From Elusimicrobiota bacterium (GTDB taxonomy: Bacteria; Elusimicrobiota; Elusimicrobia; F11), in assembly GCA_044221725.1 (NCBI GenBank), contig JBGAON010000004.1, positions 221,019 to 285,018 on the forward strand: a stretch of DNA of 64,000 nucleotides, read 5' to 3'. The notes under the pieces are model-generated. The model made no database searches. It was given only the letters and a program-made list of their open reading frames with translations, and had not been told where the DNA came from. Of this stretch, positions 1 to 64,000 are shown in pieces. Within the stretch, counting starts at the first letter, position 1; the number at the start of each line of letters is the position of its first letter. The position numbers were made by a program, and so were the translations under genes.

Positions 1-1631
1 CTGAATACCGAGCCCCACGCAATCGCTACCGTCGGCGTGCCGCTGAAATAGAGATGATGCAGCGTGCCGATGATGCCGCCCGACAAGTAAATTGTTGCCG
101 ACAAGAGGGCCGTCTCCGCTGCGAACGCCGGTTTGATGAGATTGAGTTTCGTGAAGAAGAACGCAATCACCACGGTGGCAAACACTTCAAAAAACCCTTC
201 GACCCACAGATGCACAACCCACCAACGCCAATATTCCACGATCGACAGGTGTGTTTGGCGACCCCAGCTAAGTCCCGCTCCGTAAAACAAGCCGATCGCG
301 GTTGTTGAAATAAGAAACAACGCGAGCAGCGGTTTGTGATCGCCAGGTTTTCGAAAGGCCGGCGCAATCCCGCGGATTACGAGGAACAGCCAGAGAAGGA
401 GACCGACAAACAACGCCAACTGCCACACGCGACCGAGGTCAACGTACTCGTAGCCTTGATGTCCGAAATAAAACCACGCGTCGCCTTTCAGTTTGTTGAA
501 GATGCTAAGCCACTGGCCTGTCATGGATCCGGCCACGACCAAAAGCAGCGCAATGAAAAGCGCGTTCACGCCCAACGCTTGGCCTTTGCGTTCTTCGCCG
601 CTGACGGCCGGGCCAATGAAAAGACCCGCGGCGAGCCATGCCGTTGCAATCCACAGGACCCCCAGTTGCACGTGCCATGTTCGCGTCACGCTATAGGGAA
701 GCCACTGCGCGAGGGGGAATCCATAAAACCCGCCGCCTTCCACACCGTAGTGCGCGGTTATTACGCCGGCCAGTATTTGAACGACAATTAATAACGACAC
801 GACCCAAAAATATTTCAGCGTTGCGCGTTGGGATGCGGTGAGCGTGGAACCGATGAGCGGATCTTTCTGCGGCGCCTTTTCGGGCGCGGGCCCGCCGCGC
901 GAGACATAGAACCACACAAGCGCTGCAATGCCGCCCAGCAGCATCAACACACTCACGCCGGTCCATACGACGGTTTCGCCGGTCGGCCGATTTCCGGTGA
1001 GCGGTTCGTGCGGCCAGTTGCTCGTGTAAGAGATTTTGTGATTCGGTCGGTTTGTGGAAGCAGCCCACGATGTCCAAAAGAAGAACGACGACAAATCGCG
1101 CAAGCGACCCGGATCGGTGACCGCTCCTTTGTGGATGGCGTATTCCTCCTTCCCGTTCAAGAAAACGTCGGAAAAATGCTGATGATTGCTTTCAAATGCC
1201 TGCACGCGCAACGGATCGATTACGAGGGTTTTGGTTTCCGGGTTGTAGGTGTTCGTGCGGAGGAAATCCTGCAGACGGTTTTCCAATTGCCCTTTGTTCT
1301 CGTTCGGCAAAGAATCAAAATTCGTTTTGAAATCGGTCTGTGCCCAGGAATCAAGAATAAACATTGCTTCGCGGTGCAGCCAATCGGCGGTCCAGTCGGG
1401 GGCGACGTAACTGCCGTGGCCCCACACCGACCCCACTTCCATTCCGCCCATTGCTTGCCACACATTCTGGCCGCGGGAGATTTGACCGTGGTCGATCAGG
1501 ACGGTTCCATCGGTGCTGGTGACTTGTTCCGGAATCGGTGGAAGTTCTTGATAAATGCGAGAGCCCACCCATCCCAACACGCCAAATGATACAGCCAAGA
1601 CGCCAACAAATAGTAACCACAGCTTCTTCAT
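1..1631 (-). CDS. norZ: quinol-dependent nitric oxide reductase (qNOR, NorZ/NorB-type); 3' end runs off the window
   Basis: Absent from the ORF track because it is open at the window edge. My minus-strand translation from ATG 1631-1629 (G-rich SD GGGGGA just upstream) is stop-free to position 1. It reads MKKLWLLFVGVLAVSFGVLGW..GQNVWQAMGGMEVGSVWGHGSYVAPDWTADWLHRE..HLWVEGFFEVFATV..GTLHHLYFSGTP. It has heme-copper oxidase His motifs plus a fused NorC-like N-terminal extension without CxxCH. Confidence 0.85.
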   Translation of the reverse strand, partial: MKKLWLLFVGVLAVSFGVLGWVGSRIYQELPPIPEQVTSTDGTVLIDHGQISRGQNVWQAMGGMEVGSVWGHGSYVAPDWTADWLHREAMFILDSWAQTDFKTNFDSLPNENKGQLENRLQDFLRTNTYNPETKTLVIDPLRVQAFESNHQHFSDVFLNGKEEYAIHKGAVTDPGRLRDLSSFFFWTSWAASTNRPNHKISYTSNWPHEPLTGNRPTGETVVWTGVSVLMLLGGIAALVWFYVSRGGPAPEKAPQKDPLIGSTLTASQRATLKYFWVVSLLIVVQILAGVITAHYGVEGGGFYGFPLAQWLPYSVTRTWHVQLGVLWIATAWLAAGLFIGPAVSGEERKGQALGVNALFIALLLVVAGSMTGQWLSIFNKLKGDAWFYFGHQGYEYVDLGRVWQLALFVGLLLWLFLVIRGIAPAFRKPGDHKPLLALFLISTTAIGLFYGAGLSWGRQTHLSIVEYWRWWVVHLWVEGFFEVFATVVIAFFFTKLNLIKPAFAAETALLSATIYLSGGIIGTLHHLYFSGTPTVAIAWGSVF

Positions 1632-1647
1632 TCCATCCCCCTATATG

Positions 1648-1766
1648 TTCCGCATGCGATGCGGAAATCTTTCCGGCGCGCATATTAACATGCGATTTCA
1701 TATTGCGAATATGACGGAGCTCATATTTGGCAGAAATATCTTGAATATTTAACCAATTAGTTAAAT
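1648..1766. promoter_or_regulatory. divergent norZ/arsR control region with three perfect palindromes
   Basis: The palindromes are TTCCGCAT-GCG-ATGCGGAA (1648-1666), TCATATT-GCG-AATATGA (1698-1714) and ATTTAAC-CAATTA-GTTAAAT (1747-1766). All lie in the 143-nt gap between the divergent starts. They are candidate operators only. Confidence 0.3.
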
Positions 1767-1774
1767 AATGTGGC

Positions 1775-2119
1775 ATGCTCACCGACGACCAACTGAACCA
1801 AACTTTCAACGCCCTCGCCGATCCCACGCGCCGGGCCATGCTCGCCCGTTTATCGCGCGGCGAAGCAAACGTTTCTGATCTGGCCGCGCCCTTTCTGGAC
1901 AAGATGAGCTTGCCAGCCGTCACCAAGCATTTAAAAGTACTCGAAAACGCTGGGCTTGTGCTGAAAGGCCGGGACGCGCAGTGGCGCCCGTGCGTAATAA
2001 ATGGAGAAGCGCTCAAAGAAGCGTCCGACTGGATGGAGCGATACCGGGTTCATTGGGAAGCGAGTTTCGATCGGCTCGACGAATATTTAAAGAAAGTCAC
2101 AAAAGGAAAAAAATTATGA
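1775..2119 (+). CDS. ArsR/SmtB-family HTH transcriptional regulator
   Basis: 114 aa. Contains FNALADPTRRAMLARLSRGEANVSDLAAPF..SLPAVTKHLKVLENAGLV, a typical ArsR winged-helix. The stop overlaps the next start (ATGA). Confidence 0.9.
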   Translation: MLTDDQLNQTFNALADPTRRAMLARLSRGEANVSDLAAPFLDKMSLPAVTKHLKVLENAGLVLKGRDAQWRPCVINGEALKEASDWMERYRVHWEASFDRLDEYLKKVTKGKKL

Positions 2120-3078
2120 CAACCGCGCAAGCGAAATCGAACGAATTAAAAATTACGCGTTTCTACGAGGCGCCCGTCGCCGCTGTTTGGGCCGCCTGGA
2201 CCGACCCGAAACAAGTGGCGCAATGGTGGGGGCCGCGCGGTTTCTCGCTCACCACACACGCGCACGATTTGAAAACCGGTGGTCATTGGCATTACACAAT
2301 GCACGGGCCCGATGGCGCCAATTACGTGAACAAAACGAAATATCACGAAGTTATTACGCACAAGAGAATGGTTTACGACCACGGAGGAAACGACGAACGA
2401 AAACCACTTTTCCGCGTCACCGTTAATTTTGCGGCGGTCAATGGCGGGACGCTGATGGACATGACCATGGCGTGCCCAACACCGGAGGAGGCTGAGCAGA
2501 CAAAGAAGTTCGTGAAAAAAGCGGGCGGTGAAGCCACGTGGGATAGGCTTGCGGAGTACCTTATGAAAGGTTCGTCGGGAAAAGACATTTTTGTGATTAA
2601 TCGTTCGTTTGATGTGCCGATCGAAACGATGTACGAGATGTGGACGAATCCGGCGCATGTAGCGCAATGGCTGCCGCCGACGGGATTCAGCATGAAATAT
2701 CTCAAGGCGGATATTTGCGAGGGCGGTTCGGCATCGTATTCCATGTTCGCGGAGAACGGCGGTATGACCATGCACGGTCGCGCGTCCTATTTGAAGTTGG
2801 TCAAGCCACACACGATTGTTTACACGCAACAGTTCGTCGATGAAAAAGGGAATATTTCGCGGCATCCAATGGCGCCCACGTGGCCCGAGACGATGCTTAC
2901 CACGGTCACGCTCACCGAAGAAGGCGCAAACAAAACACGCGTCAGCGTAAAATGGGAAGTCTACGGACATGCGTCCGACGCAGAAGTGCAGACGTTTGCG
3001 AATGCGCGCGCGGGAATGACGGGCGGTTGGACCGGCTCGTTCGACAAACTCGACGCCTATCTGGTGAAACGGCATTGA
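2116..3078 (+). CDS. tandem SRPBCC / AHSA1 (Activator of Hsp90 ATPase homolog 1-like) domain protein
   Basis: Internal ATG 2116 was chosen because it makes a 4-nt ATGA overlap with arsR. Two repeats carry the pattern I(T/N)R.F.AP...V(W/Y)..WT.P..V.QW. ArsR+SRPBCC is a common gene pair. Confidence 0.85.
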   Translation: MTTAQAKSNELKITRFYEAPVAAVWAAWTDPKQVAQWWGPRGFSLTTHAHDLKTGGHWHYTMHGPDGANYVNKTKYHEVITHKRMVYDHGGNDERKPLFRVTVNFAAVNGGTLMDMTMACPTPEEAEQTKKFVKKAGGEATWDRLAEYLMKGSSGKDIFVINRSFDVPIETMYEMWTNPAHVAQWLPPTGFSMKYLKADICEGGSASYSMFAENGGMTMHGRASYLKLVKPHTIVYTQQFVDEKGNISRHPMAPTWPETMLTTVTLTEEGANKTRVSVKWEVYGHASDAEVQTFANARAGMTGGWTGSFDKLDAYLVKRH

Positions 3079-3127
3079 ATTAACTTTGCTTTGCAAGTAT
3101 TGTTGCGGCCAATATGACGCAGATCAT

Positions 3128-3152
3128 ATTCATGGCGAAATTCGTCATGAAT
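3128..3152. promoter_or_regulatory. 25-bp near-perfect palindrome upstream of the cox operon
   Basis: ATTCATGGCGAA-A-TTCGTCATGAAT, with 12-nt arms and one mismatch. It lies 38 nt upstream of the coxB TTG start. Candidate operator. Confidence 0.3.
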
Positions 3153-3189
3153 AATTGGCACGTTGTTACTCTACTTGTGAGGTCGCCTA

Positions 3190-3963
3190 TTGTTCGCTCG
3201 TTGGTTTCCTGAAAGCATTTCTTCTGTCGCTTCCGACATCGATCAACTCTTCTGGTATTCCACCGCCTGGACCGCGGGTGTCGGCTTAATCGTCATTACC
3301 ATCTTGGCTGTTTTCCTTGTGCGTTACCGTGAGCGCAACGGACGGTTCGCGTTCTATACGCACGGAGATACGAAGGGTGCGTTAACGCTCACGCTGACGC
3401 TGGCCGCGCTGGTGTTCTTGTTGCTCGATGTCAACCTCGCCTATCGCGATCACCGCGTTTGGGGCGCTATGTTTGGTCACCCTCCTATTAATATGAACGC
3501 GGTTCGCGTGGAAGTAATGCCCGAGCAGTTCGCGTGGAACATTCGTTACGCCGGCACCGATGATGTGTTTGGTACGGCGGACGATATCGTGACAATGAAC
3601 GAACTGCACGTGCCGGTGGGGCGTCCGGTGTTTGTCCAACTGAGTGCGCGCGACGTGATCCACAGTTTTTTCCTTCCAAACTTGCGCATAAAGCAAGACG
3701 CGATTCCGGGAATGGTCACCTCCATTTATTTCACGCCAGAAAAAACGGGACACTTCAATATCGCGTGCGCGCAGCATTGCGGTCTTGGTCATTACCGAAT
3801 GAAAGGTGAGTTCGTTGTTGATTCGTTGGCGGATTTTGCGGCGTGGAGCGACGCGCAAGAAAAAGACGCGCTTTCCGCGACGCCGGAACAGTGGGCCTGG
3901 GATTGGAACAAGGGATTGTCCGCCGGCGGGGGCCCGAAACGAAAACAGGAGACACCTTCATGA
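3190..3963 (+). CDS. coxB: cytochrome c oxidase subunit II (CuA)
   Basis: Two N-terminal TM helices. CuA ligand pattern HSFF..CAQHCGLGHYRM. The TTG start is taken from the track and is not certain. Confidence 0.9.
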   Translation: MFARWFPESISSVASDIDQLFWYSTAWTAGVGLIVITILAVFLVRYRERNGRFAFYTHGDTKGALTLTLTLAALVFLLLDVNLAYRDHRVWGAMFGHPPINMNAVRVEVMPEQFAWNIRYAGTDDVFGTADDIVTMNELHVPVGRPVFVQLSARDVIHSFFLPNLRIKQDAIPGMVTSIYFTPEKTGHFNIACAQHCGLGHYRMKGEFVVDSLADFAAWSDAQEKDALSATPEQWAWDWNKGLSAGGGPKRKQETPS

Positions 3964-5681
3964 GCACCGGTCACACGTCGTTTGTCCGCCGTTATATTTT
4001 CTCGACCAATCACAAAGTTGTTGCGCTTCAATATTTGATCAACGGACTGTTTTTTCTGGGCATGGGCGGCATTATGGCGCTTATCATCCGTTGGCAAGTT
4101 GCTCATCCATGGCAACCGGTACCACTGCTCGGAAATTTAATTTTCCGTGAATCAAACGGCGCTGTCAGTCCCGAAGTGTACACGATGCTTTTTACGAACC
4201 ACGGAACCATCATGGTATTTTTCGCGATCACGCCGATTCTCATCGGCACGTTCGGAAATTATTTGATTCCGCTCGAAGTGGGCGCGCGCGACATGGCGTT
4301 TCCAACCGTGAACATGTTGTCCTACTGGTTCCTGTTTTTGGGAAGCGTATCGCTTTTGGCATCGTTCTTTGTTCCGGGCGGTGCGGCCGGAACTGGCTGG
4401 ACGGTTTACGCTCCGCTATCGTCGAGCACGGGTGTTACGCCGGGGTGGGGGCAGGATCTTTTTATCTTGGGGCTCGCCCTGGATGCGGTGTCCATCATGA
4501 TGGGCGGTATCAATTACATCACGACAATTTTTCAATTGCGTGCGCCCGGACTTAAATTGCGGCGCCTTCCGCTGACTCTTTGGGGCCTTTTTTACAGTTC
4601 GGTCCTAAATACCATTTGGTTGCCGTTGGTAGCGGCGGCCCTCTTTATGGTTCTCGCGGACCGGCGGCTGGGTACCGCATTTTTCACAGCGGGACCGCTC
4701 GCGCCGCATTCGGGTGGGCAGGTGCTGCTTTATCAGCACTTGTTCTGGGGGTTCGGTCACCCGGAGGTGTACATTCTCATTTTGCCGGTGTGGGGAATGG
4801 TCGCCGACTTCCTGTCGATATTTTCGCGCAAACCGGCGTTCGGTTACACGGCGACCGTTATTTCGATGATGAGCGTCACAATCTTGAGCGGTGTCGTTTG
4901 GGGACATCACATGTTCACGGCGGGAATGAATCCACTCGTCGGGAAAGTTTTCATGGTTCTTACCGTTATGGTGAGCGTACCCACCGCGGTGTTTTTCCTG
5001 AATTGGCTGGCCACGCTCTGGCGCGGGTCGCTTCGGTTCCCAACACCCATGTTGTTTGCGCTGGGCGTTGTGTTTGTGTTCACGATTGGCGGCCTCACGG
5101 GTCTTTTTAACGCGATGCAAGCGTTCGACGTCTATATCCACGACACGTATTTCGTCGTCGGCCACTTCCACTTCACGCTGGCGGCGAGCGTTTTGTTGGG
5201 TGTGTTCGCGCTCCTTTATTTTTGGTTTCCAAAAATGTTCGGCAAACGAATGAACGAGCCCGTCGGAAAAATTCATTTTTGGGCGAGCTTCTTAAGCCTT
5301 AATGTTCTTTTTACGTTCATGATGCTGAGCGGGTTGCACGGCCATATGCGCCGGCTCGCCGATCCGTCGGTGTACGACTTCTTAAAGCCGATTCAATGGA
5401 TGCAGCCAATTTTGTGGTGGTCCGCGTTTGCGCTTGGCGCGTCGCAATTGATTTTTGTTGCGAACTTTGTCGGCTCGCTTATATGGGGAACGCGAACAGA
5501 AGAAAATCCGTGGCGGGCGGGGAGCTTAGCTTGGACCACGGCGTCGCCACCACCGGTTCACAACTTTGATGCAACGCCGGTGGTGACGTGCGGGACGCAT
5601 GAGTTTACTGTTCCCGGTCTCACCGAAAAAGATTGGCTTGCGCAAAACGATCCGCGCGGCACGCAGCTTGGACGAAGTTAA
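3960..5681 (+). CDS. coxA: cytochrome c oxidase subunit I
   Basis: ATG 3960 overlaps the coxB stop (ATGA). Motifs: FSTNHKVVALQYL, WFFGHPEVYILILP-type (LFWGFGHPEVYILILPVWG) and HDTYFVVGHFHF. Confidence 0.95.
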   Translation: MSTGHTSFVRRYIFSTNHKVVALQYLINGLFFLGMGGIMALIIRWQVAHPWQPVPLLGNLIFRESNGAVSPEVYTMLFTNHGTIMVFFAITPILIGTFGNYLIPLEVGARDMAFPTVNMLSYWFLFLGSVSLLASFFVPGGAAGTGWTVYAPLSSSTGVTPGWGQDLFILGLALDAVSIMMGGINYITTIFQLRAPGLKLRRLPLTLWGLFYSSVLNTIWLPLVAAALFMVLADRRLGTAFFTAGPLAPHSGGQVLLYQHLFWGFGHPEVYILILPVWGMVADFLSIFSRKPAFGYTATVISMMSVTILSGVVWGHHMFTAGMNPLVGKVFMVLTVMVSVPTAVFFLNWLATLWRGSLRFPTPMLFALGVVFVFTIGGLTGLFNAMQAFDVYIHDTYFVVGHFHFTLAASVLLGVFALLYFWFPKMFGKRMNEPVGKIHFWASFLSLNVLFTFMMLSGLHGHMRRLADPSVYDFLKPIQWMQPILWWSAFALGASQLIFVANFVGSLIWGTRTEENPWRAGSLAWTTASPPPVHNFDATPVVTCGTHEFTVPGLTEKDWLAQNDPRGTQLGRS

Positions 5682-5690
5682 GGAGGAGCA

Positions 5691-6284
5691 ATGAGTCACA
5701 ATTCGATTTTGGATAGCGCGGCTCCGCCGGCCGTGCCCGACATGGCGCCCGGAAAATTCGGCATGTGGGTGTTCCTCGTGTCAGAAATTATGTTTTTCAC
5801 GGGACTCGTTGGAAGTTACATCGTGCTCCGCCTTGGCAGTGCAAGTTGGCCGAATTCGTGGCAGATTCTAAATGTGCCGTTGTTGACGATTAACACCACG
5901 GTGCTCTTGACGTCGAGTCTCACGATGGTGTTGGCCGTGTCCGCCATTCAGCGCGGCGACGCGGCCGCGTGCGCGCGACATCTTCTGCTGACGGCCGTGC
6001 TCGGAAGCGTTTTCCTCGTGGTGAAAGTCATCGATTACATACATATGATCGAACATGGTTTTACAATCTCATCGAATTTGTTTGGTTCGTGTTATTACTT
6101 GCTTACCGGTTTTCATGGGCTGCACGTGCTGTCGGGGGTGATTGTGCTGCTCGTGCTGCACGCCCAAGCAAAGGCCGGGCGGTTTTCGAAAGACAGTTAT
6201 GTTCGTGTAGAAAGCTCAGGGCTTTACTGGCATTTCATTGATGCCGTCTGGGTCGTTCTGTTTGCTTTCTTGTGCCTGCTATGA
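5691..6284 (+). CDS. coxC: cytochrome c oxidase subunit III
   Basis: 197 aa. Contains YYLLTGFHGLHVLSGVI and GLYWHFIDAVWVVLF. Confidence 0.9.
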   Translation: MSHNSILDSAAPPAVPDMAPGKFGMWVFLVSEIMFFTGLVGSYIVLRLGSASWPNSWQILNVPLLTINTTVLLTSSLTMVLAVSAIQRGDAAACARHLLLTAVLGSVFLVVKVIDYIHMIEHGFTISSNLFGSCYYLLTGFHGLHVLSGVIVLLVLHAQAKAGRFSKDSYVRVESSGLYWHFIDAVWVVLFAFLCLL

Positions 6285-6583
6285 GCGCGGAGACGACAAT
6301 GCTCACCAAGAAAAGTGCGATTGTAATTTACACGTGGCTTGTTGTGCTTACGCTGGTTGAAGTGCTCATTGTTCGAGCCGGAGTGACGAAAGCCGTTGGT
6401 GCGATACTCATGGCCGGAACAACGCTCGGGAAAACATTAATGATTGGGCTTTACTTCATGCACATTAAGCACGATCGGCCCATCGCTTGGTTGTTGCCGG
6501 CGGTGCCGCTCGTTTTGGCCGTGTTATTTGTATTAGCGCTTTTTCCCGATCTCGTTTATCACTTGCCGCTCAAATTCCAATGA
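6281..6583 (+). CDS. prokaryotic cytochrome c oxidase subunit IV family protein
   Basis: About 100 aa with 3 TM helices. ATG 6281 overlaps the coxC stop (ATGA). The position and size are typical of CtaF/CoxD. Confidence 0.7.
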   Translation: MSAETTMLTKKSAIVIYTWLVVLTLVEVLIVRAGVTKAVGAILMAGTTLGKTLMIGLYFMHIKHDRPIAWLLPAVPLVLAVLFVLALFPDLVYHLPLKFQ

Positions 6584-6795
6584 CGCGCCGCAGAAATCTT
6601 GTTTTTGCGGCCGGGGTGATTCTTTTCGCTTCACGACTGTTCGCAGGGACCTGCGCGATGTGCCGGCAAAATCTTGAGTCCGGTGGATCGGCTGGACTGG
6701 TAAAAGGAATCTACTGGAGCATCGTTGTGATTCTCGGTGTTCCGCTTGTAATTCTCGCGCTTGGCGTTCGTTACGCCTGGCGCCACTACAATTAA
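6580..6795 (+). CDS. 71-aa bitopic membrane protein with a CxxC motif, last gene of the cox operon
   Basis: ATG 6580 overlaps the subunit IV stop (ATGA). Sequence: MTRRRNLVFAAGVILFASRLFAGTCAMCRQNLESGG..IYWSIVVILGVPLVILALGV. I do not recognise a family. Confidence 0.5.
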   Translation: MTRRRNLVFAAGVILFASRLFAGTCAMCRQNLESGGSAGLVKGIYWSIVVILGVPLVILALGVRYAWRHYN

Positions 6796-6803
6796 TTATT
6801 TTT

Positions 6804-7571
6804 TTAGACGTCGGTAACGTTCGTCGTTTTCGTTTCGGCTCGGGCGGTTTCACGTAACAACTTCATGAGTTCAATAGCGTTCTTTACCGCGTAGGCTTTT
6901 TGGTCGTTATCGAAATAGAAATAAACGTCGATACCGCGCCGCAATTGCGCTCGCACCCATTTCGCCCAATCTCGCAGTTGTTCCATGGAATACCGATTGC
7001 GGTAGCGCGGTCCGGGGCCATGCAGCCGGACATACGCAAAGGTCGTTGTCACGTATCGCGGCGTGCTGCGTCCATCGAAATCGTAAATGCAAAACGCGCG
7101 TCGGTAATCGCGCAGCAAATTCAACGTGTCGTCAGCAATCCACTCGGGATCGCGCAGTTCAAACGCGCAGCGCTGATCCTCTGGTAGCGCCTCGAGGAAT
7201 GCTTTCAGGCGCTCGGTGTTTTTATGCCAGCGCGGCGGCAGTTGAAAAAGAATCGGCCCACGTTTTTCTTTGAGAAATTTAAGCGCCGAGAAAAACCGTC
7301 TGAGCGCGCGCCGCGGTTTCGAAAGTCGCAAGATATGCGTGATGAAGCGGCTTCCTTTCAATGAAAAAAGAAAACCGTCGGGCGTTTGTTTGTACCATTG
7401 CTTCGTCTCGGGCGGCCGCAGCAACCGGTAGAACGATTTGTTCACCTCCACCGAATGAAACCGCTGCGCGTACAGTGGCAGATATTTCGATGCGGCCGCC
7501 CCCCGATAAAACGGCGCGCGCCAATGCGGATAATTCCAACCGGAGGTTCCGATAAAAATTTTGCCGGGCAT
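6804..7571 (-). CDS. DUF72 (YecE/UPF0759) family protein
   Basis: 255 aa. Contains IGTSGWNYPHWRAPFY, FHSVEVNKSFY and ILFQLPP, typical of DUF72. Confidence 0.9.
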   Translation of the reverse strand: MPGKIFIGTSGWNYPHWRAPFYRGAAASKYLPLYAQRFHSVEVNKSFYRLLRPPETKQWYKQTPDGFLFSLKGSRFITHILRLSKPRRALRRFFSALKFLKEKRGPILFQLPPRWHKNTERLKAFLEALPEDQRCAFELRDPEWIADDTLNLLRDYRRAFCIYDFDGRSTPRYVTTTFAYVRLHGPGPRYRNRYSMEQLRDWAKWVRAQLRRGIDVYFYFDNDQKAYAVKNAIELMKLLRETARAETKTTNVTDV

Positions 7572-7642
7572 ACACCTTTAATACGAACGAGCGCGAGGGA
7601 ATGACGGAGAGAGATTGCTTGGATGAGAGGGATGGCCCCGAT

Positions 7643-10600
7643 TTAGTGGAAGTTGTGACTGACCACGGGGGGTGCGGCGATGGGAGAAAGTTTTGTCACG
7701 CGCACGGAGCACAGGTCGGCGGTTTTTTGGAGGACGCCTTCGATTATGATGGCGCCGGCTTCGAGTAGCGTGGCGCGGTAGCTGTCGAACAAATCGGGGC
7801 GCACGATGCCTTGCACCATGCCGAACTCGTCTTCGAGCGTGAGAAATACAAAACCTTTCGCGGTGCCGGGACGTTGCCGAACGATGACGGCGCCGGCCGT
7901 TTTTACGTAGGTACCGTCTTTTATTTTTAGAAGGTCGTTCGTTGCTAGCACGCCGTCGCGCGTGAGTCGTTCGCGTTCGTGCTCGAGAAAATGCGCGCCG
8001 ACCGTGAGAAACGTCGTGCGGTAATCGGCTTTGGTTTTTTCGCGCGCGGACATTTCGGTGAGCGGCGAATCGTTCGGTTGTTTCAGCCGATCAAAAATGG
8101 GGCCCGGTGACCGGTTCACTTGCGCCACTTGCCACAACGCGGCGCGACGTTCGAGACCGAACGATCCGAACGCGCCCGCATGAGCGAGGTTTGTGAGCTC
8201 ATCGGGCTTCGCTCCACAGCGGCGTGCCAAATCTTGCACGCCGTCAAACGGATGCTGCGCGCGTTCGTGGGCGATGTGCCGCGCCAGCGTTTCGCGCAAA
8301 CCTTTTACGAAACGCAAACCGACGCGGAACGATTGATGGTCGCGCGTAGTGCCCTCGAGTTCGCATTCCCAAAACGAATAATTCACATCGATTGGATAAA
8401 CCTCCACGCCATGACGTTGCGCGTCTTTGACGAGCGTGGCCGGCGAATAAAATCCCATGGGCCACGCGTTCAAGATTGATGCGGTGAACGCGGCCGGGTG
8501 ATGCGCTTTCAAATACGCGCTCGCGTACGCAATCAGCGCGAACGACGCCGCGTGCGATTCGGGAAATCCGTACAACGCGAACGCCGTGATGAGATCGGTA
8601 ATTTTGTTTTGCGCGGCCCCGGTAATGCCGTTTTTTTCCATGCCGGCGCGCACCCGCTTTTCAATCGCTTCCATGCGCTCTTCGGAACGTTTAAATCCAA
8701 TCGCCCGTCGCAATTCTTCGGCTTCGCCACCGGTGAAACCGGCCGCAACCATCGCCATGCGAATTATTTGTTCTTGAAAAAGCGGCACGCCGAGCGTGCG
8801 TTTAAGAATGGGCTCCAAGCACGGATGCAAATATTCGACGGATGCTTTACCGGCACGCCGCTCAAAAAACGGGTGCACCATGCCGCCCACAATTGGCCCG
8901 GGTCGAATGATCGCCACTTGCGTCACAAGATCATAAAAGCGCGTGGGCGCCGTGCGTGGCAGGGACGCCATCTGCGCGCGGCTTTCCACTTGAAACACAC
9001 CGACCGTGTCGGCCGCGCGCAACATTTCAAACACTTTCGGATCGTCTTGCGGCAAATGCGCGAGATCGACGTGCACATTTTCATGTCGGAGAATGCGCGG
9101 TAGCGCGTCTTCAATCGCGGCCAACATGCCGAGTCCGAGCAAATCAATTTTGATGAGGCCCAAATCCGCGCAATCTTCTTTGTCCCATTGAATCACGACG
9201 CGGCCCGGCATCGTTGCTTTTTCGAGCGGAACGATCTCGTCCAATCGGTTGCGGGCGAGCACCATGCCGCCCGAGTGTTGGCCCAGATGGCGCGGCAGTC
9301 CCAACAGGCGCAACCACTGGCCGATCATGCGGCGCACGCGCGGATCGTTCGGATCCAAACCGGCGCCCACAATGCGCGACGCGAGCAGCCCCGGTCGACT
9401 TTTGATTTCGCTCGGCTCGAGCGCACCCACGAAACTCGACAGCTTGCCCACCTGTTCGAGTGAATAACCAAAAGCTTTGCTCACATCGCGAATCGCGGAT
9501 TTTCCGCGGTACGTGATCACGTTCGCGGTCATCGCCGCGCCGTGCACGCCGTACTTCTCGTACAAATGTTGAATCACGCGTTCGCGTTGATTGCCCGACG
9601 GCAAATCCAAATCGATGTCGGGCCACTCGCCGCGTTCTTCGGACAAAAATCGCTCGAACAGCAAATCCATTTTGATCGGATCAATCGCCGTGATGGAAAG
9701 CGCGTAACACACGGCGCTGTTCGCGGCCGACCCCCGTCCTTGCACAAGAATCTTTTTTTCCTGACAGAACTCGACGATGTCGCGCACGATGAGAAAGTAA
9801 CCGGCCAAATTTAATTTCTCGATCACGTCCAACTCTTTCGCAATTTGCGCGCGCGCCCGCTCCGTGAGCGGTGTGAACCGTTCTTCGGCGCAGCGCCATG
9901 TGAGTCGGCGTAAATACGAGATCGGTGTGTCGCCTTTGGGTAACGGATAATCGGGGAATTCATAACCGAGGTCGGCCAGCGTGAACCGCAGCCGCTCGCC
10001 GAGTTCGGTAGTGCCGCGCAATGCTTCGGGAAGATCGGAAAAATACGCGTTCATCTCGGCCGCGCTTTTCACGTGACGTTCGCGGTTCACGGCGAGGAGA
10101 GCCCGTGATGCATCAAGCGTGGTGCCGTGACGAACGCAGGTCATCACATCGAACAATTCTTTGTTCGCGCGCCGCGCGTAACGCGTGCCGTTCGTGGCCA
10201 CGAGCGGAAGTTTTTCGTGCGCCGCGAGCGCGACCAGCGTTTGGTTGCGACGTTCTTGATCGCGCCGGTGGTGACGTTGAATTTCCATATGCAATCGGCC
10301 TGCGTAAATGGAGGACAACCGGTCCACTAGTTTCGGGAGCGTTTCGTGCGGCGTGTTTAAGGACGGCGTGAGCAGTTGATGAAACGGTCCTTCATCGCCG
10401 CCGGTCAAACAATGAAGTCCATCGGCGTACAGCGCCAGCTGTTCCCAGGTGGCGGCCGATTTTCCTTTTTCGCTCGCGAGCGCGGCCGTGGTGAGAAGGC
10501 GGCACAAATTTTTGTAACCGGTGCGGTTTTCGACCAAAAGCGTCAGCCGCGACCGCAACGCGGACGGCCCCAGTTCTTCAAGATTTAATGTGACCTCGGC

Positions 10601-10798
10601 GCCCACGAGCGCGCGCACGTTCGCGCGTCGCGCGGCCTGATAAAAGCGCGGCGCGCCATACACGCCGTCTTTATCGACGAGCGCAATCGCCGACAAATTT
10701 TTTTCAACCGCGGCCTCAATCAATGTTTCCGGTTCCGACGCGCCTTCGAGAAAAGAAAACGCCGATGCCGCGTGCAGTTCAATGTACGGAGCGTTCAT
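7643..10798 (-). CDS. dnaE2: error-prone DNA polymerase III alpha-like subunit DnaE2 (ImuC)
   Basis: Start taken at MNAPYIELHAASAFSFLEGAS (PHP domain). This ATG shares one nucleotide with the imuB stop (TGATG). The 41-codon upstream extension in the track was rejected. Confidence 0.95.
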   Translation of the reverse strand: MNAPYIELHAASAFSFLEGASEPETLIEAAVEKNLSAIALVDKDGVYGAPRFYQAARRANVRALVGAEVTLNLEELGPSALRSRLTLLVENRTGYKNLCRLLTTAALASEKGKSAATWEQLALYADGLHCLTGGDEGPFHQLLTPSLNTPHETLPKLVDRLSSIYAGRLHMEIQRHHRRDQERRNQTLVALAAHEKLPLVATNGTRYARRANKELFDVMTCVRHGTTLDASRALLAVNRERHVKSAAEMNAYFSDLPEALRGTTELGERLRFTLADLGYEFPDYPLPKGDTPISYLRRLTWRCAEERFTPLTERARAQIAKELDVIEKLNLAGYFLIVRDIVEFCQEKKILVQGRGSAANSAVCYALSITAIDPIKMDLLFERFLSEERGEWPDIDLDLPSGNQRERVIQHLYEKYGVHGAAMTANVITYRGKSAIRDVSKAFGYSLEQVGKLSSFVGALEPSEIKSRPGLLASRIVGAGLDPNDPRVRRMIGQWLRLLGLPRHLGQHSGGMVLARNRLDEIVPLEKATMPGRVVIQWDKEDCADLGLIKIDLLGLGMLAAIEDALPRILRHENVHVDLAHLPQDDPKVFEMLRAADTVGVFQVESRAQMASLPRTAPTRFYDLVTQVAIIRPGPIVGGMVHPFFERRAGKASVEYLHPCLEPILKRTLGVPLFQEQIIRMAMVAAGFTGGEAEELRRAIGFKRSEERMEAIEKRVRAGMEKNGITGAAQNKITDLITAFALYGFPESHAASFALIAYASAYLKAHHPAAFTASILNAWPMGFYSPATLVKDAQRHGVEVYPIDVNYSFWECELEGTTRDHQSFRVGLRFVKGLRETLARHIAHERAQHPFDGVQDLARRCGAKPDELTNLAHAGAFGSFGLERRAALWQVAQVNRSPGPIFDRLKQPNDSPLTEMSAREKTKADYRTTFLTVGAHFLEHERERLTRDGVLATNDLLKIKDGTYVKTAGAVIVRQRPGTAKGFVFLTLEDEFGMVQGIVRPDLFDSYRATLLEAGAIIIEGVLQKTADLCSVRVTKLSPIAAPPVVSHNFH

Positions 10799-12303
10799 CA
10801 GTCGTACATCCCGTCGACAAACCACGCGTTGCGCACGGAATCGTGATAAATGCGGTAAAGCGAACGGTCGCTGAGCGCCACGTCCCAATACGCGCGCCGT
10901 TCCAATGTTTCGGTCCACCACGCGTCTTCAATAAGCCACGGGCCGGCCGCGCGTTCCACGGTTCCTTCGATGCGGTAGCGGTCCGCGTGTTTTGTGCGCA
11001 CGCGCACCGGTCGTTGCGGGGATCCGTTCACAAGCACATCAATCGGAACAGCCGGGCGGAACACACGCACTTCGGCGAGCGTGCGAGAAGAAGGAATCTT
11101 TTTTTCGTCAAAGAACAATTTTTCGGTCGGCGGCCGGAACGGTTGTAACGCGAAGCGTTCGGGGCACGGACCGTCAACCGCGCGCGGTGACCCCACGCGG
11201 TCCGCGCCGAGCATCGCGACGAGCCGCGCCGTGGCCGTGTTCAGTGCATCGTTTGACAATGCGGGCGGACCAAACAACGACAATTGTTGCGCGCGCGGAC
11301 GCTCGGGTTCAACGCTCACGCGAATCATGGAGACCGGCCCGGTCAACGGACGCCGTTCGAGCTCCGCGCGAATCAGTGTGAGCAACACCGCGCTGTCGCG
11401 TGTGGGCGCCGGCAAATCGAGCGCGCGTTGTTCGTGTCCTTGCGGTTCGATGCGCATAAAAATTTCGAGACGGCGACACGCGAGTGCTTGTAGATTCAAT
11501 CGCGCCAACAAACGCTCGAGCAAACCGCGTAGCGCGATGAGAAATGGCTCCATCTCCCCGATTTCCCATTCGAGTTCGACGCCTTCCACGTACGTGAGCG
11601 TGTGCGGACGTGGTACGAGCGGCTCGGCGTCCCCGCCGCGCGCTTGTTTGTGGAGTTGCCCACCTTCTTTGCCGAGCCGCACGAGCACATCGCGCTCGGA
11701 CAATTTCGCGAAGTCACCAATCGTGCGCACGCCCCACTTTTCAAACAAATTTGACAACGCGAGCGAAAGCGGCAATTGCTCGATCGGCAGCGCATCGAGA
11801 AACTTTCGTTCGTGGCCGGCTTCGACAACAATCACGTCGCGCGCGCGCTGCGCCGCGATGCGCGCAACGAGTTTGCTGCTGGCCGCGCCCGCGCGCACGA
11901 ACAAGTCCAATTTGCGCGCGCGTCGCACCGCGTTGTCGGCCAAAAATTGTTCGTGCGAATCCTGATAGGTGTCCAAGTAAACAATTCCGTCGCCGCCATC
12001 TTCGACGCGCGGCGAAAACGCTTCGGCCACTTCAATGAGCGCTCGTTGGCAGCCTTTCTCGGCTTCGGCATCGCGCGCGCGGAATGCTACGTGCGGCGCA
12101 ATCGCTTTCGCTTGCGGAATCGAAAGTCCGACGAACAGGCCGGCGGCTTCGGCGGAGGGGGAAATAGAAGCCACACGCGCCTGAGGGGTGGTGCCACTCA
12201 CCATGGCCACGGGTTCCGAGCGACGCTCCGGGTTCGCGCGCACGTACGCGGCCCACGGGAAGCACGGGATATAGAGACAAAGCAATCGTGTGGAAGATAC
12301 CAT
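10798..12303 (-). CDS. imuB: ImuB, Y-family polymerase-like mutasome subunit
   Basis: 501 aa with LLCLYIPCFPWAAY at the N-terminus. It sits between imuA and dnaE2 in the canonical cassette order. Confidence 0.9.
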   Translation of the reverse strand: MVSSTRLLCLYIPCFPWAAYVRANPERRSEPVAMVSGTTPQARVASISPSAEAAGLFVGLSIPQAKAIAPHVAFRARDAEAEKGCQRALIEVAEAFSPRVEDGGDGIVYLDTYQDSHEQFLADNAVRRARKLDLFVRAGAASSKLVARIAAQRARDVIVVEAGHERKFLDALPIEQLPLSLALSNLFEKWGVRTIGDFAKLSERDVLVRLGKEGGQLHKQARGGDAEPLVPRPHTLTYVEGVELEWEIGEMEPFLIALRGLLERLLARLNLQALACRRLEIFMRIEPQGHEQRALDLPAPTRDSAVLLTLIRAELERRPLTGPVSMIRVSVEPERPRAQQLSLFGPPALSNDALNTATARLVAMLGADRVGSPRAVDGPCPERFALQPFRPPTEKLFFDEKKIPSSRTLAEVRVFRPAVPIDVLVNGSPQRPVRVRTKHADRYRIEGTVERAAGPWLIEDAWWTETLERRAYWDVALSDRSLYRIYHDSVRNAWFVDGMYD

Positions 12304-12312
12304 CGCACGCTC

Positions 12313-13023
12313 TCACGTGTTCGGTCGAACCGCGAGCGACAAACGTTTTGGTCGCGTGAGCGCGGCGCCGCGTTGGCGGATCATTTTCATTTGTACGGAC
12401 AGCCCTTCGAGCAACTGCCACGAACTTGTGGGGTTTGTCCAATGGCTCGCGAGCGCGGACGTTTCGATGCACAGGTCGGCCGCCGTGCTCGCAATTCGGT
12501 GCGGCGAGAAAACAAACGCAATGCTGTCGTGTGTTTTCGTTTCGCGCGCGATGCGCCGCCATGCGGCGTCGTTCGTGGGGGCGAGCCTCATTGGTTTAAT
12601 CCCTAAGTCCAACATCACCATGCGGAAGCCGGCGTTCAGAACAATTTCGGTGCTTTTAAGCGCGTCGGTGAATTTCATGGGTCGCACCCAAAATACGTGC
12701 TCGAGTTGCACGCCCGCGTCTTGGGCGCCCGTCGGATCAAAATGATCGCCCCAATCGATGAGCGCGGCGTTTTCTCCGCTAGAGGTGGCCGCGGCCAAAA
12801 GCGCGATCTCCAGTGAAAATTTTCCGCTGGATCCGTTGCCGGTGATTTCGACGAGAGAGCCGCGCGGCAAGCCGCCGTTCAATTGATCGAACGCGGGCAC
12901 GCGGCTTAAAAAAACCGGGCGTTGATGTTCGGTGTGGCGGGCGTTTAAGAAATAACTTCCGGTGTTCAGGACGCTCGGTTCAAACGACGCCAACAACTTT
13001 GCTAATGATTCGGCCGTGTTCAT
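12313..13023 (-). CDS. imuA: ImuA-like RecA-fold/SulA-like mutasome subunit
   Basis: Contains LNGGLPRGSLVEITGNGSSGKFSLEIALLAAA. ATG 13023 with AAGGAA SD 7 nt upstream is preferred over the TTG at 13092. Confidence 0.8.
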   Translation of the reverse strand: MNTAESLAKLLASFEPSVLNTGSYFLNARHTEHQRPVFLSRVPAFDQLNGGLPRGSLVEITGNGSSGKFSLEIALLAAATSSGENAALIDWGDHFDPTGAQDAGVQLEHVFWVRPMKFTDALKSTEIVLNAGFRMVMLDLGIKPMRLAPTNDAAWRRIARETKTHDSIAFVFSPHRIASTAADLCIETSALASHWTNPTSSWQLLEGLSVQMKMIRQRGAALTRPKRLSLAVRPNT

Positions 13024-13041
13024 GCGATGATTCCTTGTGGC

Positions 13042-13060
13042 TCGAACCGAGGGTTTTCGA
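13042..13060. promoter_or_regulatory. palindrome TCGAA-N9-TTCGA immediately upstream of the imuA SD
   Basis: TCGAACCGAGGGTTTTCGA. Possible SOS/LexA-type operator. It does not match any canonical LexA box I know. Confidence 0.25.
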
Positions 13061-13114
13061 GGTGCAGAAAAGATTATCGCAAATGAAGTCAAGTGCTGCT
13101 GCCAACGGAGCGCA

Positions 13115-13735
13115 TCAATGTTCGGTCGGAATTTTTTTGATGAGCTTTGCGATAATGCGCAAATCGTTCACGAACGCGGCGTGTTCGCGGTGGCGCGCCG
13201 CATCGTCGGGGGCGCGTAGAATGGAAGACGGGTGAACCGTCGCGATCACGACCGGTGCCCATTTTGATGCCACCGGTTTGCCGCGACTTTTCGTCACGCG
13301 AAAATCTTTTCCGAGCAACGTTTGCGCGGCGGTCGATCCCAAACACACGAGTACTTTTGGTTTGAGCGCCGCGAGTTCGGCTTCGAGCCACGGCATGCAC
13401 GCTTGGATTTCAATACGGTTCGGTTTCTGGTGAATGCGACGCTGGCCGCGCGGTTCCCATTTGAAATGTTTGATGGTGTTCGTGACGTAAGCCGCGCTGC
13501 GATCAATGCCCGCTTCTTCGAGCGCTGCATCGAGCAGTGCGCCGGCCGGGCCCACAAACGGTTTGCCCGCGAGATCTTCTTTGTCGCCGGGTTGTTCGCC
13601 CACAAACATCACGGTGGCCGTGCTTTTTCCTTCACCGAAAACAGTTTGCGTTCCCGTTTTCCACAAATGACAAGCGCGGCAACCGGCGGCCTTTTTGCGC
13701 AACGCATCAAGCGTGCCACGAACGAGCGTGTCCAT
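13115..13735 (-). CDS. udgX: family-4 uracil-DNA glycosylase superfamily protein, UdgX-like
   Basis: Motif A is VGEQPG and motif B is VHPSS. Fe-S cysteines are present (CRAC..). It carries the UdgX-specific loop GQRRIHQKP (RRIH at 13430-13441). Confidence 0.8.
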   Translation of the reverse strand: MDTLVRGTLDALRKKAAGCRACHLWKTGTQTVFGEGKSTATVMFVGEQPGDKEDLAGKPFVGPAGALLDAALEEAGIDRSAAYVTNTIKHFKWEPRGQRRIHQKPNRIEIQACMPWLEAELAALKPKVLVCLGSTAAQTLLGKDFRVTKSRGKPVASKWAPVVIATVHPSSILRAPDDAARHREHAAFVNDLRIIAKLIKKIPTEH

Positions 13736-13783
13736 GGCTGTGTTACGAAAGAAATGTTTTTTGGTTGGCTAAGAGAGGAAAGA

Positions 13784-13942
13784 CTATTTCGTTACGAAAA
13801 GCTTGGTAACTTTTCCATTTTTCCAGACAATCATTGGAAGTCCGGCGCGCTTGTGATCTTCTTTTACTTTCACGGCCACTTCTCTTAAAGCTTTTTCCGC
13901 TTTTTTAAAGAGTAAAGGCTTGGTAATTTTCTTTTTTTTCAT
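13784..13942 (-). CDS. candidate 52-aa lysine-rich small protein
   Basis: Below the track cutoff. Sequence: MKKKKITKPLLFKKAEKALREVAVKVKEDHKRAGLPMIVWKNGKVTKLFVTK. GGTGGG SD upstream. Confidence 0.35.
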   Translation of the reverse strand: MKKKKITKPLLFKKAEKALREVAVKVKEDHKRAGLPMIVWKNGKVTKLFVTK

Positions 13943-13996
13943 TGTCCCACCACGTACAAATGACGTTGCGAGTCGCTAATGGTTATTGCTCCGTCA

Positions 13997-14611
13997 TCAC
14001 AACTTCAGCGTTTCTGCGACGGACGTGATCGGGTTTGGTAGGATTTTTTTGAGCAGGCCGTCTTGCAGGCTATAGGCCCAGCCGTGCACGGCCAGTTTGC
14101 GTTCTTTCCACGCGCCTTCGACGATCGTTGACTCGCACACGTTGCGCACTTGTTCGATGATGTTTAGTTCGCACAAGCGTTGCGCGCGCGCGTCATCGTT
14201 TTTCAGTTTCGCGAGCTCATCGGAAAATTTGTCGCGCACGTCGGCCAAATGACGCAGCCAATTGTTCACGAGCCCCATGTCACGTTTTTCAATGACCGCT
14301 CGCACGCCGCCGCATCCGTAATGGCCGCACACAATAATGTGCTCCACCTTCAAAACATCCACAGCGAACTGAATGACCGACAAACAGTTCAGATCGGTGT
14401 GAACCACGAGATTTGCCACGTTGCGGTGCACGAACATCTCGCCGGGCAGAAGCCCCACTATTTCGTTGGCGGGCACGCGGCTATCGGAGCAGCCGATCCA
14501 CAGATGTTTCGGCGCTTGTTGTTCGGAAAGCCGCCGAAAAAAATTCGCGTCTTGTTGCGTCATGCGCTTCGACCACGCACGGTTGTTCTCAAAAAGGTTT
14601 TCTAGTTTCAT
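13997..14611 (-). CDS. can: beta-class carbonic anhydrase
   Basis: Contains WIGCSDSRVPANE, FVHRNVANLV and VCGHYGCGG. Close to E. coli Can along the whole length. Confidence 0.95.
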   Translation of the reverse strand: MKLENLFENNRAWSKRMTQQDANFFRRLSEQQAPKHLWIGCSDSRVPANEIVGLLPGEMFVHRNVANLVVHTDLNCLSVIQFAVDVLKVEHIIVCGHYGCGGVRAVIEKRDMGLVNNWLRHLADVRDKFSDELAKLKNDDARAQRLCELNIIEQVRNVCESTIVEGAWKERKLAVHGWAYSLQDGLLKKILPNPITSVAETLKL

Positions 14612-14640
14612 GGCGGCGATTCTAATTTGTTTTGGAGAGA

Positions 14641-16587
14641 TTAACGAATAACGGCGAGCGTGCCGCGTTGATGCGAGCCCACGGCATCGGTGAGATAAAA
14701 ATAAAGACCGGCGGCCACCTGTTCACCGTGATCGTTCGTGAGATCCCAGTTCGCCACGCCGGCGGCAGGTTGAACGCGGCGCACGAATTTTCCGGCCACC
14801 GTAAAAATTTTTACTTCTTTTTCGGAGACGCCATAAAAATTAATGCCGCCCGTGTCTTTGCCGGCGGTCCATGGGTTGGGCCCCACTTTGAATTCGGAAA
14901 TGGTGAGCGGGGGCGACGGTGATGCCGGCACTTCGGGAATGCTCGGCGCACCCGGTAATGAGGGGGGTGTTGGCCCTGCAACAATTGCATAGTTTTGGCC
15001 GATGCGCGTGCCCGAGGTTGGATTGATGACGCCCATTGCGAATGTTGCGGGGCGCGCGACGAGTTCCGCCGGAATCGACGCGCGCAGTTCTTGCGCGCTG
15101 ACAAACTGGGGCGTGAGGTCGCGGCCGTTAAATCGCACGAGGCTTGCCGGTTCGAATCCGTTTCCCAAAACCGCGAGCATGAACGCCGGCGCGCCCGCCG
15201 AAACGGCCGGCGGAACCACCGACGTAAGCGTCGGGTTGCCCACCACATAAAAGTCGAGCGTTGATGACAAGCGCGCGTTCTGCACAACATTCACGCGGCG
15301 GCGTCCTTGTTTTTGCAGATGGGTCGCCGGAATCAAAACTTTGATCAGCGTGGGCTCGACCGAGATCGGCGCAAACGGGGCGCCTGCAAAGAGCACCATG
15401 TCGCTGGAGCTGAAACCGCTACCGGAAATTGAAACGATCGTGTCCCCGCTCGCTGTTTTTACCGCGGACGGTTGCAAAACGGTCAGTTGGGAACCGCTCG
15501 GCGGCGACGCGGGCACCGCGAGTCGTGGACAGTCGCCGCGCACGTGCGGTGTGAACCAATTCCATAGCGCGGCGTCGCCGGTGTTCAAGTGCCACAGATC
15601 GATGGCCGGAACATCTTTGCTCATCAACAGCTGCACGCGTTTTTGCGTGCCCATCGCGTCGTCGACCCAAATTTCGTGAACGGAGTTGTCCGGGGCCGTG
15701 TACTGAAAGTGCAACGTGTCTTCGACCGGATCGCGAACAGGAGTGATATTGCGGTCGCGAGCAATCTGCATGGCGTCTTCAAACCGAATTAATTTCCCAG
15801 ACCCTCGCGGCGAGACGGGCCAATCCCATCCGTAAAGACTTAAAAGAATGCGGGCCTTGTTCGCGGGAATCTTGTACGTGGGGTTTGTCAGGATCGTGTC
15901 GGCCAATTTTCCGAGCATCGCGTACGTGATCACCGGCCCGGGCGGGCTTGTGTTGTACGAATAGTAATAGGCCATCACGCGCAAATAGTCGACATAGGGT
16001 TCGATCCCTTTCCAATCCACGGTGTGACCCTGTTCGCCGCCGCCCGGCGTTTTTGGTTGAACCACGGCCGCCAGGCGTTTCTCTGCGGGCAGCGCCGCGC
16101 GCAGCTCTTGCATGAATTGCGTTAACAACGGCGTTGTCGCACGCAGCACATGCTCGTAATCGATTTCGATGCCTTGGCCCAACGCGCTGATCGCCACAAT
16201 TTCTTTAATGTGTTGCGCGCGTTGCACCGGATCGGACAGCACACGTTGAAGCATGGCGCTGTCCCCAAGGTCGGCACAGGGCCCCGGTGTCGCGCTTAGT
16301 TCGTTCACGATATCGATGAGAATAAGACGGTTCGGATCATTAACGAGTTCGCGGGAAATATCATCTTCCCAGGTGCTCTTTGGCTCCAAATGACAAGAGC
16401 CATTGAACTGATACGAGAAGACGTTGATCGCTTGGTAATTGGAACCTTGTTCGTTGATGGTGGATTCACCGCGAACTTGGTCTGTAATATAACTCGCCGA
16501 GCAAAACGTATCGGCCGCCCAGCCTGGCGGCAAGGCGGCCTCGAACAACCACACGCACCAAAAAAAATTCGGAAGCGAGCGGAACAC
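14641..16587 (-). CDS. secreted GH18-like protein with IPT/TIG repeats and a T9SS type-A/FlgD-Ig-like C-terminal domain
   Basis: Has a signal peptide and a GH18-like motif GQGIEIDYEH. Two IPT-like segments are present (TVLQPSAVKTASGDTIVSISGSGF..). The C-terminus is GPNPW..VKIFTVAGKFVR..WDLTNDHGEQVAAGLYFY. Confidence 0.8.
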   Translation of the reverse strand: MFRSLPNFFWCVWLFEAALPPGWAADTFCSASYITDQVRGESTINEQGSNYQAINVFSYQFNGSCHLEPKSTWEDDISRELVNDPNRLILIDIVNELSATPGPCADLGDSAMLQRVLSDPVQRAQHIKEIVAISALGQGIEIDYEHVLRATTPLLTQFMQELRAALPAEKRLAAVVQPKTPGGGEQGHTVDWKGIEPYVDYLRVMAYYYSYNTSPPGPVITYAMLGKLADTILTNPTYKIPANKARILLSLYGWDWPVSPRGSGKLIRFEDAMQIARDRNITPVRDPVEDTLHFQYTAPDNSVHEIWVDDAMGTQKRVQLLMSKDVPAIDLWHLNTGDAALWNWFTPHVRGDCPRLAVPASPPSGSQLTVLQPSAVKTASGDTIVSISGSGFSSSDMVLFAGAPFAPISVEPTLIKVLIPATHLQKQGRRRVNVVQNARLSSTLDFYVVGNPTLTSVVPPAVSAGAPAFMLAVLGNGFEPASLVRFNGRDLTPQFVSAQELRASIPAELVARPATFAMGVINPTSGTRIGQNYAIVAGPTPPSLPGAPSIPEVPASPSPPLTISEFKVGPNPWTAGKDTGGINFYGVSEKEVKIFTVAGKFVRRVQPAAGVANWDLTNDHGEQVAAGLYFYLTDAVGSHQRGTLAVIR

Positions 16588-16598
16588 GAATTCGTTGA

Positions 16599-16817
16599 TT
16601 AGCGGTTTGTGGAGCCTGAGTTCGTTGTACCGGACGGCGACCCCGTGGGGCCAGAGGTGCCGGTATCGGAACCGGTGGTTCCGCCCGACGTGGGCGCTTG
16701 AGAGGTACCACCGTACCCCTGATTTTGGGTGGCGCTACCGGTATTGTTACTCGAACTCGGTTGGCAACCGGTAATGCCGATCGCGGCCAATGCCACAATT
16801 GTTAACAGTTTATTCAT
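16599..16817 (-). CDS. small S/T/G-rich lipoprotein
   Basis: Signal peptide plus lipobox in MNKLLTIVALAAIGITGC. The remainder is low-complexity. Confidence 0.6.
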   Translation of the reverse strand: MNKLLTIVALAAIGITGCQPSSSNNTGSATQNQGYGGTSQAPTSGGTTGSDTGTSGPTGSPSGTTNSGSTNR

Positions 16818-16875
16818 AAGACACTCCTTCGATTGACTGCTAACACTACGGATCGCGGGAACGGTGGTTCAGCGT

Positions 16876-18936
16876 TCAGGCAACTTTTTCCTTGTATTCG
16901 GAATCGTCCCACACAATCCGAATATCCAATGGTTCTTTGTGCGAGACGCGCAGCGCTCCCCACGCGAGCGCCAGGTGCTCCATTTGGATGTCGGGGGAAA
17001 ACTTGCCCGATTTTCCCACGATAATTTCTTTGGCCCCGATGCTGTGCGCCACTTGCGCCATCGCGTAATAAGGATCGTTTGAAGGAACCATGAGCGGAAT
17101 CACCGGATGCCCCGCTTTTTCGGCCAGCGCGATGATCTGCGTGAAAAGGACTTCTTCTTCGCTGTTGGGTTTCGATACGTCGCCATCCAACTGCGCGTTC
17201 TGAAGAATTTTCGTCGTCATAACAACGACGTCGGTTTCATGATGATTGACCTGTTTGAGCGCCGCTCGCAAATGCGCAAGATTGCGCGGATCGCGCACGG
17301 CCACGACAATGCGATTTGGTTTTGAAACTCCGCACACGTGTGGCGTCAGCGTGTCCACCTGCGTCAAATTCACCGGATCAATGTGCCCGTGTTCGGTCAA
17401 GCCGTCAGCGTGTGCCGGCGCCGCGTGTTTCATTTTGTGTTTGTTGATTTTTTCGGAGATCGTAAACACAATGAAAAATGCGAGCGTGAAAATGGCGCCG
17501 GCGATGGTGGCCACACGTTTTGTGAACAAGTTAACGATCGCCGTCGAAAAAAGGACACCGAAGATGAGAAACAGCCCCACCGGAATTTCGTGTTTGCCGA
17601 TGCGAATGTTGAACGGAACTTTGTATTCGCGCGGCGAACGGTCGTAATAGCGCAGCACGATGATCGCCATCGATTTGAACACAAAACTCCAAATGACGCC
17701 GAACGCGTAGGCTTCGCCGAGCATGTACACATCGCCACGGCACAACAGAAGCGTAACGATCTGCAAGAACACCGTGAGATTGATCAGCCGATACGATGTG
17801 CCATATTTTGGATGCGGCGCTCGGAGAAAATCGGGCAGCACCCCGTCTTCCCCAACACGCGCAAGAACACCGTTCGAACCCACAATCGCCGTGTTAACGG
17901 CGCCCGCCAAAATGAGAAACCCGACGAGCACCACGAACGCTTGAAACAACAACCGAAGGCTCAGTGGGCCCACCATATACATCGTGAGTCCACTGATGAG
18001 ATTGTCCGAGTAATGCGCGAGCCGAACGTTGTCCGGAATAATCATGATCGCGAAGAAACTCACGATGGAAGTCAATAACATGCTGTACAAGAAAATAATG
18101 AAGCCCGTGCGCTTCAAGTTTTTGAGTTTCGGCGCTTCCAGCTCCCGGTAGACCTGCGCCAACGATTCTTCGCCGCTCATGGCGAGCAGCGTGTGGCCGA
18201 ACGCCATGAGAATCCCAGTCATGCCGAGCGGCTTGATGCTCGCGTTGTATTTCCAAAGCCATCCCCACGCCTCGGTCGAGAACACCGGCGTGATGGGCGG
18301 TAGGTGAAAACCGCGAACAGCGAGCGTAAGGGCGCCCCATGCAATCATGATCACGGCCATGATCGTTGTGGCGATCATTATTTTTAATGCTTTGCTGCTC
18401 GACTCCGGAACGCCCTTGATATTTTCCCACCAGAAATAAATCGTCACGCCGAGCGCGAACAACATCGCAAAAATATTTTGATTCAAATGCCACGGCACGT
18501 GCGCTATGGGAAGCAGTGTGTTGATGAGGCCAACCATATATTGTCCGGCCGAAACCGCGCTGATCGGACCCGTCAAAACATAATCAAACATGAGCGCCGA
18601 CACCGAAAGTTTCGCCGTCACGCCACCCAGGCGGTTTCCAAAAATCGCCATTTCCGCTTGTTTGACGACGCGGTAAACACCGCCGCGCACGAAAAGCCCG
18701 CACGACTCCATGTAAAGCGAGCGAACCGCGTACGAGAAAAGCATGACACCCAGAATAAACCACGGCGCCGCTTTTCCGATCGCTTGTTCGGCAATGCCAC
18801 CGATATAGTAAGCGGTCGACGCGAGATCGCACAACACGATCGCCGATGCGCGCCAAAAACTAATAAAGCTCAGCATCGCGGTCGTGACCACAATGACGTT
18901 TTGTGCGGATCGTTTGGTGGGGGCGGTTGCGGTCAT
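16876..18936 (-). CDS. APC-family permease fused to a C-terminal universal stress protein (Usp) domain
   Basis: 686 aa with about 12 TM helices. The C-terminal roughly 150 aa are Usp-like (RIVVAVRDPRNLAHL..IIVGKSGK). The start overlaps the EIIA stop (ATGA). Confidence 0.9.
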   Translation of the reverse strand: MTATAPTKRSAQNVIVVTTAMLSFISFWRASAIVLCDLASTAYYIGGIAEQAIGKAAPWFILGVMLFSYAVRSLYMESCGLFVRGGVYRVVKQAEMAIFGNRLGGVTAKLSVSALMFDYVLTGPISAVSAGQYMVGLINTLLPIAHVPWHLNQNIFAMLFALGVTIYFWWENIKGVPESSSKALKIMIATTIMAVIMIAWGALTLAVRGFHLPPITPVFSTEAWGWLWKYNASIKPLGMTGILMAFGHTLLAMSGEESLAQVYRELEAPKLKNLKRTGFIIFLYSMLLTSIVSFFAIMIIPDNVRLAHYSDNLISGLTMYMVGPLSLRLLFQAFVVLVGFLILAGAVNTAIVGSNGVLARVGEDGVLPDFLRAPHPKYGTSYRLINLTVFLQIVTLLLCRGDVYMLGEAYAFGVIWSFVFKSMAIIVLRYYDRSPREYKVPFNIRIGKHEIPVGLFLIFGVLFSTAIVNLFTKRVATIAGAIFTLAFFIVFTISEKINKHKMKHAAPAHADGLTEHGHIDPVNLTQVDTLTPHVCGVSKPNRIVVAVRDPRNLAHLRAALKQVNHHETDVVVMTTKILQNAQLDGDVSKPNSEEEVLFTQIIALAEKAGHPVIPLMVPSNDPYYAMAQVAHSIGAKEIIVGKSGKFSPDIQMEHLALAWGALRVSHKEPLDIRIVWDDSEYKEKVA

Positions 18937-19463
18937 AGCGCCCTCGCATTCGTCAGCGCGCGTTCGTGGGAGCGAATGGTTTCAAGCACCCAGTTCGAAT
19001 TGTTCGCGTGCAAAAGCGATTGCCGAAATTCTCGGTCTTGAAAAAGCGTGGCCGCGCCCGCGAGAAATGCGAGATGCATCTTCATGTCGTTTGCGGGTCC
19101 AACAAACAGCAAACAGAGCCGAGCCTCTTCGCTTTCGCTATTGGTTCCGTTCGACGGGGCAACGACACCGAACGCGCAGTGGATTCCGGTCAATCCCGGC
19201 ACGCGTGCGTGGGGGATCGCGATATCCTTATCCAGAATCGTTGAGCCGATTTGTTCGCGCGCAAGAACCGAACGAAGCGCAATGTCCGGTTCGGGCAAAT
19301 GAAGAACATCGATGAGTCGCGCAAAAATATCTTTCTTTGGAAGCCCGGCTGGCAAAAACAATATTTTCTCTAACGATAAAAAAGAACCAATGAGCGTCGT
19401 TTGTTCGTTCATCATCGGTACCGTGTGTGGTTCCTCTTTTTTCTGCTTAATAAACCAATTCAT
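18933..19463 (-). CDS. PTS EIIA type-2 (PtsN/EIIA-Ntr-like) domain protein
   Basis: Has the phospho-His signature DIAIPHARV. 176 aa. Confidence 0.8.
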   Translation of the reverse strand: MNWFIKQKKEEPHTVPMMNEQTTLIGSFLSLEKILFLPAGLPKKDIFARLIDVLHLPEPDIALRSVLAREQIGSTILDKDIAIPHARVPGLTGIHCAFGVVAPSNGTNSESEEARLCLLFVGPANDMKMHLAFLAGAATLFQDREFRQSLLHANNSNWVLETIRSHERALTNARAL

Positions 19464-19469
19464 AAAGGA

Positions 19470-19778
19470 CTACTTCCTGGAGGCCGCAGGAGTTTTTTCT
19501 GTCGGTGCGGCGGAACAGCTTTTGTCGGCCACGTTTTTTATTCGCCGTTGATCTTGCTCGAGACTTTTCACGACGCTGCTCAACAAGCGTTCTTGTTGTT
19601 CGAGTTGTTCGGTGACGCTATTAAAGCGCTGCACCGCCAGCGTGTCCGTGCGGGACGTATCGAACGCGGCTTTGGATTCGGGCGCGACGCTTGTCGATGG
19701 CGGGTACACCGCGGCCGCTGGGCGTGCAAAACCCATGGCCAATGCGCCTGCCGCGCAGATCAGAGATATTTTCTTCAT
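19470..19778 (-). CDS. secreted hypothetical protein (signal peptide plus coiled-coil)
   Basis: Starts MKKISLICAAGALAMGFARPAAA, followed by a helical Q/E-rich segment. Confidence 0.55.
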   Translation of the reverse strand: MKKISLICAAGALAMGFARPAAAVYPPSTSVAPESKAAFDTSRTDTLAVQRFNSVTEQLEQQERLLSSVVKSLEQDQRRIKNVADKSCSAAPTEKTPAASRK

Positions 19779-19882
19779 GGCTCCTCCTTAAATATGTGGG
19801 AACGCCTATGAAGTTAGCGCACGTCGCCGTAAGAACTCCATTACGAGGGTGTTACGAAACCGTTAATGCGGAGAACGGAAAT

Positions 19883-20578
19883 TTAGTCTTCGGATTCGAG
19901 ACGGTAACCGACGCCGGGCTCGGTTTTGAGGATTTGCGGCCGCACCGGATCGGCTTCGATGCGCTGACGGAGTTGATGAACAATGATGCGCACCGATTCC
20001 GGAGAGACATCGCGGCTTTCGCCCCACACGGTTTTGATCAGTTGCTGTTGGCTGACCACTTGCCCGGCGTGGCGCACGAGCGCCGCCAACAAATCAAACT
20101 GAAGCGGAGAAAGATGAATTTCCTTTTTCTTTAGAAACACGCGGTGGTTAACAAGGTCCACGCGTAGGCCCAAGTGTTCGTAAACGGGCGGAACGTCCTC
20201 CGGTTTTCGTTGCGAATGCCGCAGCGCAACGCGCAACCGCGCCATGAGTTCAGCAACACCAAACGGCTTCGTGAGATAATCATCGGCGCCCGCGTCGAGC
20301 CCGGCAATCTTGTCGGACTCTTGTCCACGCGCCGAAACAATAATGACTGGCGCGGACGTCCATTGCCGAAGTGTTTTCAATGTTTGAAGCCCATCTTGAT
20401 CCGGAAGTCCCAGATCCAAAAGAATCGCTTCCGGGCGGCAAGTGGCCGCGAGTTCGAGACCGCGTTTGGCGGTTTGCGCATCAATCATGTCCCATCCCGC
20501 TTGTTCCAACGACGACTTTAAGAATCGCAGGATCGCCGGTTCGTCTTCAATAACCAAAACGGTTTTGTCGTGTTTCAC
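19883..20578 (-). CDS. kdpE: OmpR-family response regulator, KdpE-like
   Basis: LLDLGLPDQDG, LRQWTSAPVIIVSARGQESDKIAGLDAGADDYLTKPFGVAELMARLRVALR tracks E. coli KdpE closely. Confidence 0.85.
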   Translation of the reverse strand: MKHDKTVLVIEDEPAILRFLKSSLEQAGWDMIDAQTAKRGLELAATCRPEAILLDLGLPDQDGLQTLKTLRQWTSAPVIIVSARGQESDKIAGLDAGADDYLTKPFGVAELMARLRVALRHSQRKPEDVPPVYEHLGLRVDLVNHRVFLKKKEIHLSPLQFDLLAALVRHAGQVVSQQQLIKTVWGESRDVSPESVRIIVHQLRQRIEADPVRPQILKTEPGVGYRLESED

Positions 20579-20582
20579 ACAT

Positions 20583-21686
20583 TTATTCCAACGGCAGCGT
20601 TATACGAAACATCGCTCCTCCGTTCGGATGGTTCTCTGCCCAGATACGCCCGCCGTGCGCGTTCACAATGGCGCGACAGATCGAAAGTCCAAGTCCCACG
20701 CCGGCGGAGGCCGGGTGCCGATAAAATTTGTCGAACACGCGCTCGAGATCGGTGATCGCGAGACCGTTGCCTTTGTCCATCACCATGATGGAGGCGGATC
20801 CGTTTTCGACTTTTGCGTCGATGGAGATTGGGACGCCGGCGGCTGTGTGCCGCGCCGCGTTCTCGAGCAAGTTCACGAACACTTGCTCCATGAGCAGGCC
20901 GTCCATTGGTACGGGCGGCAACGATTCATCGATTTGAACAGCGACCGTTCGATGGCTGAGCGTTTTTTTCAAACGTTCGAGTGCGGTGCCGATCACTTCG
21001 TCCAGCGGATAACGTTCTTTGCGTACGCGCAGCGCGCCCGATTCAAGCCGTGTTGTTTCGAGCAAGTTCTGCACTTGGCGCGAAAGATGTTCGGCTTCGT
21101 CTTCGATGGTTTCAAGAAGTTCGACCGCGGTGGTGTTTGAACGAACATCCGCGCGATCAAGCAGCGTGCTGGCCGACCCGACAATCGCTGTGAGCGGGGT
21201 GCGGAAATCATGCGAGATGGAACTTAACAGCGAATTCCGCAGCCGTTCCGTTTCAACTTCGATTTGGGCTTTCTTCGCTTTGGCTTCTTCTTGGCGCGCG
21301 AGTTCGGTTTGCGAACGCGAATGAATCGTGAGATGGCTGATGATCATGGCCACGATCAACATTGCAACAAACGTGAACACGTATTCGGCGTCGGCCACCG
21401 TAAGCGAGAACCGCGGCGGAACAAAAAAGAAATCGAAACACAAAACGCTGAGCACCGATGAAAAAATTGCCGGTCCGCGGTGCCCGCGCGCGGCGACGAA
21501 CACCGTGCCCAACAGATACAGCATGACGAGGTTAATGATATGGAAGTGCGCAAAGATACCGAACGAAACGGCGGTCGACGCGGCCGCAACGAGCGTAGCG
21601 AATCCGTATTCGCGAAGCCGGTTTTTCAAACGGGCTTCCGCTTTACATGGATCCTTTCGCTGAATTTCCAGCGACCAACAATTCAA
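20583..21686 (-). CDS. kdpD: sensor histidine kinase equivalent to the C-terminal half of KdpD (DUF4118 TM + HisKA + HATPase)
   Basis: TM bundle, then RNSLLSSISHDFRTPLTAIVGSAS. No KdpD N-terminal or Usp domain. The start is uncertain because the track ATG overlaps the upstream ABM gene by 44 nt. An in-frame TTG at 21629 is an alternative. Confidence 0.8.
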   Translation of the reverse strand: MNCWSLEIQRKDPCKAEARLKNRLREYGFATLVAAASTAVSFGIFAHFHIINLVMLYLLGTVFVAARGHRGPAIFSSVLSVLCFDFFFVPPRFSLTVADAEYVFTFVAMLIVAMIISHLTIHSRSQTELARQEEAKAKKAQIEVETERLRNSLLSSISHDFRTPLTAIVGSASTLLDRADVRSNTTAVELLETIEDEAEHLSRQVQNLLETTRLESGALRVRKERYPLDEVIGTALERLKKTLSHRTVAVQIDESLPPVPMDGLLMEQVFVNLLENAARHTAAGVPISIDAKVENGSASIMVMDKGNGLAITDLERVFDKFYRHPASAGVGLGLSICRAIVNAHGGRIWAENHPNGGAMFRITLPLE

Positions 21687-21960
21687 ACGTCACGATCTCC
21701 GGTGGCGCCGCAACCAGCGCGGGCACTTTCTTGAACAAGTCTTGAATGTGCGGCGTTTTGAGATGCGCGTCGAGCGCTTCTTTTGAAACCCAGCGTTCCA
21801 CCACAAGAAACGAAGCAGGATCCTCAATACCGCGGTGCACCGCGTAACGCAAACAACCGTGTTCGTCGTGCGTGGGCGGAACAACCGCGCGCAGCGCGGC
21901 CTCTAACTCTTTTTCCTTGCCGGGTTTTGCTTTTGCGCGTGCGGTGACAGTAACGTTCAT
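21643..21960 (-). CDS. antibiotic-biosynthesis-monooxygenase (ABM) domain protein
   Basis: ATG 21960 with GGAGG SD. Contains MNVTVTARAKAKPGKEKELEAALRAVVPPTHDEHGCLRYAVH..FLVVERWVSKEALDAH. Confidence 0.8.
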   Translation of the reverse strand: MNVTVTARAKAKPGKEKELEAALRAVVPPTHDEHGCLRYAVHRGIEDPASFLVVERWVSKEALDAHLKTPHIQDLFKKVPALVAAPPEIVTFELLVAGNSAKGSM

Positions 21961-22087
21961 GAAGGACCTCCGAAAGGTTTTGCTCGCGAACAACCAAAAA
22001 CGATTCGGCTTTATAGAAATTATTGATCGCTGTTGGATATTTCAAAATCGTGCTTGTTTTGCGAAGGTTCGCCGTTCATAATCTCCT

Positions 22088-23368
22088 ATGTCTTTTTCCG
22101 CACGTCCCGCGCCGCACAAATACGAGACTGTTTTCTGTATTTTCCTGGTGATGTTGGCGTTTCTGTATCGGGACAATCCGCATCTCGTTTATCCCCAAAT
22201 TCTGTACTTGTTTGTGACGCTGCTCGCACTGAACCTGTTCGCAAATTTTTGTTTGAAAAAATGGGGAAGTCGCGCCAGCGTGGCCGCGCTGTTTATTCTC
22301 GGAAATTGCGCAACGATCACGGCGATTCTTAATTTCTCCGGCAAAGACGAGTCCAACTTGTGGGTGCTTTTTCTGCTGCCCATTTACACGGTGTGCATGT
22401 TGCTGAACGGTCGTGAAGTGGTGTGGATTACGTTTGGTGTGATCAGTTTCAATTGGGCGTATCATCAATTTTCGATTGCGAATTGGGACGCCGAAACGAT
22501 GTTCTTTGTGTCGCTCAAAAGCGGCATTTTTATTTTTGCGGCCGTTGCCACGTGGTCCATCGCGAGCCGAGACCGCCGTGCGCGTGAGCGTGTGGCGCAT
22601 CAGAAAGTGGAACTCATCGAACTTGAGCAGCGGCTGAAAGAACAAGGGGACCAGGTGAGCCAGATGGAAAAAATGGCCGACATTGGGCAGCTCACGTCCG
22701 GCGTTGCGCACGATTTGAACAATCCAATCGCCGTGATTATCGGTACCGCCAAAATGTTGCTGGAAGAGGACGCGCTGGACCACTGGTTGCGCCCGGAGCT
22801 TGAACGAATTTTGCGCTCGGCCGATTTGTGTCGCGTGATCACGCTGAACCTGCTCGGTCTTGTGAAGCAAAACGAACTGTATTTTCAAATGCGCGACATC
22901 AACGAATTGATTGATTCCGTTCTGACATTGTACGGAAATACATTGGAACAATCGTCCATTAAAGTCGAAAAAAAATACGCGCCGGATTTGCCCGCTTTGG
23001 CCCTCAGTGAATCGCAATTGCAGCGCGTGTTCCTAAATCTTTTTGCAAACGCGCGCGCCGCCATGAAAGAGGGTGGAACGCTCACGCTCACCACGCGTTT
23101 TTTCGCGGGTCGTCGCCTGAACGAGGGGTCGATGGTGGAAATCACCGTCGAAGACACGGGGCCCGGAATTTCGGCCGATGCCATGCCGAAACTCTTCAAG
23201 CCTTTTAATACCACGAAAGGTCCCGATGGGAATGGTTTGGGCCTCTATATCAGTCGCGAGATCGTAAACAAACACAACGGCGTGTTGCAGGCCACCAATC
23301 GGTCGCAAGGTGGTGCGCGGTTTTCTATCTTGCTGCCCGCCGAACAACTGCAAGCGCTCGCCGCTTAA
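22088..23368 (+). CDS. membrane sensor histidine kinase
   Basis: About 5 N-terminal TM helices. HisKA motif SGVAHDLNNPIAVI, followed by an HATPase_c G-box region. Confidence 0.9.
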   Translation: MSFSARPAPHKYETVFCIFLVMLAFLYRDNPHLVYPQILYLFVTLLALNLFANFCLKKWGSRASVAALFILGNCATITAILNFSGKDESNLWVLFLLPIYTVCMLLNGREVVWITFGVISFNWAYHQFSIANWDAETMFFVSLKSGIFIFAAVATWSIASRDRRARERVAHQKVELIELEQRLKEQGDQVSQMEKMADIGQLTSGVAHDLNNPIAVIIGTAKMLLEEDALDHWLRPELERILRSADLCRVITLNLLGLVKQNELYFQMRDINELIDSVLTLYGNTLEQSSIKVEKKYAPDLPALALSESQLQRVFLNLFANARAAMKEGGTLTLTTRFFAGRRLNEGSMVEITVEDTGPGISADAMPKLFKPFNTTKGPDGNGLGLYISREIVNKHNGVLQATNRSQGGARFSILLPAEQLQALAA

Positions 23369-23392
23369 AACCTTCGATAGAAGTTCGCATAG

Positions 23393-24413
23393 TAAGTGCA
23401 ACAGTAAGTAGTTGAGGAGTTGGTTATCCCTTTAAACTGAGGGATACCATGAAATACAAGCACTTAACCGACGGCGAACGAGAAACGTTGTCGTATATGA
23501 GAGCTTGTGGCAAATCGATACGAGAGGCAGCGTTCTATTTGAATCGAGCGCCCAGTACGATTGCCAGAGAAATACGGCGCAATAAGAGTCGAGCACGTTA
23601 TCGGTCCCATCTGGCCCATCGGGCTGCTATAGATCGACGCCATCAGACGCTCCGACGTCAACATCGGTTTAAAGCTGATCCTCAGCTGAGAGATCGTGTT
23701 ATCGAATGGCTTAAGGCAGGATGGTCCCCTGAGATTATCGCAGGCCGACTGAAGCGTGAAGCCCATGGCAAGTCCGTAATACATCATGAGACCATCTATC
23801 GTTGGATTTATCGATACGATCGATCTCTCATCAAGTGTCTCGTCCGATCACATCCTCGTCGGTATCGTCGTCATCAACGGCGCTGGCCGAATCGAATTAT
23901 CCCTCGACGGATTTCAATTCTCCAGCGCCCCGATTTCATTAACCAGCGCAAACAACCAGGGCATTGGGAATCTGACTTGGTGTGGGGATCTGGACGCGCT
24001 GCTCTGCAAGTGCTTGTCGAACGAAAAACCCGTTTCGTCTTTATTCGCAGAACCCGCAATAAATCCGCTCAAGCCAATTACGATGCGCTCTCTGAAGCAT
24101 TGGAACAAATCCCAACTTCTTTACGGCGCACCATCACGTATGATAATGGAAGCGAGAACACACTGCATTGTGAACTCAATGACCGTTTCCAACTGCAATC
24201 GTTCTTCTGTCAGCCGTATCACGCCTGGGAAAAGGGAACCGTAGAAAACACCAACGGTCTGATCCGTCGATACTTCCCCAAACGCACCAACTTCGATACC
24301 ATCTCAGTTCACCAAATCGAAGACGTTCAACGTCGCCTTAACAACAGACCTAGAAAATGTCTTCGCTTTCAAACAGCCGGGGAAGCCTATTCTTCCACCT
24401 TCCGTTGCACTTA
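23393..24413 (+). mobile_element. IS30-family insertion sequence, about 1.0 kb
   Basis: Terminal inverted repeats TAAGTGCAAC (23393-23402) and GTTGCACTTA (24404-24413). They match 10/10, or about 17/23 when extended by hand. They enclose a single DDE transposase. No target-site duplication was recognised. Confidence 0.8.
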
Positions 24414-24414
24414 A
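23449..24414 (+). CDS. IS30-family transposase
   Basis: 321 aa. N-terminal HTH (LTDGERETLSYM..GKSIREAA..STIAREIRRN). DDE region HWESDLV, YDNGSEN, WEKGTVENTNGLIRRYFPK. Confidence 0.95.
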   Translation: MKYKHLTDGERETLSYMRACGKSIREAAFYLNRAPSTIAREIRRNKSRARYRSHLAHRAAIDRRHQTLRRQHRFKADPQLRDRVIEWLKAGWSPEIIAGRLKREAHGKSVIHHETIYRWIYRYDRSLIKCLVRSHPRRYRRHQRRWPNRIIPRRISILQRPDFINQRKQPGHWESDLVWGSGRAALQVLVERKTRFVFIRRTRNKSAQANYDALSEALEQIPTSLRRTITYDNGSENTLHCELNDRFQLQSFFCQPYHAWEKGTVENTNGLIRRYFPKRTNFDTISVHQIEDVQRRLNNRPRKCLRFQTAGEAYSSTFRCT

Positions 24415-24496
24415 AACGCGAATTCAGCCGAAAACCGTTACAAGTCGTTCACGACTCCTTAAAAGATCCTTAATATATTTTAGTTGTAATGAGCGC

Positions 24497-27400
24497 ATGC
24501 GAAGGTTCTTCCCTTTCCGTCGATCTTTTACGTTTTTTTTGGCCATGGTTATGTTCGCCACAAATGTTGTTTGGGCCCACCGCTTGCCTCTGGAAGCCGT
24601 CAATTCGCGCATAACGGTGCCAAACGAAATGGGTATCGTTCGCAATGTTTTCCCAGCGCTCCGTGCCAAACCCGCCAAAGGGATTGTTGTCCATATCCAA
24701 GATATTCACCGTCAAGCCGAAGCACAAGCAAACATCAGTCGCGCGCTCCAATATTTGTTCACGCATTCCAATGTTGGTTTCGTTGGAATCGAAGGCGCTT
24801 TTTCGGAGGTAGAGACGAAGCCATTCCGGAAACATTCGAACCAGCACGATCGGGCCATTGTCGCCGATTCTCTTTTGACCGATCAGAAAATCGCGGGCCC
24901 GTTGCATGCGGCGTTCGTCGGTTCGCCCGATATCCCGTTTATTGGCATTGATAACAGTGCGCTGTACGAAAGGAATCGGCGCGCGTTTCTCATCGCGTCA
25001 CGGCATAAATGCGTTTTGCAAGCCGAGGTTCGCGCGCAGCAAGCAAAGCTCGAGATTCAAAAGCGTCTGACGTTTAACCGGAAGATGCGGGAATTCGATG
25101 CAGCGGTTTCAACATACGACAACGGCCACATGTCGGCGGCGCAGTTCGTTCGCGTGCTCCAGCGAGCGCGCGCGCCGCTCACACCGTTGTTAAATAATTT
25201 TCTCAAAGGAGTATATCTCGAAACCGTTTTGCCGTTGGACGGCGTCACGAAAGATCGCGCCATGGCACTGGCCTATATCAATTACCGCCGCTCCGCGCAG
25301 GGCATCGACATTCGCCAACTTATGTCCGACATCGAATCCGCCAAAAAATCCACCTACGCCGCGTTGTGCAAATCTCAGCGCGAGCACAAAATGCTGGCGG
25401 TCCATCGGCGACTCTATTTGTTGAGGAAACTGGTTGACTTTTCGTTATCACGGGAAGAGTGGAAGGAATGGCAAAAGGTGCAGCGCACTTCGTGCGGTCT
25501 CCTACGAAAGCGTTCCGAAGCCAATCTGAGTTCTTTTGAGGATTTTTACCGGCAGGCCGAATCCCGGGACAATGCCATGGCGGAAAAATTTCTGGAAGAG
25601 ATACAGCGTACGAAGCACGCGGTACGCGGTACCTTTGTCTTAGTGACAGGAGGTTTCCATGCCGATGGCATTGACGCGGTCTTGCGCGACGCGGGTTACG
25701 AAGTCGTTGCATTCGTGCCGCGTGTTTCCAAACCAGATATAAGCGCGTCGTACTTGAACGCATTTCTCCGCGAGCAAACGCCGCTTGAAAAGCTCTTCCA
25801 CGGTGAAAGGTTGTTCCTTGCTGAACGGGTCGCCACAACCGAACAGAATGTTGAAGCGGGAATGTTGCTCATGGCGCAAGCTGTTTTCTCGCGTCGGTTG
25901 TCCTTTGTGCAGGCGTCGCAGCTTTTTGAACGAATCATGCGTTCGTTCCGGCAACCTATTGAAGTAAAGCTCCGCGTTCTTCATTCCGATTCAACGGCGA
26001 TCGCCGGACAAATCGAGCGAACCGGCTGGTTGTCCGCTCGTTTTCGAATTTCGCGAGATGAAAATATGCTTCACCTGGATTGGGTGAAACGCTCTGCGGT
26101 TGTTGGCGTTGTGACGCTTTTCGCTTTTGCTGTTGGGCGTCGACTGGTATTAACGATCGATGGCGCCACGCTCGCACAAATTTCCTGCGTCGTGCTGCTG
26201 GCGGCCGCCGTCCTTGTCCTGACCATAATGGTGGTGTGGTTTCCACCGCGCGGACCGCAAATGGCATTGGCCGGAGCGAGTAAGCTATTGCCAGTACGAA
26301 TTTCCGATTTGGTTGGAAAGACCAGTGAAGAGCTGGCAACAACGTGGGCGTCTGTTTTTGGTGAAAGTGACAAACAAGACACATCACGATCGCGAGAAAC
26401 ATCGACCCAGTCTGCGTGGCACGACATTCAAATCGATAACGCCGCAATCCAACAACATCTGAAGCGGTACCGTGCAATTGTCACGACGTTGGAAAATTAT
26501 CTTAAGCAACATACCGCAAAAAAAATGCCGGATTTGGAGCAAGCCTTAAAAGACGCTGGCGTTAATGAACACTATCCGGATTTTCATCTCAGCGAATGGA
26601 CGGCCGCGCTGCCGACGCTCGATGTTGATCGAATTCTCGCAAACGTCTTTGACGATCTTGAAGAGCAAATCTGCTATCCACGCGGGTTTTCGGTGGATGG
26701 GCCAACGAACATGTTTCGGCTGTCGCGTTGGAAAGAGATTGTCACGCCGCTCGGACGTAAGATTCGCCTTTATGAAGTCGACTTGGGTTCGTTGCAAATT
26801 GGCTCGACGCTCACGAACCGATACCGCGCGCATTCGATTATCGCGGTTTCCGGTCTGCGCAACGAGTTCTTAAGAAAAATGCGTACGAATCGATCGCCTT
26901 ACATTGACACGTTAAAGAACACAAGTGGGTTCGAGGACTATGACCCGGATGCTGTTATCAACGATGCGTACGGAAACAGTTCCGATATGGAGGCCATTTT
27001 GCAAATGCATCCTTATCTGCGGACTGGCAACTGGCGTGGAGCGGTGCTAAAAGATTCCGGCGTCTTGAAAAGCGCGGCGATCGGAGACCCGTCGTTATGG
27101 ACGGTCGCGGCCCGCGTGCTGTTCCATGTCTTCTCGCAACCGCGCAAATTCAATCTGGCGCTCCTGCTCGATGGCTTGAATAACATGCGGTCCATTCTGC
27201 CGCGCGATTATCTTTTCGCCGAGCCGTTGTTGAGAATTATGTGGCCGGACTGGGATGGAAAAGGCAATGCGATTGATGTGTTGGAAGAGCACTTTCGTCG
27301 AAATCCGCCCGCGTTCGCGATGGTCGTTAAAGAGGCGATTCTGGATTACTACAGACAAGAACTTCCGTCTGAAGAAGAGCTGGCCAGATTGGTTACCACC

Positions 27401-30400
27401 ACCGAGCGCGTGTATTTTCCTCGACTTCAACGTGCTTATGAGCAGATGGTCCTGATGGCGTCCCACCCGAAACCGGACCCCGCGCGGCAATTGGCTTCCG
27501 AGAATGAATTCCTGCCAGCGTTGCTGGATTCGTTGCGAATGGTGGCCGCGAATAACACCATCCAGCCATTGGAAAATCTTTTGCCGATGGACGAGACTCT
27601 GATGTCTCCGTGGGACAAGGTGCAGTGGCAACGAACCCTCACTTTGCTCCGACGAGCGATTAATTGGTGGAGCGGCCGAGAGGCGGATGGCTATCAGGCC
27701 ATCTATTCGTTTCGTGTGTTGCTGGCCACGATCAACGAATTGTGGTTAATCCCGCGACGCGAGTTGCTTGTCGGAATCGACACAAACGGTTCTATTGATA
27801 TCCCCAACGAGCGGTTTGCCGTCGGTGCTATCGTTGGTGATGAGTTGCCGAGCACAACGGTCGACAATTTTTCGTTACGCACGTTTCTTGTCGATTTGCC
27901 CGACGCGCTTGCGAATACTTTATCGTACGGCGTATTCGTGGTGGATCTGCGGCCGGCTCCGTCGTACGTGGTCGCTGATCGGAAGTCCGCTGCAAAATTT
28001 ATTCGTGATTTTCAGTCCGATCCCGAAGTGATTGCCATTGCTACTCGGTGGGCGACGGAACGTGGTCTCGTGGTGGACAATGCGGCAACAGTTTATCTGG
28101 TTGCGCTTCAGCAATTCTATTTCCTGAACTATTTGTTTGTGTGGTGGCTTCAGCAGGCACACAATCGATATCTCCATCACTGGGCCGTGTTGCCCGCCGC
28201 AGCGCTGTGCGCTATTCCGTCGAATATCGTTTTGGCGTTGCCAACCCTCTGGGCGTTGGAGAAAAACCGTGCATTCGACCAAGTGCGCGGATACACAAGC
28301 CCAGAATTTATCCTGGGTTTGGAAAGGATTTATGCGGCGTTTGCCGACGCGTTCGGAATAAAGGTGGATATTCGACGAGATGGTCCGGCAGAAGTGACCC
28401 GGGCTTTGGAAGCAAGCAAAGAAAACCCGTTGCGAAGGATGACGCAGGCCGCCGCGCTGAAATTAGCCGAAATCGGTCACCTACCAAAAATAGGATTTTC
28501 TGCCTGGCCTGCCGTGGTGGCGGCATTCGCCCCCCTATCGCCAACAATAGTTAAGGTCCATTTGCAGATTGTGAATGAGCGGGATATTCCGGCGCCCACA
28601 CCGCCGACCCGAATTTACGCGATGGCGGCGGCGTCTCGTTCCGCTCCGGAGCTGGAGACAGTGTCGCGCTCGCAGGTCCATTCGCAGGGGGTCACCATGC
28701 GTATCGTTGATGAGCTAAGCTTTCTTCTGAACGATATTGCGACCGTCGGTGATGTCGACGTCGACATCGCAAAAAAAGAGGATAAGGCATCCGAAAAAAA
28801 TCAGGTTGCCTATATCACGGACGAACACGGAAGCGACAGGCTCGTGATCAAAGTGGGCACTGCGTTCGCAAGCAAAAACGACGACGAGACCGTGTTGGCG
28901 GTTCTTACCCGGGTTCGAACACAAATATCAAACGCGCTCCAATCCCCCTATCAGCAATTGCCCGTTTTGCTGCACGGTGCCATCAATAGGCTTTTCGAAA
29001 ATGCGGACCAACCGTTTGAGGTTTTTGGACCAGCGATAAATACGTTCCCATCCGGAGAAAGAAAAAAACTTCGATGGTTGGATAAAGAGCTGGGAAAAGC
29101 ATGCGCTGTGTGGATGCCGCAAACAAAACAAAATAGATTTTTGTTGGCATCGTTTGCCGCGCGTTGGCTCAATGAAAACCACCTGCTCGATCGTGCGCAT
29201 ATTCTTGTTCCATTGGGCGAAAAGCGTGCAGGCGTTCCGCATTTTCTTTATTTGCCTGTTGCGTACGCCGCCGGCCATTTTGCCGGGCGGCCTGTCTGTT
29301 ACGTTTCTAATCTTGAAACAGGTGTGGCGGTGAATGCCACGCTAAATTCCGCGTTGCATCTGATCATTATTTCGACGGATCAGATTCCAATCGAACGCGA
29401 TGAGTACCATCGCAAAATAAAGGAACTTCCGGTGAAGCCCGATAATCGCCTGGCCGCGGTGAGTTTCATTCTTGCGGGCGTTCTTCTAAAAGATGCAACA
29501 GAAAAAATGTCATCGCTGGAAAAGCGCCGGTTTTATGATGAAGCTTTTTACTCACTGAGCACCGGTCGGCACGGTCTGGCCGGCATCGATGACGCGCAGG
29601 CCAATTTCGCGCTTTCATACTTCTTGATCCCTTCGTTGGGCCAAAACAAAAGTCTGCTCGGTTATTCTCTCGTTATTTGGTCGCTGGTGTTGCTTCATCA
29701 TGTGGTACACAAAGAGGATCAGTCGATTCACACGTTTGCAAAGCAGATCGGCTCTGTCGCGCAAATATTGAATGAAATGCTCGGTGGGGTCGTCGCTGGT
29801 ACGTCCTCGGCGGAATCGATGCTGCACGCGATGGGCCACGTCGATGACGGTGCCCTCGTCGCGCTCGGTGATAAACTGGCTGCGAAATTGGATCCGTTGT
29901 TGCAACGGTACGGAATGCACGCCGACGTCGCTGAAGCGCAAGCTTTGTTCGCGAAAACAACCGTCGTCAAAATTGCCGGTGCCGATAACAAGTCGTTGCC
30001 GGTTGTGGGCTTCGCGCCGATTCTTTCCCCGGCGGCCCCGTCGTTGCACACAACGCAGCACGATTATAAGAAGGATCAGGACCCGGAAAAGAAAAAGAAG
30101 AAACAGCCGGAGAGTAAAATTACCGACCGGGTTTTACCGGAAAAGATATCTGAGGATATTCAGGCACTTGCGATGTTCGCAGGTCCGAACGAATCGGATT
30201 GGCCGGCCGTCGCAATTGATTATGGTCTCGATTATTCGGCTCAAGACCTCCACGAGTTGTACGGACTTTACACAGAAGATCACCGCTTCGAAGGCTTGCG
30301 TTCGGAGTATCCTGGGCACGAAACGATTGCAGCGTTGATTGGTGTGTTTGGATTCAATGCCGAAGAAATTGGAAAACACCGGCACGTTGCAGCAGGAACT

Positions 30401-33400
30401 GCTCATACGTGGTTCACTGATTTTGTGCGAAATATTTACCGCAAAAATCCCAACGTCACAACTTGGACCAATGATGAATGCGGCGGGCACGCAGCGGAGG
30501 CTCAAGAGATTTTCCGCACGGAACCCAATCTCGAATCGCTTCGGTACGAAGCGCCTGGCGCGAGAGATTTGGTGGCGCTGGCAAAGGCATCCGAATTCGA
30601 TGCCGATAAATTCGCCGTGCTGCGAGGAAAAGGAGTATCGACAAAAAAGGCTCATCGATGGCTTCGCGAATACGTGGAGGACCGGTACAACCGAGACGGT
30701 CACAATATATTGCCGTGGGAGACGGATCCTGATTTTGGCAAGCCAGCCATAAAATTCTTTCTTAACGATCCTGAATTGGCGCTCGCGCGTGTTCTGCAAC
30801 CCGGTAATAAAGATATGTTGGCACTGCTGATGCAAACGAAAGCCAACGCGAACGCAATCGCAACGCTCCGTGGAGCCAATGTCAAAGACGTTCGTGGTTG
30901 GATCACAAATTTTTTGATCAACGATCCGGTTTGCCGCGGTCGCGTGAAAGAAATGGCTCTGAAATGCGGCCTCACCGTGGATGAAATAAGCCAAGGTCTC
31001 CTTGATTCAAAATTGGAAGACGTCGCGCTAAAAGTGCGCCAGCAACGCCCCACCGAGGACCAATTGAGGTCGATCATTCAATTGCTGAAAGGGAGTCTCG
31101 TCGCGGTAGCCGATGCGTACGACGTGGAACCGATTGTTGTGTACAAATGGGTTCACGATCCGGCGTTCTCGAATTGCGCGGCGAATTATCGGGATAAATA
31201 TTTCAATGACGACAAAGTTGTCGGCCGTTGGCGAACCTTTTATCGCGGAAATCTCAAGCCGGTGGCTCACGCGTTGGGTTGGTCCGAAGCGCAGATTGAT
31301 CACCTCAACAAAAAGAAAATGGCATCCCTCGCGCTTCGCCGCGCCCAAGGGCTTGGGCTCGACATGTTGCGGATTTTGGATGCTCTGTATAACAACGCTG
31401 AATTGCGTAACGATCGAGCAGAGATTCTTACCTGGCTCGCTGCTCACTGCGACGATTTGTTTAGACGAAACGAATTGGGGCAACCGGAAATTCACCAACA
31501 AGTCGGAAGTATTGTTGCGCCTATCGCGTGGCCAGACGAACGCCACAAAATTGAACGCGCTTACAAAATAACCGCTTTTTCGGTGGCCGGTTACAAAGAC
31601 GCACCGAACTTTTCAATCGCGGCCGACAACGTTGCGTTTGATTTCGTCGTTGAATCCAATGCGTTTCCATTTTTGCATTGGACTCGGCTCATCGTACAAG
31701 GCGGCGTTCCGTCCACAATTGAAGTCGAGGCGTTGCCCGACAACAAATGGCGTATCAGTGGGTCGGTGCTTCTTACGGATCGTAAGCCCGGCGCGGTGAG
31801 CGACCTTCGATTTTGTCTCGTCGACGATTCCATTGACGCATCGGGCCCGGTGTTCGGTCCGATTGCTTCAGCAACAGTACGATACGTCGGCGAGGACAAG
31901 TTGAACCGCACAAGCGCGCGCGTGCAATTGGAGTTCTGGCAAGACCGGCTTGTGCCGCGCACAGAGAACGATCGTTCTCGCGTGATCCGAAAACTAAAAG
32001 AAAACGTCGAGCGTATCCTCATGGCCGATTTTCAAGAAGACCGCACCAGGGGTTTCGCCGAATTGGATCGGCTTATCGAAATTCAACGCGCGGACGTTCG
32101 GCTCTACATGGATGAAAACAACGTGCTTGGCCCCAATCGAGATCATGTGAATTATTTTTATATCGAAGGTAATGAAACAGTGGGACGGCTTAAAGCTGTT
32201 GAGCCGGACACCGCATTGGGTTTCGATCGTAACTTTGAAGCGCTGGTGGACGCGTTGCGCATCCTGCTGGAAATTCGTTCAGAATGGATTGATGTGGAAT
32301 CTTTCAAATTACCGGAATTGAAAGCGGGCATTGAGCATAGTTATCCGCAAAGAGTGGCGGCCGTAAAACTGTTTAAAAAAGTGACCGGCGCGATGGTGGA
32401 CGTCAATGTGGGCGAAGAGCTCGTGGTCGCTGGCCTTGCTGTTGATCGTATGGCGCATGGTTTGTCCGCGATGGACATCCCAGCCGGTGGACACGCGGTC
32501 ATTGTCGTTAACCCGTTGCACAAAAACAAATGGATCAAAGCATTTGAATCTTATGAGCGGCCTACGAGATTTCTCGATTTAACCGGAAAAACAGCCGAGC
32601 GCACAAAGGCGTTAAAGAAATTTGAGAGCGATGCGACAACGCCGCACGTTATTTTCGTTACCCAAGATTATTTGAGATCGCTTGAAAAGGGCCGCACGTC
32701 TCATCCCGCGGTGTCGTTGATTCGCACCAATTTATGCGTCGTTGTTATTACGGGCGCGCAAACGTTGGGCGCATCGGATTCCACTCTCGCCGAGTCTGTC
32801 CGCAAATTTGTGCCGACAGATAAGCGCGTGCCGGTGGTTATTGTCGCCTCTCCAGCGGCGCAGCACGAACTTGGGGCGCTTGACCGCGTGTTGGCTTTTA
32901 TTCGCGAGATGACGGGACTTACAGTCGGGCGTAGAAGCATTAAAGCGGCGTCCGATATTTTGAAGCCGCAGCGCCTGGCGGGCTTGCAAGATTTGCTGAA
33001 CGAACGGCTCGTTTATCTCGATCCGCAAAAAATCTTTAAACCGTTCTCGTCGGAACATCCACACGAAGCGGATCGAATGCCCGAGATTGTCTACGAAACC
33101 AAAACTTACGAGATGCCGTTGTCATTGATGACACGATTGCTTGGTGTGCGCGCCGATCCTGCCAACAAAAAAAGCTACGTGCTCGGAGAAAACAAGCTGC
33201 GCGATGTGCTCGGCGATTTGTCCATTGAAAATTTAAAAATAGGATTGCTTCGTGATGTGATCGAAGAAGAGCGGCAGCACCACGGTCAAGCCAAAGTGGC
33301 GGTCGTTACACGCCGTCAAGATACAGTGGCGCACATCCTCGCCACGTTTGGCGATGCTGCGGTAGGGCTCGCCGAAGAAGCGACAATTCGGAAGGTTCAG

Positions 33401-34696
33401 CGGAGTTATATTGTTGCAGCAAAGAACTCTCAATTGGAAGCAAACATAGATGTATTTAAAACCCGTCCGAATGTTCACGTGATCGCTATGACAATGGACA
33501 CAGGGACAAAACATGGCAATTTGGAAATGCCAAACGCGACCTGTGTGGTGTATTGGGATCCGCCCCGTTCCGCAAACGACCTCGCCGCGGTGTTGCATGG
33601 TGTGTCTCCCGGCGCGCCAACACTGCGTTTTCGTATTGTTAATTTCGCGGCAACTTACAATGAGCAAGCCATCGCAAACCATGGCGTTGGGTTGGGTCCG
33701 CTTGCGTTCCGAACATTCTTCGACGCATACGAGCGCGTGCGGTTTCAACGCGTTCGCAATTTGATGCGCATCGCGGCCGAATTGCTTGATTTGCATTTTA
33801 CCGAAGGCGAAGCGGGCGGTTGGGTGCAAGACAAACTGGATCTTTTGAAAATGCTTGTTGAGCAGTTAAAAGATAGCGGCGCGGTCCCCGACGTGCCCGT
33901 GGAGCAAGTGGATCACAGTGCCGGATTGACGCGGTCTCAGAAGGACGAGGTGTACGCCGAAGTGGCGCGGCTGTTCGAATATCAGCGAACACACACAAAC
34001 AAGCCGAACTTGGTGGAAGTGCGAAATGAGGCAACCAATGCTCTGCGAGAAGTTTTCATGTCCGCGGATAACAAAGAGTTGTCATTCCTCACGCACATTC
34101 AGCAAGAAATTGATGAGGGAAGCGTGGATTTCGATGCGATACCGTTGCTGCGAAACTGGACAGCTTTTTTTAAGAGCTTGGTTGAATCCGGGTTTGACGT
34201 GAACGATCGGCTGGCCGTTTTGCATCACATGCACGAAGAAAAACAGTTGCAATGGGGGCAGCTGATCCCTTCGCAAAAATTCAGCAGTGGGAAGAAATCA
34301 TTCGAATTTGCGTACGATCAGCGGCACGAAATCAGAAAGTTGGGGGGTGCCGATGTTTTGTTGCATTTGTTCAACCAAGCCTATCCGCACCTGAAAGTGA
34401 GTGAATTGAATGCGAAGGCGCTTCAACTGTTGATGCAGCATGCGGATCGGTTCTGGACGTCCGGCGATTGGCCAGAATTCATTAGGCATCTCATTGAAGT
34501 TACGAGCCGTATGTTGGAGAAAAAACGGATTGTCGAACAGTTGAATCAATCAGCGGATGGAAATGGTAACGATCACGCGACCGATAATGGCGCGGAGAAC
34601 GGAAACGGTTTGTCGATCAACGATCTGGTTGCGCCGGCCACAAAAGCGCCAATTATTTCTGTCCATGACGACCAACAAGTCCGTGCCGCCGCATAA
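24497..34696 (+). CDS. giant (3,399 aa) membrane-anchored protein of unknown function with a mosaic domain content
   Basis: Uninterrupted 10.2-kb ORF. It has an N-terminal hydrophobic signal/anchor and a strong TM at about 26180-26242. It also has the TIKI/TraB-like motif pair, the HTH-like module array and the degenerate SNF2 ATPase scaffold described in findings. Confidence 0.85.
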   Translation: MRRFFPFRRSFTFFLAMVMFATNVVWAHRLPLEAVNSRITVPNEMGIVRNVFPALRAKPAKGIVVHIQDIHRQAEAQANISRALQYLFTHSNVGFVGIEGAFSEVETKPFRKHSNQHDRAIVADSLLTDQKIAGPLHAAFVGSPDIPFIGIDNSALYERNRRAFLIASRHKCVLQAEVRAQQAKLEIQKRLTFNRKMREFDAAVSTYDNGHMSAAQFVRVLQRARAPLTPLLNNFLKGVYLETVLPLDGVTKDRAMALAYINYRRSAQGIDIRQLMSDIESAKKSTYAALCKSQREHKMLAVHRRLYLLRKLVDFSLSREEWKEWQKVQRTSCGLLRKRSEANLSSFEDFYRQAESRDNAMAEKFLEEIQRTKHAVRGTFVLVTGGFHADGIDAVLRDAGYEVVAFVPRVSKPDISASYLNAFLREQTPLEKLFHGERLFLAERVATTEQNVEAGMLLMAQAVFSRRLSFVQASQLFERIMRSFRQPIEVKLRVLHSDSTAIAGQIERTGWLSARFRISRDENMLHLDWVKRSAVVGVVTLFAFAVGRRLVLTIDGATLAQISCVVLLAAAVLVLTIMVVWFPPRGPQMALAGASKLLPVRISDLVGKTSEELATTWASVFGESDKQDTSRSRETSTQSAWHDIQIDNAAIQQHLKRYRAIVTTLENYLKQHTAKKMPDLEQALKDAGVNEHYPDFHLSEWTAALPTLDVDRILANVFDDLEEQICYPRGFSVDGPTNMFRLSRWKEIVTPLGRKIRLYEVDLGSLQIGSTLTNRYRAHSIIAVSGLRNEFLRKMRTNRSPYIDTLKNTSGFEDYDPDAVINDAYGNSSDMEAILQMHPYLRTGNWRGAVLKDSGVLKSAAIGDPSLWTVAARVLFHVFSQPRKFNLALLLDGLNNMRSILPRDYLFAEPLLRIMWPDWDGKGNAIDVLEEHFRRNPPAFAMVVKEAILDYYRQELPSEEELARLVTTTERVYFPRLQRAYEQMVLMASHPKPDPARQLASENEFLPALLDSLRMVAANNTIQPLENLLPMDETLMSPWDKVQWQRTLTLLRRAINWWSGREADGYQAIYSFRVLLATINELWLIPRRELLVGIDTNGSIDIPNERFAVGAIVGDELPSTTVDNFSLRTFLVDLPDALANTLSYGVFVVDLRPAPSYVVADRKSAAKFIRDFQSDPEVIAIATRWATERGLVVDNAATVYLVALQQFYFLNYLFVWWLQQAHNRYLHHWAVLPAAALCAIPSNIVLALPTLWALEKNRAFDQVRGYTSPEFILGLERIYAAFADAFGIKVDIRRDGPAEVTRALEASKENPLRRMTQAAALKLAEIGHLPKIGFSAWPAVVAAFAPLSPTIVKVHLQIVNERDIPAPTPPTRIYAMAAASRSAPELETVSRSQVHSQGVTMRIVDELSFLLNDIATVGDVDVDIAKKEDKASEKNQVAYITDEHGSDRLVIKVGTAFASKNDDETVLAVLTRVRTQISNALQSPYQQLPVLLHGAINRLFENADQPFEVFGPAINTFPSGERKKLRWLDKELGKACAVWMPQTKQNRFLLASFAARWLNENHLLDRAHILVPLGEKRAGVPHFLYLPVAYAAGHFAGRPVCYVSNLETGVAVNATLNSALHLIIISTDQIPIERDEYHRKIKELPVKPDNRLAAVSFILAGVLLKDATEKMSSLEKRRFYDEAFYSLSTGRHGLAGIDDAQANFALSYFLIPSLGQNKSLLGYSLVIWSLVLLHHVVHKEDQSIHTFAKQIGSVAQILNEMLGGVVAGTSSAESMLHAMGHVDDGALVALGDKLAAKLDPLLQRYGMHADVAEAQALFAKTTVVKIAGADNKSLPVVGFAPILSPAAPSLHTTQHDYKKDQDPEKKKKKQPESKITDRVLPEKISEDIQALAMFAGPNESDWPAVAIDYGLDYSAQDLHELYGLYTEDHRFEGLRSEYPGHETIAALIGVFGFNAEEIGKHRHVAAGTAHTWFTDFVRNIYRKNPNVTTWTNDECGGHAAEAQEIFRTEPNLESLRYEAPGARDLVALAKASEFDADKFAVLRGKGVSTKKAHRWLREYVEDRYNRDGHNILPWETDPDFGKPAIKFFLNDPELALARVLQPGNKDMLALLMQTKANANAIATLRGANVKDVRGWITNFLINDPVCRGRVKEMALKCGLTVDEISQGLLDSKLEDVALKVRQQRPTEDQLRSIIQLLKGSLVAVADAYDVEPIVVYKWVHDPAFSNCAANYRDKYFNDDKVVGRWRTFYRGNLKPVAHALGWSEAQIDHLNKKKMASLALRRAQGLGLDMLRILDALYNNAELRNDRAEILTWLAAHCDDLFRRNELGQPEIHQQVGSIVAPIAWPDERHKIERAYKITAFSVAGYKDAPNFSIAADNVAFDFVVESNAFPFLHWTRLIVQGGVPSTIEVEALPDNKWRISGSVLLTDRKPGAVSDLRFCLVDDSIDASGPVFGPIASATVRYVGEDKLNRTSARVQLEFWQDRLVPRTENDRSRVIRKLKENVERILMADFQEDRTRGFAELDRLIEIQRADVRLYMDENNVLGPNRDHVNYFYIEGNETVGRLKAVEPDTALGFDRNFEALVDALRILLEIRSEWIDVESFKLPELKAGIEHSYPQRVAAVKLFKKVTGAMVDVNVGEELVVAGLAVDRMAHGLSAMDIPAGGHAVIVVNPLHKNKWIKAFESYERPTRFLDLTGKTAERTKALKKFESDATTPHVIFVTQDYLRSLEKGRTSHPAVSLIRTNLCVVVITGAQTLGASDSTLAESVRKFVPTDKRVPVVIVASPAAQHELGALDRVLAFIREMTGLTVGRRSIKAASDILKPQRLAGLQDLLNERLVYLDPQKIFKPFSSEHPHEADRMPEIVYETKTYEMPLSLMTRLLGVRADPANKKSYVLGENKLRDVLGDLSIENLKIGLLRDVIEEERQHHGQAKVAVVTRRQDTVAHILATFGDAAVGLAEEATIRKVQRSYIVAAKNSQLEANIDVFKTRPNVHVIAMTMDTGTKHGNLEMPNATCVVYWDPPRSANDLAAVLHGVSPGAPTLRFRIVNFAATYNEQAIANHGVGLGPLAFRTFFDAYERVRFQRVRNLMRIAAELLDLHFTEGEAGGWVQDKLDLLKMLVEQLKDSGAVPDVPVEQVDHSAGLTRSQKDEVYAEVARLFEYQRTHTNKPNLVEVRNEATNALREVFMSADNKELSFLTHIQQEIDEGSVDFDAIPLLRNWTAFFKSLVESGFDVNDRLAVLHHMHEEKQLQWGQLIPSQKFSSGKKSFEFAYDQRHEIRKLGGADVLLHLFNQAYPHLKVSELNAKALQLLMQHADRFWTSGDWPEFIRHLIEVTSRMLEKKRIVEQLNQSADGNGNDHATDNGAENGNGLSINDLVAPATKAPIISVHDDQQVRAAA

Positions 34697-34725
34697 ATTC
34701 CGATTGGCTGTTGTAAAATAACGGC

Positions 34726-35235
34726 ATGAAAAAAGATGTTTCTTTTTTGCTCGTCGCGCTTTTCTTGCCGATGCTTGCGAGCGCCATCGACAAAAGCAAA
34801 ACAGACCAGCCAAATGCCGCCGTGGAGTCGAAAATGGAAATCGAAAACAAAGCAAAACTCGAAGAATTGAAGCGTGCGCTTACCCCCGAGCAATACGAGA
34901 TATGTTTCCGTAAAGGAACCGAACGCGCGTTTACTGGAAAATATTGGGACAATCACGAAAAGGGTGCGTATCACTGCACGGTCTGCGGCCTTGAACTTTT
35001 CAAATCGGACACCAAATTTGATTCCGGAACCGGCTGGCCAAGTTTTTGGGATCCGGCCCTCAAAGCCAATGTAAAAACCGAAGTGGACAACAGTTACGGT
35101 ATGAAGCGCACGGAAGTGTTGTGTTCCCGATGCGGGGCGCATTTGGGGCATGTGTTCGAAGACGGGCCAAAACCGACGGGCCTTCGTTATTGCATCAACT
35201 CCGCAGCGCTCAAGTTCGAAAAAGAAAAACCCTAA
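34726..35235 (+). CDS. msrB: peptide-methionine (R)-S-oxide reductase MsrB with an N-terminal signal peptide
   Basis: Contains [35 protein letters not shown] and RYCINS. Preceded by [20 protein letters not shown]. Confidence 0.95.
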
Positions 35236-35274
35236 CACTGGCACGGGCGTCTGCCCGTCTGTTATTCTTACTCC

Positions 35275-36906
35275 ATGTTTCGCGCTGTTCGGCCGATTCT
35301 TTATTTCGGCCTGTTAATTCAATTCATTCTTCCGATTTCCGCGCAGTCGCCGTCCGTTTTTGTTCCAGCGGCAAATCCTTTGCGCGATGCGGTTGCGAGT
35401 CGGGTCCCCGTTGTCGCTCCGTCCGCGTATTTGCTGAAAAAATTCTACGAAGCGCGAGATTATTCGCCTGCCTGGATAGAGGAAGGCCATCCAAAGAAAA
35501 CCGTTACCGATCTTTTGAACGCGATCAAACAATCCGATCGAGAAGGTTTGAATCCGCTGGACTACCATCTGAAAGAAATTGGTGGCCTGCTGACGCTGTT
35601 TGAGGCATCGGCCGTAACCACCGAGACGATGGCCCAGCTCGAAATACTTTTGACCGACGCGTTTTTGTCGTACGGCTCGGACTTGGTATCGGGACGCACA
35701 AACCCTTATGATGTTGATGACGACTGGTTTGCAGGCCGTCGTACCGGCGATTTACCGCTCACGCTCGAGCGGGCCATTGAGCTCGGCAATGTCCGCGGTA
35801 CGCTGAAAGAGCTGCTGCCCACGAATCCGATGTATCAACGTATGCGCGATGCGCTCGCGCGTTACCGTCAATTTGAAAAAAGCGGCGGTTGGCCTGTCAT
35901 CGCTGACGGCAAACCGATCAAACGCGGTGATTCGGATCGTCGTGTGGTAGCGCTTCGCAAGCGTCTGTTTGTGGAGCGTGATCTCAACCAAAAACCCAAT
36001 TCGAGCGAACTTTTTGATGCCAGTGTTGAACGCGGGCTCAAGCATTTCCAGGCACGAATGGGATTGGATCCCGACGGGGTTTTGGGCGCCGGGACGATCA
36101 AAACATTAAATGTTTCGGCGAAAGAGCGTGTCCAGCAAATCCGCATCAACATGGAACGCTGCCGTTGGCTACCCGACGATCTCGGCGAGCGTCACATATT
36201 CGTGAACGTGCCCTCGTTTACGCTTCAAGTTGTCGACAACGAGCGAACGATGACCTCTATGCGCGTGGTGGTCGGACGAAAAATGCGGCAAACGCCGGTT
36301 TTCTCGAGCACGATGACCCACCTCGTTTTCAATCCGCCATGGTCCGTGCCGATTATGGTGGCGCGCACCGATATCCTCGATCATCTGCGCGAAGAGCCGG
36401 ATTATTTAACAACGCACAATTTTGATGTGTACGACGGTTATGACGATAATGCGCGGCCGGTTGACGCATCAAAAGTGGATTGGACGAAGGTTACCTCTCA
36501 GAATTTAACTTACAAATTCCGGCAAAAACCCGGTGCGCTGAACGCGCTGGGTCGAATCAAGTTTCTGTTGCCGAACCGGTTTGATGTTTATTTGCACGAT
36601 ACGCCATCCCGTTCGCTTTTTTCGAAAACCGTCCGCGATTTTAGCTCCGGTTGCATCCGCGTCGAAAAACCGGTCCAATTGGCGCAGATTGTGCTGGGGG
36701 GAGAAGATCGCTGGCCAAAAGAAAAGATTGAGGCAGCTATAAACAAGAACAGCGAGCAAATCGTTGTGCTGCCAAAACCGATTCCTGTTCACCTAATGTA
36801 CTGGACATTCTGGGTGGACGAATGGAACGTCGCGCAATTTCGCGAGGACATTTATGATCGCGATACGGCGCTGTCTCGCGCATTGAACCGGGAGATCGCG
36901 CTTTGA
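35275..36906 (+). CDS. L,D-transpeptidase (YcbB/LdtD-like: PG-binding domain plus YkuD domain)
   Basis: Catalytic region LHDTPSRSLFSKTVRDFSSGCIRVEKP. PG_binding_1-like segment VVALRKRLFVERDL..GLKHFQARMGLDPDGVLG. Confidence 0.9.
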   Translation: MFRAVRPILYFGLLIQFILPISAQSPSVFVPAANPLRDAVASRVPVVAPSAYLLKKFYEARDYSPAWIEEGHPKKTVTDLLNAIKQSDREGLNPLDYHLKEIGGLLTLFEASAVTTETMAQLEILLTDAFLSYGSDLVSGRTNPYDVDDDWFAGRRTGDLPLTLERAIELGNVRGTLKELLPTNPMYQRMRDALARYRQFEKSGGWPVIADGKPIKRGDSDRRVVALRKRLFVERDLNQKPNSSELFDASVERGLKHFQARMGLDPDGVLGAGTIKTLNVSAKERVQQIRINMERCRWLPDDLGERHIFVNVPSFTLQVVDNERTMTSMRVVVGRKMRQTPVFSSTMTHLVFNPPWSVPIMVARTDILDHLREEPDYLTTHNFDVYDGYDDNARPVDASKVDWTKVTSQNLTYKFRQKPGALNALGRIKFLLPNRFDVYLHDTPSRSLFSKTVRDFSSGCIRVEKPVQLAQIVLGGEDRWPKEKIEAAINKNSEQIVVLPKPIPVHLMYWTFWVDEWNVAQFREDIYDRDTALSRALNREIAL

Positions 36907-37886
36907 AGCGGACGCGGAAATCCGGTGCGACGTTTCTTGCGCTGTTCTTATTTGCGTCTTTTGCTGCTCATCTTCCGTTTGGATCCGCGCTCGTTTCTGT
37001 CGGCTATCACTCGGAGCGAACCTGTTTTTCAGTGAAGTATCGCGGCGAAGAATCGAGCTACAAAGTAACTCCGCTTTTTGTTTTGCCCTCCGAAGACGTA
37101 CAAATTCAGATTGCTACCATCGATCCCGATGCAACGTTTAACGTTGGCGCCGAGTGGAAGGCGCACGGCAAATCAACGTGGGTATGGAAGGCTCCGCGAA
37201 AAACGGGTCTTTACCCATCCAAAATCGTCGAGTCAAAATCCGGCGAAACGATGATGCTCAATATGTTCGTTATGATTCCGTACGGAAAAGTGAAAAGCGA
37301 CACCATCAACGGTTATCGAATTGGTCGTTACCCGAAAATCCCCGCGACAAAAAAGTTTTCGTACGAATTGCCGCGCGGCTATATCGAAGTGACAAAAGCA
37401 AACCGAGACACGATGATTTCGCCGCATTTCAAGCTCGGCCAATTCTTGTGCAAACAAGAAGGCCAATATCCAAAATACGTGGTGCTGCGCGAACGGCTGG
37501 TTCTTAAACTTGAATACATGTTGGAAGCGGTGAACGCGGAAGGAATCCCGGCGCGCACGTTCACGGTGATGAGCGGTTACCGTACGCCGTATTACAACAC
37601 CGCGCTGAACAACGTGCGGTACAGTCGTCACATGTGGGGCGATGCGGCCGACATATATATCAACAACGATTCGCGGAACGACGTGATGGACGATTTAAAC
37701 GGCGATGGGAAGCGGGACGCGAAAGATGCGGAGATGCTTTACGACATCGTCGACGAACTGAAAGACAATCCGGCGTTCAAGCCTTATATTGGGGGGCTCG
37801 GTTGGTACAAGCCAACCAAGATGCACGGGCCCTTTGTTCATGTTGATGCGCGCGGCACGCCCGCGCATTGGAACAGCGAAAACTAG
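36903..37886 (+). CDS. DUF882 / peptidase M15A family protein (YcbK/MepK-like)
   Basis: Zn-ligand pattern SRHMWGDAADI .. FVHVDAR. The TTG start overlaps the Ldt stop. It occupies the same position as ycbK next to ycbB in E. coli. Confidence 0.8.
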   Translation: MKRTRKSGATFLALFLFASFAAHLPFGSALVSVGYHSERTCFSVKYRGEESSYKVTPLFVLPSEDVQIQIATIDPDATFNVGAEWKAHGKSTWVWKAPRKTGLYPSKIVESKSGETMMLNMFVMIPYGKVKSDTINGYRIGRYPKIPATKKFSYELPRGYIEVTKANRDTMISPHFKLGQFLCKQEGQYPKYVVLRERLVLKLEYMLEAVNAEGIPARTFTVMSGYRTPYYNTALNNVRYSRHMWGDAADIYINNDSRNDVMDDLNGDGKRDAKDAEMLYDIVDELKDNPAFKPYIGGLGWYKPTKMHGPFVHVDARGTPAHWNSEN

Positions 37887-39151
37887 ATTTTTTCTGCGCC
37901 GAAGAACGACTGCAGCGCTTTGGGGATTTTTATCGAACCATCCACCTGCTGACCGTTCTCGAGGACTGCCGCGAGCGTTCGCCCCACCGCCAAGCCCGAA
38001 CCGTTCAATGTGCAACCCAGCACTCGCTTTTTGTCTTTCGTGATAACTTTAAAATCCATTCGACGCGATTGAAAATCCGTGCACGTCGAGCACGACGAAA
38101 TCTCACGCCAGACGTTCTCGCCCGGCATCCACACTTCCAAGTCGTAGGTTTTCGCCGATGAAAATCCCATGTCGCCGGTGCACAGCGCCACCACGCGATA
38201 CGGCAGTTCCAATCGCTTCAACACTTCCTCGGCGTGTTTCGTGAGCAACTCGTGTTCCTTGAGAGAATCCTCCATTTTGCAGAACCGAACGAGCTCAACT
38301 TTGTCAAATTGATGATTGCGAATCAGTCCGCGCGTGTCTTTCCCATAGGTGCCAGCCTCGCGGCGAAAACAAGGCGTAAGAGCCGTGACCGCGATCGGAA
38401 GTTTGTCTTCGTCGAGCGCTGTGTCGCGTAGCAAATTCGCGAGCGCAACCTCGGACGTGGGTATCAAATACAAATCGTCTTCGGCGCATTTGTAAAGTTC
38501 TTCGGCGAATTTCGGAAGTTGCCCTGTGTTCGTCATGGTTTGGCCCGTCACCAGATACGGCGTGGCGACTTCCATGTAGCCGTGTTCTTTCGTGTGCAAA
38601 TCAAGCATGAAGTTCGCAATCGCCCGTTCGAGGCGTGCGCCGGCGCCTTTGTAAAGAGAAAATCGTGCGCCCGATAGCTTTGTGGCAAGTTCGAAATCAA
38701 AGATGCCGAGGTTTACTCCGAGTTCGTGGTGATCTTTTGCTTTGAACGAAAATTGTGGTTTGGTGCCGTGTTCGCGCACAACTTTGTTTTGATCGGCGGA
38801 CTTTCCAACAGGAACCGATGGGTCCGGAATGTTCGGAATCGACAAGAGCAGCATGTCGACAGCATTCTTGAGGACGCGCTCGGCTTCTTCTTTTTCTTTC
38901 ATGCCGGCTTTGACCGCCTCCATTTCTTTCAGCAGTGCCGTCGCATCACCTTTTTCGCGCTTCAGTCGCCCAATTTCGTCCGCCGCTTTGTTTCGGCGCG
39001 CGCGCAACTCGTCGAGTTGGGTGATCAGTTCGCGCCATTCTTTGTCTTTCGCGATGACTTGTTCCAAATCGGGAATGTATCGGCCGCCGCGGTCTTGGAG
39101 ACCTTTGCGCACGAGTTCGGGATTGTCACGAATGAGTTTTATGTCGAGCAT
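37883..39151 (-). CDS. serS: seryl-tRNA synthetase
   Basis: 422 aa. N-terminal coiled coil (MLDIKLIRDNPE..) and class II core (FRREAG, GSGLAVGRTLAAVLEN). Confidence 0.97.
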   Translation of the reverse strand: MLDIKLIRDNPELVRKGLQDRGGRYIPDLEQVIAKDKEWRELITQLDELRARRNKAADEIGRLKREKGDATALLKEMEAVKAGMKEKEEAERVLKNAVDMLLLSIPNIPDPSVPVGKSADQNKVVREHGTKPQFSFKAKDHHELGVNLGIFDFELATKLSGARFSLYKGAGARLERAIANFMLDLHTKEHGYMEVATPYLVTGQTMTNTGQLPKFAEELYKCAEDDLYLIPTSEVALANLLRDTALDEDKLPIAVTALTPCFRREAGTYGKDTRGLIRNHQFDKVELVRFCKMEDSLKEHELLTKHAEEVLKRLELPYRVVALCTGDMGFSSAKTYDLEVWMPGENVWREISSCSTCTDFQSRRMDFKVITKDKKRVLGCTLNGSGLAVGRTLAAVLENGQQVDGSIKIPKALQSFFGAEKI

Positions 39152-39183
39152 GAGGGGTGCAGTGTATTAAAAGGTGAGGAAAA

Positions 39184-39265
39184 GGAAACCCCTCCCACCC
39201 TCCTCGTTGAGACCGCACGGGGATGGAAACCCCTCCCTACCCTCCCCGTTGAGACAGCACGGGGA
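39184..39265. repeat. two tandem copies of a roughly 41-nt C-rich unit, each with an internal hairpin
   Basis: GGAAACCCCTCCCACCCTCCTCGTTGAGACCGCACGGGGA (39184-39223) and GGAAACCCCTCCCTACCCTCCCCGTTGAGACAGCACGGGGA (39225-39265). Confidence 0.85.
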
Positions 39266-39268
39266 GGG

Positions 39269-39309
39269 AAAAAATTAATTCCCTCCCCATGGTTCATCAA
39301 TGGGGAGGG
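39269..39309 (-). terminator. probable intrinsic terminator of acs
   Basis: 10-bp stem CCCTCCCCAT/ATGGGGAGGG (39281-39290 / 39300-39309). On the minus strand it is followed by AATTAATTTTTT. Confidence 0.45.
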
Positions 39310-39326
39310 TAGGGAGGGGTATAGAT

Positions 39327-41312
39327 TTATTCCTCTTCTCCTTGAGACGCGCGGAGTTTGGCGAGCACGGAAAAATCTTCGAGCGTGGTGGTGTCGCCAA
39401 CCGTTTCGCGGCCATGGGCAATGTCACGCAACAGACGCCGCATGATTTTTCCGGACCGTGTTTTCGGCAGCGCGTCCGTGAAATGCACTTCGCTCGGTTT
39501 CGCAATCGATCCGATCGCTTTGGCTACGTGCTGTTTCAATTCGTCTTTCAGCGCATCGGACGGAATTATTTGTCCGTGACCGTTTCCCGCTTTTAGGGTC
39601 ACAAAGGAGACGACGGCTTCGCCGGTCAGATCGTCCGGTCGTCCGACCACGGCGGCTTCGGCGACTTTTGGGTGGCTCACGAGCGCGGATTCAATTTCGG
39701 CTGTGCCGAGGCGGTGGCCGGAAACTTTGATTACGTCGTCCACGCGTCCCATAATCCAGTAGTAACCATCTTTGTCGCGATGCGCACCGTCCCCGGTAAA
39801 ATAGATTTCGGAGACACCTTTCTTGTTCGGTTTTACTTGCGACCAATATTGCTTCTTAAACCGTTCCGGGTCGCCCCAAATTGTTCGCATCATGTGCGGC
39901 CAAGGTTTTCGGATGACGAGGAATCCGCCTTCTTTGGAGGGGTCTCCGTTCTTGTCAACAATGTCCGCAACAATTCCCGGAAGCGGACGTGTCGCAGATC
40001 CGGGCTTCGTCGGTGTCGCGCCGGGCAACGGCGATATGAGAATGCCGCCCGTTTCTGTTTGCCACCACGTGTCGACGATGGGGCAGCGCCCGCCGCCAAT
40101 ATTTTTCTGATACCACATCCACGCTTCCGGATTGATCGGTTCACCAACCGATCCGAGCAAACGCAGCGTGGAAAGATCGTGCTTTTTCGGCCACTCCTCG
40201 CCCCATTTCATAAACGCGCGAATGGCGGTCGGTGCCGTGTAGAGAATGGTCACTTTGTGTCGCTCGATGATGTCCCAAAACCGGTCCGGCGCTGGGTGAT
40301 TCGGCGCGCCTTCGTACATAACGATGGTGGCCCCATGGATGAGCGGGCCATACACCACGTAAGTGTGACCGGTTACCCAGCCAATGTCCGCGGTGCACCA
40401 ATAAATGTCGGTATCTTTGAGGTCGAAGACGTTCTTTGTTGTGAACGCGGCGCCCAGCAGGTACCCACCGGTCGAATGCTGAATTCCTTTCGGTTTGCCG
40501 GTCGATCCCGACGTGTAAAGAATATAAAGCGGATGTTCAGCGTCGAGCGCTTCGGCTTTGCAACGGGTAGACGCTTTCGCCATAAGGTCGTGCCACCAAT
40601 AATCGCGGCCTGCTTGCATGTGAATGATTTGCTTTGTGCGCTGATACACGATGACGGTTTTGATGCCGGCGCAATTCTTCAACGCTTCATCAACGGCGTC
40701 TTTTAGATTGATGGACACGCCGCGGCGAAAACCACCATCGGCCGTAATCACAAATGTCGCTTTCGCATCCGTGATTCGGTCGACGAGCGACTGCGCACTG
40801 AATCCGCCGAAAACAACCGAGTGCGTGGCGCCGATGCGCGCGCACGCGAGCATCGCCATCGCGAGCTCCGGCACCATCGGCATATAAATGATGACACGAT
40901 CGCCTTTTTTAACGCCCTGATCTTTGAGCACATTGGCGAATTTGCACACCTCGCTATGCAATTGGTTGTAGGTAAGAACGCGTTGGTCGCCGGGCTCGCC
41001 TTCCCAAATAATGGCTGCTTTATTTTTGCGCCACGTGCTCAAATGCTGATCGAGACAGTTGTACGATGCATTAATTTTCCCGCCGATGAACCATTTTGCG
41101 AAAGGTGCTTTCCATTCCAACGTTTTTTTCCATGGCTTGAACCAGGCAAGCAGTTCTTTGGCCTTTTCCGCCCAAAATTTTTCGGGATTTTTTATTGACG
41201 CTGAATAGAGGCGTTCGTAATCGCGGAGGCTTTTTACGTGAGCGTTTTTCGAGAAGTCAGGCGATGGGCGAAAAATGCGTTTTTCTTTGAGAATGGATGT
41301 TATCTCGGACAT
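39327..41312 (-). CDS. acs: acetyl-CoA synthetase (AMP-forming)
   Basis: 661 aa. Contains [19 protein letters not shown] and a C-terminal SGKIMRR. Confidence 0.97.
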
Positions 41313-41343
41313 GATCCTCTCCTTAAAAAATTAAGAAAGGATC
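41313..41343 (-). promoter_or_regulatory. hairpin that can sequester the acs Shine-Dalgarno
   Basis: The minus strand reads GATCCTTTCTTAA-TTTT-TTAAGGAGAGGATC followed directly by ATG. The 3' arm contains AAGGAGAGG. Confidence 0.4.
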
Positions 41344-41357
41344 ATAGAAAAATAGAA

Positions 41358-41451
41358 CTGGGCCCATGTTGGTTAGGGGTCAACACGGGCCCAGCTACTT
41401 AAGCTTACTTTAAATTGGGACCTGTGTTAGAAGAGGGGGTAACACAGGCCC
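41358..41451. repeat. two related GGGCCC-type REP-like hairpins
   Basis: CTGGGCCCATGTTG..CAACACGGGCCCAG (41358-41394) and GGGACCTGTGTTA..TAACACAGGCCC (41417-41451), between a gene end and the acs start. Confidence 0.7.
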
Positions 41452-41474
41452 AAAAATTTGTTTCCGCTATCTCA

Positions 41475-41879
41475 TTATCCGGCCCACGCGAGCGCGAGTT
41501 GCAGCACCGATGCGAGTCCAAAAACACCGAGCGCCGTCGCCAGCGCAAACACCGCGGCCAAGCCGACTGTTTCAATTGTTTTTTTGCCACGGCGGCGGGC
41601 ATTAACTTCGCGCGTTGTTGGCAGCATCGGGATGTCCCTCGGGATGAGTGCGCGCACATCGTCGAGCGCAATCTCCTCCAACATGACGTCGTCTTCTGCT
41701 GGCGCCTTTTCCTGTATTTTCAAATCCATCAAGTTGAATCGTTCGCGAATCTTCGCGTCCAGCACCATGAGGTTCATCGCGAGAGCGCTATCCTGACCGA
41801 GCAACTGGTGCTCAATCGCCTCCATTTCTCGCAACAGGTCTTCGTACGTTATCTGCCCTCTTCGTCTCAGTTGAAACAT
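41475..41879 (-). CDS. hypothetical tail-anchored membrane protein
   Basis: 134 aa. Acidic helical N-terminal part and a single C-terminal TM (VGLAAVFALATALGVFGLASVL). Confidence 0.6.
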   Translation of the reverse strand: MFQLRRRGQITYEDLLREMEAIEHQLLGQDSALAMNLMVLDAKIRERFNLMDLKIQEKAPAEDDVMLEEIALDDVRALIPRDIPMLPTTREVNARRRGKKTIETVGLAAVFALATALGVFGLASVLQLALAWAG

Positions 41880-41963
41880 ACCAACCCTCCCTTCGATTGC
41901 TTCGGTGCTGACTCGAGTCTAGCGGGGGGCTGGTGATAAAGCGGTGACAGGAGCGGGAAAAAC

Positions 41964-42515
41964 CTAAGAAATGCGCGGCGGAGTAATGCCTATCTTTTTA
42001 AGCGCTTCTGACGCGGCGTTTTTGACTTCTGGGTTGGAATCCTGTCTAGTCTGGAGCAGTGCCGGGCCCGCATCTTGGGCGGCCAACGGGCCCATTTGGC
42101 CCAGCGCGCGCGCGGCTTCCTCTCTCATTAATGGGTGGGAATCCTTCAGTGCTTCGGTCAGCTCCGGAATGGCCGAGCGCGCGCTCGGGCCAAACCGCTC
42201 CAGAACCGAGGCGGCGCTAACGCGTACAAAGACGTCGGCGTTTTGCAGAGTTTCGCGCAAACCATCAACGGCGGACGGCCCCAAAAGAATTAACGCGTCC
42301 ACAGCACGGTTGGCGGCACGGGGTTCGCTGCCCGCCACATAGACCAAGAGGGGTTTTACGAGAGCCGCTTTGTTGGGCTCCGACAGCCGATTCATTTTCT
42401 TAATTGCGTTGATGCGCACGCGTTCGTCTTCCGAGACGAGCCGCTGATCGAGGGGTTTAAATAGAGAGCATGCGGTAAGCCCACATATAATAAGGAGAGA
42501 AAAGTTGCGCCGCAT
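41964..42515 (-). CDS. HEAT-repeat lipoprotein
   Basis: Lipobox LLIICGLTAC. Repeated units of the type RV.A...L..LGP.A..A.P.L..AL.D... Confidence 0.8.
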   Translation of the reverse strand: MRRNFSLLIICGLTACSLFKPLDQRLVSEDERVRINAIKKMNRLSEPNKAALVKPLLVYVAGSEPRAANRAVDALILLGPSAVDGLRETLQNADVFVRVSAASVLERFGPSARSAIPELTEALKDSHPLMREEAARALGQMGPLAAQDAGPALLQTRQDSNPEVKNAASEALKKIGITPPRIS

Positions 42516-42647
42516 TTGACAGCATTTTAATCATTTTTGTTACAATCCCGCCGAGTTTGGGCTTTGTTCCACCAGGAGTTGGCTGTAGAACCCACCAGAC
42601 AAAACGATTCTTCCCAAGACAAAAAAACAGAATCAAGCAGTTGGGCC

Positions 42648-42818
42648 ATGGCATCCGAAGGGATGCAATTGGCGGTGACGCTGCTTCTTTTCGTTGGCTT
42701 GGGCGTTTGGTTGGATGGAAAGAAAAATTCCTCTCCGTGGTTTACGCTTGCCGGCTCGTTCGTTGGTATTGTTGTTGGGTTGTATGGCTTTCTCCGTAAA
42801 TTCATAAAGAAATCGTGA
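42648..42818 (+). CDS. AtpZ/AtpR-like small membrane protein (putative F0F1 accessory subunit)
   Basis: Internal ATG 42648 gives 56 aa with 2 TM helices (MQLAVTLLLFVGLGVWLD..WFTLAGSFVGIVVGLYGF). First gene of the atp operon. Confidence 0.6.
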   Translation: MASEGMQLAVTLLLFVGLGVWLDGKKNSSPWFTLAGSFVGIVVGLYGFLRKFIKKS

Positions 42819-43096
42819 GTCACGACGTTCAAAAAGGAATCCTCGTCGGTTTGTGCTTGGCTGTTTTGCAAGCGACCTTGTCGGTGGCGGTTCTCAAGTG
42901 GGTGTGGAACAAAAAATCTTTTTACGCCGCGTGGGGCATCGGCACATTGGCGCGTTTCGTGATTTTTGGGCTCACGGCGTACGTTGTTCACCGACACACA
43001 AGTTTGGATTTGGCGTCGACGTTGATCAGTCTTGTCCTCGCCACAATGTTGTTCATGATTATTGAGGTAAAAAGTTTTTTGGCACCAAAGAAATAA
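42815..43096 (+). CDS. atpI: ATP synthase protein I-like membrane protein
   Basis: 93 aa with about 3-4 TM helices. The GTG start overlaps the preceding stop. It lies directly upstream of atpB. Confidence 0.65.
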   Translation: MSHDVQKGILVGLCLAVLQATLSVAVLKWVWNKKSFYAAWGIGTLARFVIFGLTAYVVHRHTSLDLASTLISLVLATMLFMIIEVKSFLAPKK

Positions 43097-43843
43097 ATGG
43101 ATTTTCTTCACGTACTCGAACATCATATTTTGGATCACCGAATTTCGACACTGTTCATAATGGGCGGCATCGAGTTCGCGCTCACGAAACACATGGTTAT
43201 GTTGTGGGTTGCAGCCGGTCTTTTGATTATGTCGGCCCCGCTTCTCGCGCGAGCGTGGCCGCAAATTCCGTCTGGACCGCACGCATTCCTCGAAATTTTT
43301 GTGGTTTTTATCCGCGACGAAATTGTTCTTCCCAACACCGGCGACGAAGGCCGGCCTTACCTTCCTTACTTTTTCACTCTTTTCTTTTTCATTCTTACCG
43401 TTAACTTGCTGGGTCTTTTGCCGGGATCGTCGTCCGCCACGGGAAATGTTTCGGTTACCGGCGGTTTGGCCATTTGTTCGTTTTTCCTCGTTAATATTGC
43501 CGGTATTCGCGAGCACGGCTTCCTGCAGCATTTCAAAAATTTTATCCCGCATGGCCTGCCGGTATGGCTAATTCCTCTTATGTTGCCTCTCGAAATTCTT
43601 GGACTTTTCACTCGCGCGTTCGCGCTCTGTATTCGTCTTTTCGCAAACATGTTTGCGGGTCACATCGTGTTGCTCGCTTTCTTATGCTTGAGCTTCTTGC
43701 TGGGAACCGTTTTTGCCTCGCTTTTTTCGGTGCCGATTGCCGTGGGGTTGTCGGTGCTTGAAACGTTCGTTTGTTTTCTTCAGGCGTATATTTTTACGTT
43801 TTTAACAGCAATTTTTGTGGGAGCGACGCTGCATCCCCATTAG
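43097..43843 (+). CDS. atpB: F0 ATP synthase subunit a
   Basis: Contains LALCIRLFANMFAGHIVL, which includes the essential Arg. Confidence 0.95.
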   Translation: MDFLHVLEHHILDHRISTLFIMGGIEFALTKHMVMLWVAAGLLIMSAPLLARAWPQIPSGPHAFLEIFVVFIRDEIVLPNTGDEGRPYLPYFFTLFFFILTVNLLGLLPGSSSATGNVSVTGGLAICSFFLVNIAGIREHGFLQHFKNFIPHGLPVWLIPLMLPLEILGLFTRAFALCIRLFANMFAGHIVLLAFLCLSFLLGTVFASLFSVPIAVGLSVLETFVCFLQAYIFTFLTAIFVGATLHPH

Positions 43844-43850
43844 ATCATAC

Positions 43851-43933
43851 TCGTCACCCTACGACCTTATTAATAAGGACGTAGGGCCCATTTAAACTTG
43901 GATCCTGGATAGAAACATTCCAGGATGATGAAA
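43851..43933. repeat. atp intergenic composite hairpin element, copy 1 (atpB|atpE)
   Basis: TCGTC terminus. 15-bp arm palindrome CCCTACGACCTTATT/AATAAGGACGTAGGG (43857-43886). GGGCCCATTTAAACTTGG. Hairpin ATCCTGGA-N9-TCCAGGAT (43902-43926). TGATGAA terminus. Confidence 0.85.
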
Positions 43934-43950
43934 CTAAAAGGAGTCACACA

Positions 43951-44247
43951 ATGAATCAGTCGTTGTATATTGGTCTTGGATACTTGGCCGCAGGTTTTGG
44001 CGCCGGTATTTGTTTGTTCTCAGCCGCGTTCGGTATTGCTCGTTTGGCCAACGCTGCTCTCGAAGGTACCGCCCGTCAGCCTGAAGCCGCCGGCGATCTG
44101 CGTACATCAATGATCATTCCAGCCGCTCTCATCGAAGGCCTTGGTTTGTTCGCGCTCGTTATTTGTTTGTTGTTGGCGCTGAAGAAAGGTCCAGAAGCCG
44201 TTGAAGCTGGCCACGAAGCACCCGCTGCCGCGACACAAGCGCACTAA
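43951..44247 (+). CDS. atpE: F0 ATP synthase subunit c
   Basis: Contains GTARQPEA and PAALIEGLGLFALVI (carboxylate E). It has an unusual roughly 20-aa C-terminal tail, KKGPEAVEAGHEAPAAATQAH. Confidence 0.95.
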   Translation: MNQSLYIGLGYLAAGFGAGICLFSAAFGIARLANAALEGTARQPEAAGDLRTSMIIPAALIEGLGLFALVICLLLALKKGPEAVEAGHEAPAAATQAH

Positions 44248-44252
44248 ATAAT

Positions 44253-44347
44253 TTGTCGTCCCCGCGAAGGCGGGGACCCAGGCACCGGTAGTTTGCACAA
44301 CGACTGCAAGTAACTGGGCCCCTGCCTCCGCGGGGGCGACGATGAGG
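44253..44347. repeat. atp intergenic element, copy 2 (atpE|atpF)
   Basis: TCGTC..GACGATGA termini. Tight hairpin GTCCCCGC-GAAG-GCGGGGAC (44258-44277) right after the atpE stop. GGGCCCCTGCCTCCGCGGGGGC follows. Confidence 0.7.
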
Positions 44348-44355
44348 GAACGTCT

Positions 44356-44856
44356 ATGGACAATATTTTAAAGCCCGACGTCGGGCTCATGATCACGACG
44401 ATCGTAACGTTTGTTTTGCTTGTTTTTGTTTTGCGCAAAGCGGCGTGGAAGCCCATCTTGGATGGCATCGATAGCCGCGAAGGAAAAATTCGTGGTGACT
44501 TGGACCGCGCCGAGAAAGCCCAGAAAGAAGCCGAAGCGCTTCGTCAAAAATACGAATCGCAACTGAGCGAAGCGCAGCGCACCATCCAAGAAATGGTGAG
44601 CCAAGCGAAAAAAGAGGCGGAACGTTCGCGCGGCGAGCTTTTGGCTGCTGCAAAAGAGGAATCGCAACGCACGCTTGAAAAAGGGCGGCGCGATCTTGAG
44701 GGGGAAACCGAGAAACTGAAGAGCCAGCTGCGAAACGAAGTGGCCGGCTTATCGGTGGCGATCGCCGAAAAAATTGTCCATCGCGCAATCGATCAGAAAG
44801 TTCAAGAAGATGTCTTGAAAGACGCGTTGAAAAACGTTGCGGGTTCCAAGTCATGA
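44356..44856 (+). CDS. atpF: F0 ATP synthase subunit b
   Basis: N-terminal TM followed by a long charged helix (EAEALRQKYESQLSEAQ..). Confidence 0.9.
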   Translation: MDNILKPDVGLMITTIVTFVLLVFVLRKAAWKPILDGIDSREGKIRGDLDRAEKAQKEAEALRQKYESQLSEAQRTIQEMVSQAKKEAERSRGELLAAAKEESQRTLEKGRRDLEGETEKLKSQLRNEVAGLSVAIAEKIVHRAIDQKVQEDVLKDALKNVAGSKS

Positions 44857-45389
44857 GAAACGTTACGGTGTCACGGCGCTACGCGCGCGCGCTGTACCAG
44901 CTTGCCGTGGAAACCAAGTCGCTCGACGACGTTTTGCAAGCCATCGCCAATGTGGCGCACGCATACGCATCATCGGATGATTTCAAGCGAATTGCTTTGA
45001 ACCCGCTTGTGAAAGCGGAGATCAAGCAGAAGTTGATGTCGAGCGTCACATCGAACAAGCTCGTGCTGAAATTTACGGATTTGTTGGTGCGCCGCAAACG
45101 CGTGGACTTGTTGCCGATCATCCACGAACAATTCGTCGCCATGGCCGATGAGATGCACGGTTTGCACCGCGCGCTCGTAAAAACGGCCATGCCGCTTACG
45201 GACGCGCAAAAGCGAACTATCGAGTCGGATTTGGCTCAGCGGCTCGGCGGAAAAATTCTTGGGCAGTTTGAAGTAGCAAAAGACCTGATCGGTGGAGTTT
45301 GGGTCAAAATGGGAGATAAGGTGTTGGATGCGTCCATCAAAGGGCGCATCGAAACGTTTCGGCATCAACTGATGCACAGCACGAACTGA
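44853..45389 (+). CDS. atpH: F1 ATP synthase subunit delta (OSCP)
   Basis: 178 aa starting VSRRYARALYQLA, with IGGVWVKMGDKVLDASIKGRI near the C-terminus. Confidence 0.9.
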   Translation: MRNVTVSRRYARALYQLAVETKSLDDVLQAIANVAHAYASSDDFKRIALNPLVKAEIKQKLMSSVTSNKLVLKFTDLLVRRKRVDLLPIIHEQFVAMADEMHGLHRALVKTAMPLTDAQKRTIESDLAQRLGGKILGQFEVAKDLIGGVWVKMGDKVLDASIKGRIETFRHQLMHSTN

Positions 45390-45390
45390 C

Positions 45391-45432
45391 GCGTAAGCGG
45401 GCCCCTGGATAGAGGCATTCCAGGGTGACGAA
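45391..45432. repeat. atp intergenic element, copy 3 (half element, atpH|atpA)
   Basis: GCGGGCCCCTGGATAGAGGCATTCCAGGGTGACGAAC, with hairpin CCCTGGA-N9-TCCAGGG. Confidence 0.75.
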
Positions 45433-45446
45433 CAAAAGGAATATTT

Positions 45447-46961
45447 ATGGCAATCAAACCGGAAGAAATCACAAGCGCATTAAAGAAACAAATCGCCGAG
45501 CTCGATGGCAAAGCGGAGCTTCAAGAAGTCGGTCACGTTCTTCAGATCGGTGACGGTATCGCAAGCGTTTATGGACTCGAGTCCGCGCTGAACGGCGAAT
45601 TGCTGGTGTTTCCCGAGAATACCTACGGCATGGTGCTCAATTTGGAATCCGATTCGGTCGGCGCCGCAATTTTGGGACGTGATACGCACATTAAAGAGGG
45701 CGATATCGTTAAGCGGACAAAACGCATCATGGAAGTGCCGGTTGGCGACGACCTCATTGGTCGCGTCGTGAACGCGCTCGGTGCGCCGATCGACGGAAAA
45801 GGTCCGATCAAAACGAAGAAAACACGTCCCGTCGAAGTTATCGCTTCCGGTGTTGTGGACCGTCAGTCGGTGCGCGAGCCGCTTCAAACCGGTATCAAAG
45901 CCATCGACGCAATGATCCCGATCGGTCGTGGGCAACGCGAACTCATCATCGGCGATCGTCAAACCGGAAAAACCGCAATTGCGGTCGATACGATCATTAA
46001 CCAGAAGAACGCCAAAGATCGCCCCATTTGTATTTACGTGGCCATTGGGCAGAAACAATCAACAATCGCTTCCGTTGTGCAAACATTGACGGATGCGGGC
46101 GCGATGGATTACACCATCATCGTGGCCGCGAGCGCAGCCGAACAAGCGCCGCTGCAATATCTGGCCCCCTACACCGGTGTGACGATGGGCGAAGAATTTT
46201 CATGGAATGGACGTCATGTACTCTGCATCTATGACGATTTAACAAAGCATGCTCAAGCGTATCGCCAAATGTCGCTTCTGCTGCGCCGCCCTCCGGGTCG
46301 CGAAGCGTATCCCGGCGACGTTTTCTATTTGCACTCACGATTGTTGGAGCGCGCGTGCAAATTGTCGAAAGAGCACGGCGGTGGTTCCATCACGGCGCTT
46401 CCTATCATTGAAACGCAAGCGAGCGACGTGTCGGCGTATATTCCGACAAACGTTATTTCAATTACCGATGGACAGATCTATTTGGAAAGCAGCTTGTTTT
46501 ATTCCGGTGTGCGCCCGGCCGTCAACGTCGGACTTTCCGTGTCCCGTGTCGGTGGCAGTGCGCAGATTAAGGCAATGCGGCAGATTTCCGGTCAACTGCG
46601 TTTGGATCTTGCGCAGTACAACGAACTCGCGGCGTTTGCGCAGTTTGCGTCGGAACTCGACAAAACCTCGCTCGCGAAACTCGCGCGCGGTCAACGCATG
46701 GTGGAGCTTTTGAAACAAGGTCAGTACGTTCCATTGGACGTCGCGAAACAAGTGATCGCCATTTTCGCCGGCGTGAAAGGTTTCTTGGACGATATCGCGG
46801 TCAGCAAGGTGCGGGATTTCGAAGCGGGGCTGCTCAGCCACGTGGAAACCAAAGCACCGGACATGCTCGACGAAATTAAAAAGGGCGATAAGATGTCCGA
46901 CGCGTTCATGGAAAAACTGACGAATTTGATTAAGGACTTTAAAAAGGGGTTCGCCCAATAG
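45447..46961 (+). CDS. atpA: F1 ATP synthase subunit alpha
   Basis: Walker A GDRQTGKT. The family signature is present along the full length. Confidence 0.98.
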
Positions 46962-47045
46962 CGTCGGCCTGGAATGTCTTAATCCAGGGCCCACTTTGCA
47001 GAATATAGAGTGGATTCGGACGAAAGACGTGCCGGGATGACGACT
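46961..47045. repeat. atp intergenic element, copy 4 (atpA|atpG)
   Basis: GCGTCGG, then hairpin CCTGGA-ATGTCTTAA-TCCAGG, then GGCCCACTTTG..GGGATGACGAC. Confidence 0.75.
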
Positions 47046-47053
47046 TAAATACC

Positions 47054-47935
47054 ATGGCTTCGTTACGAGAATTACGCCGCAAAGTTAAATCCGTTAAATC
47101 GACGCAGCAGATCACGAAAGCGATGAAGCTCGTGTCCGCGGCGCGGCTCAACCGAGCACAGGAGCGCATTGTCTCCGCGCGTCCGTTTGCGAACAACTTG
47201 GAAGCGCTGCTTCAAACCATTTCTCATTTGATCGAAGTCGAAGCGAGAGAAAAAGGGATCCTGGCGGATCATCATCCGCTTCTGAAAGAACGCACCGGGA
47301 ATCGGCTCGATGTTGTTCTTGTAACGGCCGATCGCGGCCTTTGCGGTGGCTTCAATGCGAACTTGATTCGGAAAGCGGTCCAATATTTGCGCGAGCATCA
47401 AGACGCGGACATTCATCTTTGGCTTGTCGGGAAGAAAGGGCGTGACTTTTTCCGCCGCATCTCGAAAAACGTCGAGAAAGAATACGTGGGAATCTTTCAG
47501 TCCCTTTCGTTCGTGCAGGCGGAAATTATCGGTAAAGATTTGATCGATGCATTTTTGAAAACGGACACGCGCGGCATCGTGTTTATCTACAACGAGTTTA
47601 AATCACGTTTGCAGCAACAACTTGTGATTAAGCCGCTCTTGCCTATCCGTCCGTTCGAAGCGGTGCCGTCGTCGCTCGAATACATTTACGAACCGAACCG
47701 GGGCGAGATTTTGGAAGAACTGCTGCCGCGGTACGTGAAAGCGCAAATTTTCCGAATTTTGTTGGAATCACAGGCGGCGGAACTCGCGGCGCGCATGGCC
47801 GCAATGGACAACGCCACGAACAACGCGCGCGATCTAATCAGTTCGCTCACGCTCACAATGAACAAAGTGCGGCAGGCTGGTATCACGAAAGAACTCGCAG
47901 AAATCGTGAGCGGCGCGGAAGCACTACAGAATTAG
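47054..47935 (+). CDS. atpG: F1 ATP synthase subunit gamma
   Basis: Starts MASLRELRRKVKSVKSTQQITKAMKLVSAARL and ends ITKELAEIVSGAEAL. Confidence 0.95.
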   Translation: MASLRELRRKVKSVKSTQQITKAMKLVSAARLNRAQERIVSARPFANNLEALLQTISHLIEVEAREKGILADHHPLLKERTGNRLDVVLVTADRGLCGGFNANLIRKAVQYLREHQDADIHLWLVGKKGRDFFRRISKNVEKEYVGIFQSLSFVQAEIIGKDLIDAFLKTDTRGIVFIYNEFKSRLQQQLVIKPLLPIRPFEAVPSSLEYIYEPNRGEILEELLPRYVKAQIFRILLESQAAELAARMAAMDNATNNARDLISSLTLTMNKVRQAGITKELAEIVSGAEALQN

Positions 47936-49399
<1,464 letters not shown>

Positions 49400-49476
49400 T
49401 TCGTCGCCCTGGAATGTTTTTATCCGGGGCCCATTCTAACTTGGATCCTGGATTGAGACATTCCAGGATGACGAAA
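49400..49476. repeat. atp intergenic element, copy 5 (atpD|atpC)
   Basis: TTCGTCGCCCTGGAATGTTTTTATCCGGGGCCCATTCTAACTTGGATCCTGGATTGAGACATTCCAGGATGACGAAA. The last 50 nt match copy 1 at 45/50 by hand alignment. Confidence 0.85.
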
Positions 49477-49485
49477 TAAAAAACT

Positions 49486-49926
49486 ATGGCCATACATTTG
49501 GAACTCATCACGCCAGAAAAAATGGCGTTCAGCGAAGAAGTGGATTTCGTAGCGGCGCCGACGCCGCAAGGGGAGCTCGGTATTTTGCCGCGGCACGCGC
49601 CGTTGTTGAGTCAGCTCGCGCTTGGGCAACTGCGTTTTAAAGTGGGGAATATCACGCAGGCGGTCGCCGTAACGGGCGGGTTTCTCGAAGTGAAACCGAA
49701 CAGCCGTGTTTCTATTTTCGCCGAAACAGCGGAGTTCGCCGACCAGATCGACGTCGAGCGTGCGCGCTTGGCCGCCGAACGGGCGAAAGCAAAACTCGCG
49801 GAACCCAAACATGATCTTACCGGCGAGGAGCTCGCGCACGTGGAATCGGCGCTCACGCGGGCTCTGCTTCGCATTAAGATTGGCGAACAAAAGTGGCGTA
49901 AACAAAAACCCGAAGGCGTCCACTAA
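49486..49926 (+). CDS. atpC: F1 ATP synthase subunit epsilon
   Basis: 146 aa in the typical operon position. Beta-sandwich N-terminal part and a helical C-terminal part. Confidence 0.9.
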   Translation: MAIHLELITPEKMAFSEEVDFVAAPTPQGELGILPRHAPLLSQLALGQLRFKVGNITQAVAVTGGFLEVKPNSRVSIFAETAEFADQIDVERARLAAERAKAKLAEPKHDLTGEELAHVESALTRALLRIKIGEQKWRKQKPEGVH

Positions 49927-50438
49927 TGGCTGTGCTTCGCATCACGCGGCACGGCGAAGCGGTGCTTCGCAAAGTGGCGCAGCCGGTTCAAGACCTTGGA
50001 CCGGAAACCCAAAAACTTATCGAAGATATGTACGAAACCATGTACGACGCGCAAGGCATTGGTTTGGCCGCGCCACAAGTGGGCGTTTCCTTGCGTCTTG
50101 CCGTGGTCAACGTGACGCCGGAAAAGCGCCGCAATCAATTTGTAATGATCAACCCAAAAATTGTGAAGCGCGAAGGAAAGATCGACAGTGATGAAGGGTG
50201 TTTGTCGCTGCCGCACGTGGGTGGCGCGCTCATTAAGCGTTCGGAAAAGGTCACCGTTGAAGCGCTGAACGAAAAGGGTTTCCCGATCCGCATCACGGGG
50301 GATGGTCTCCTCGCGCGTTGTCTGCAACATGAAATCGATCATTTGGATGGAAAGCTCATTTACAACCGTGCGCCGCTCAAGCGCCGCCTGCAGATCAATT
50401 GGGCGATAAGGAAGCTGAAAAAAGAAGGCCTCTGGTAA
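49926..50438 (+). CDS. def: peptide deformylase
   Basis: Contains GIGLAAPQVG, EGCLSLP and QHEIDHLDG. Confidence 0.95.
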   Translation: MAVLRITRHGEAVLRKVAQPVQDLGPETQKLIEDMYETMYDAQGIGLAAPQVGVSLRLAVVNVTPEKRRNQFVMINPKIVKREGKIDSDEGCLSLPHVGGALIKRSEKVTVEALNEKGFPIRITGDGLLARCLQHEIDHLDGKLIYNRAPLKRRLQINWAIRKLKKEGLW

Positions 50439-50443
50439 AGCGG

Positions 50444-50557
50444 TCATTGCGAGCCCAGTCATTCATCGTAAATAGAACTGGGCGAAGCAATCTAACGAGC
50501 CAGGATTTGCTTCGCCAGCTCTTATTAATGAATATATTGATGCTGAGCTCGCAATGA
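50444..50557. repeat. nested long hairpin / MITE-like element between def and fmt
   Basis: Outer 11-bp arms TCATTGCGAGC (50444-50454) and GCTCGCAATGA (50547-50557), which cover the fmt ATG at 50554. Inner stems ATTCAT/ATGAAT and CTGGGCGAAGCAA/TTGCTTCGCCAG. Confidence 0.75.
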
Positions 50558-51501
50558 TGAAGACACTTTTTTTCGGTACTCCCCAAATCGCTGTTCCGTA
50601 TCTCGACTGGCTTAGCCAACACACCACCGTGGTCGGCGTCGTGTGCCGACCCGATGAGCCCGTCGGTCGCGGTTACAAGATAACGGCTCCTCCCACAAAA
50701 GTTTTTGCTGAAACCAAAAAAATTCCTGTTTACCAACCCGCGGGACCGTGGACCGAACAGACGGCCCAAGCCTTCAAAAGCCTCAACGCCGACCTTGGGA
50801 TCGTGATTGCGTACGGACGAATCCTGCCTCGAACCATCTTCATGGCGCCGAAGCTTGGCTGCATCAATATCCATTTTTCGTTGCTTCCGAAATTTCGGGG
50901 CGCGGCGCCGATGCAATGGGCGCTCATCAACGGAGAGTCCAAAACCGGCGTAAGCGCATTTTGGCTGGAAGAAGGAATGGATTCGGGCCCGGTCTTCCAT
51001 CAGGCGGAGACGCCGATTTTGGCGGACGACAACGCCACGTCGCTTCGAGAAAAACTGGTTCCGCTCGGTATTTCGGTGCTCGAGCGCGTGGTGCGCGATG
51101 TGGAGGCCAGGAACATCCTGCGTCACGCGCAACAAGGAGAGCCCACGTACGCACCGCTGCTTAAGAAGGAACACGGTCGGATCAACTGGGCTTTGCCGGC
51201 GGCGACCATTGTTAACCTTGTGCGCGGCGTCTGCGAATGGCCCGGCGCCACTACGACATTTAGCGTCGACAAAGGCGCTCCGCGTCAACTGAAGATTCTT
51301 GGGTGTGCGGAGTTTGCTCACCGAAAAAATTCCGCAGCGCCCGGCACCGTTTCAGATTTCATAAAAGACAAAGGCATTGTCGTGTCGGCGGGCGACGGGC
51401 TCGTGCTGGTCCGGAACGTTCAACCCGAGGGGAAAAAGGCGATGCCGGCGAGCGCATTCTGGCAAGGCGCGCATTTAAAGATTGGAGACAAACTTGGATA
51501 A
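50554..51501 (+). CDS. fmt: methionyl-tRNA formyltransferase
   Basis: Contains INIHFSLLPKFRGAAPMQWALINGE. Confidence 0.95.
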   Translation: MMKTLFFGTPQIAVPYLDWLSQHTTVVGVVCRPDEPVGRGYKITAPPTKVFAETKKIPVYQPAGPWTEQTAQAFKSLNADLGIVIAYGRILPRTIFMAPKLGCINIHFSLLPKFRGAAPMQWALINGESKTGVSAFWLEEGMDSGPVFHQAETPILADDNATSLREKLVPLGISVLERVVRDVEARNILRHAQQGEPTYAPLLKKEHGRINWALPAATIVNLVRGVCEWPGATTTFSVDKGAPRQLKILGCAEFAHRKNSAAPGTVSDFIKDKGIVVSAGDGLVLVRNVQPEGKKAMPASAFWQGAHLKIGDKLG

Positions 51502-51526
51502 AAAGAAATCATTGCTCGAAACGCCA

Positions 51527-52534
51527 ATGGCGGAATGGCCGACGCTCATTGCCGAGCTCGGCGAGCCACCGTTTCGCGCCGGACAGTTGGCGGAATGGAT
51601 CTTTAAGAAGCGGGCGAAAAGCTTTGCGCAAATGTCCACGTTGCCGGCGTCGCTGCGCGAGAAATTGGCGGCGACCTACGCGCTGCGCACGCTCGAACTC
51701 AATAACGCAAACACATCGAAAGGCGATGGCACCACGCGTTACTTCTTTAACACGCAAGATGGCCAGCAATTCTCCTGCGTGTATCTTCCGTTTGAAGAGC
51801 GACGATCACTTTGTATTTCAACGCAAGTGGGTTGCGCGTGGGGCTGCGTGTTTTGCGCGTCCGGTCGCGTTCCCTTCGAGCGAAATCTCACGGCCGCTGA
51901 GATTGTTGATCAGATTCTCATCGTTGAAGAAGCGTCCGGAAAAAAATTGGACAGCTTGTTGTTCATGGGCATGGGCGAGCCGCTCGCGAATTACCGGTCG
52001 CTCGTTGATGCGCTCCATTTAATTCGATCCCCGCTCGCGCTCGGTTTCGGCGCGCGGCACGTTACCGTGTCCACGTGCGGTCTTGTGCCGCAGATCGAGA
52101 AGCTCGCCGAGGAAGCACCCAAAGTGAATCTCGCGATTTCGCTGCATGCCTCGAACGACGAGCTGCGCAAAACGCTTCTGCCCAAATCATCGAAATGGAC
52201 GATTCGCGAGCTCATGAACGCTGCTAAAATTTATTCTAAAAAGACCAGGTCGCGCGTCACGTTTGAGTATATTGTGCTCGATGGCGTAAACGATTCCGAA
52301 CAAGACGCCAAGCGACTCGCAAATCTTGTGCGCGGACCCGCGCAATATGGCGACTATTGGGTCAATTTGATTGCATACAATCCGGTGCCGGGGTTGTCGT
52401 ACCGTCGTCCGGCAGACGAGCGCATCGAATCTTTTAAAGAAGTTTTGACAGCGCGGCATGTGCCGGTGCGGTTGCGCAAACCACAGGGCGTTGATATCGG
52501 CGCCGGTTGCGGACAATTGGGAGAAGCACACTAA
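51527..52534 (+). CDS. rlmN: 23S rRNA/tRNA (adenine-C2)-methyltransferase RlmN (radical SAM)
   Basis: Contains CAWGCVFCASG (CxxxCxxC). ATG 51527 is preferred over the TTG at 51482, which would overlap fmt. Confidence 0.9.
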   Translation: MAEWPTLIAELGEPPFRAGQLAEWIFKKRAKSFAQMSTLPASLREKLAATYALRTLELNNANTSKGDGTTRYFFNTQDGQQFSCVYLPFEERRSLCISTQVGCAWGCVFCASGRVPFERNLTAAEIVDQILIVEEASGKKLDSLLFMGMGEPLANYRSLVDALHLIRSPLALGFGARHVTVSTCGLVPQIEKLAEEAPKVNLAISLHASNDELRKTLLPKSSKWTIRELMNAAKIYSKKTRSRVTFEYIVLDGVNDSEQDAKRLANLVRGPAQYGDYWVNLIAYNPVPGLSYRRPADERIESFKEVLTARHVPVRLRKPQGVDIGAGCGQLGEAH

Positions 52535-53544
52535 TGGATCAACCGAATATTTTTTCGACACCACCGGCGGCGCCTCCGCCTTCGGGCGGAGGCGTGGTAC
52601 GGTTTTTAAAAAAACCGTGGGTAATTGTGCTCATCGCCGTGTTCATCGTGGGTGGTGTGGTGGCGATTTCCATTAATCGCATTATGCTTGCGCTTTTGCA
52701 TTCACGGCCGGAGGTCGTGGTTCCGAAACTCGAAGGACGAAGTCTTACCGAAGCGTTGGCGATCGTCTCTCCCATGGATCTGTCGATCCAACAAGAAGGA
52801 ACCGATTTCGATGAAGGTTTGCCGGCGGGTACCATTCTTAGGCAAACACCGCCCTCCGGCATGCAAGTGCGTGCGGGCCGATCAATTCGTGTGGTCATCT
52901 CGAAAGGTGGACAGGTCGTGTTTGTTCCGAGCGTGATCGGAAAATTGCTGGCCGAAGCTCAGAGCATGCTTGCGACTGACGGAATCCAGATGGGCGCTGT
53001 GTCCGAATCCTATTCGACTGATTTCGCGAAAAACACCGTTCTTTCGCAGTCGCCGAGTTCGGGCACCGTTGTCACGCGCGGTGCGTTTGTCGACGTTGAG
53101 GTTTCGAAAGGCGCCCCTCCGGTGGGGCTGCCGCTCGTGCCTGATTTTATCGGGAAAACGGTGGAAGCCGCGCGCGACTGGGCGGGTGGCGTGAACGCCA
53201 GCGTGAAAGTAAAAGAGGATCCGAACGCCGTTGGTGCGTCGGGCTCGATCGTGAAACAAGATCCGCCAGCGGGTCAACCGTTGCTCGAAGATCAGGATAT
53301 TTTGGTGACCGTGGTGCCGATGACCGGCGGACTGAAATCTCGCTTCAGCTATCAAGTGCCGGCGGATCAGGGCGAAGTAACGGTGCGCATTATGGCGCGT
53401 AACAATCAGGGCGAAACGAAAATTTACGAAGGAAAACACAAAGGCGGTTCCGTTGTTGAAGTGCCCGCTTACGTGAAAACCACAACGCGCTTTCGAATTT
53501 ACTTGAACGACGTTCTTAAAGATGAAAAGGTCATGGAGCCGTGA
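52534..53544 (+). CDS. membrane-anchored protein with three PASTA domains
   Basis: ATG 52534 overlaps the rlmN stop (TAATG). One TM, then three repeats of the V(V/F)VP...G......A.......(L/G) PASTA type, then a C-terminal beta-rich part. Confidence 0.8.
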   Translation: MDQPNIFSTPPAAPPPSGGGVVRFLKKPWVIVLIAVFIVGGVVAISINRIMLALLHSRPEVVVPKLEGRSLTEALAIVSPMDLSIQQEGTDFDEGLPAGTILRQTPPSGMQVRAGRSIRVVISKGGQVVFVPSVIGKLLAEAQSMLATDGIQMGAVSESYSTDFAKNTVLSQSPSSGTVVTRGAFVDVEVSKGAPPVGLPLVPDFIGKTVEAARDWAGGVNASVKVKEDPNAVGASGSIVKQDPPAGQPLLEDQDILVTVVPMTGGLKSRFSYQVPADQGEVTVRIMARNNQGETKIYEGKHKGGSVVEVPAYVKTTTRFRIYLNDVLKDEKVMEP

Positions 53545-54194
53545 GTATTATTCTTTCGCCGTCCATCCTGTCGGCCGATTTTGCGCGTCTTGCCGATGAA
53601 GCGAAACTCATGGAAACCGCGGGTGCCGATTGGCTGCACGTGGACGTGATGGACGGTCACTTTGTTCCAAATTTGACGATTGGCCCGGTCGTTGTGAAGT
53701 CGCTTAAGAAATACACCACGCTTCCACTCGATGTGCACTTGATGATCACCGATCCTCTGAAATACGGGGAGCCGTTTGCAAAAGCGGGCGCCACTGGCAT
53801 GACATTTCACTATGAGGCAGTCGACGACGTTGCGCGCGTGATTGTGGAATTCAAAAAGCTCGGCGTGAAACCCGGAATCTCAATCAAACCAAAGACGCCG
53901 GCGTCGGTGGTGTTTCCGTTTTTGAAAGATTTGCACCTTGTGCTCGTTATGACCGTTGAGCCCGGATTTGGGGGGCAGTCGTTCATGGCCGATATGCTGC
54001 CAAAGATTCGCGAGCTTTCCGCCGAGATCAAACGGCAAAACGCTACTTGCATTGTTGAAGTGGATGGGGGGATTGATCCGAAGACTGGTGCGGAATGCGT
54101 CGCGGCGGGAGCGACGATGCTCGTGGCAGGAAACTCTATTTTCAGTGCGGCCGACCCGAAGAAGATGGTCGGACAGTTAAAAGCTATCGGCTAA
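53541..54194 (+). CDS. rpe: ribulose-phosphate 3-epimerase
   Basis: Contains SILSADFARL, HVDVMDGHFVPN, MTVEPGFGGQ and VDGGI. Confidence 0.95.
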   Translation: MSIILSPSILSADFARLADEAKLMETAGADWLHVDVMDGHFVPNLTIGPVVVKSLKKYTTLPLDVHLMITDPLKYGEPFAKAGATGMTFHYEAVDDVARVIVEFKKLGVKPGISIKPKTPASVVFPFLKDLHLVLVMTVEPGFGGQSFMADMLPKIRELSAEIKRQNATCIVEVDGGIDPKTGAECVAAGATMLVAGNSIFSAADPKKMVGQLKAIG

Positions 54195-54432
54195 GAATAG
54201 CGACGGGCTTTCCTTCTTTGCCGTCGTCAATAACAAAATCCAATCCGGAAACCACGGGGAACAATTTCCCCGCTACCAAAAGATGCGCCCACGTGGGCGC
54301 GCAGCCTGTCAGCTGCACATGCTTGCCCTTGTAGGAATCAATATTGAGCGCCGAAACTTTCTGTTGGAAGCTCGCCAGTTCCGCTTTGCCGGACGCGATA
54401 TCGTTGAGATCCAACGTAATTTTTTCGCTCAT
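54184..54432 (-). CDS. small (82-aa) hypothetical protein, possibly with a Csx3-like fold
   Basis: ATG 54432 overlaps the upstream HesB/IscA stop (ATGA). The segment VQLTGCAPTWAHLLVAGKL..VIDDGKEGKPVAI loosely resembles the Csx3 core as I remember it. Function unverified. Confidence 0.55.
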   Translation of the reverse strand: MSEKITLDLNDIASGKAELASFQQKVSALNIDSYKGKHVQLTGCAPTWAHLLVAGKLFPVVSGLDFVIDDGKEGKPVAILSR

Positions 54433-54761
54433 ACGGTAAAGGATTGCCCGCACGAACATTCGGCGACGGCTTGCGGATTTTTGATTTTGAAACCGGATCC
54501 CATCAGCGAAGAAACATAATCCAACTCGGATCCCGCCATATATAGAAGGCCTTTTGAATCCAAGTAAACCTTCAGTCCGTGCTGTTCGACGACGTTGTCG
54601 CTCTTTTGCGGAGCATCCCAGTCCGGCTCAATCTTGTATTCCATGCCCGAGCATCCGCCGGAAATCACTCGGATGCGCAGCGCGCCTCCGGGTTTGCCGG
54701 TTTTCTCGAGCAGTTGTTTCGCCTTGGCGACCGCTCGTTCGGTTAATGTTAAGTATGTCAT
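54429..54761 (-). CDS. HesB/IscA-family iron-sulfur cluster insertion protein
   Basis: Contains ISGGCSGMEY and a C-terminal CSCGQSF. Confidence 0.9.
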   Translation of the reverse strand: MTYLTLTERAVAKAKQLLEKTGKPGGALRIRVISGGCSGMEYKIEPDWDAPQKSDNVVEQHGLKVYLDSKGLLYMAGSELDYVSSLMGSGFKIKNPQAVAECSCGQSFTV

Positions 54762-54768
54762 TTGCTAG

Positions 54769-54803
54769 TTCGTCGCCCTACCAGGATGACGCCAAAATGC
54801 GTC
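54769..54803. repeat. solo/minimal copy of the atp-type element, plus an adjacent hairpin
   Basis: TTCGTCGCCCT-A-CCAGGATGACG equals the two 11-nt termini of copy 5 joined together. It is followed by GACGC-CAAAAT-GCGTC. Confidence 0.7.
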
Positions 54804-55128
54804 AGGCCTCGAAGGAATTGCCGCAGCCGCAGGATTTTTTGGCGTTTGGATTTTGGATCGCGAATCCTTCCGATCCGAAATCTTCTTTGTAGTCGATCGT
54901 CGATCCGCCGATGAGTTTGCTGGTGTTCGGATCGATCACCAATTTAAAACCCTCGTATGCTTGTTCCGTATCGTCAAACTTACCGTCGTCGAATTTAAAA
55001 CCGTAGGAATAACCGGAACAACCACCCGCTTCAACGAACACGCGGAGAGGTTTGCCAGCCAGCGACTGGTCCTGCGCATAGAATTCTTTAATTTTGGTAA
55101 TGGCCCGGTCTGTTAACGTAACATTCAT
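54802..55128 (-). CDS. HesB/IscA/ErpA-family iron-sulfur cluster insertion protein (second paralog)
   Basis: Contains EAGGCSGYSY and a C-terminal CGCGNSF. Confidence 0.9.
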   Translation of the reverse strand: MNVTLTDRAITKIKEFYAQDQSLAGKPLRVFVEAGGCSGYSYGFKFDDGKFDDTEQAYEGFKLVIDPNTSKLIGGSTIDYKEDFGSEGFAIQNPNAKKSCGCGNSFEA

Positions 55129-55508
55129 CTTTATCTCCTTAATTCCTTGGTCCTTTCGAATCGGATCTCCGACGGAAAATCGGTTGTATTGTACCTAAAA
55201 TAAGAACAGGGTCACGTAGCGAAGGTTTCCGTGTTGCGGCTCTTCGGAACGTGACCCTGTCCTCGTGTGGTCGCGGTAGGTCTATGCCCCCGACGGACGA
55301 CACTTTAAAGATGGGAGGATGTGGGGGATTTTAATTGTTGGTGACCCACGCTCGGTTAGGGTGACCTCGCCCAGCAATCCTCCCAAAATTTTCACTTGGA
55401 CTGCTTTGTAAAAGATCGTCGGTACTGATACGCCAGAGTAGGGCCGCCCGACGGAGAAGTCAAGTGAATTTCCAGTGACAAAGAAGAGAATGCGATTTGA
55501 GGCGAGAA

Positions 55509-55546
55509 CACGGAGTGACTTGGAATGTAACTTCGGTCACTCCGTG
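55509..55546 (-). terminator. probable trxB terminator hairpin
   Basis: 11-bp stem CACGGAGTGAC/GTCACTCCGTG about 20 nt after the trxB stop. The trailing sequence TTCTCGCCTC is only weakly T-rich. Confidence 0.45.
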
Positions 55547-55565
55547 CAGAATTTCGCGGAAAGAA

Positions 55566-56486
55566 TTAGTGGCCGAGCGATTCCAAGTAGCGTTCCGCGC
55601 TGATCGCTGCGGCGCAGCCAGAACCCGCTGCCGTGATGGCCTGACGGAACGTGCGGTCCACAACATCGCCGCACGCGAAAACGCCAGGGATATTTGTTTC
55701 TGTCTTGTCGTTCGTCGTGATGTATCCCTCGTTGTCGGTGTTGATCACGTCTTTAAACAACGCAGAATTGGGGATGTGACCGATGGCCAGAAACAAGCCG
55801 TCCACTTTCAGTTCGGAATGGTCGCCTGTGCGCGTGTCCTTTAATTTTAATCCGGCCACTTTCCCGTTACCGAGCACTTCTTCGATGGTTTTGTTGAGAG
55901 CCCATTGAATTTTCGGATTTTTGCGAGCCCGGTCTTCCATAATTTTGGAGGCGCGGAATTCCTCGCGGCGATGCACAACGGTCACCTTGTTGGCGAAGCG
56001 GGTTAGAAACTGTGCTTCTTCCATGGCCGAGTCTCCCCCGCCAATGACCGCGACTTCTTTGCCTTTATAAAAGGCTCCGTCGCAGGTGGCGCAGCTGGTC
56101 ACGCCTTTGCCCCACAATCTTTTTTCGGACTCAATGCCCAGTTTCCGCGGGCCCGCGCCCGTGGAGATGATGATCGCTCCCGCTTCTACGGTCGTGTCTT
56201 CGTAGGTGACTTTAAACGGATGTTTTGTGAGATCGACTTGGCTGACGTCTTTGTAAAGAATGTCGGCTCCAAACCGTTCCGCCTGTTTGCGCATGTTGTC
56301 CATAAGGTCGGGACCCAAGACGCCTTCGGGAAATCCCGGGAAATTCTCAACCTCGGTGGTGGTCATGAGCTGCCCGCCGGCAGCGTATCCAGCAAGCACA
56401 AGCGGCTTTAAATTCGCGCGGCCCGTGTAAATCGCCGCTGTGTAACCGGCCGGTCCGCCTCCAATGATGACGACTTTTCGATCCAT
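55566..56486 (-). CDS. trxB: thioredoxin-disulfide reductase
   Basis: Contains GGGPAGYTAAIY, the redox-active CATCDG, and GGGDSAMEEA. Confidence 0.97.
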   Translation of the reverse strand: MDRKVVIIGGGPAGYTAAIYTGRANLKPLVLAGYAAGGQLMTTTEVENFPGFPEGVLGPDLMDNMRKQAERFGADILYKDVSQVDLTKHPFKVTYEDTTVEAGAIIISTGAGPRKLGIESEKRLWGKGVTSCATCDGAFYKGKEVAVIGGGDSAMEEAQFLTRFANKVTVVHRREEFRASKIMEDRARKNPKIQWALNKTIEEVLGNGKVAGLKLKDTRTGDHSELKVDGLFLAIGHIPNSALFKDVINTDNEGYITTNDKTETNIPGVFACGDVVDRTFRQAITAAGSGCAAAISAERYLESLGH

Positions 56487-56589
56487 AAAATTCTCCCTTG
56501 TTGAACATGAAACACATGTCGGTAAGTTTTGGTTCCGCGAGGGGAACCTGGGGGCGGCATCCTACAAGTTTTCTGGCATAATTCGCCCC

Positions 56590-57891
56590 ATGAAAAATGC
56601 GCCTCATCTGACGCGCCCTGTTTGGGCTTGGGCCATGTACGATTTTGCGAACTCGGCGTTCGCCACGTCGGTTCTTTCGGTCATCTTCAGTGTTTATTTC
56701 GCGAATGTGCTTGTGCCGCACGAAGGGATTTTGGTGGGGCCATGGCGAATTCCTGGCGAATCGTTGTGGGGATATTTGATTTCGTTTGTCATGTTCTTCG
56801 TGATTGTGCTCTCTCCCACGCTCGGTGCGCTGGCCGATCAACAGCTTTTGAAACGGTTCCTCCTATTATTATGGGCGACAGTGGGGGCTTTTTGCACCAT
56901 GGGACTCGTGTGGGCGGCGCCCGGTCGTTTGGCGCTAACAATGGCGCTTGTCTTTTTTGCGGTGCTCGGATTTGAAATGAGTCTCGTGTTCTACAACGCG
57001 TTCCTGAAAGATATTGTGTCCGACGAAGCGGCCGGGCGTGTGTCGGGTTTGGGATTTGCACTGGGGTACATTGGTGGCGGGTTGTGTCTCGCGCTAAATA
57101 TGGTGATGCTAAACCGACCCGAGATGTTTGGGTTTTCCGGCACGGACAAAACGCTGCCGGTGCGCGTCGGAATGATGGTCGTCGGGGGCTGGTGGTTCCT
57201 GTTCTCGATCCCAATATTTTTGTGGGTGAAAGATGCCGGCCATCGGACCGCGAGTCGATATAAACTCAACACCACATTACGGCAACTGAAAGAAACCTTT
57301 CGCTCGATGCTGAGCAACCGGCCCCTGGCCCGCTTTTTGCTCGCGTTTGTTATTTATGACGATGGTGTGCAGACGGTCATCCTCATGGCATCGATCTTCG
57401 GTGCGAAGGCGCTTGGCATGTCGACCGGCCAACTAGCGCTTTGTTTCCTCATGATTCAATTCGTGGCGTTTATCGGGGCGCTTGTTTGCGGACGATTGGC
57501 CGACAGTTGGAGTCACAAGAAAGTAATTCTCATTACACTCGCGATTTATGTTGGCGTGATCTGCTGGGGCGTATTTATGACGAAGATTTATGAGTTCTGG
57601 ATTCTTGGCGCGGTCGTCGGTCTCGTCTTGGGAGGAACCCAGGCGGCGTCGCGATCCTTGTTCGCGCTGATGATTCCAGCGGACAAATCGAGTGAATATT
57701 TCGCGCTATTTTCGATTATTGGTAAAGCGGGTTCTTTTCTCGGGCCGCTGGTTTTCGGTGTGGTGTCCCAATTCTTTGGCCTGCGCGTGGGCGTGGGTTC
57801 CCTTATGATCTTTTTTCTCGTCGGTGGAGGAATTCTCTTCGGTGTTATAGAATCTCCGTCTTCCTATGGAAACAAACCCAAACATGTTTGA
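56590..57891 (+). CDS. MFS transporter, UMF1/Atg22-like family
   Basis: Internal ATG 56590. The N-terminus is VWAWAMYDFANSAFATSVLSVIF, typical of the family. About 12 TM helices. Confidence 0.85.
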   Translation: MKNAPHLTRPVWAWAMYDFANSAFATSVLSVIFSVYFANVLVPHEGILVGPWRIPGESLWGYLISFVMFFVIVLSPTLGALADQQLLKRFLLLLWATVGAFCTMGLVWAAPGRLALTMALVFFAVLGFEMSLVFYNAFLKDIVSDEAAGRVSGLGFALGYIGGGLCLALNMVMLNRPEMFGFSGTDKTLPVRVGMMVVGGWWFLFSIPIFLWVKDAGHRTASRYKLNTTLRQLKETFRSMLSNRPLARFLLAFVIYDDGVQTVILMASIFGAKALGMSTGQLALCFLMIQFVAFIGALVCGRLADSWSHKKVILITLAIYVGVICWGVFMTKIYEFWILGAVVGLVLGGTQAASRSLFALMIPADKSSEYFALFSIIGKAGSFLGPLVFGVVSQFFGLRVGVGSLMIFFLVGGGILFGVIESPSSYGNKPKHV

Positions 57892-59716
57892 TGTGATCGT
57901 TATTGGCGCGGGTCACGCGTCGATTGAGGCGGCGCTCGCGCCGGCGCGTATGGGATTGCGCGTTGCAATGATTACGATGGACAAAACCAAGATTGGGCAG
58001 ATGTCCTGTAACCCCGCTATCGGCGGCATCGCGAAAGGCCAGGTCGTCCGCGAAGTTGATGCGCTCGGCGGGGAAATGGGCAAGGCGACGGATGTTGCCG
58101 GCATGCAATTTCGAATGTTGAACCGCGGCAAAGGACCCGCCGTTTGGAGTCCACGGGCGCAATGCGACCGCGCGTTGTATCGCGATGTGATGACGTCCAC
58201 CGTAAATTCCCAACCCAATTTACGGGTGATTGAAGACGAAGCCGTGGATCTTATGACAGCGAACGGTCGCATCTCCGGCGTGGTCGGCAGAAGTGGAAAC
58301 CGATACGCGTCGCGTGCGGTCGTGGTAGGCACCGGAACATTTTTGAAAGGCCTGCTTCATTGCGGGCTCGACCATGTGGACGGCGGGCGTCGCGGCGAGC
58401 CGCCGGCCGCTCATTTGTCGGATGCGTTTCGTCGGTTGGGATTTTCTGTGGGCCGCCTCAAAACGGGAACGCCGATGCGGCTCGATGGTCGAACGATTGA
58501 TTACTCTCAGTGTGAAATTCAGCCCGGCGACGAACGTCCGCTGCCAATGTCGCACTTCACGCGCGTGTTGCCACAGAAACAGATTCCGTGCTGGCTCACG
58601 CACACGAATTCCGAAACGCACGACATCATTCGCAACAATCTGGATCGTTCACCAATTTATTCTGGGAAAATTTCAACGACCGGCGTGCGTTATTGTCCTT
58701 CGATCGAAGATAAGATCGTCAAGTTTCCGCACCACGGGCGGCACCACATTTTTATTGAGCCCGAAGGATATTTCACCGATGAAGTGTATATCAACGGTCT
58801 CTTCACGAGTTTGCCGGGCGACGTTCAAGAGCGCGTCGTGCATTCCGTTCCGGGACTCGAACACGCAAAATTTGTTCGTTACGGATACGCGGTCGAATAC
58901 GACTATTGCCCGCCAACACAATTGAAGCCAACGCTCGAAACGAAATTAATTCCAGGCCTTTATTTTGCTGGACAGATCAACGGGACGACCGGCTACGAAG
59001 AAGCGGCGGGTCAAGGGCTGATTGCCGGAATCAACGCCGGCCTCGCGCTTCAAGGCAAAGAGCCTTTTATTGTTGGACGTGACGAAGCCTACATTGGCGT
59101 GATGATCGATGATCTCGTTACGAAAGGTGTGGACGAGCCTTACCGACTGCTCACAAGCCGCGCCGAATATCGGATACATCTGCGTTGGGATAACGCGGAT
59201 TTGCGGCTGATGGAAGCCGGTCAAAAGTTCGGTCTTATTGATAAGGAAGCCTTTAAATCGTTTGAAGCGTATCGCGCGCGGGTGGAAGCCGCGCTTTCGA
59301 ATCCAAACGTTTTGGGTTCGCCAATGAAACCTTTTTCTGGAATTGAAAACGAAGATTTCCGAAACGCCGACGAAATTGATCCGTTGACCACGTTTGATAT
59401 CGAATTCGGCGCGTGGTCCGCGCATCACGAGGCTTATCAAGTCTGGGTGCAACACAAATACAGAGGTTACATGGACCGGCAAAACGCTGAGATTAATCGG
59501 TTCCAATCGATCGAGGCGAAACGCATTCCCGAAAATTTTGATTTCAAATCAATTCCGGGGCTGCTTTTAGAGGCGCGCGAGAAATTTCATCGTGTGAAAC
59601 CGGTGTCTGTCGGGCAAGCCTCGCGCATCCCCGGTGTAACGCCGGCGGACATCAGCATCCTTTTGGTTTTCTTAAAGAAATATCAGGCAAACGAAGGAGT
59701 AAAGAGTGCAAGCTGA
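57866..59716 (+). CDS. mnmG: tRNA uridine 5-carboxymethylaminomethyl modification enzyme MnmG (GidA)
   Basis: Contains FDVIVIGAGHA, MSCNPAIGG and RPGYAVEYD-like GYAVEYDY. The start could instead be ATG 57884. Confidence 0.97.
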   Translation: METNPNMFDVIVIGAGHASIEAALAPARMGLRVAMITMDKTKIGQMSCNPAIGGIAKGQVVREVDALGGEMGKATDVAGMQFRMLNRGKGPAVWSPRAQCDRALYRDVMTSTVNSQPNLRVIEDEAVDLMTANGRISGVVGRSGNRYASRAVVVGTGTFLKGLLHCGLDHVDGGRRGEPPAAHLSDAFRRLGFSVGRLKTGTPMRLDGRTIDYSQCEIQPGDERPLPMSHFTRVLPQKQIPCWLTHTNSETHDIIRNNLDRSPIYSGKISTTGVRYCPSIEDKIVKFPHHGRHHIFIEPEGYFTDEVYINGLFTSLPGDVQERVVHSVPGLEHAKFVRYGYAVEYDYCPPTQLKPTLETKLIPGLYFAGQINGTTGYEEAAGQGLIAGINAGLALQGKEPFIVGRDEAYIGVMIDDLVTKGVDEPYRLLTSRAEYRIHLRWDNADLRLMEAGQKFGLIDKEAFKSFEAYRARVEAALSNPNVLGSPMKPFSGIENEDFRNADEIDPLTTFDIEFGAWSAHHEAYQVWVQHKYRGYMDRQNAEINRFQSIEAKRIPENFDFKSIPGLLLEAREKFHRVKPVSVGQASRIPGVTPADISILLVFLKKYQANEGVKSAS

Positions 59717-60437
59717 CGATTGGTACGCGCCGCTGAAAAAAACGCTCGCTCGCTGGGAAGTGTCGCTTCCACCGGATGGTGAGGAGTATTTTCGAATTTA
59801 CTTGCATGAACTTGCCGTTTGGAACGAAAAAATAAATCTCACGGCGCTTAAAGAGCCCAAGCACATCGCGCTGGGTCATTTCGCTGATTCGTTGGCTCCG
59901 ATGATCATCGATAAAGTTTTTGAAATCAAACACGCGCACGCCATTGACATCGGAACCGGCGCCGGATTTCCCGGATTGCCCCTTAAAATTGCAAATCCAG
60001 ACTGGCGCATGTCGCTCGTGGATTCGATAGGAAAGAAATGCGACTTCTTGCGCGCGGTTGTGGGCGCGATGGAATTGAACCGCGTCGAAGTCCATCAAAG
60101 GCGATCGGAAGAGCTTGGTTATGAAAAGGATCATCGCGAGAAATATGATTTTGCGTTCGCGCGTGCTCTTTCGAGCCTCTCAACGCTGATTGAATACGGA
60201 CTGCCGTTTTTGAAAATTGGCGGTCTTTTAATTGCGCATCGTGGCCGCACGGCCGCCGAAGAAGCGTCGCGCGTGAACGTCGCGCTCGAAGAACTTGGCG
60301 GAGAAATTTCGGAAGTGCGGCATTACGAGATTGCCGAACTCGGTGGATCGCGCTCGCTCGTTGTTGTTAAAAAAGTGAAGCCGACATCGAAGCATTACCC
60401 ACGCCGAACCGGAGTCGCGTCCAAACGACCGCTGTAA
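59706..60437 (+). CDS. rsmG: 16S rRNA (guanine527-N7)-methyltransferase RsmG (GidB)
   Basis: Has the SAM motif DIGTGAGFPGLPLKI. In the classical position after mnmG. GTG start. Confidence 0.9.
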   Translation: MQADDWYAPLKKTLARWEVSLPPDGEEYFRIYLHELAVWNEKINLTALKEPKHIALGHFADSLAPMIIDKVFEIKHAHAIDIGTGAGFPGLPLKIANPDWRMSLVDSIGKKCDFLRAVVGAMELNRVEVHQRRSEELGYEKDHREKYDFAFARALSSLSTLIEYGLPFLKIGGLLIAHRGRTAAEEASRVNVALEELGGEISEVRHYEIAELGGSRSLVVVKKVKPTSKHYPRRTGVASKRPL

Positions 60438-61106
60438 GTGTTTCCGCTTCGCGATAGTGTCCCGTCCCGCCGTTTTCCGTTTGTTAATTACTTCTTAATT
60501 CTTTCCAACCTTTTTATCTTCGTCAAAGAAGTTCAGTTCGCGCAGGCCGGGACGCTCGATGCGCTGATGAAAAGCTACTCGCTTATTCCCGCGCATTTCA
60601 TTAACGATCCGGTGGTTCACCTTCGCGAAGTTTTTACCGCGATGTTCCTTCACGGAAGTTGGGGGCACGTGATCGGCAATATGTGGTTCCTTTATATTTT
60701 CGGTGACAATGTGGAAGACAACCTTGGCCACGGGCGGTATCTGTTTTATTACTTGCTCATGGGTGTTGGGGCCGCGATCGGCCAGATTGCCGCCGCCCCG
60801 CACAGCACGCTACCAATGATCGGAGCCTCCGGCGCCATTGCCGGCGTTCTCGGTGGATACATTGTTCTTTATCCGCGCGCGCGCGTGCTCACGTTTTTTA
60901 TTTTCGTGATCTTCGTTCGATTCATCGAAGTGCCCGCGTATTTGTTTCTCGGTTTATGGTTCGTGATGCAAGCATTGAACGGCGTCGGCTCGCTGACGGT
61001 GCAAGCCGCGCACGGAGAAATGGGTGGCGTCGCGTGGTGGGCCCATGCGGGCGGATTTCTCGCTGGCTTTGTTTTTATTCCATTTTTCAAACGCAAGAAT
61101 TCATGA
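60438..61106 (+). CDS. rhomboid-family intramembrane serine protease
   Basis: Contains WGHVIGNMWFLYIFG and the catalytic GASGAIAGVLG..H. Confidence 0.9.
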   Translation: MFPLRDSVPSRRFPFVNYFLILSNLFIFVKEVQFAQAGTLDALMKSYSLIPAHFINDPVVHLREVFTAMFLHGSWGHVIGNMWFLYIFGDNVEDNLGHGRYLFYYLLMGVGAAIGQIAAAPHSTLPMIGASGAIAGVLGGYIVLYPRARVLTFFIFVIFVRFIEVPAYLFLGLWFVMQALNGVGSLTVQAAHGEMGGVAWWAHAGGFLAGFVFIPFFKRKNS

Positions 61107-63131
61107 CGGCTCGCTCGCCCATTCGTACCAGCCCAATTTTTGCGGAATAACAAGTGGGATGTCGTCCCACGGTGGAACGCTCGGATGAAAGTCGCTGATC
61201 GAATGGGTTTCGACGACCAGATTTGGTTTTAAGCGCTGCAGAAATTCTTCGCGCCAGCGCCAATTTCGGGGAAAATGCGATTGAATCAATTCGTAGCGCT
61301 TGTTCCGAGAAAGAAGCCAATCTTGAGTCTTCAGTCGAAGCGTTTCGGTAAGCAAGATTTTATTTTTGCCGTCCGAGAATTCGAGAAAGGCTGCGTTGCA
61401 CGCAATAACAGTGCTCACGTTTACCCACCTGGTGAGCGATTCAATACCGTCGGTTTGTTCTCTGTTCGGATTTGTGATGAAGACGGCATCGAGATGGTGA
61501 ATCCCGTGCTGCGTAAGAAACGGCATCAGCGTTCGCTCGGTGCTGTCGTACGGTTCTTTCGACCCGGGGTTAATGAGAACATTCTTCCCATCGGCGGTTT
61601 CTACCAGCGTCGTTAGCCGTTTGCCATTGTCAATCCACGTGACGCGCAAACCCTTCGGCTTTTGGTGCTTATAATGCCGTTGGATTATGCCAACGCCAAC
61701 ACAAAGGATTCCGAGCGTGCACAAGGTACGCGCGAAAGCCGATTTGCGAACGAACACGATCGATAAACAAGTGACGTAAAAACCAATCGTGGTCATCATG
61801 GACGGCGGTGAAACCCACAGGCTTGTCCCAAGCCGATCCGCAAAAAATTTTACGAGAGCAATAAGACAGGACGAATAAATTCTCGCGAGTGTAACGATCG
61901 CTGAAATTCCGTGACCGATAACCAACGCCAGGCCGATTGGTAATCCGATTCCTGAAAATGGAACAACAAAAATGTTGGATACGACGCTCACCGGAAAGAA
62001 ACGTTGGAACGTGGCGGCCGTAATGGGAACCAGCCAAATTTGAGCTGTAAGGGTCGTCGCAAGAAGCCGAAGAGGCCACCGCAACCACAAAGGAATGTTT
62101 TGCATAGCGGGTTCGAGTGGCGTAAGAAAATAGATGAGACCAAACACCGTCACGAACGACATTTGAAATCCAATATCGAACAACGCGTGCGGATCGAACG
62201 TTAAGATAATAAGCGCCGTGAGCCCGAGCGCGTTGTACGGTTGATCGTTCCGCACCAATAGAAACGAAAACACGCCGATGGTGCCCATGAGTCCGGCGCG
62301 CGCGATCGGCGCATCGGCACCGGCCAACAAAACATAGATCCAAATGCACGGCAGCGTCAGCGTGACGGCGATCTTAAGCGGGATTCCCAACAAGCGAAAG
62401 AAAATTAAACACAGCGCCATCACAAACGCCACGTTCGATCCCGACGCGACGAGCACATGCATGGTTCCGGATTCAATGAAGATTCGTTTGATTTCCGGGT
62501 TAAATCGTGGCCTGTTTCCAACGACGAGTCCGGACAAGACCGTGGATTGATCGCTGTTTAAATATGTTTCAAAAATTCGAACGGACTTTTGCTTAAGACC
62601 CCAAGCGATTCGCTGGAGAGTGTTGTGTCCTGCGTCACCAAGAACTTCCACGGATTTCGAGCTCGTGTAAATGACGGTTCGAATTCCTTTGTCAGCGAGA
62701 TAGTCCGCATAATCAAATGCGCCGGGGGTAAGCGCGGCTTTTGGAAATTGCAATCGGCCAACGGCGCGGACGCGATCTCCCGGTGAAGCAATGGGTGCGG
62801 TCGATTTAAGAATCTGGAGCAGCAACGATCCTTGAAGACAACGGCGTTCATGGTTTTCAAATGTCTCTACCGTTTCTGCGTTTATGAGATAAACGCATCC
62901 GTTTGGTCGCGCGTCCGGCTGCGCGGTTACAATGCCGGTCACCGCGCAACGTTGACCATTCCAATGCGAAGGGTCGTGCTCGTCAACGCGGTCCCATACG
63001 CCGATTCTTTTTGCGATAAAAATTCCCGTGCAGAATGCCACAAGAATCCACAGCACCGGCCGCCGAAAAAAATAAAGCTGCCGCCAATCCCAAATTTCGT
63101 TCCGCAGTTCGGACCAATAGTGTCGAAACAT
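61101..63131 (-). CDS. comEC: ComEC/Rec2-family DNA internalisation protein with a degenerate C-terminal metallo-beta-lactamase domain
   Basis: 676 aa. Competence-domain TM bundle (GTMHVLVASGSNVAFV). The MBL region lacks the HxHxDH motif (see findings). Confidence 0.9.
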   Translation of the reverse strand: MFRHYWSELRNEIWDWRQLYFFRRPVLWILVAFCTGIFIAKRIGVWDRVDEHDPSHWNGQRCAVTGIVTAQPDARPNGCVYLINAETVETFENHERRCLQGSLLLQILKSTAPIASPGDRVRAVGRLQFPKAALTPGAFDYADYLADKGIRTVIYTSSKSVEVLGDAGHNTLQRIAWGLKQKSVRIFETYLNSDQSTVLSGLVVGNRPRFNPEIKRIFIESGTMHVLVASGSNVAFVMALCLIFFRLLGIPLKIAVTLTLPCIWIYVLLAGADAPIARAGLMGTIGVFSFLLVRNDQPYNALGLTALIILTFDPHALFDIGFQMSFVTVFGLIYFLTPLEPAMQNIPLWLRWPLRLLATTLTAQIWLVPITAATFQRFFPVSVVSNIFVVPFSGIGLPIGLALVIGHGISAIVTLARIYSSCLIALVKFFADRLGTSLWVSPPSMMTTIGFYVTCLSIVFVRKSAFARTLCTLGILCVGVGIIQRHYKHQKPKGLRVTWIDNGKRLTTLVETADGKNVLINPGSKEPYDSTERTLMPFLTQHGIHHLDAVFITNPNREQTDGIESLTRWVNVSTVIACNAAFLEFSDGKNKILLTETLRLKTQDWLLSRNKRYELIQSHFPRNWRWREEFLQRLKPNLVVETHSISDFHPSVPPWDDIPLVIPQKLGWYEWASEPS

Positions 63132-63204
63132 GGCAACTCCAATAAGAGTTGGCCGAAGGGGTGACCAGAAGGGAAGCGAATCTTAATTAATTGCGATGAA
63201 AGAA

Positions 63205-64000
63205 TTAAGCGCCGATGAGAGTGGCGCGAATGCGATCGAAATTTCTCAGATGATCGGCGTCCAACTCGACAACCTTCCCCAATTCTTTTGCGATGAGATT
63301 CACCAGGATGGCATCACGCAATTTCGGATCGGCGTTCGAGAGATCGAAGAAGTTCGCGGGCAGTGTCGCTATGTTTGTCGTTAACACAAAGCGCGATCGC
63401 GTCAGCACGCCGTTCGTCGCCGTCGCGACGTTTTGCACGAATTGTGCCGCGGTCGCGCCTCGCACCTGGACCCGAACATTTGGGCGTGAATGTTCCCGAA
63501 GCCATTTCGAAAGTTGTTGTTTGGATGTTTCCGATTCCACGGAAAAAACAATCGATTTGTTGGCCGGGAGCTTCTTGAACTGCGCGAGCCAATCGTTGGC
63601 TTGTGTTGCGACATCCGACTTGTCGTCCAGCATTGGAATGATGTTCTCGGCGTCGGGCAACCGCTCAATGCGGTTGAGTAAAGCAGAATCATCGAATATG
63701 CGTTCCGCGGGAACCAGATCCACCAGTGTCTGGGATTTTGTGGCCGGCGTGGTTGCGGGCGTCGTCGGTGATGGCGGTTGCGGAGGCGTCGGGAATTCTT
63801 GTTGATTGAGTCCGGCCTCGTTTATCGCCTGCCAAACAAGAAATGTTGTGGCATAAGCGTTTAATTCCCGTTTCATAACTTGTTCCAAGAGCGCAAAATC
63901 TTGCTCTTCTTTGTTTTTGAGCGGTTTGTAATCGAGCATTTCAAGCGCATGCGTTAACGCGGCTCGAGCCGTTTCCAATTGGTTCGCTTTTTCTGGGTCT
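63205..64000 (-). CDS. hypothetical protein with a P/T-rich linker; 5' end beyond the window
   Basis: The frame stays open from stop 63205 to the window edge, upstream of the track's TTG at 63978. Contains PTPPQPPSPTTPATTPATK. No family recognised. Confidence 0.55.
   Translation of the reverse strand, partial: DPEKANQLETARAALTHALEMLDYKPLKNKEEQDFALLEQVMKRELNAYATTFLVWQAINEAGLNQQEFPTPPQPPSPTTPATTPATKSQTLVDLVPAERIFDDSALLNRIERLPDAENIIPMLDDKSDVATQANDWLAQFKKLPANKSIVFSVESETSKQQLSKWLREHSRPNVRVQVRGATAAQFVQNVATATNGVLTRSRFVLTTNIATLPANFFDLSNADPKLRDAILVNLIAKELGKVVELDADHLRNFDRIRATLIGA

Follow-up and report, generated by a model that had tools for sequence, protein, structure and literature searches.

A Lineage-Restricted Family of Giant Proteins in Elusimicrobiota with a Predicted TIKI/ChaN-Type Head and, in One Subfamily, a Substituted SNF2-Like Module

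The giant gene that dominates the window, as we call the whole stretch of 64,000 nucleotides of Elusimicrobiota DNA analysed here, encodes a protein of 3,399 residues which, judging from sequence comparison, belongs to a lineage-restricted family with multiple paralogs, present in Elusimicrobiota and, more distantly, in Omnitrophota. By the same comparison, the defining part of the family is the N-terminal ~600 residues, which comprise a signal or anchor helix, a domain of TIKI type of ~430 residues and usually one to three transmembrane helices; the bodies that follow are hypervariable. Our preferred reading, to which we give a probability of roughly 55%, is that the protein would be a membrane-tethered scaffold combining an active hydrolase head with a non-motor binding platform, head and body lying on the same face of the membrane.

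The Giant Gene and Its Coding Signature

A single frame remains open from the ATG at 24497 to position 34696, as the sequence-only reading had reported, and its 3,399 codons (10.2 kb) compare with 1,092 aa for the second-longest open reading frame within the window. At the base composition found here about 4.4% of random codons would be stops and, by our own arithmetic, the chance that 3,399 codons stay open is in the order of e^-150. The GC content of the codon positions follows the order GC1 > GC3 > GC2 in each 1.2-kb tile across the gene, and its relative synonymous codon usage correlates with that of the neighbour genes at r = 0.88, or at r = 0.81-0.82 when head, middle, and C-terminus are scored separately; the adjacent IS30 element gives r = 0.25. 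With such a uniform coding signature and codon usage, the giant frame is a genuine, native gene. Its database version (P0001) begins 16 codons downstream of the ATG at 24497; we favour the latter start because in the relatives a charged n-region leads into a hydrophobic region of full length. An exact-sequence look-up of P0001 and P0015 returned no record.

The anatomy described earlier from the letters alone is correct in the position of each part, but requires two corrections: what had been taken as one transmembrane helix is a pair, and the protein is not an orphan. The features are as follows.

23384-24422, + strand: IS30-family element (transposase 23449-24414, 26-nt imperfect inverted repeats)
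24497-34696, + strand: giant gene, ATG start, 3,399 aa
24527-24577, + strand: N-terminal hydrophobic helix FTFFLAMVMFATNVVWA, aa 11-27, after an Arg-rich n-region
24614-25906, + strand: head, aa ~40-470, predicted domain of the TIKI/ChaN/erythromycin-esterase superfamily that contains a large helical insertion
25751-25822, + strand: strongly conserved linear motif, aa 419-442, YLxxFxQEKTPLExLFxGEKLFLA, where the AF2 model has low confidence
26096-26278, + strand: two hydrophobic helices, aa 534-552 and 562-582, then the conserved juxtamembrane motif PPRGPQMALAGA
26279-30067, + strand: middle region, aa 595-1857, no recognisable domain
30068-30118, + strand: Lys-rich linker KKDQDPEKKKKKQPESK, aa 1858-1874
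30308-31168, + strand: four HTH-like modules of ~80 aa, three helices each, aa ~1938-2224, with the repeat PGxxD-h-x-AL...RG...W
31559-31903, + strand: beta-rich domain, aa ~2355-2469, about 10 predicted strands (pLDDT 50-66)
32342-33640, + strand: predicted SNF2-like two-lobe fold lacking the catalytic motifs, aa ~2616-3050
34040-34513, + strand: helical tail domain with a conserved LLRNW motif, aa 3182-3339
34544-34624, + strand: N/G/D-rich low-complexity tail, aa 3350-3376
41475-42515, - strand: HEAT-repeat protein (41964-42515) and 134-aa tail-anchored protein (41475-41879)

A gene of this size invites the suspicion of an artefact or of decay, be it a chimeric assembly, undetected frameshifts, or an extended frame left open without selection. 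The IS30 element ends 75 bp upstream of the ATG, and one JGI contig (L080) follows the window for 204 nt at 99% identity before diverging at position 34036. However, the sequence of the window beyond this breakpoint is homologous to the tails of the relatives (a profile of those tails matches the tail of the giant protein with E 3.4e-8 in a single comparison) and therefore L080 is the odd one, not the window. The same module order recurs in four other independent assemblies, the catalytic residues of the head are invariant, and the codons stay open with uniform statistics throughout, so that we consider an artefact extremely improbable.

The Head and the Family It Defines

Searches of Pfam, NCBIfam, PADLOC, and PDB sequences with the whole protein gave no match above threshold, and BLAST of the protein against itself found no internal repeats. 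The protein is no orphan for all that: its N-terminal ~460 aa (aa ~40-460) match 79 other giants of 1,900-5,800 aa from Elusimicrobiota and Omnitrophota, with which it shares this segment alone, at 22-35% identity. A scan of GTDB with a sub-alignment of 10 heads retrieved 253 copies, at least 5-10 paralogs per genome, the best 80 of the 253 all coming from Elusimicrobiota MAGs. The earlier claim of an orphan is thus refuted twice over, since the head recurs in hundreds of giants and the C-terminal 1,200 aa are common to four of them besides the present one. Family heads carry the motifs hIQDxH, EG, RD, and VLVTGGFH, into which the giant protein fits, together with its N-terminal hydrophobic helix and a length above 1,900 aa. 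The bodies of the relatives display domains as diverse as SecA_DEAD, HEAT, HATPase_c, NUDIX, PPDK_N, GNAT, HAD, starch synthase, and PGM; PF07517 is present in three of them (P0026, P0030, and P0044). Two scans of metagenome contigs, one with the whole protein and one with P0081 as query, confirmed no locus.

To which protein superfamily does the head belong? Conserved residues and structural modelling place it within the TIKI superfamily, which includes Tiki, TraB/PrgY, ChaN, erythromycin esterases, the RRSP domain of MARTX toxins, and HopBA1. The pair of TIKI/TraB-like motifs noticed in the sequence-only reading lies at aa 64-80 and 381-392, and it contributes to a putative catalytic set (D69-x-H71, E99, R357, H388) that is shared without exception by all 25 heads examined. 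As in TIKI hydrolases, a [DE]-x-H motif at the end of a strand is followed by a Glu at +28, an Arg, and then G-x-H some 30 residues on; the spacings H71-E99 and R357-H388 are 28 and 31, the corresponding ones in the TIKI endopeptidase RRSP being 28 and 29 (PMC6254334). Catalytic residues of the family have been described as a set of two His and two Glu plus a conserved basic residue (PMC6254334). The AF2 model of the head (pLDDT 81.7) has a predicted core of parallel beta-sheet, as would be expected of TIKI hydrolases, with the catalytic residues at the ends of the parallel strands 36-42, 66-71, and 352-358. Two traits differ from those of the known hydrolases, namely Asp in place of Glu as the first catalytic acid and a helical insertion of ~200 aa between the two halves of the domain. 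Moreover, known TIKI members are not fused in this way to a body of several thousand residues; RRSP itself sits inside a giant toxin as an effector and does not form the toxin's head.

Profile and structure searches speak partly for and partly against this assignment. PF04187 (Cofac_haem_bdg) is matched by 14 of 25 heads at E<0.1, with a best value of 4.7e-7, and the giant protein itself scores 17.2-20.3 bits, under the Pfam gathering cut-off of 27.7. The top Foldseek match of the head model is the erythromycin esterase EreC (6xcq), a weak one (E 0.087, TM 0.22), with HopBA1 at rank 22; both proteins are of the TIKI superfamily. A profile of the heads run against PDB sequences returned only noise, in the form of calmodulin-like matches to the helical insertion (E ~0.02). 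As to the chemistry found in related proteins, lipase activity has been reported for a Borrelia membrane protein of DUF399/ChaN type (PMC8409650).

Omnitrophota and Elusimicrobia are already known for giant mosaic membrane proteins (West-Roberts et al. 2023, bioRxiv 10.1101/2023.11.21.568195; 2026 preprint, 10.64898/2026.06.07.730766). The TIKI-headed proteins resemble them in coming from the same or neighbouring phyla, in having a signal peptide and/or transmembrane helices, and in long unannotated stretches amid Pfam domains of cytoplasmic type; the list of domains in the relatives is the same as those papers report. In contrast, both studies focus on proteins of >10,000-30,000 aa, whereas the TIKI-headed family spans 1,900-5,800 aa, and the N-terminus of the published giants has C39 or S8 peptidase domains or none, a TIKI/ChaN-like head appearing in neither text. 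The giants of West-Roberts et al. are further characterized by a divergent SecA DEAD domain, numerous transmembrane regions, and tens of thousands of residues; our protein, with its 3,399 aa, has no SecA_DEAD match and none of the hallmark Pfam domains. Hence, giant genes in these phyla are published, while the family defined by the TIKI head is new relative to the literature that could be searched, in which we found no description of it. The earlier statement that no characterised protein has such a combination of parts still stands, but it must be qualified by these uncharacterised giants.

A C-Terminal Supermodule Shared by Five Giants

Beyond the head, the giant protein belongs to a subfamily of five members sharing a C-terminal supermodule of ~1,200-1,400 aa, which is composed of the HTH-like repeats, the beta-rich domain, the SNF2-like fold, and the helical tail. 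P0083 shares the head and aa 1910-3132 (E 4e-52 over 1,337 columns), L001p (E 1e-34) and L002p (E 1e-15 and 2e-10) have head and C-terminal module in common with the giant protein, and L082 is the fifth member; C-terminal relatives were recovered by a full HMMER scan of representatives. Head, hairpin, islands, supermodule, and tail follow one another in the same order across five independent assemblies, the islands being two collinear conserved segments (aa 1071-1156 and aa 1502-1568) common to the subfamily within a middle region that is otherwise as unrecognisable as first described, in the ~1,300 residues following the membrane helix. P0082, considered as a possible stand-alone C-terminal module, was rejected as such, since it is one piece of a giant gene that is frameshifted on its nanopore contig.

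The lysine-rich linker announced by the sequence-only reading is followed by its four HTH-like modules, which were found as a pattern and constitute a real repeat, kept in P0083. They are predicted as three-helix units (pLDDT 64-83 for modules 2-3), but their HTH identity is only hinted at by weak Pfam matches (HTH_23, E 0.062; HTH_Tnp_1_2, E 0.074). The beta-rich segment, suspected earlier and in agreement with the predicted strands, is conserved with P0083 and P0082, and the N/G/D-rich tail is present too.

The SNF2-like region requires a closer look. Foldseek of the C-terminal model produced 235 PDB matches at E<=1e-3, the top 50 of which are nearly all SNF2 proteins (E 1e-9 to 1e-6), with Mot1, ISWI, SNF2h, CSB, Chd1, and RapA at the top. 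With a mean pLDDT of 48, from an alignment of three sequences, the AF2 model of the C-terminus is poor, so that the assignment leans on local 3Di matches and on the pattern of motifs. As in SNF2 ATPases such as RapA, Mot1, ISWI, Rad54, and ZorD, two RecA-like lobes are predicted, and the order and spacing of the blocks around motifs Ia, II, III, V, and VI match. Unlike those ATPases, however, all five members have replaced the GKT of Walker A, the DExH, and the arginines of motif VI. The giant protein has NVGEE (aa 2637-2641) where Walker A would be, ITGAQ (aa 2751-2755) in place of DExH, and DLAAVLHGV in the motif VI region; P0083 and P0082 have WDAR and AGGH/AGAH at the Walker A and DExH positions, and L001p and L002p are devoid of both motifs. 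The P-loop lysine and the Walker B acids are absent in five out of five members. Sequence profiles are correspondingly faint: the alignment of the region against one true SNF2 domain (P0048, intact) gave 12% probability with hhalign, a profile search against PDB had Hef helicase as sole match (E 0.017), and neither Pfam SNF2-rel_dom nor Helicase_C matched the giant protein at E<=1. The earlier description of an SNF2-type scaffold with its catalytic motifs substituted is largely upheld. Given these replacements and the lack of a Pfam match, the region appears to be a pseudo-ATPase derivative rather than a working SNF2 member. Its conservation in five members suggests an ancestrally dead module maintained as a pseudo-enzyme by selection.

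The resemblance to SNF2 helicases also evokes anti-phage defence, where the protein would be part of a system built around an SNF2-like helicase, as Zorya is with ZorD and DISARM with DrmD. ZorD does occur at rank 34 of the Foldseek matches, and fast evolution and numerous paralogs would fit, but no PADLOC family matches at E<=1, all five members lack the ATPase motifs required by helicases of this kind, and no defence-type partner genes were seen, just as no neighbour gene is common to all the loci of the subfamily. We regard this as a very improbable role.

Membrane Topology, Divergence, and Possible Function

How is the protein disposed with respect to the membrane? Our own hydropathy scan, which is crude, calls a total of three to five hydrophobic segments. 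The first, at aa 11-27, is the N-terminal helix already recognised as a signal or anchor, and could be either a signal peptide or a signal anchor; the relatives have a conserved FAHA-x-E-x-NFW-x-ERR after it, which is degenerate in the giant protein. The strong transmembrane helix that the sequence-only reading had pointed out does lie at aa 562-582 (nt 26180-26242) and is by far the strongest segment, with a score of 3.0. It is not alone, though, for a second helix (aa 534-547 or 534-552, score 1.95) precedes it, and the pair is conserved: L001p, with scores of 2.2 and 2.5, and L002p have both helices and the PQM/S-x-x-AFAG motif, P0083 has the helices without the motif, and all four subfamily members examined retain the second helix. 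By comparison of these sequences, the two helices probably form a transmembrane hairpin. Of 83 family proteins, 28 have no helix behind the head, 20 have one, 21 have two, and 14 have three or more, the commonest numbers being zero or two.

[quoted passage not shown] Against a cytoplasmic placement counts the resemblance of the N-terminus to a cleavable Sec signal, with an Arg-rich n-region and a VWA/AHA ending: if it were one, the head would be outside the cytoplasm and, given the hairpin, the body would be outside too. Inspection by the positive-inside rule found charges alike on both flanks of all three helices, which favours neither orientation.

A different arrangement had been proposed earlier, that of an orphan transmembrane protein with a hydrolase-like head outside the cytoplasm, one membrane helix, and a DNA-binding and pseudo-helicase body inside, in effect amounting to a one-component sensor or anchor of giant size. 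The signal-like N-terminus, the strength of helix 562-582 relative to its partner, the 20 of 83 family members with exactly one helix after the head, and the cytoplasmic type of the body modules all agree with it. But the protein has relatives, the opposite placement of head and body rests on a single helix where the subfamily has a conserved pair, and the parity of helices is not conserved, 28 members having none; a fixed design with head out and body in is therefore not a property of the family. We deem this arrangement unlikely, if still worth considering.

In evolutionary terms, the most striking trait of the gene is its rate of change. In comparison with L001, the neighbouring atpD, atpA, and atpB are 94%, 91%, and 80% identical, versus 28% for the head and 22% for the C-terminus of the giant; overall, syntenic giant orthologs are 22-28% identical or beyond detection where neighbouring atp genes remain at 71-94%. 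The giant gene thus diverges unusually fast. From these sequence comparisons, such fast turnover points to an interaction under diversifying pressure, not to housekeeping, although weak constraint could be an alternative cause. The neighbours in the window are the IS30 element, msrB, and genes for a histidine kinase, an M15 peptidase, and a YkuD transpeptidase. In two related genomes, the genes for the HEAT-repeat and the tail-anchored protein are found immediately upstream of the giant ortholog; here they are separated from the giant gene. As dedicated partners the two were rejected as unproven, being absent beside L082.

The scaffold reading would account for the protein as follows. The N-terminal helix and the hairpin would tether it to the cytoplasmic membrane; the head, judging from its conserved residues, would be an active hydrolase (peptidase or esterase) working at the membrane, possibly on the giant protein itself; and the dead SNF2 module with the HTH-like repeats would form a non-motor platform binding nucleic acid or a protein partner.

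A conserved N-terminus, a variable body, many paralogs per genome, and orthologs diverging extremely fast relative to their neighbours are also what one would expect of an exported or delivered effector array, like MARTX or polymorphic toxins, in which the N-terminal module would serve export and/or autoprocessing of TIKI type and the variable body would be cargo acting upon other cells or inside them, which agrees with the hypothesis of predation put forward for Omnitrophota giant genes. Its signal-like N-terminus would suit such a role, TIKI-family domains are endopeptidases within giant MARTX toxins (PMC6254334), and N-terminal peptidases may cut giant proteins according to West-Roberts et al. 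(10.1101/2023.11.21.568195). MARTX toxins are indeed giants of 3,500-5,300 aa with conserved ends and a mosaic interior that varies between strains, a TIKI-family domain inside, and processing by a built-in protease as part of their mechanism (PMC6254334). In our protein, however, Pfam finds no RTX/MARTX repeats or CPD, nor any toxin, adhesin, or carbohydrate-binding domain; there are no type I secretion genes nearby and no secretion-system genes beside the giant gene, P0019, P0083, or L001. The TIKI domain is here the conserved head, not a cargo module, the body modules are catalytically dead or DNA-binding-like, those of the relatives resemble housekeeping enzymes, and the hairpin favours retention in the membrane. 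On balance, we find delivery to other cells doubtful.

A bolder possibility, which we consider just as doubtful, is that TIKI-headed giants are polyproteins or effector arrays that diversify rapidly and make up a class not recognised before. The head would then be a protease sited at the membrane that processes the giant body, cleaving for example at the QEKTPLExLFxGEKLFL or PQMxLAFAG motifs, which are conserved but apparently unstructured. This would release or expose variable modules, among them dead SNF2 scaffolds, enzyme look-alikes, and sigma factors, which would act in interactions with other cells or mobile elements. If this were true, free-living candidate phyla would possess a bacterial counterpart of modular delivery in the style of MARTX.

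The puzzle that giant genes pose in Omnitrophota and Elusimicrobia is well recognised but has lacked a functional handle, and the head supplies one: ~430 conserved residues, probably catalytic, unite hundreds of otherwise unrelated giants and can be expressed and assayed alone. Syntenic orthologs standing beside ATP synthase genes that are 71-94% identical offer a natural experiment for quantifying fast change, and the dead SNF2 module may reveal a binding partner. Should the head prove to be a processing protease, the problem of the giant protein would become that of a polyprotein.

The giant gene and its locus

The giant gene runs on the forward strand from 24497 to 34696 through 3,399 codons without interruption, three times the length of the window's next longest ORF. 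Every 1.2-kb tile of this ORF carries one and the same signature of coding sequence (GC1 > GC3 > GC2), and in its choice of synonymous codons it resembles the housekeeping genes nearby (correlation r = 0.88), the value for the IS30 transposase being 0.25. Given such a uniform signature and native-like codon usage, the gene is real and native to its genome. Each of the elements that a sequence-only reading had listed along the protein was found where it had been placed; the observation is confirmed overall, its interpretation in part. Module order is identical in five independent assemblies, which argues strongly against a chimeric assembly. A separate observation concerns L080, a JGI contig of 1,925 bp (3300045388, Ga0490039_024230), whose first 204 nt (1-204) are 99% identical to window 33833-34036 before giving way abruptly to genes for a PrsW protease and an HSP20. 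Since the window sequence past this breakpoint is homologous to the tails of the relatives, L080 would itself be a chimera or reflect a strain rearrangement.

The genes around the giant comprise a histidine kinase, the IS30 element, msrB, a YkuD L,D-transpeptidase, an M15 peptidase, serS and acs; none of these neighbours is a gene for secretion or defence. The following features of the window are considered here:

7643-12303, reverse strand: DnaE2-type error-prone polymerase (1,092 aa) adjoining an ImuB-like Y-family protein, a pair that looks like a mutagenesis cassette
23384-24422: IS30-family element with 26-nt imperfect terminal inverted repeats, 77% complementary
39327-42515, reverse strand: HEAT protein, small protein and acs, adjacent to one another without the giant between them
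42527-43552, reverse strand: ORF of 341 aa that separates the HEAT-repeat gene from the atp operon; nothing in Pfam matches it at E<=1e-5

In two related genomes (L001, 1-8700; L081, 1-2549 and 17167-17619), the genes are arranged as atp operon, HEAT protein, a tail-anchored protein of 131-134 aa, giant and acs. The window's giant lies 6.8 kb from the corresponding cluster and is inverted, with the IS30 element at its 5' end, terminating 75 bp upstream of the ATG. The contiguity of the flanking genes without the giant, combined with its distant and inverted position, points to relocation of the giant gene, possibly mediated by the insertion sequence.

A family defined by its head

The giant had been considered an orphan, a claim that database searches overturn: 79 relatives sharing its head were retrieved from 5.8 billion proteins, all of 1,900-5,800 aa and with source names indicating Elusimicrobiota, 'bacterium F11' and Omnitrophota, and 253 copies were confirmed by scanning a single genome from each GTDB species with a pattern. 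The best 80 of these 253, which do not include the window's own genome, come without exception from Elusimicrobiota MAGs, with at least 10 copies in one genome (F1F2.bin.33) and at least 8, 7, 7 and 6 in others. The window's atpD shares 94% identity with that of an Elusimicrobia MAG, from which we infer that the window comes from this phylum as well. By BLAST, the region common to the window's protein and its relatives is limited to aa ~40-460, at 22-35% identity. Their N-termini resemble that of the window's giant in having a charged n-region followed by a hydrophobic stretch of ~17 aa, often with FAHA-x-E-x-NFW-x-ERR.

Numbered along the full-length protein, the residues invariant in an alignment of 25 heads are D69, H71, Q77, I80, E99, G100, G150, F350, R357, G385, G386, H388 and P408. 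Fourteen of these heads are hit by PF04187 (ChaN, Tiki superfamily), with a best E of 4.7e-7, the window's own head scoring under the Pfam cut-off. The AlphaFold2 (AF2) model built from the alignment is confident (pLDDT 81.7) and has a parallel sheet with D69/H71, E99 and H388 at strand ends, plus a helical insertion of ~200 aa. Foldseek against the PDB gave as best match the erythromycin esterase EreC, a weak one (E 0.087), with HopBA1 also among the matches; the Ere family and HopBA1 are both placed in the TIKI superfamily, whose catalytic set consists of two His, two Glu and a basic residue, which in RRSP are E3900, H3902, E3930, R4001 and H4030 (PMC6254334). The head presents its putative catalytic residues in the same order, with spacings of 28 and 31 versus 28 and 29 in RRSP, but Asp replaces the first Glu. 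Superfamily members include peptidases, esterases, a haem-binding protein and one reported lipase (PMC8409650). Taken together, conserved residues and predicted fold point to a head that probably acts as a hydrolase. Also among the family's best-conserved stretches is YLxxFxQEKTPLExLFxGEKLFLA (aa 419-442; 25751-25822), though AF2 pLDDT is <50 there; this motif may serve for docking or cleavage.

Divergent bodies and a shared C-terminal supermodule

None of the bodies of the 79 relatives is similar to that of the window's giant, and about half are similar to no other body within the sample. Their precomputed Pfam content is of cytoplasmic type, encompassing sigma-70, hexokinase, adenylate kinase, PFK, enolase, SecA_DEAD, AAA+, GNAT, HEAT, SNF2 and other domains. 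When aa 2400-3399 were compared by HMMER with all 1.84 billion representatives, P0083 and P0082 were recovered. The former (4,861 aa) carries the family head and matches aa 1910-3132 of the window's giant collinearly (23.5% identity, E 4e-52). The latter was rejected as a separate protein, being rather a fragment of the subfamily's fifth giant gene, frame-split on the nanopore-derived contig L082 (100-23051), where gene calling breaks this giant into five or six successive genes that switch between frames 1 and 2; giants of the family are thus likely undercounted in long-read assemblies. A tandem second family paralog, with a weak PF04187 head and a PEP-utilizers_C body, follows on this contig. 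The HEAT protein and the small tail-anchored protein are both missing beside the L082 giant, and so are not regarded here as partners. Translated searches of fetched loci matched the giant of L001 (at least 3,864 aa) to the head, an island at aa 1071-1156 and aa 2060-3022, and that of L002 (at least 3,336 aa) to the head and aa 1913-3097. No Pfam domain reaches threshold in the subfamily relatives.

The four ~80-aa modules previously described as HTH-like share the pattern PGxxD-h-x-AL...RG...W, which is repeated also in P0083, and AF2 renders them as three-helix units (modules 2-3 at pLDDT 64-83); the repeat therefore stands, while its HTH identity, for which Pfam gives weak hints only, is plausible. 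About ten strands are predicted at aa ~2355-2465. The AF2 model of aa 1930-3115, built from three sequences, is poor overall (pLDDT 48); with this low-confidence model Foldseek returned 235 PDB matches at E<=1e-3, the top 50 being nearly all SNF2 ATPases (E 1e-9 to 1e-6), among them Mot1, SMARCAD1, ISWI, SNF2h, CSB, Chd1, INO80, RapA, ZorD and Rad54. Hef helicase lobe 2 gave a weak sequence-profile match. In alignment with the intact SNF2 domain of the database relative P0048, GLGKT becomes NVGEE and VVDESQ becomes VITGAQ, with blocks Ia, III and V persisting as patterns. These results largely bear out the proposal of an SNF2-type scaffold with substituted catalytic motifs: the P-loop lysine and Walker B acids are absent from all five subfamily members, implying that the module was non-catalytic already in their common ancestor and was retained as a scaffold. 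The tail with its LLRNW motif (aa 3182-3339) is conserved too.

How fast has this protein diverged? Between the window and L001, the atp subunits are 94% (atpD), 91%, 80%, 77%, 77% and 71% identical, the small tail-anchored protein 61% and the HEAT protein 50%, as against 28% for the head of the giant and 22% for its C-terminus, similarity in its middle being undetectable except for two islands. The disparity in rate between giant and atp genes constitutes our most striking quantitative result.

Membrane topology and significance

An arrangement with the head outside and the body inside requires an odd number of helices between them, and a single one had been proposed. A hydropathy scan instead finds two, at aa 534-552 (score 1.95) and aa 562-582 (score 3.0), and the pair, with its short loop, is present also in P0083 and the giants of L001 and L002. 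In the latter two, as in the window's protein, the motif PQ(M/S)xxAFAG comes right after the pair; the juxtamembrane sequence PP(R)xPQMxLAFAGAG (aa 583-594; 26243-26278) is kept in the same three proteins. Among 83 family members, post-head helices number none in 28, one in 20, two in 21 and three or more in 14. Parity is not conserved, and the commonest numbers, zero and two, fit a head and body on the same membrane side. The ATP-dependent domains in the relatives' bodies suggest that this side would be the cytoplasm, which would make the N-terminal helix an anchor, not a cleaved signal; the Sec-signal-like N-terminus of the window's giant counts against a cytoplasmic head.

The giant-gene phenomenon is already known: genes combining TM regions with cytoplasmic-type domains have been described in Omnitrophota, and Elusimicrobia are reported to possess them commonly (10.1101/2023.11.21.568195; PMC12057145; 10.64898/2026.06.07.730766). 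The two main giant-gene texts make no mention of a Tiki or ChaN-type head, and no paper dealing with giant proteins turned up in a literature search under PF04187, DUF399 and Cofac_haem_bdg. Within the literature searched, neither the family defined by this head nor the supermodule of the subfamily nor the disparity in rate appears to have been described. The window's giant belongs to an uncharacterised family of giant membrane-associated proteins that is specific to its lineage, and is itself highly divergent; in it a TIKI-type head, which is probably catalytic, is joined to an SNF2-like platform that is not.

Follow-up and report, generated by a model that had tools for sequence, protein, structure and literature searches.

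It is their motor chemistry that defines SNF2 ATPases. Near the end of a giant open reading frame (ORF) in a 64,000-nucleotide stretch of an Elusimicrobiota bacterium genome (the window), a preliminary description had recognized the order of SNF2 motifs with the catalytic residues substituted, which raises the question of whether this segment descends from an SNF2 motor and whether it could still work as one. Based on sequence comparison, the segment at aa about 2615-3100 (nt about 32339-33800) is very likely a two-lobe RecA-like derivative of the SNF2 family (superfamily 2, SF2) that would neither bind nor hydrolyze ATP.

Domain layout of the giant ORF

The segment at 32414-33650 on the plus strand is in frame with an ORF of 3,399 codons at 24497-34696, and all peptides quoted in the preliminary description were recovered from its translation essentially where they had been placed. 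In the case of the C-lobe peptide VIAMTMDTGT...HGVS, the end at 33607 was correct and the start at 33551 was not, the true span being 33479-33607. The gene call in the sequence collection starts at M17 and yields a protein of 3,383 aa (P0001, 100% identical). The 10.2-kb reading frame is uninterrupted across the whole giant ORF, which is laid out as follows, where L001 denotes the metagenome contig that carries a related giant gene, P0082.

24497..34696, plus strand: giant ORF containing the module, 3,399 aa/codons (translation)
24614..25846, plus strand: N-terminal module, aa about 40-450, common to 79 giant Elusimicrobiota/Omnitrophota proteins
26096..26236, plus strand: two strongly hydrophobic segments, aa 534-552 and 562-580 (Kyte-Doolittle scan)
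30287..31159, plus strand: four to five tandem HTH-like repeats of ~50 aa each, aa 1931-2221, conserved with L001
31409..33814, plus strand: C-terminal block, aa 2305-3106, conserved with P0082 of L001

The 79 relatives of the N-terminal module are 1.9-5.9 k aa long, and their alignments are confined to aa 3-635 of the query; beyond aa 600, phmmer revealed no similarity. The family is mostly from Elusimicrobiota and its members have just the N-terminal module in common. The window ORF fits this family: its first ~450 aa are homologous, it is very long, and the domains that follow are unrelated. Within the N-terminal module, aa 327-390 matched ChaN/Tiki (PF04187) weakly. The two hydrophobic segments at aa 534-552 and 562-580 are likely the membrane anchor of the giant protein. 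Other candidate segments in the Kyte-Doolittle scan were aa 10-28, 1230-1248 and 1719-1737. The HTH-like repeats, which obtained no support from Pfam, stand upstream of the SNF2-like module. The module appears to be part of the variable 'cargo' portion of a membrane-anchored giant protein. An IS30-type transposase is found directly upstream.

One distant homolog of the module

An exhaustive HMMER scan identified the C-terminal part of P0082 as the sole true relative of the module. The C-terminal block of the window shares 24% identity with P0082 over 871 aa, the N-terminal, middle and C-terminal blocks of the two giant genes are collinear, and both genes have an intact frame. Word-indexed homolog searches, using either the region or the two-sequence alignment as query, returned no match, and searches of genome, metagenome and viral collections with protein-derived patterns, including the conserved VERI[LM][LM]ADF peptide, revealed no further relatives. 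The best match of the exhaustive search, P0081 (E 2e-14), was rejected as a 10-fold repeat protein in which one 74-aa stretch had been matched repeatedly. P0029 and P0041 matched the motif Ia region weakly and, on inspection, were not SNF2-like modules. The module family has two known members (window and L001), and the profile built from them is thin (Neff 1.5).

Profile comparison and predicted structure

The check that the preliminary description had proposed, a HMMER comparison with Pfam SNF2_N and Helicase_C, gave no match even at E<=10. Whether the query was the region, the C-terminal 1,168 aa, P0082 or the entire ORF, Pfam, NCBIfam, PADLOC and PHROGs likewise contained no SF2 match at E<=10, and the curated SNF2-rel_dom, Helicase_C and ResIII HMMs matched neither the region, the whole ORF nor P0082 at that threshold. 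Among PDB sequences, no SF2 match was found by single sequence or by profile, the profile search being empty. A single-sequence PDB match of the inter-lobe region to a MarR-like repressor (E 0.0015, 54 aa) was treated as chance. The best match of any single SNF2 sequence to the window module reached E 0.006.

For profile-profile comparison, the query, denoted as A2, combined window aa 2583-3110 with L001, and the reference comprised 36 SNF2 ATPases, namely 35 viral ORFs and E. coli RapA. The viral references had been collected by a DEAHx[LIV]KN DNA pattern, so that their GKT and DEAH columns are invariant by construction; RapA or P0048 (a giant paralog described below), used as seeds in viral contigs, found no loci for the reference set. 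All three reference members that were tested matched SNF2-rel_dom and Helicase_C and are genuine SNF2 proteins. In local hhalign, A2 matched the SNF2 profile over 337 columns (Prob 96.7, E 3.4e-10, score 82.0), and in global mode with Prob 98.0 and E 1.3e-12. Among the controls, the reversed query scored 18.1, and the scores did not exceed 25.5 in 40 column shuffles or 28.9 in 40 block shuffles. Motifs Ia, II, III, LP, IV, V and VI were collinear with the SNF2 profile in canonical order and spacing. Taken separately, lobe 2 (E 3.5e-8) and, weakly, lobe 1 (E 5.9e-4, Prob 29%) aligned at the correct SNF2 profile positions. The inter-lobe helical segment alone gave E 0.52, while the full alignment spans it and keeps its LP block.

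The structure of the module was predicted by AF2 from the two-sequence alignment, yielding a model of low confidence (pLDDT 43.4). When this model was compared with the PDB by Foldseek, ranks 1-23 were all SNF2 remodellers (E 1.6e-9 to 1.1e-7, at a TM of only ~0.24), including SMARCAD1, ALC1, ISW1, CHD1, CSB, SNF2h, INO80, BAF and Mot1. RapA was at rank 25, and non-SNF2 helicases (LGP2, Hef, XPB) first appeared from rank 24. The single-sequence model of the same residues (pLDDT 37.8) had no Foldseek match at E<=0.001, which shows that the SNF2 matches are not driven by amino-acid composition.

Could an unrelated alpha/beta domain, with alternating strands and helices, have imitated the SF2 motif spacing by chance? 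The silence of the curated libraries and the PDB, the E 0.006 of single SNF2 sequences and the low pLDDT of both models would suit such a resemblance. However, the hhalign score of 82 is far from the 28.9 maximum of 80 shuffles, which include block shuffles that preserve local patterns. Furthermore, the window and L001 each match the SNF2 profile independently and collinearly (E 9.8e-5 in lobe 2 for the window; E 5.4e-5 in both lobes for L001), DEAD-box and SecA profiles with equal alpha/beta periodicity fail to match, and the best Foldseek matches are uniformly SNF2. Chance resemblance is already largely refuted by these results, and we regard it as quite improbable. Three independent lines, namely the profile match, the Foldseek ranking and the retained non-catalytic positions described below, speak for an SNF2 ancestry of the segment. 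This relationship is visible just by profile-profile comparison.

Motif map and lost catalytic residues

The hhalign alignments place the following blocks in the module.

32339..32374, plus strand: SYPQRVAAVKLF, aligned to the SNF2 'L..yQ..gv.wl' block upstream of motif I (global alignment, low confidence)
32378..32401, plus strand: KVTGAMVD, aa 2628-2635, at the motif I (DEMGLGKT) position (global alignment, low confidence)
32435..32467, plus strand: LAVDRMAHGLS, aa 2647-2657, inside an insertion absent from L001
32495..32554, plus strand: motif Ia strand and helix, AVIVVNPLHKNKWIKAFESY
32735..32770, plus strand: motif II strand, CVVVITGAQTLG, with TGAQ at 32750-32761
32834..32902, plus strand: motif III and the next helix, VVIVASPAAQHELGALDRVLAFI; the L001 counterpart is LALTRVTAISGIGPLLTLLNFV
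32903..33292, plus strand: inter-lobe helical region, including MPEIVYETKTY aligned to the SNF2 'LP.k' block
33293..33340, plus strand: motif IV, start of lobe 2, KVAVVTRRQDTVAHIL
33434..33553, plus strand: 'id.F' block and motif V, LEANIDVFKT..VIAMT MDTGTKHGNLEMPNATCVVY
33554..33649, plus strand: 'WNP' block, motif VI and the last strand, WDPPRSANDLAAVLHGVSPGAPTLRFRIVNFA

The segments that the preliminary description had assigned to motifs Ia, II, III, IV, V and VI fall on the corresponding SNF2 motifs. Its motif I, LAVDRMAHGLS, was misplaced: it lies in the insertion that L001 lacks and is probably a helix or loop after a degenerate P-loop, and the alignment puts motif I ~19 residues upstream, at low confidence, as the local alignment stops short of this segment. 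Several SNF2-typical positions outside the catalytic set are kept in both homologs, comprising the Trp after motif Ia (W2679, present in 89% of the SNF2 reference sequences), the Pro of the 'LP.k' block (P2862), the Lys starting motif IV and the Phe of 'id.F' (F2987). Q2618 in SYPQRVAAVKLF is kept in the window and is Glu in L001, and the G-rich loop of motif V is partly lost.

The substitution of the catalytic residues, as the preliminary description had claimed, was borne out: neither of the two motif I positions contains GK[ST], and DExH and the motif VI arginines are missing. At the aligned Walker A positions, the window reads G-A-M-V-D and L001 reads D-A-R-V-S (from SPWDARVS), the Walker A Lys and Thr being replaced by Val and Asp in the window. 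In motif II, DEAH has become TGAQ (T2752-G-A-Q) in the window and AGAH in L001, so that the Walker B acids are gone in both. The Gln and two Arg residues of motif VI are replaced by A3031, G3035 and P3038 in the window and by Ile, Gln and Pro in L001. With the catalytic residues lost, the fold-defining residues and the frame kept, and the same pattern in a diverged homolog, the two available sequences have the marks of a pseudo-ATPase.

An NTPase still active through non-canonical residues, or through a nucleotide site that a partner completes, would be consistent with the conservation of the module across a long divergence, and L001 does retain the last two residues of DEAH (A-H), the N-P of 'WNP' and a Ser where the Walker Thr would stand. 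The region also has a single GKT, a stray one that follows a strand at aa 2697-2699 of the window protein. As a shifted Walker A it was rejected, since it aligns to the strand after motif Ia, lacks the G/A expected upstream and corresponds to RGT in L001. The pattern [AG]xxxxGK[ST] is absent from all 3,399 aa and from P0082, leaving the protein without any other P-loop, and in both homologs the motif I Lys, both motif II acids and both motif VI arginines have given way to residues that are not equivalent. An active NTPase is thus highly improbable, and no DNA-stimulated ATPase or translocase activity is predicted for the module from its sequence.

Distinction from SecA-type motors and from decay

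Divergent SecA DEAD domains have been reported in most giant Omnitrophota proteins (bioRxiv 10.1101/2023.11.21.568195), and the paralogs P0026, P0030 and P0044 bear SecA_DEAD, so that context would have favored a SecA-type DEAD motor that has diverged, or some other SF2 helicase outside the SNF2 family. Against the SecA-like domains (PF07517 / PF21090) of P0030, P0044 and P0026, however, A2 gave E 0.83, whereas the SNF2 profile matched the same domains with E 1.2e-4. Against the DEAD-box profile (PF00270), A2 gave E 0.063 and a score of 22.8, inside the shuffle range, in contrast with E 2.2e-15 for the SNF2 profile. Together with the late entry of LGP2, Hef and XPB into the Foldseek list, these values make such an origin hardly credible.

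Recent decay, in which a remnant of SNF2 cargo drifts neutrally within the giant gene, is no more credible: while the family is an orphan of two members, the transposase is directly upstream and the SNF2 cargo of a paralog (P0048) has intact GLGKT, DESQ and GR..R, the 10.2-kb frame is open throughout, the 24%-identical homolog has an uninterrupted module with substitutions at identical motif positions and with a shared hydrophobic core, and neutral drift across such a distance would have wiped out both the profile signal and the reading frame.

Of the two fates that the preliminary description had set side by side, recent decay and a conserved pseudoenzyme, the replacement of the catalytic positions in the homolog as well points to the latter. 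The same losses in both proteins suggest that a non-enzymatic binding or scaffold module has probably been kept, that is, an SNF2-derived module retained for long as a pseudo-enzyme.

Possible function of the module

The SNF2-derived pseudo-enzyme would most likely serve as a static binding platform. It may clamp double-stranded nucleic acid in the inter-lobe cleft that survives, in concert with the tandem HTH-like repeats that precede it, or it may be a scaffold to which proteins dock. The role of 'scaffold or nucleic-acid clamp' given in the preliminary description is plausible as a putative function. A bolder and unlikely reading takes the C-terminal third, with its tandem HTH-like repeats, beta-rich domain and dead SNF2 clamp, as an ATP-independent DNA holder at the membrane, where a fossil remodeller would have been made into a tether for the bacterial chromosome or foreign DNA. 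Should the C-terminus face the exterior of the cell, where ATP is absent, it could instead bind extracellular DNA. Were either the case, bacteria would have put the SNF2 fold to a new purpose, as a DNA tether or as a binder of extracellular DNA. The predicted ATP-independent binding of DNA or protein gives a testable handle on part of a 3,399-aa protein.

Comparison with known systems

The module shares the two-lobe layout of the SNF2 core (PF00176 + PF00271), as represented by E. coli RapA/HepA, phage SNF2 helicases and eukaryotic ISWI, CHD1 and ALC1. The blocks in common are Ia ('..IV.P....W..e'), the II strand, III with its helix, 'LP', IV ('Kv.V.t'), 'id.F', V, 'd..wnP' and the VI strand, and SNF2 remodellers appear to be the best structural neighbours of the predicted model. 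Unlike this core, the module has no Walker A, DExH or motif VI arginines, falls below every curated HMM threshold, shows no detectable SNF2 signal in its inter-lobe helical region and is set into the C-terminal end of a protein of 3,399 aa that is likely membrane-anchored. A complete two-lobe SNF2 core without any catalytic motif, if conserved in distant bacteria as our alignments suggest, would be a rare pseudo-enzyme. As the module is invisible to Pfam, NCBIfam, PADLOC and PHROGs, unannotated giant bacterial proteins may hide more degenerate domains that profile-profile or structure methods would reveal.

P0048 (3,644 aa) belongs to the same giant family by its N-terminal module and has an SNF2-type domain (aa 1862-2309) in its variable region. 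Unlike the window module, it keeps GLGKT, DESQ, SAT, AGGVG and Q..GR..R and passes Pfam thresholds. At the motif V block, the two can be aligned locally, though weakly (E 0.073). Every viral SNF2 is at least as close to the module as P0048 is, so P0048 does not stand out as its direct ancestor.

A literature search for SNF2-derived pseudo-enzymes found a precedent in plants, the degenerate helicase domain of MOM1, and no bacterial example. MOM1 is a large eukaryotic, nuclear protein whose SNF2-derived domain lacks the remodeller catalytic motifs; its helicase remnant is incomplete and has been reported to be dispensable for silencing. In contrast with MOM1, to which it is likened by description, the window module has both lobes complete, is bacterial, is likely membrane-anchored and is conserved between two distant homologs. 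Within SF2 more widely, yeast Utp25 (PMC9539457) and Deinococcus radiodurans PriA (PMC4504706) are described as pseudohelicases that keep the helicase fold without ATPase motifs and use it as a structural or binding module. Utp25 (DEAD-box-like) and PriA belong to SF2 families other than SNF2 and are not in giant membrane proteins.

The Omnitrophota giants (bioRxiv 10.1101/2023.11.21.568195, 10.64898/2026.06.07.730766) resemble the window protein in being very long and membrane-associated, with mosaic enzyme-like domains and divergent SF2 domains (SecA DEAD). The proteins described there exceed 30,000 aa and have SecA-type domains, and a term search of the two reports found no mention of SNF2. 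Unlike their SecA domains, the window module fails to match SecA-like profiles. Several of the matches to the N-terminal module of the window protein are themselves Omnitrophota proteins.

The giant ORF and its surroundings

The segment 32414-33650, for which the preliminary description had proposed a likely SNF2-type pseudo-ATPase, is in the frame of a single ORF of 3,399 codons on the + strand, as seen by translation. All of the peptides quoted in that description were present and their positions were right except for two starts: LAVDRMAHGLS begins at 32435, and the long C-lobe peptide begins at 33479 and not at 33551. The genes around the giant ORF are ordinary bacterial genes, with 83 bp between the end of an IS30-type transposase and the giant ORF start codon.

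Further upstream: DnaE
Upstream: two histidine kinases
23449-24414, + strand, upstream: IS30-type transposase (HTH_38 + rve)
24497-34696, + strand: giant ORF, 3,399 codons, by translation
24614-25846 (aa 40-450), + strand: N-terminal module, the only part in common with 79 other giant proteins
30287-31159 (aa 1931-2221): four to five tandem HTH-like repeats, ~50 aa each
Downstream: MsrB, L,D-transpeptidase, M15 peptidase, SerRS, acetyl-CoA synthetase

Directly downstream, at 35275-37886 (+), the L,D-transpeptidase (Scaffold + PG_binding_1 + YkuD) and the M15-type peptidase are cell-wall enzymes, and their connection with the giant protein was not evident. The C-terminal tail after the module (33830-34693, aa ~3110-3399) is helical-looking with an Asn/Gly/Asp-rich low-complexity end, and showed no similarity to L001, the metagenome contig described below, or to any library.

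A single homolog of the module

The Pfam SNF2_N and Helicase_C profiles, the check proposed in the preliminary description, gave no match even at E ≤ 10, and judged by this check the proposal would have been discarded. At this threshold no SNF2, Helicase_C, ResIII or DEAD match was obtained from Pfam, NCBIfam, PADLOC or PHROGs. PDB sequence searches gave no helicase match, and word-indexed searches with the module region found no homolog. When 1.84 billion representatives were scanned exhaustively with HMMER, two proteins were returned, P0081 and P0082, of which P0081 was rejected as a repeat-driven artefact. P0082 is a real homolog (BLASTP, 24% identity over 871 aa, pairwise E 7e-35) and represents the final segment of a giant gene on L001, a 429-kb metagenome contig. 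There the gene is broken up into five gene calls that follow one another on the same strand and partly overlap, and its N-terminal, middle and C-terminal blocks are collinear with the window ORF. Four further collection scans yielded no other members, leaving a family of two. L001 carries two tandem genes of the giant-protein family (1148-13051 and 15346-23051), both interrupted, probably by sequencing frameshifts, so that each appears as several successive gene calls on one strand. A ChaN-like N-terminus and a PEP-utilizers_C domain are present in the second of them.

Profile-profile comparison with SNF2

We aligned window aa 2583-3110 with the L001 homolog and compared this two-sequence alignment with an SNF2 profile built from 35 viral-contig ORFs (DEAHx[LIV]KN DNA pattern) and E. 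coli RapA; the three reference members checked in Pfam were all SNF2-rel_dom + Helicase_C. The local hhalign match (Prob 96.7, E 3.4e-10, score 82.0, 337 columns; global, Prob 98.0, E 1.3e-12) bears out the proposed SNF2 ancestry, as the score compares with 18.1 for the reversed query, a mean of 15.3 and maximum of 25.5 for 40 column shuffles, and a mean of 20.1 and maximum of 28.9 for 40 shuffles of 15-column blocks. When used alone, the window sequence matched at E 9.8e-5 in lobe 2 and the L001 sequence at E 5.4e-5 in both lobes, while lobe 1, lobe 2 and the inter-lobe segment of the alignment gave E 5.9e-4, 3.5e-8 and 0.52, respectively. A DEAD-box identity was rejected at E 0.063, the positive control being that SNF2 and DEAD-box profiles match each other at 2e-15, and a SecA-like identity was rejected because comparison with the SecA-like domains present in family members gave E 0.83. 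The module is thus SNF2-derived and two-lobed. No single SNF2 sequence, including RapA and the SNF2 domain of the 3,644-aa paralog P0048, matched it better than E 0.006, so the module is equally distant from all of them.

State of the catalytic motifs

Table. SNF2 motifs in the window protein and its L001 homolog.
Motif I: window KVTGAMVD (aa 2628-2635); L001 SPWDARVS; global alignment to DEMGLGKT, low confidence
Motif Ia: window AVIVVNPLHKNKW; L001 AIIVVDGNLMIEW; SNF2-typical Trp retained in both
Motif II: window TGAQ; L001 AGAH; in place of DEAH
Motif III: window VASPAAQHELGAL; L001 LTRVTAISGIGPL
'LP' block: window MP; L001 LP
Motif IV: window KVAVVT; L001 KFLVVT
'id.F' block: window IDVF; L001 RRRF
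Motif V: window TGTKHGN; L001 WGDKGN
'WNP' block: window RSA; L001 RNP
Motif VI: window A, G, P; L001 I, Q, P; in place of Q, R, R

The peptide LAVDRMAHGLS, previously read as motif I, lies within a 14-17-residue insertion that L001 is without, and motif I was relocated. In the low-confidence global alignment, its Lys is replaced by Val in both proteins and its Thr by Asp (window) or Ser (L001). The pattern [AG]xxxxGK[ST] is absent throughout the window protein and the L001 homolog; the region's only GKT, at aa 2697, was rejected, since its place in the alignment is the strand that follows motif Ia and L001 has RGT there. The change of DEAH to TGAQ and the absence of the motif VI Arg residues were both confirmed. 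Judging from the alignment, the residues for binding the ATP phosphates (motif I), activating water and Mg (motif II) and sensing the gamma-phosphate (motif VI) are all replaced, and the replacement is common to both homologs at 24% identity with the open frame kept, which answers whether a homolog would keep GKT/DEAH or share the substitutions. Among 61 SNF2 columns conserved at ≥60%, 12 are retained in the window protein and 17 in L001, all hydrophobic or structural except the DEAH Ala (both) and His (L001).

Structure prediction

The AF2 model without an alignment had a pLDDT of 37.8, and Foldseek found no match to it below E 0.038. With the two-sequence alignment, the model was still poor (pLDDT 43.4, pTM 0.32), and at the aligned motifs its strands and helices alternate as expected. 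Foldseek against PDB gave 272 matches at E ≤ 0.001 with TM-scores of ~0.24; ranks 1-23 were all SNF2 remodellers (SMARCAD1, ALC1, ISW1, CHD1, CSB, SNF2h, INO80, BAF, Mot1), RapA was rank 25, and other SF2 helicases (LGP2, Hef, XPB) appeared from rank 24 onward. This ranking of a predicted model is supportive of SNF2 ancestry, not decisive.

The module as cargo of a giant protein

A whole-protein search found 79 relatives of 1,900-5,900 aa, the named ones mostly labelled Elusimicrobia/Elusimicrobiota and some Omnitrophota. Similarity is confined to aa 1-635, mostly aa 40-450, where Pfam gave only a weak ChaN/Tiki match (aa 327-390), and phmmer with residues 600-3399 matched none of the 79. The downstream domains of the relatives are mutually unrelated (sigma-70, SecA_DEAD, GNAT, glycolytic enzymes, PEP-utilizers, kinases and others), and include an intact SNF2 domain in P0048, which scores above the Pfam thresholds and has GLGKT, DESQ and Q..GR..R intact. 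Hydropathy scans of the window protein picked out aa 10-28, 534-580, 1230-1248 and 1719-1737 as hydrophobic, with no further segment of this kind C-terminal of them. The module is thus part of the variable 'cargo' of a giant protein that is probably anchored in the membrane. As paralogs carry cytoplasmic-type cargo (sigma factors, kinases), we infer that the C-terminal third is more likely cytoplasmic. No description of the N-terminal-module family was found in the papers searched. Giant Omnitrophota proteins have been reported to be domain mosaics and to contain divergent SecA DEAD modules (bioRxiv 10.1101/2023.11.21.568195; 10.64898/2026.06.07.730766), and a term search found SNF2 in neither paper.

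Possible role of the module

The SNF2 ancestry and the loss of catalysis are supported, while the functional role is what we infer; the chief limits are the two-member family and the low confidence of the structure models. By its sequence, the module derives from an SNF2 core and would work like one, apart from the catalytic residues. Since these defining residues are replaced and curated HMM thresholds are not reached, annotation as an SNF2 ATPase is to be avoided. It is probably a long-standing pseudo-ATPase, kept for some function other than catalysis; going by the activities of SNF2 cores, it would most likely either bind duplex nucleic acid statically in the cleft between the lobes or serve as a docking site for a partner protein. 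A precedent for a helicase pseudo-enzyme is Arabidopsis MOM1, with a degenerate CHD3-derived helicase domain (PMC3276543), and Utp25 and Deinococcus PriA have been described as 'pseudohelicases' (PMC9539457, PMC4504706). Within the literature searched, we found neither a bacterial SNF2 pseudo-ATPase nor an earlier description of this module.

The HTH-like repeats at aa 1931-2221 (R..PG....AL...NA..iA.LRG..V....W...f) are also conserved in the L001 homolog, and Pfam gave no match to them; as a lead only, they lean towards nucleic-acid binding. Just upstream of the pseudo-SNF2 core, at 31559-32100 (aa ~2355-2535), a beta-rich segment is followed by the conserved helical stretch ENVERILMADF. No family matches this region, which L001 also has in conserved form; it could represent an accessory domain comparable to the RapA N-terminal domains.
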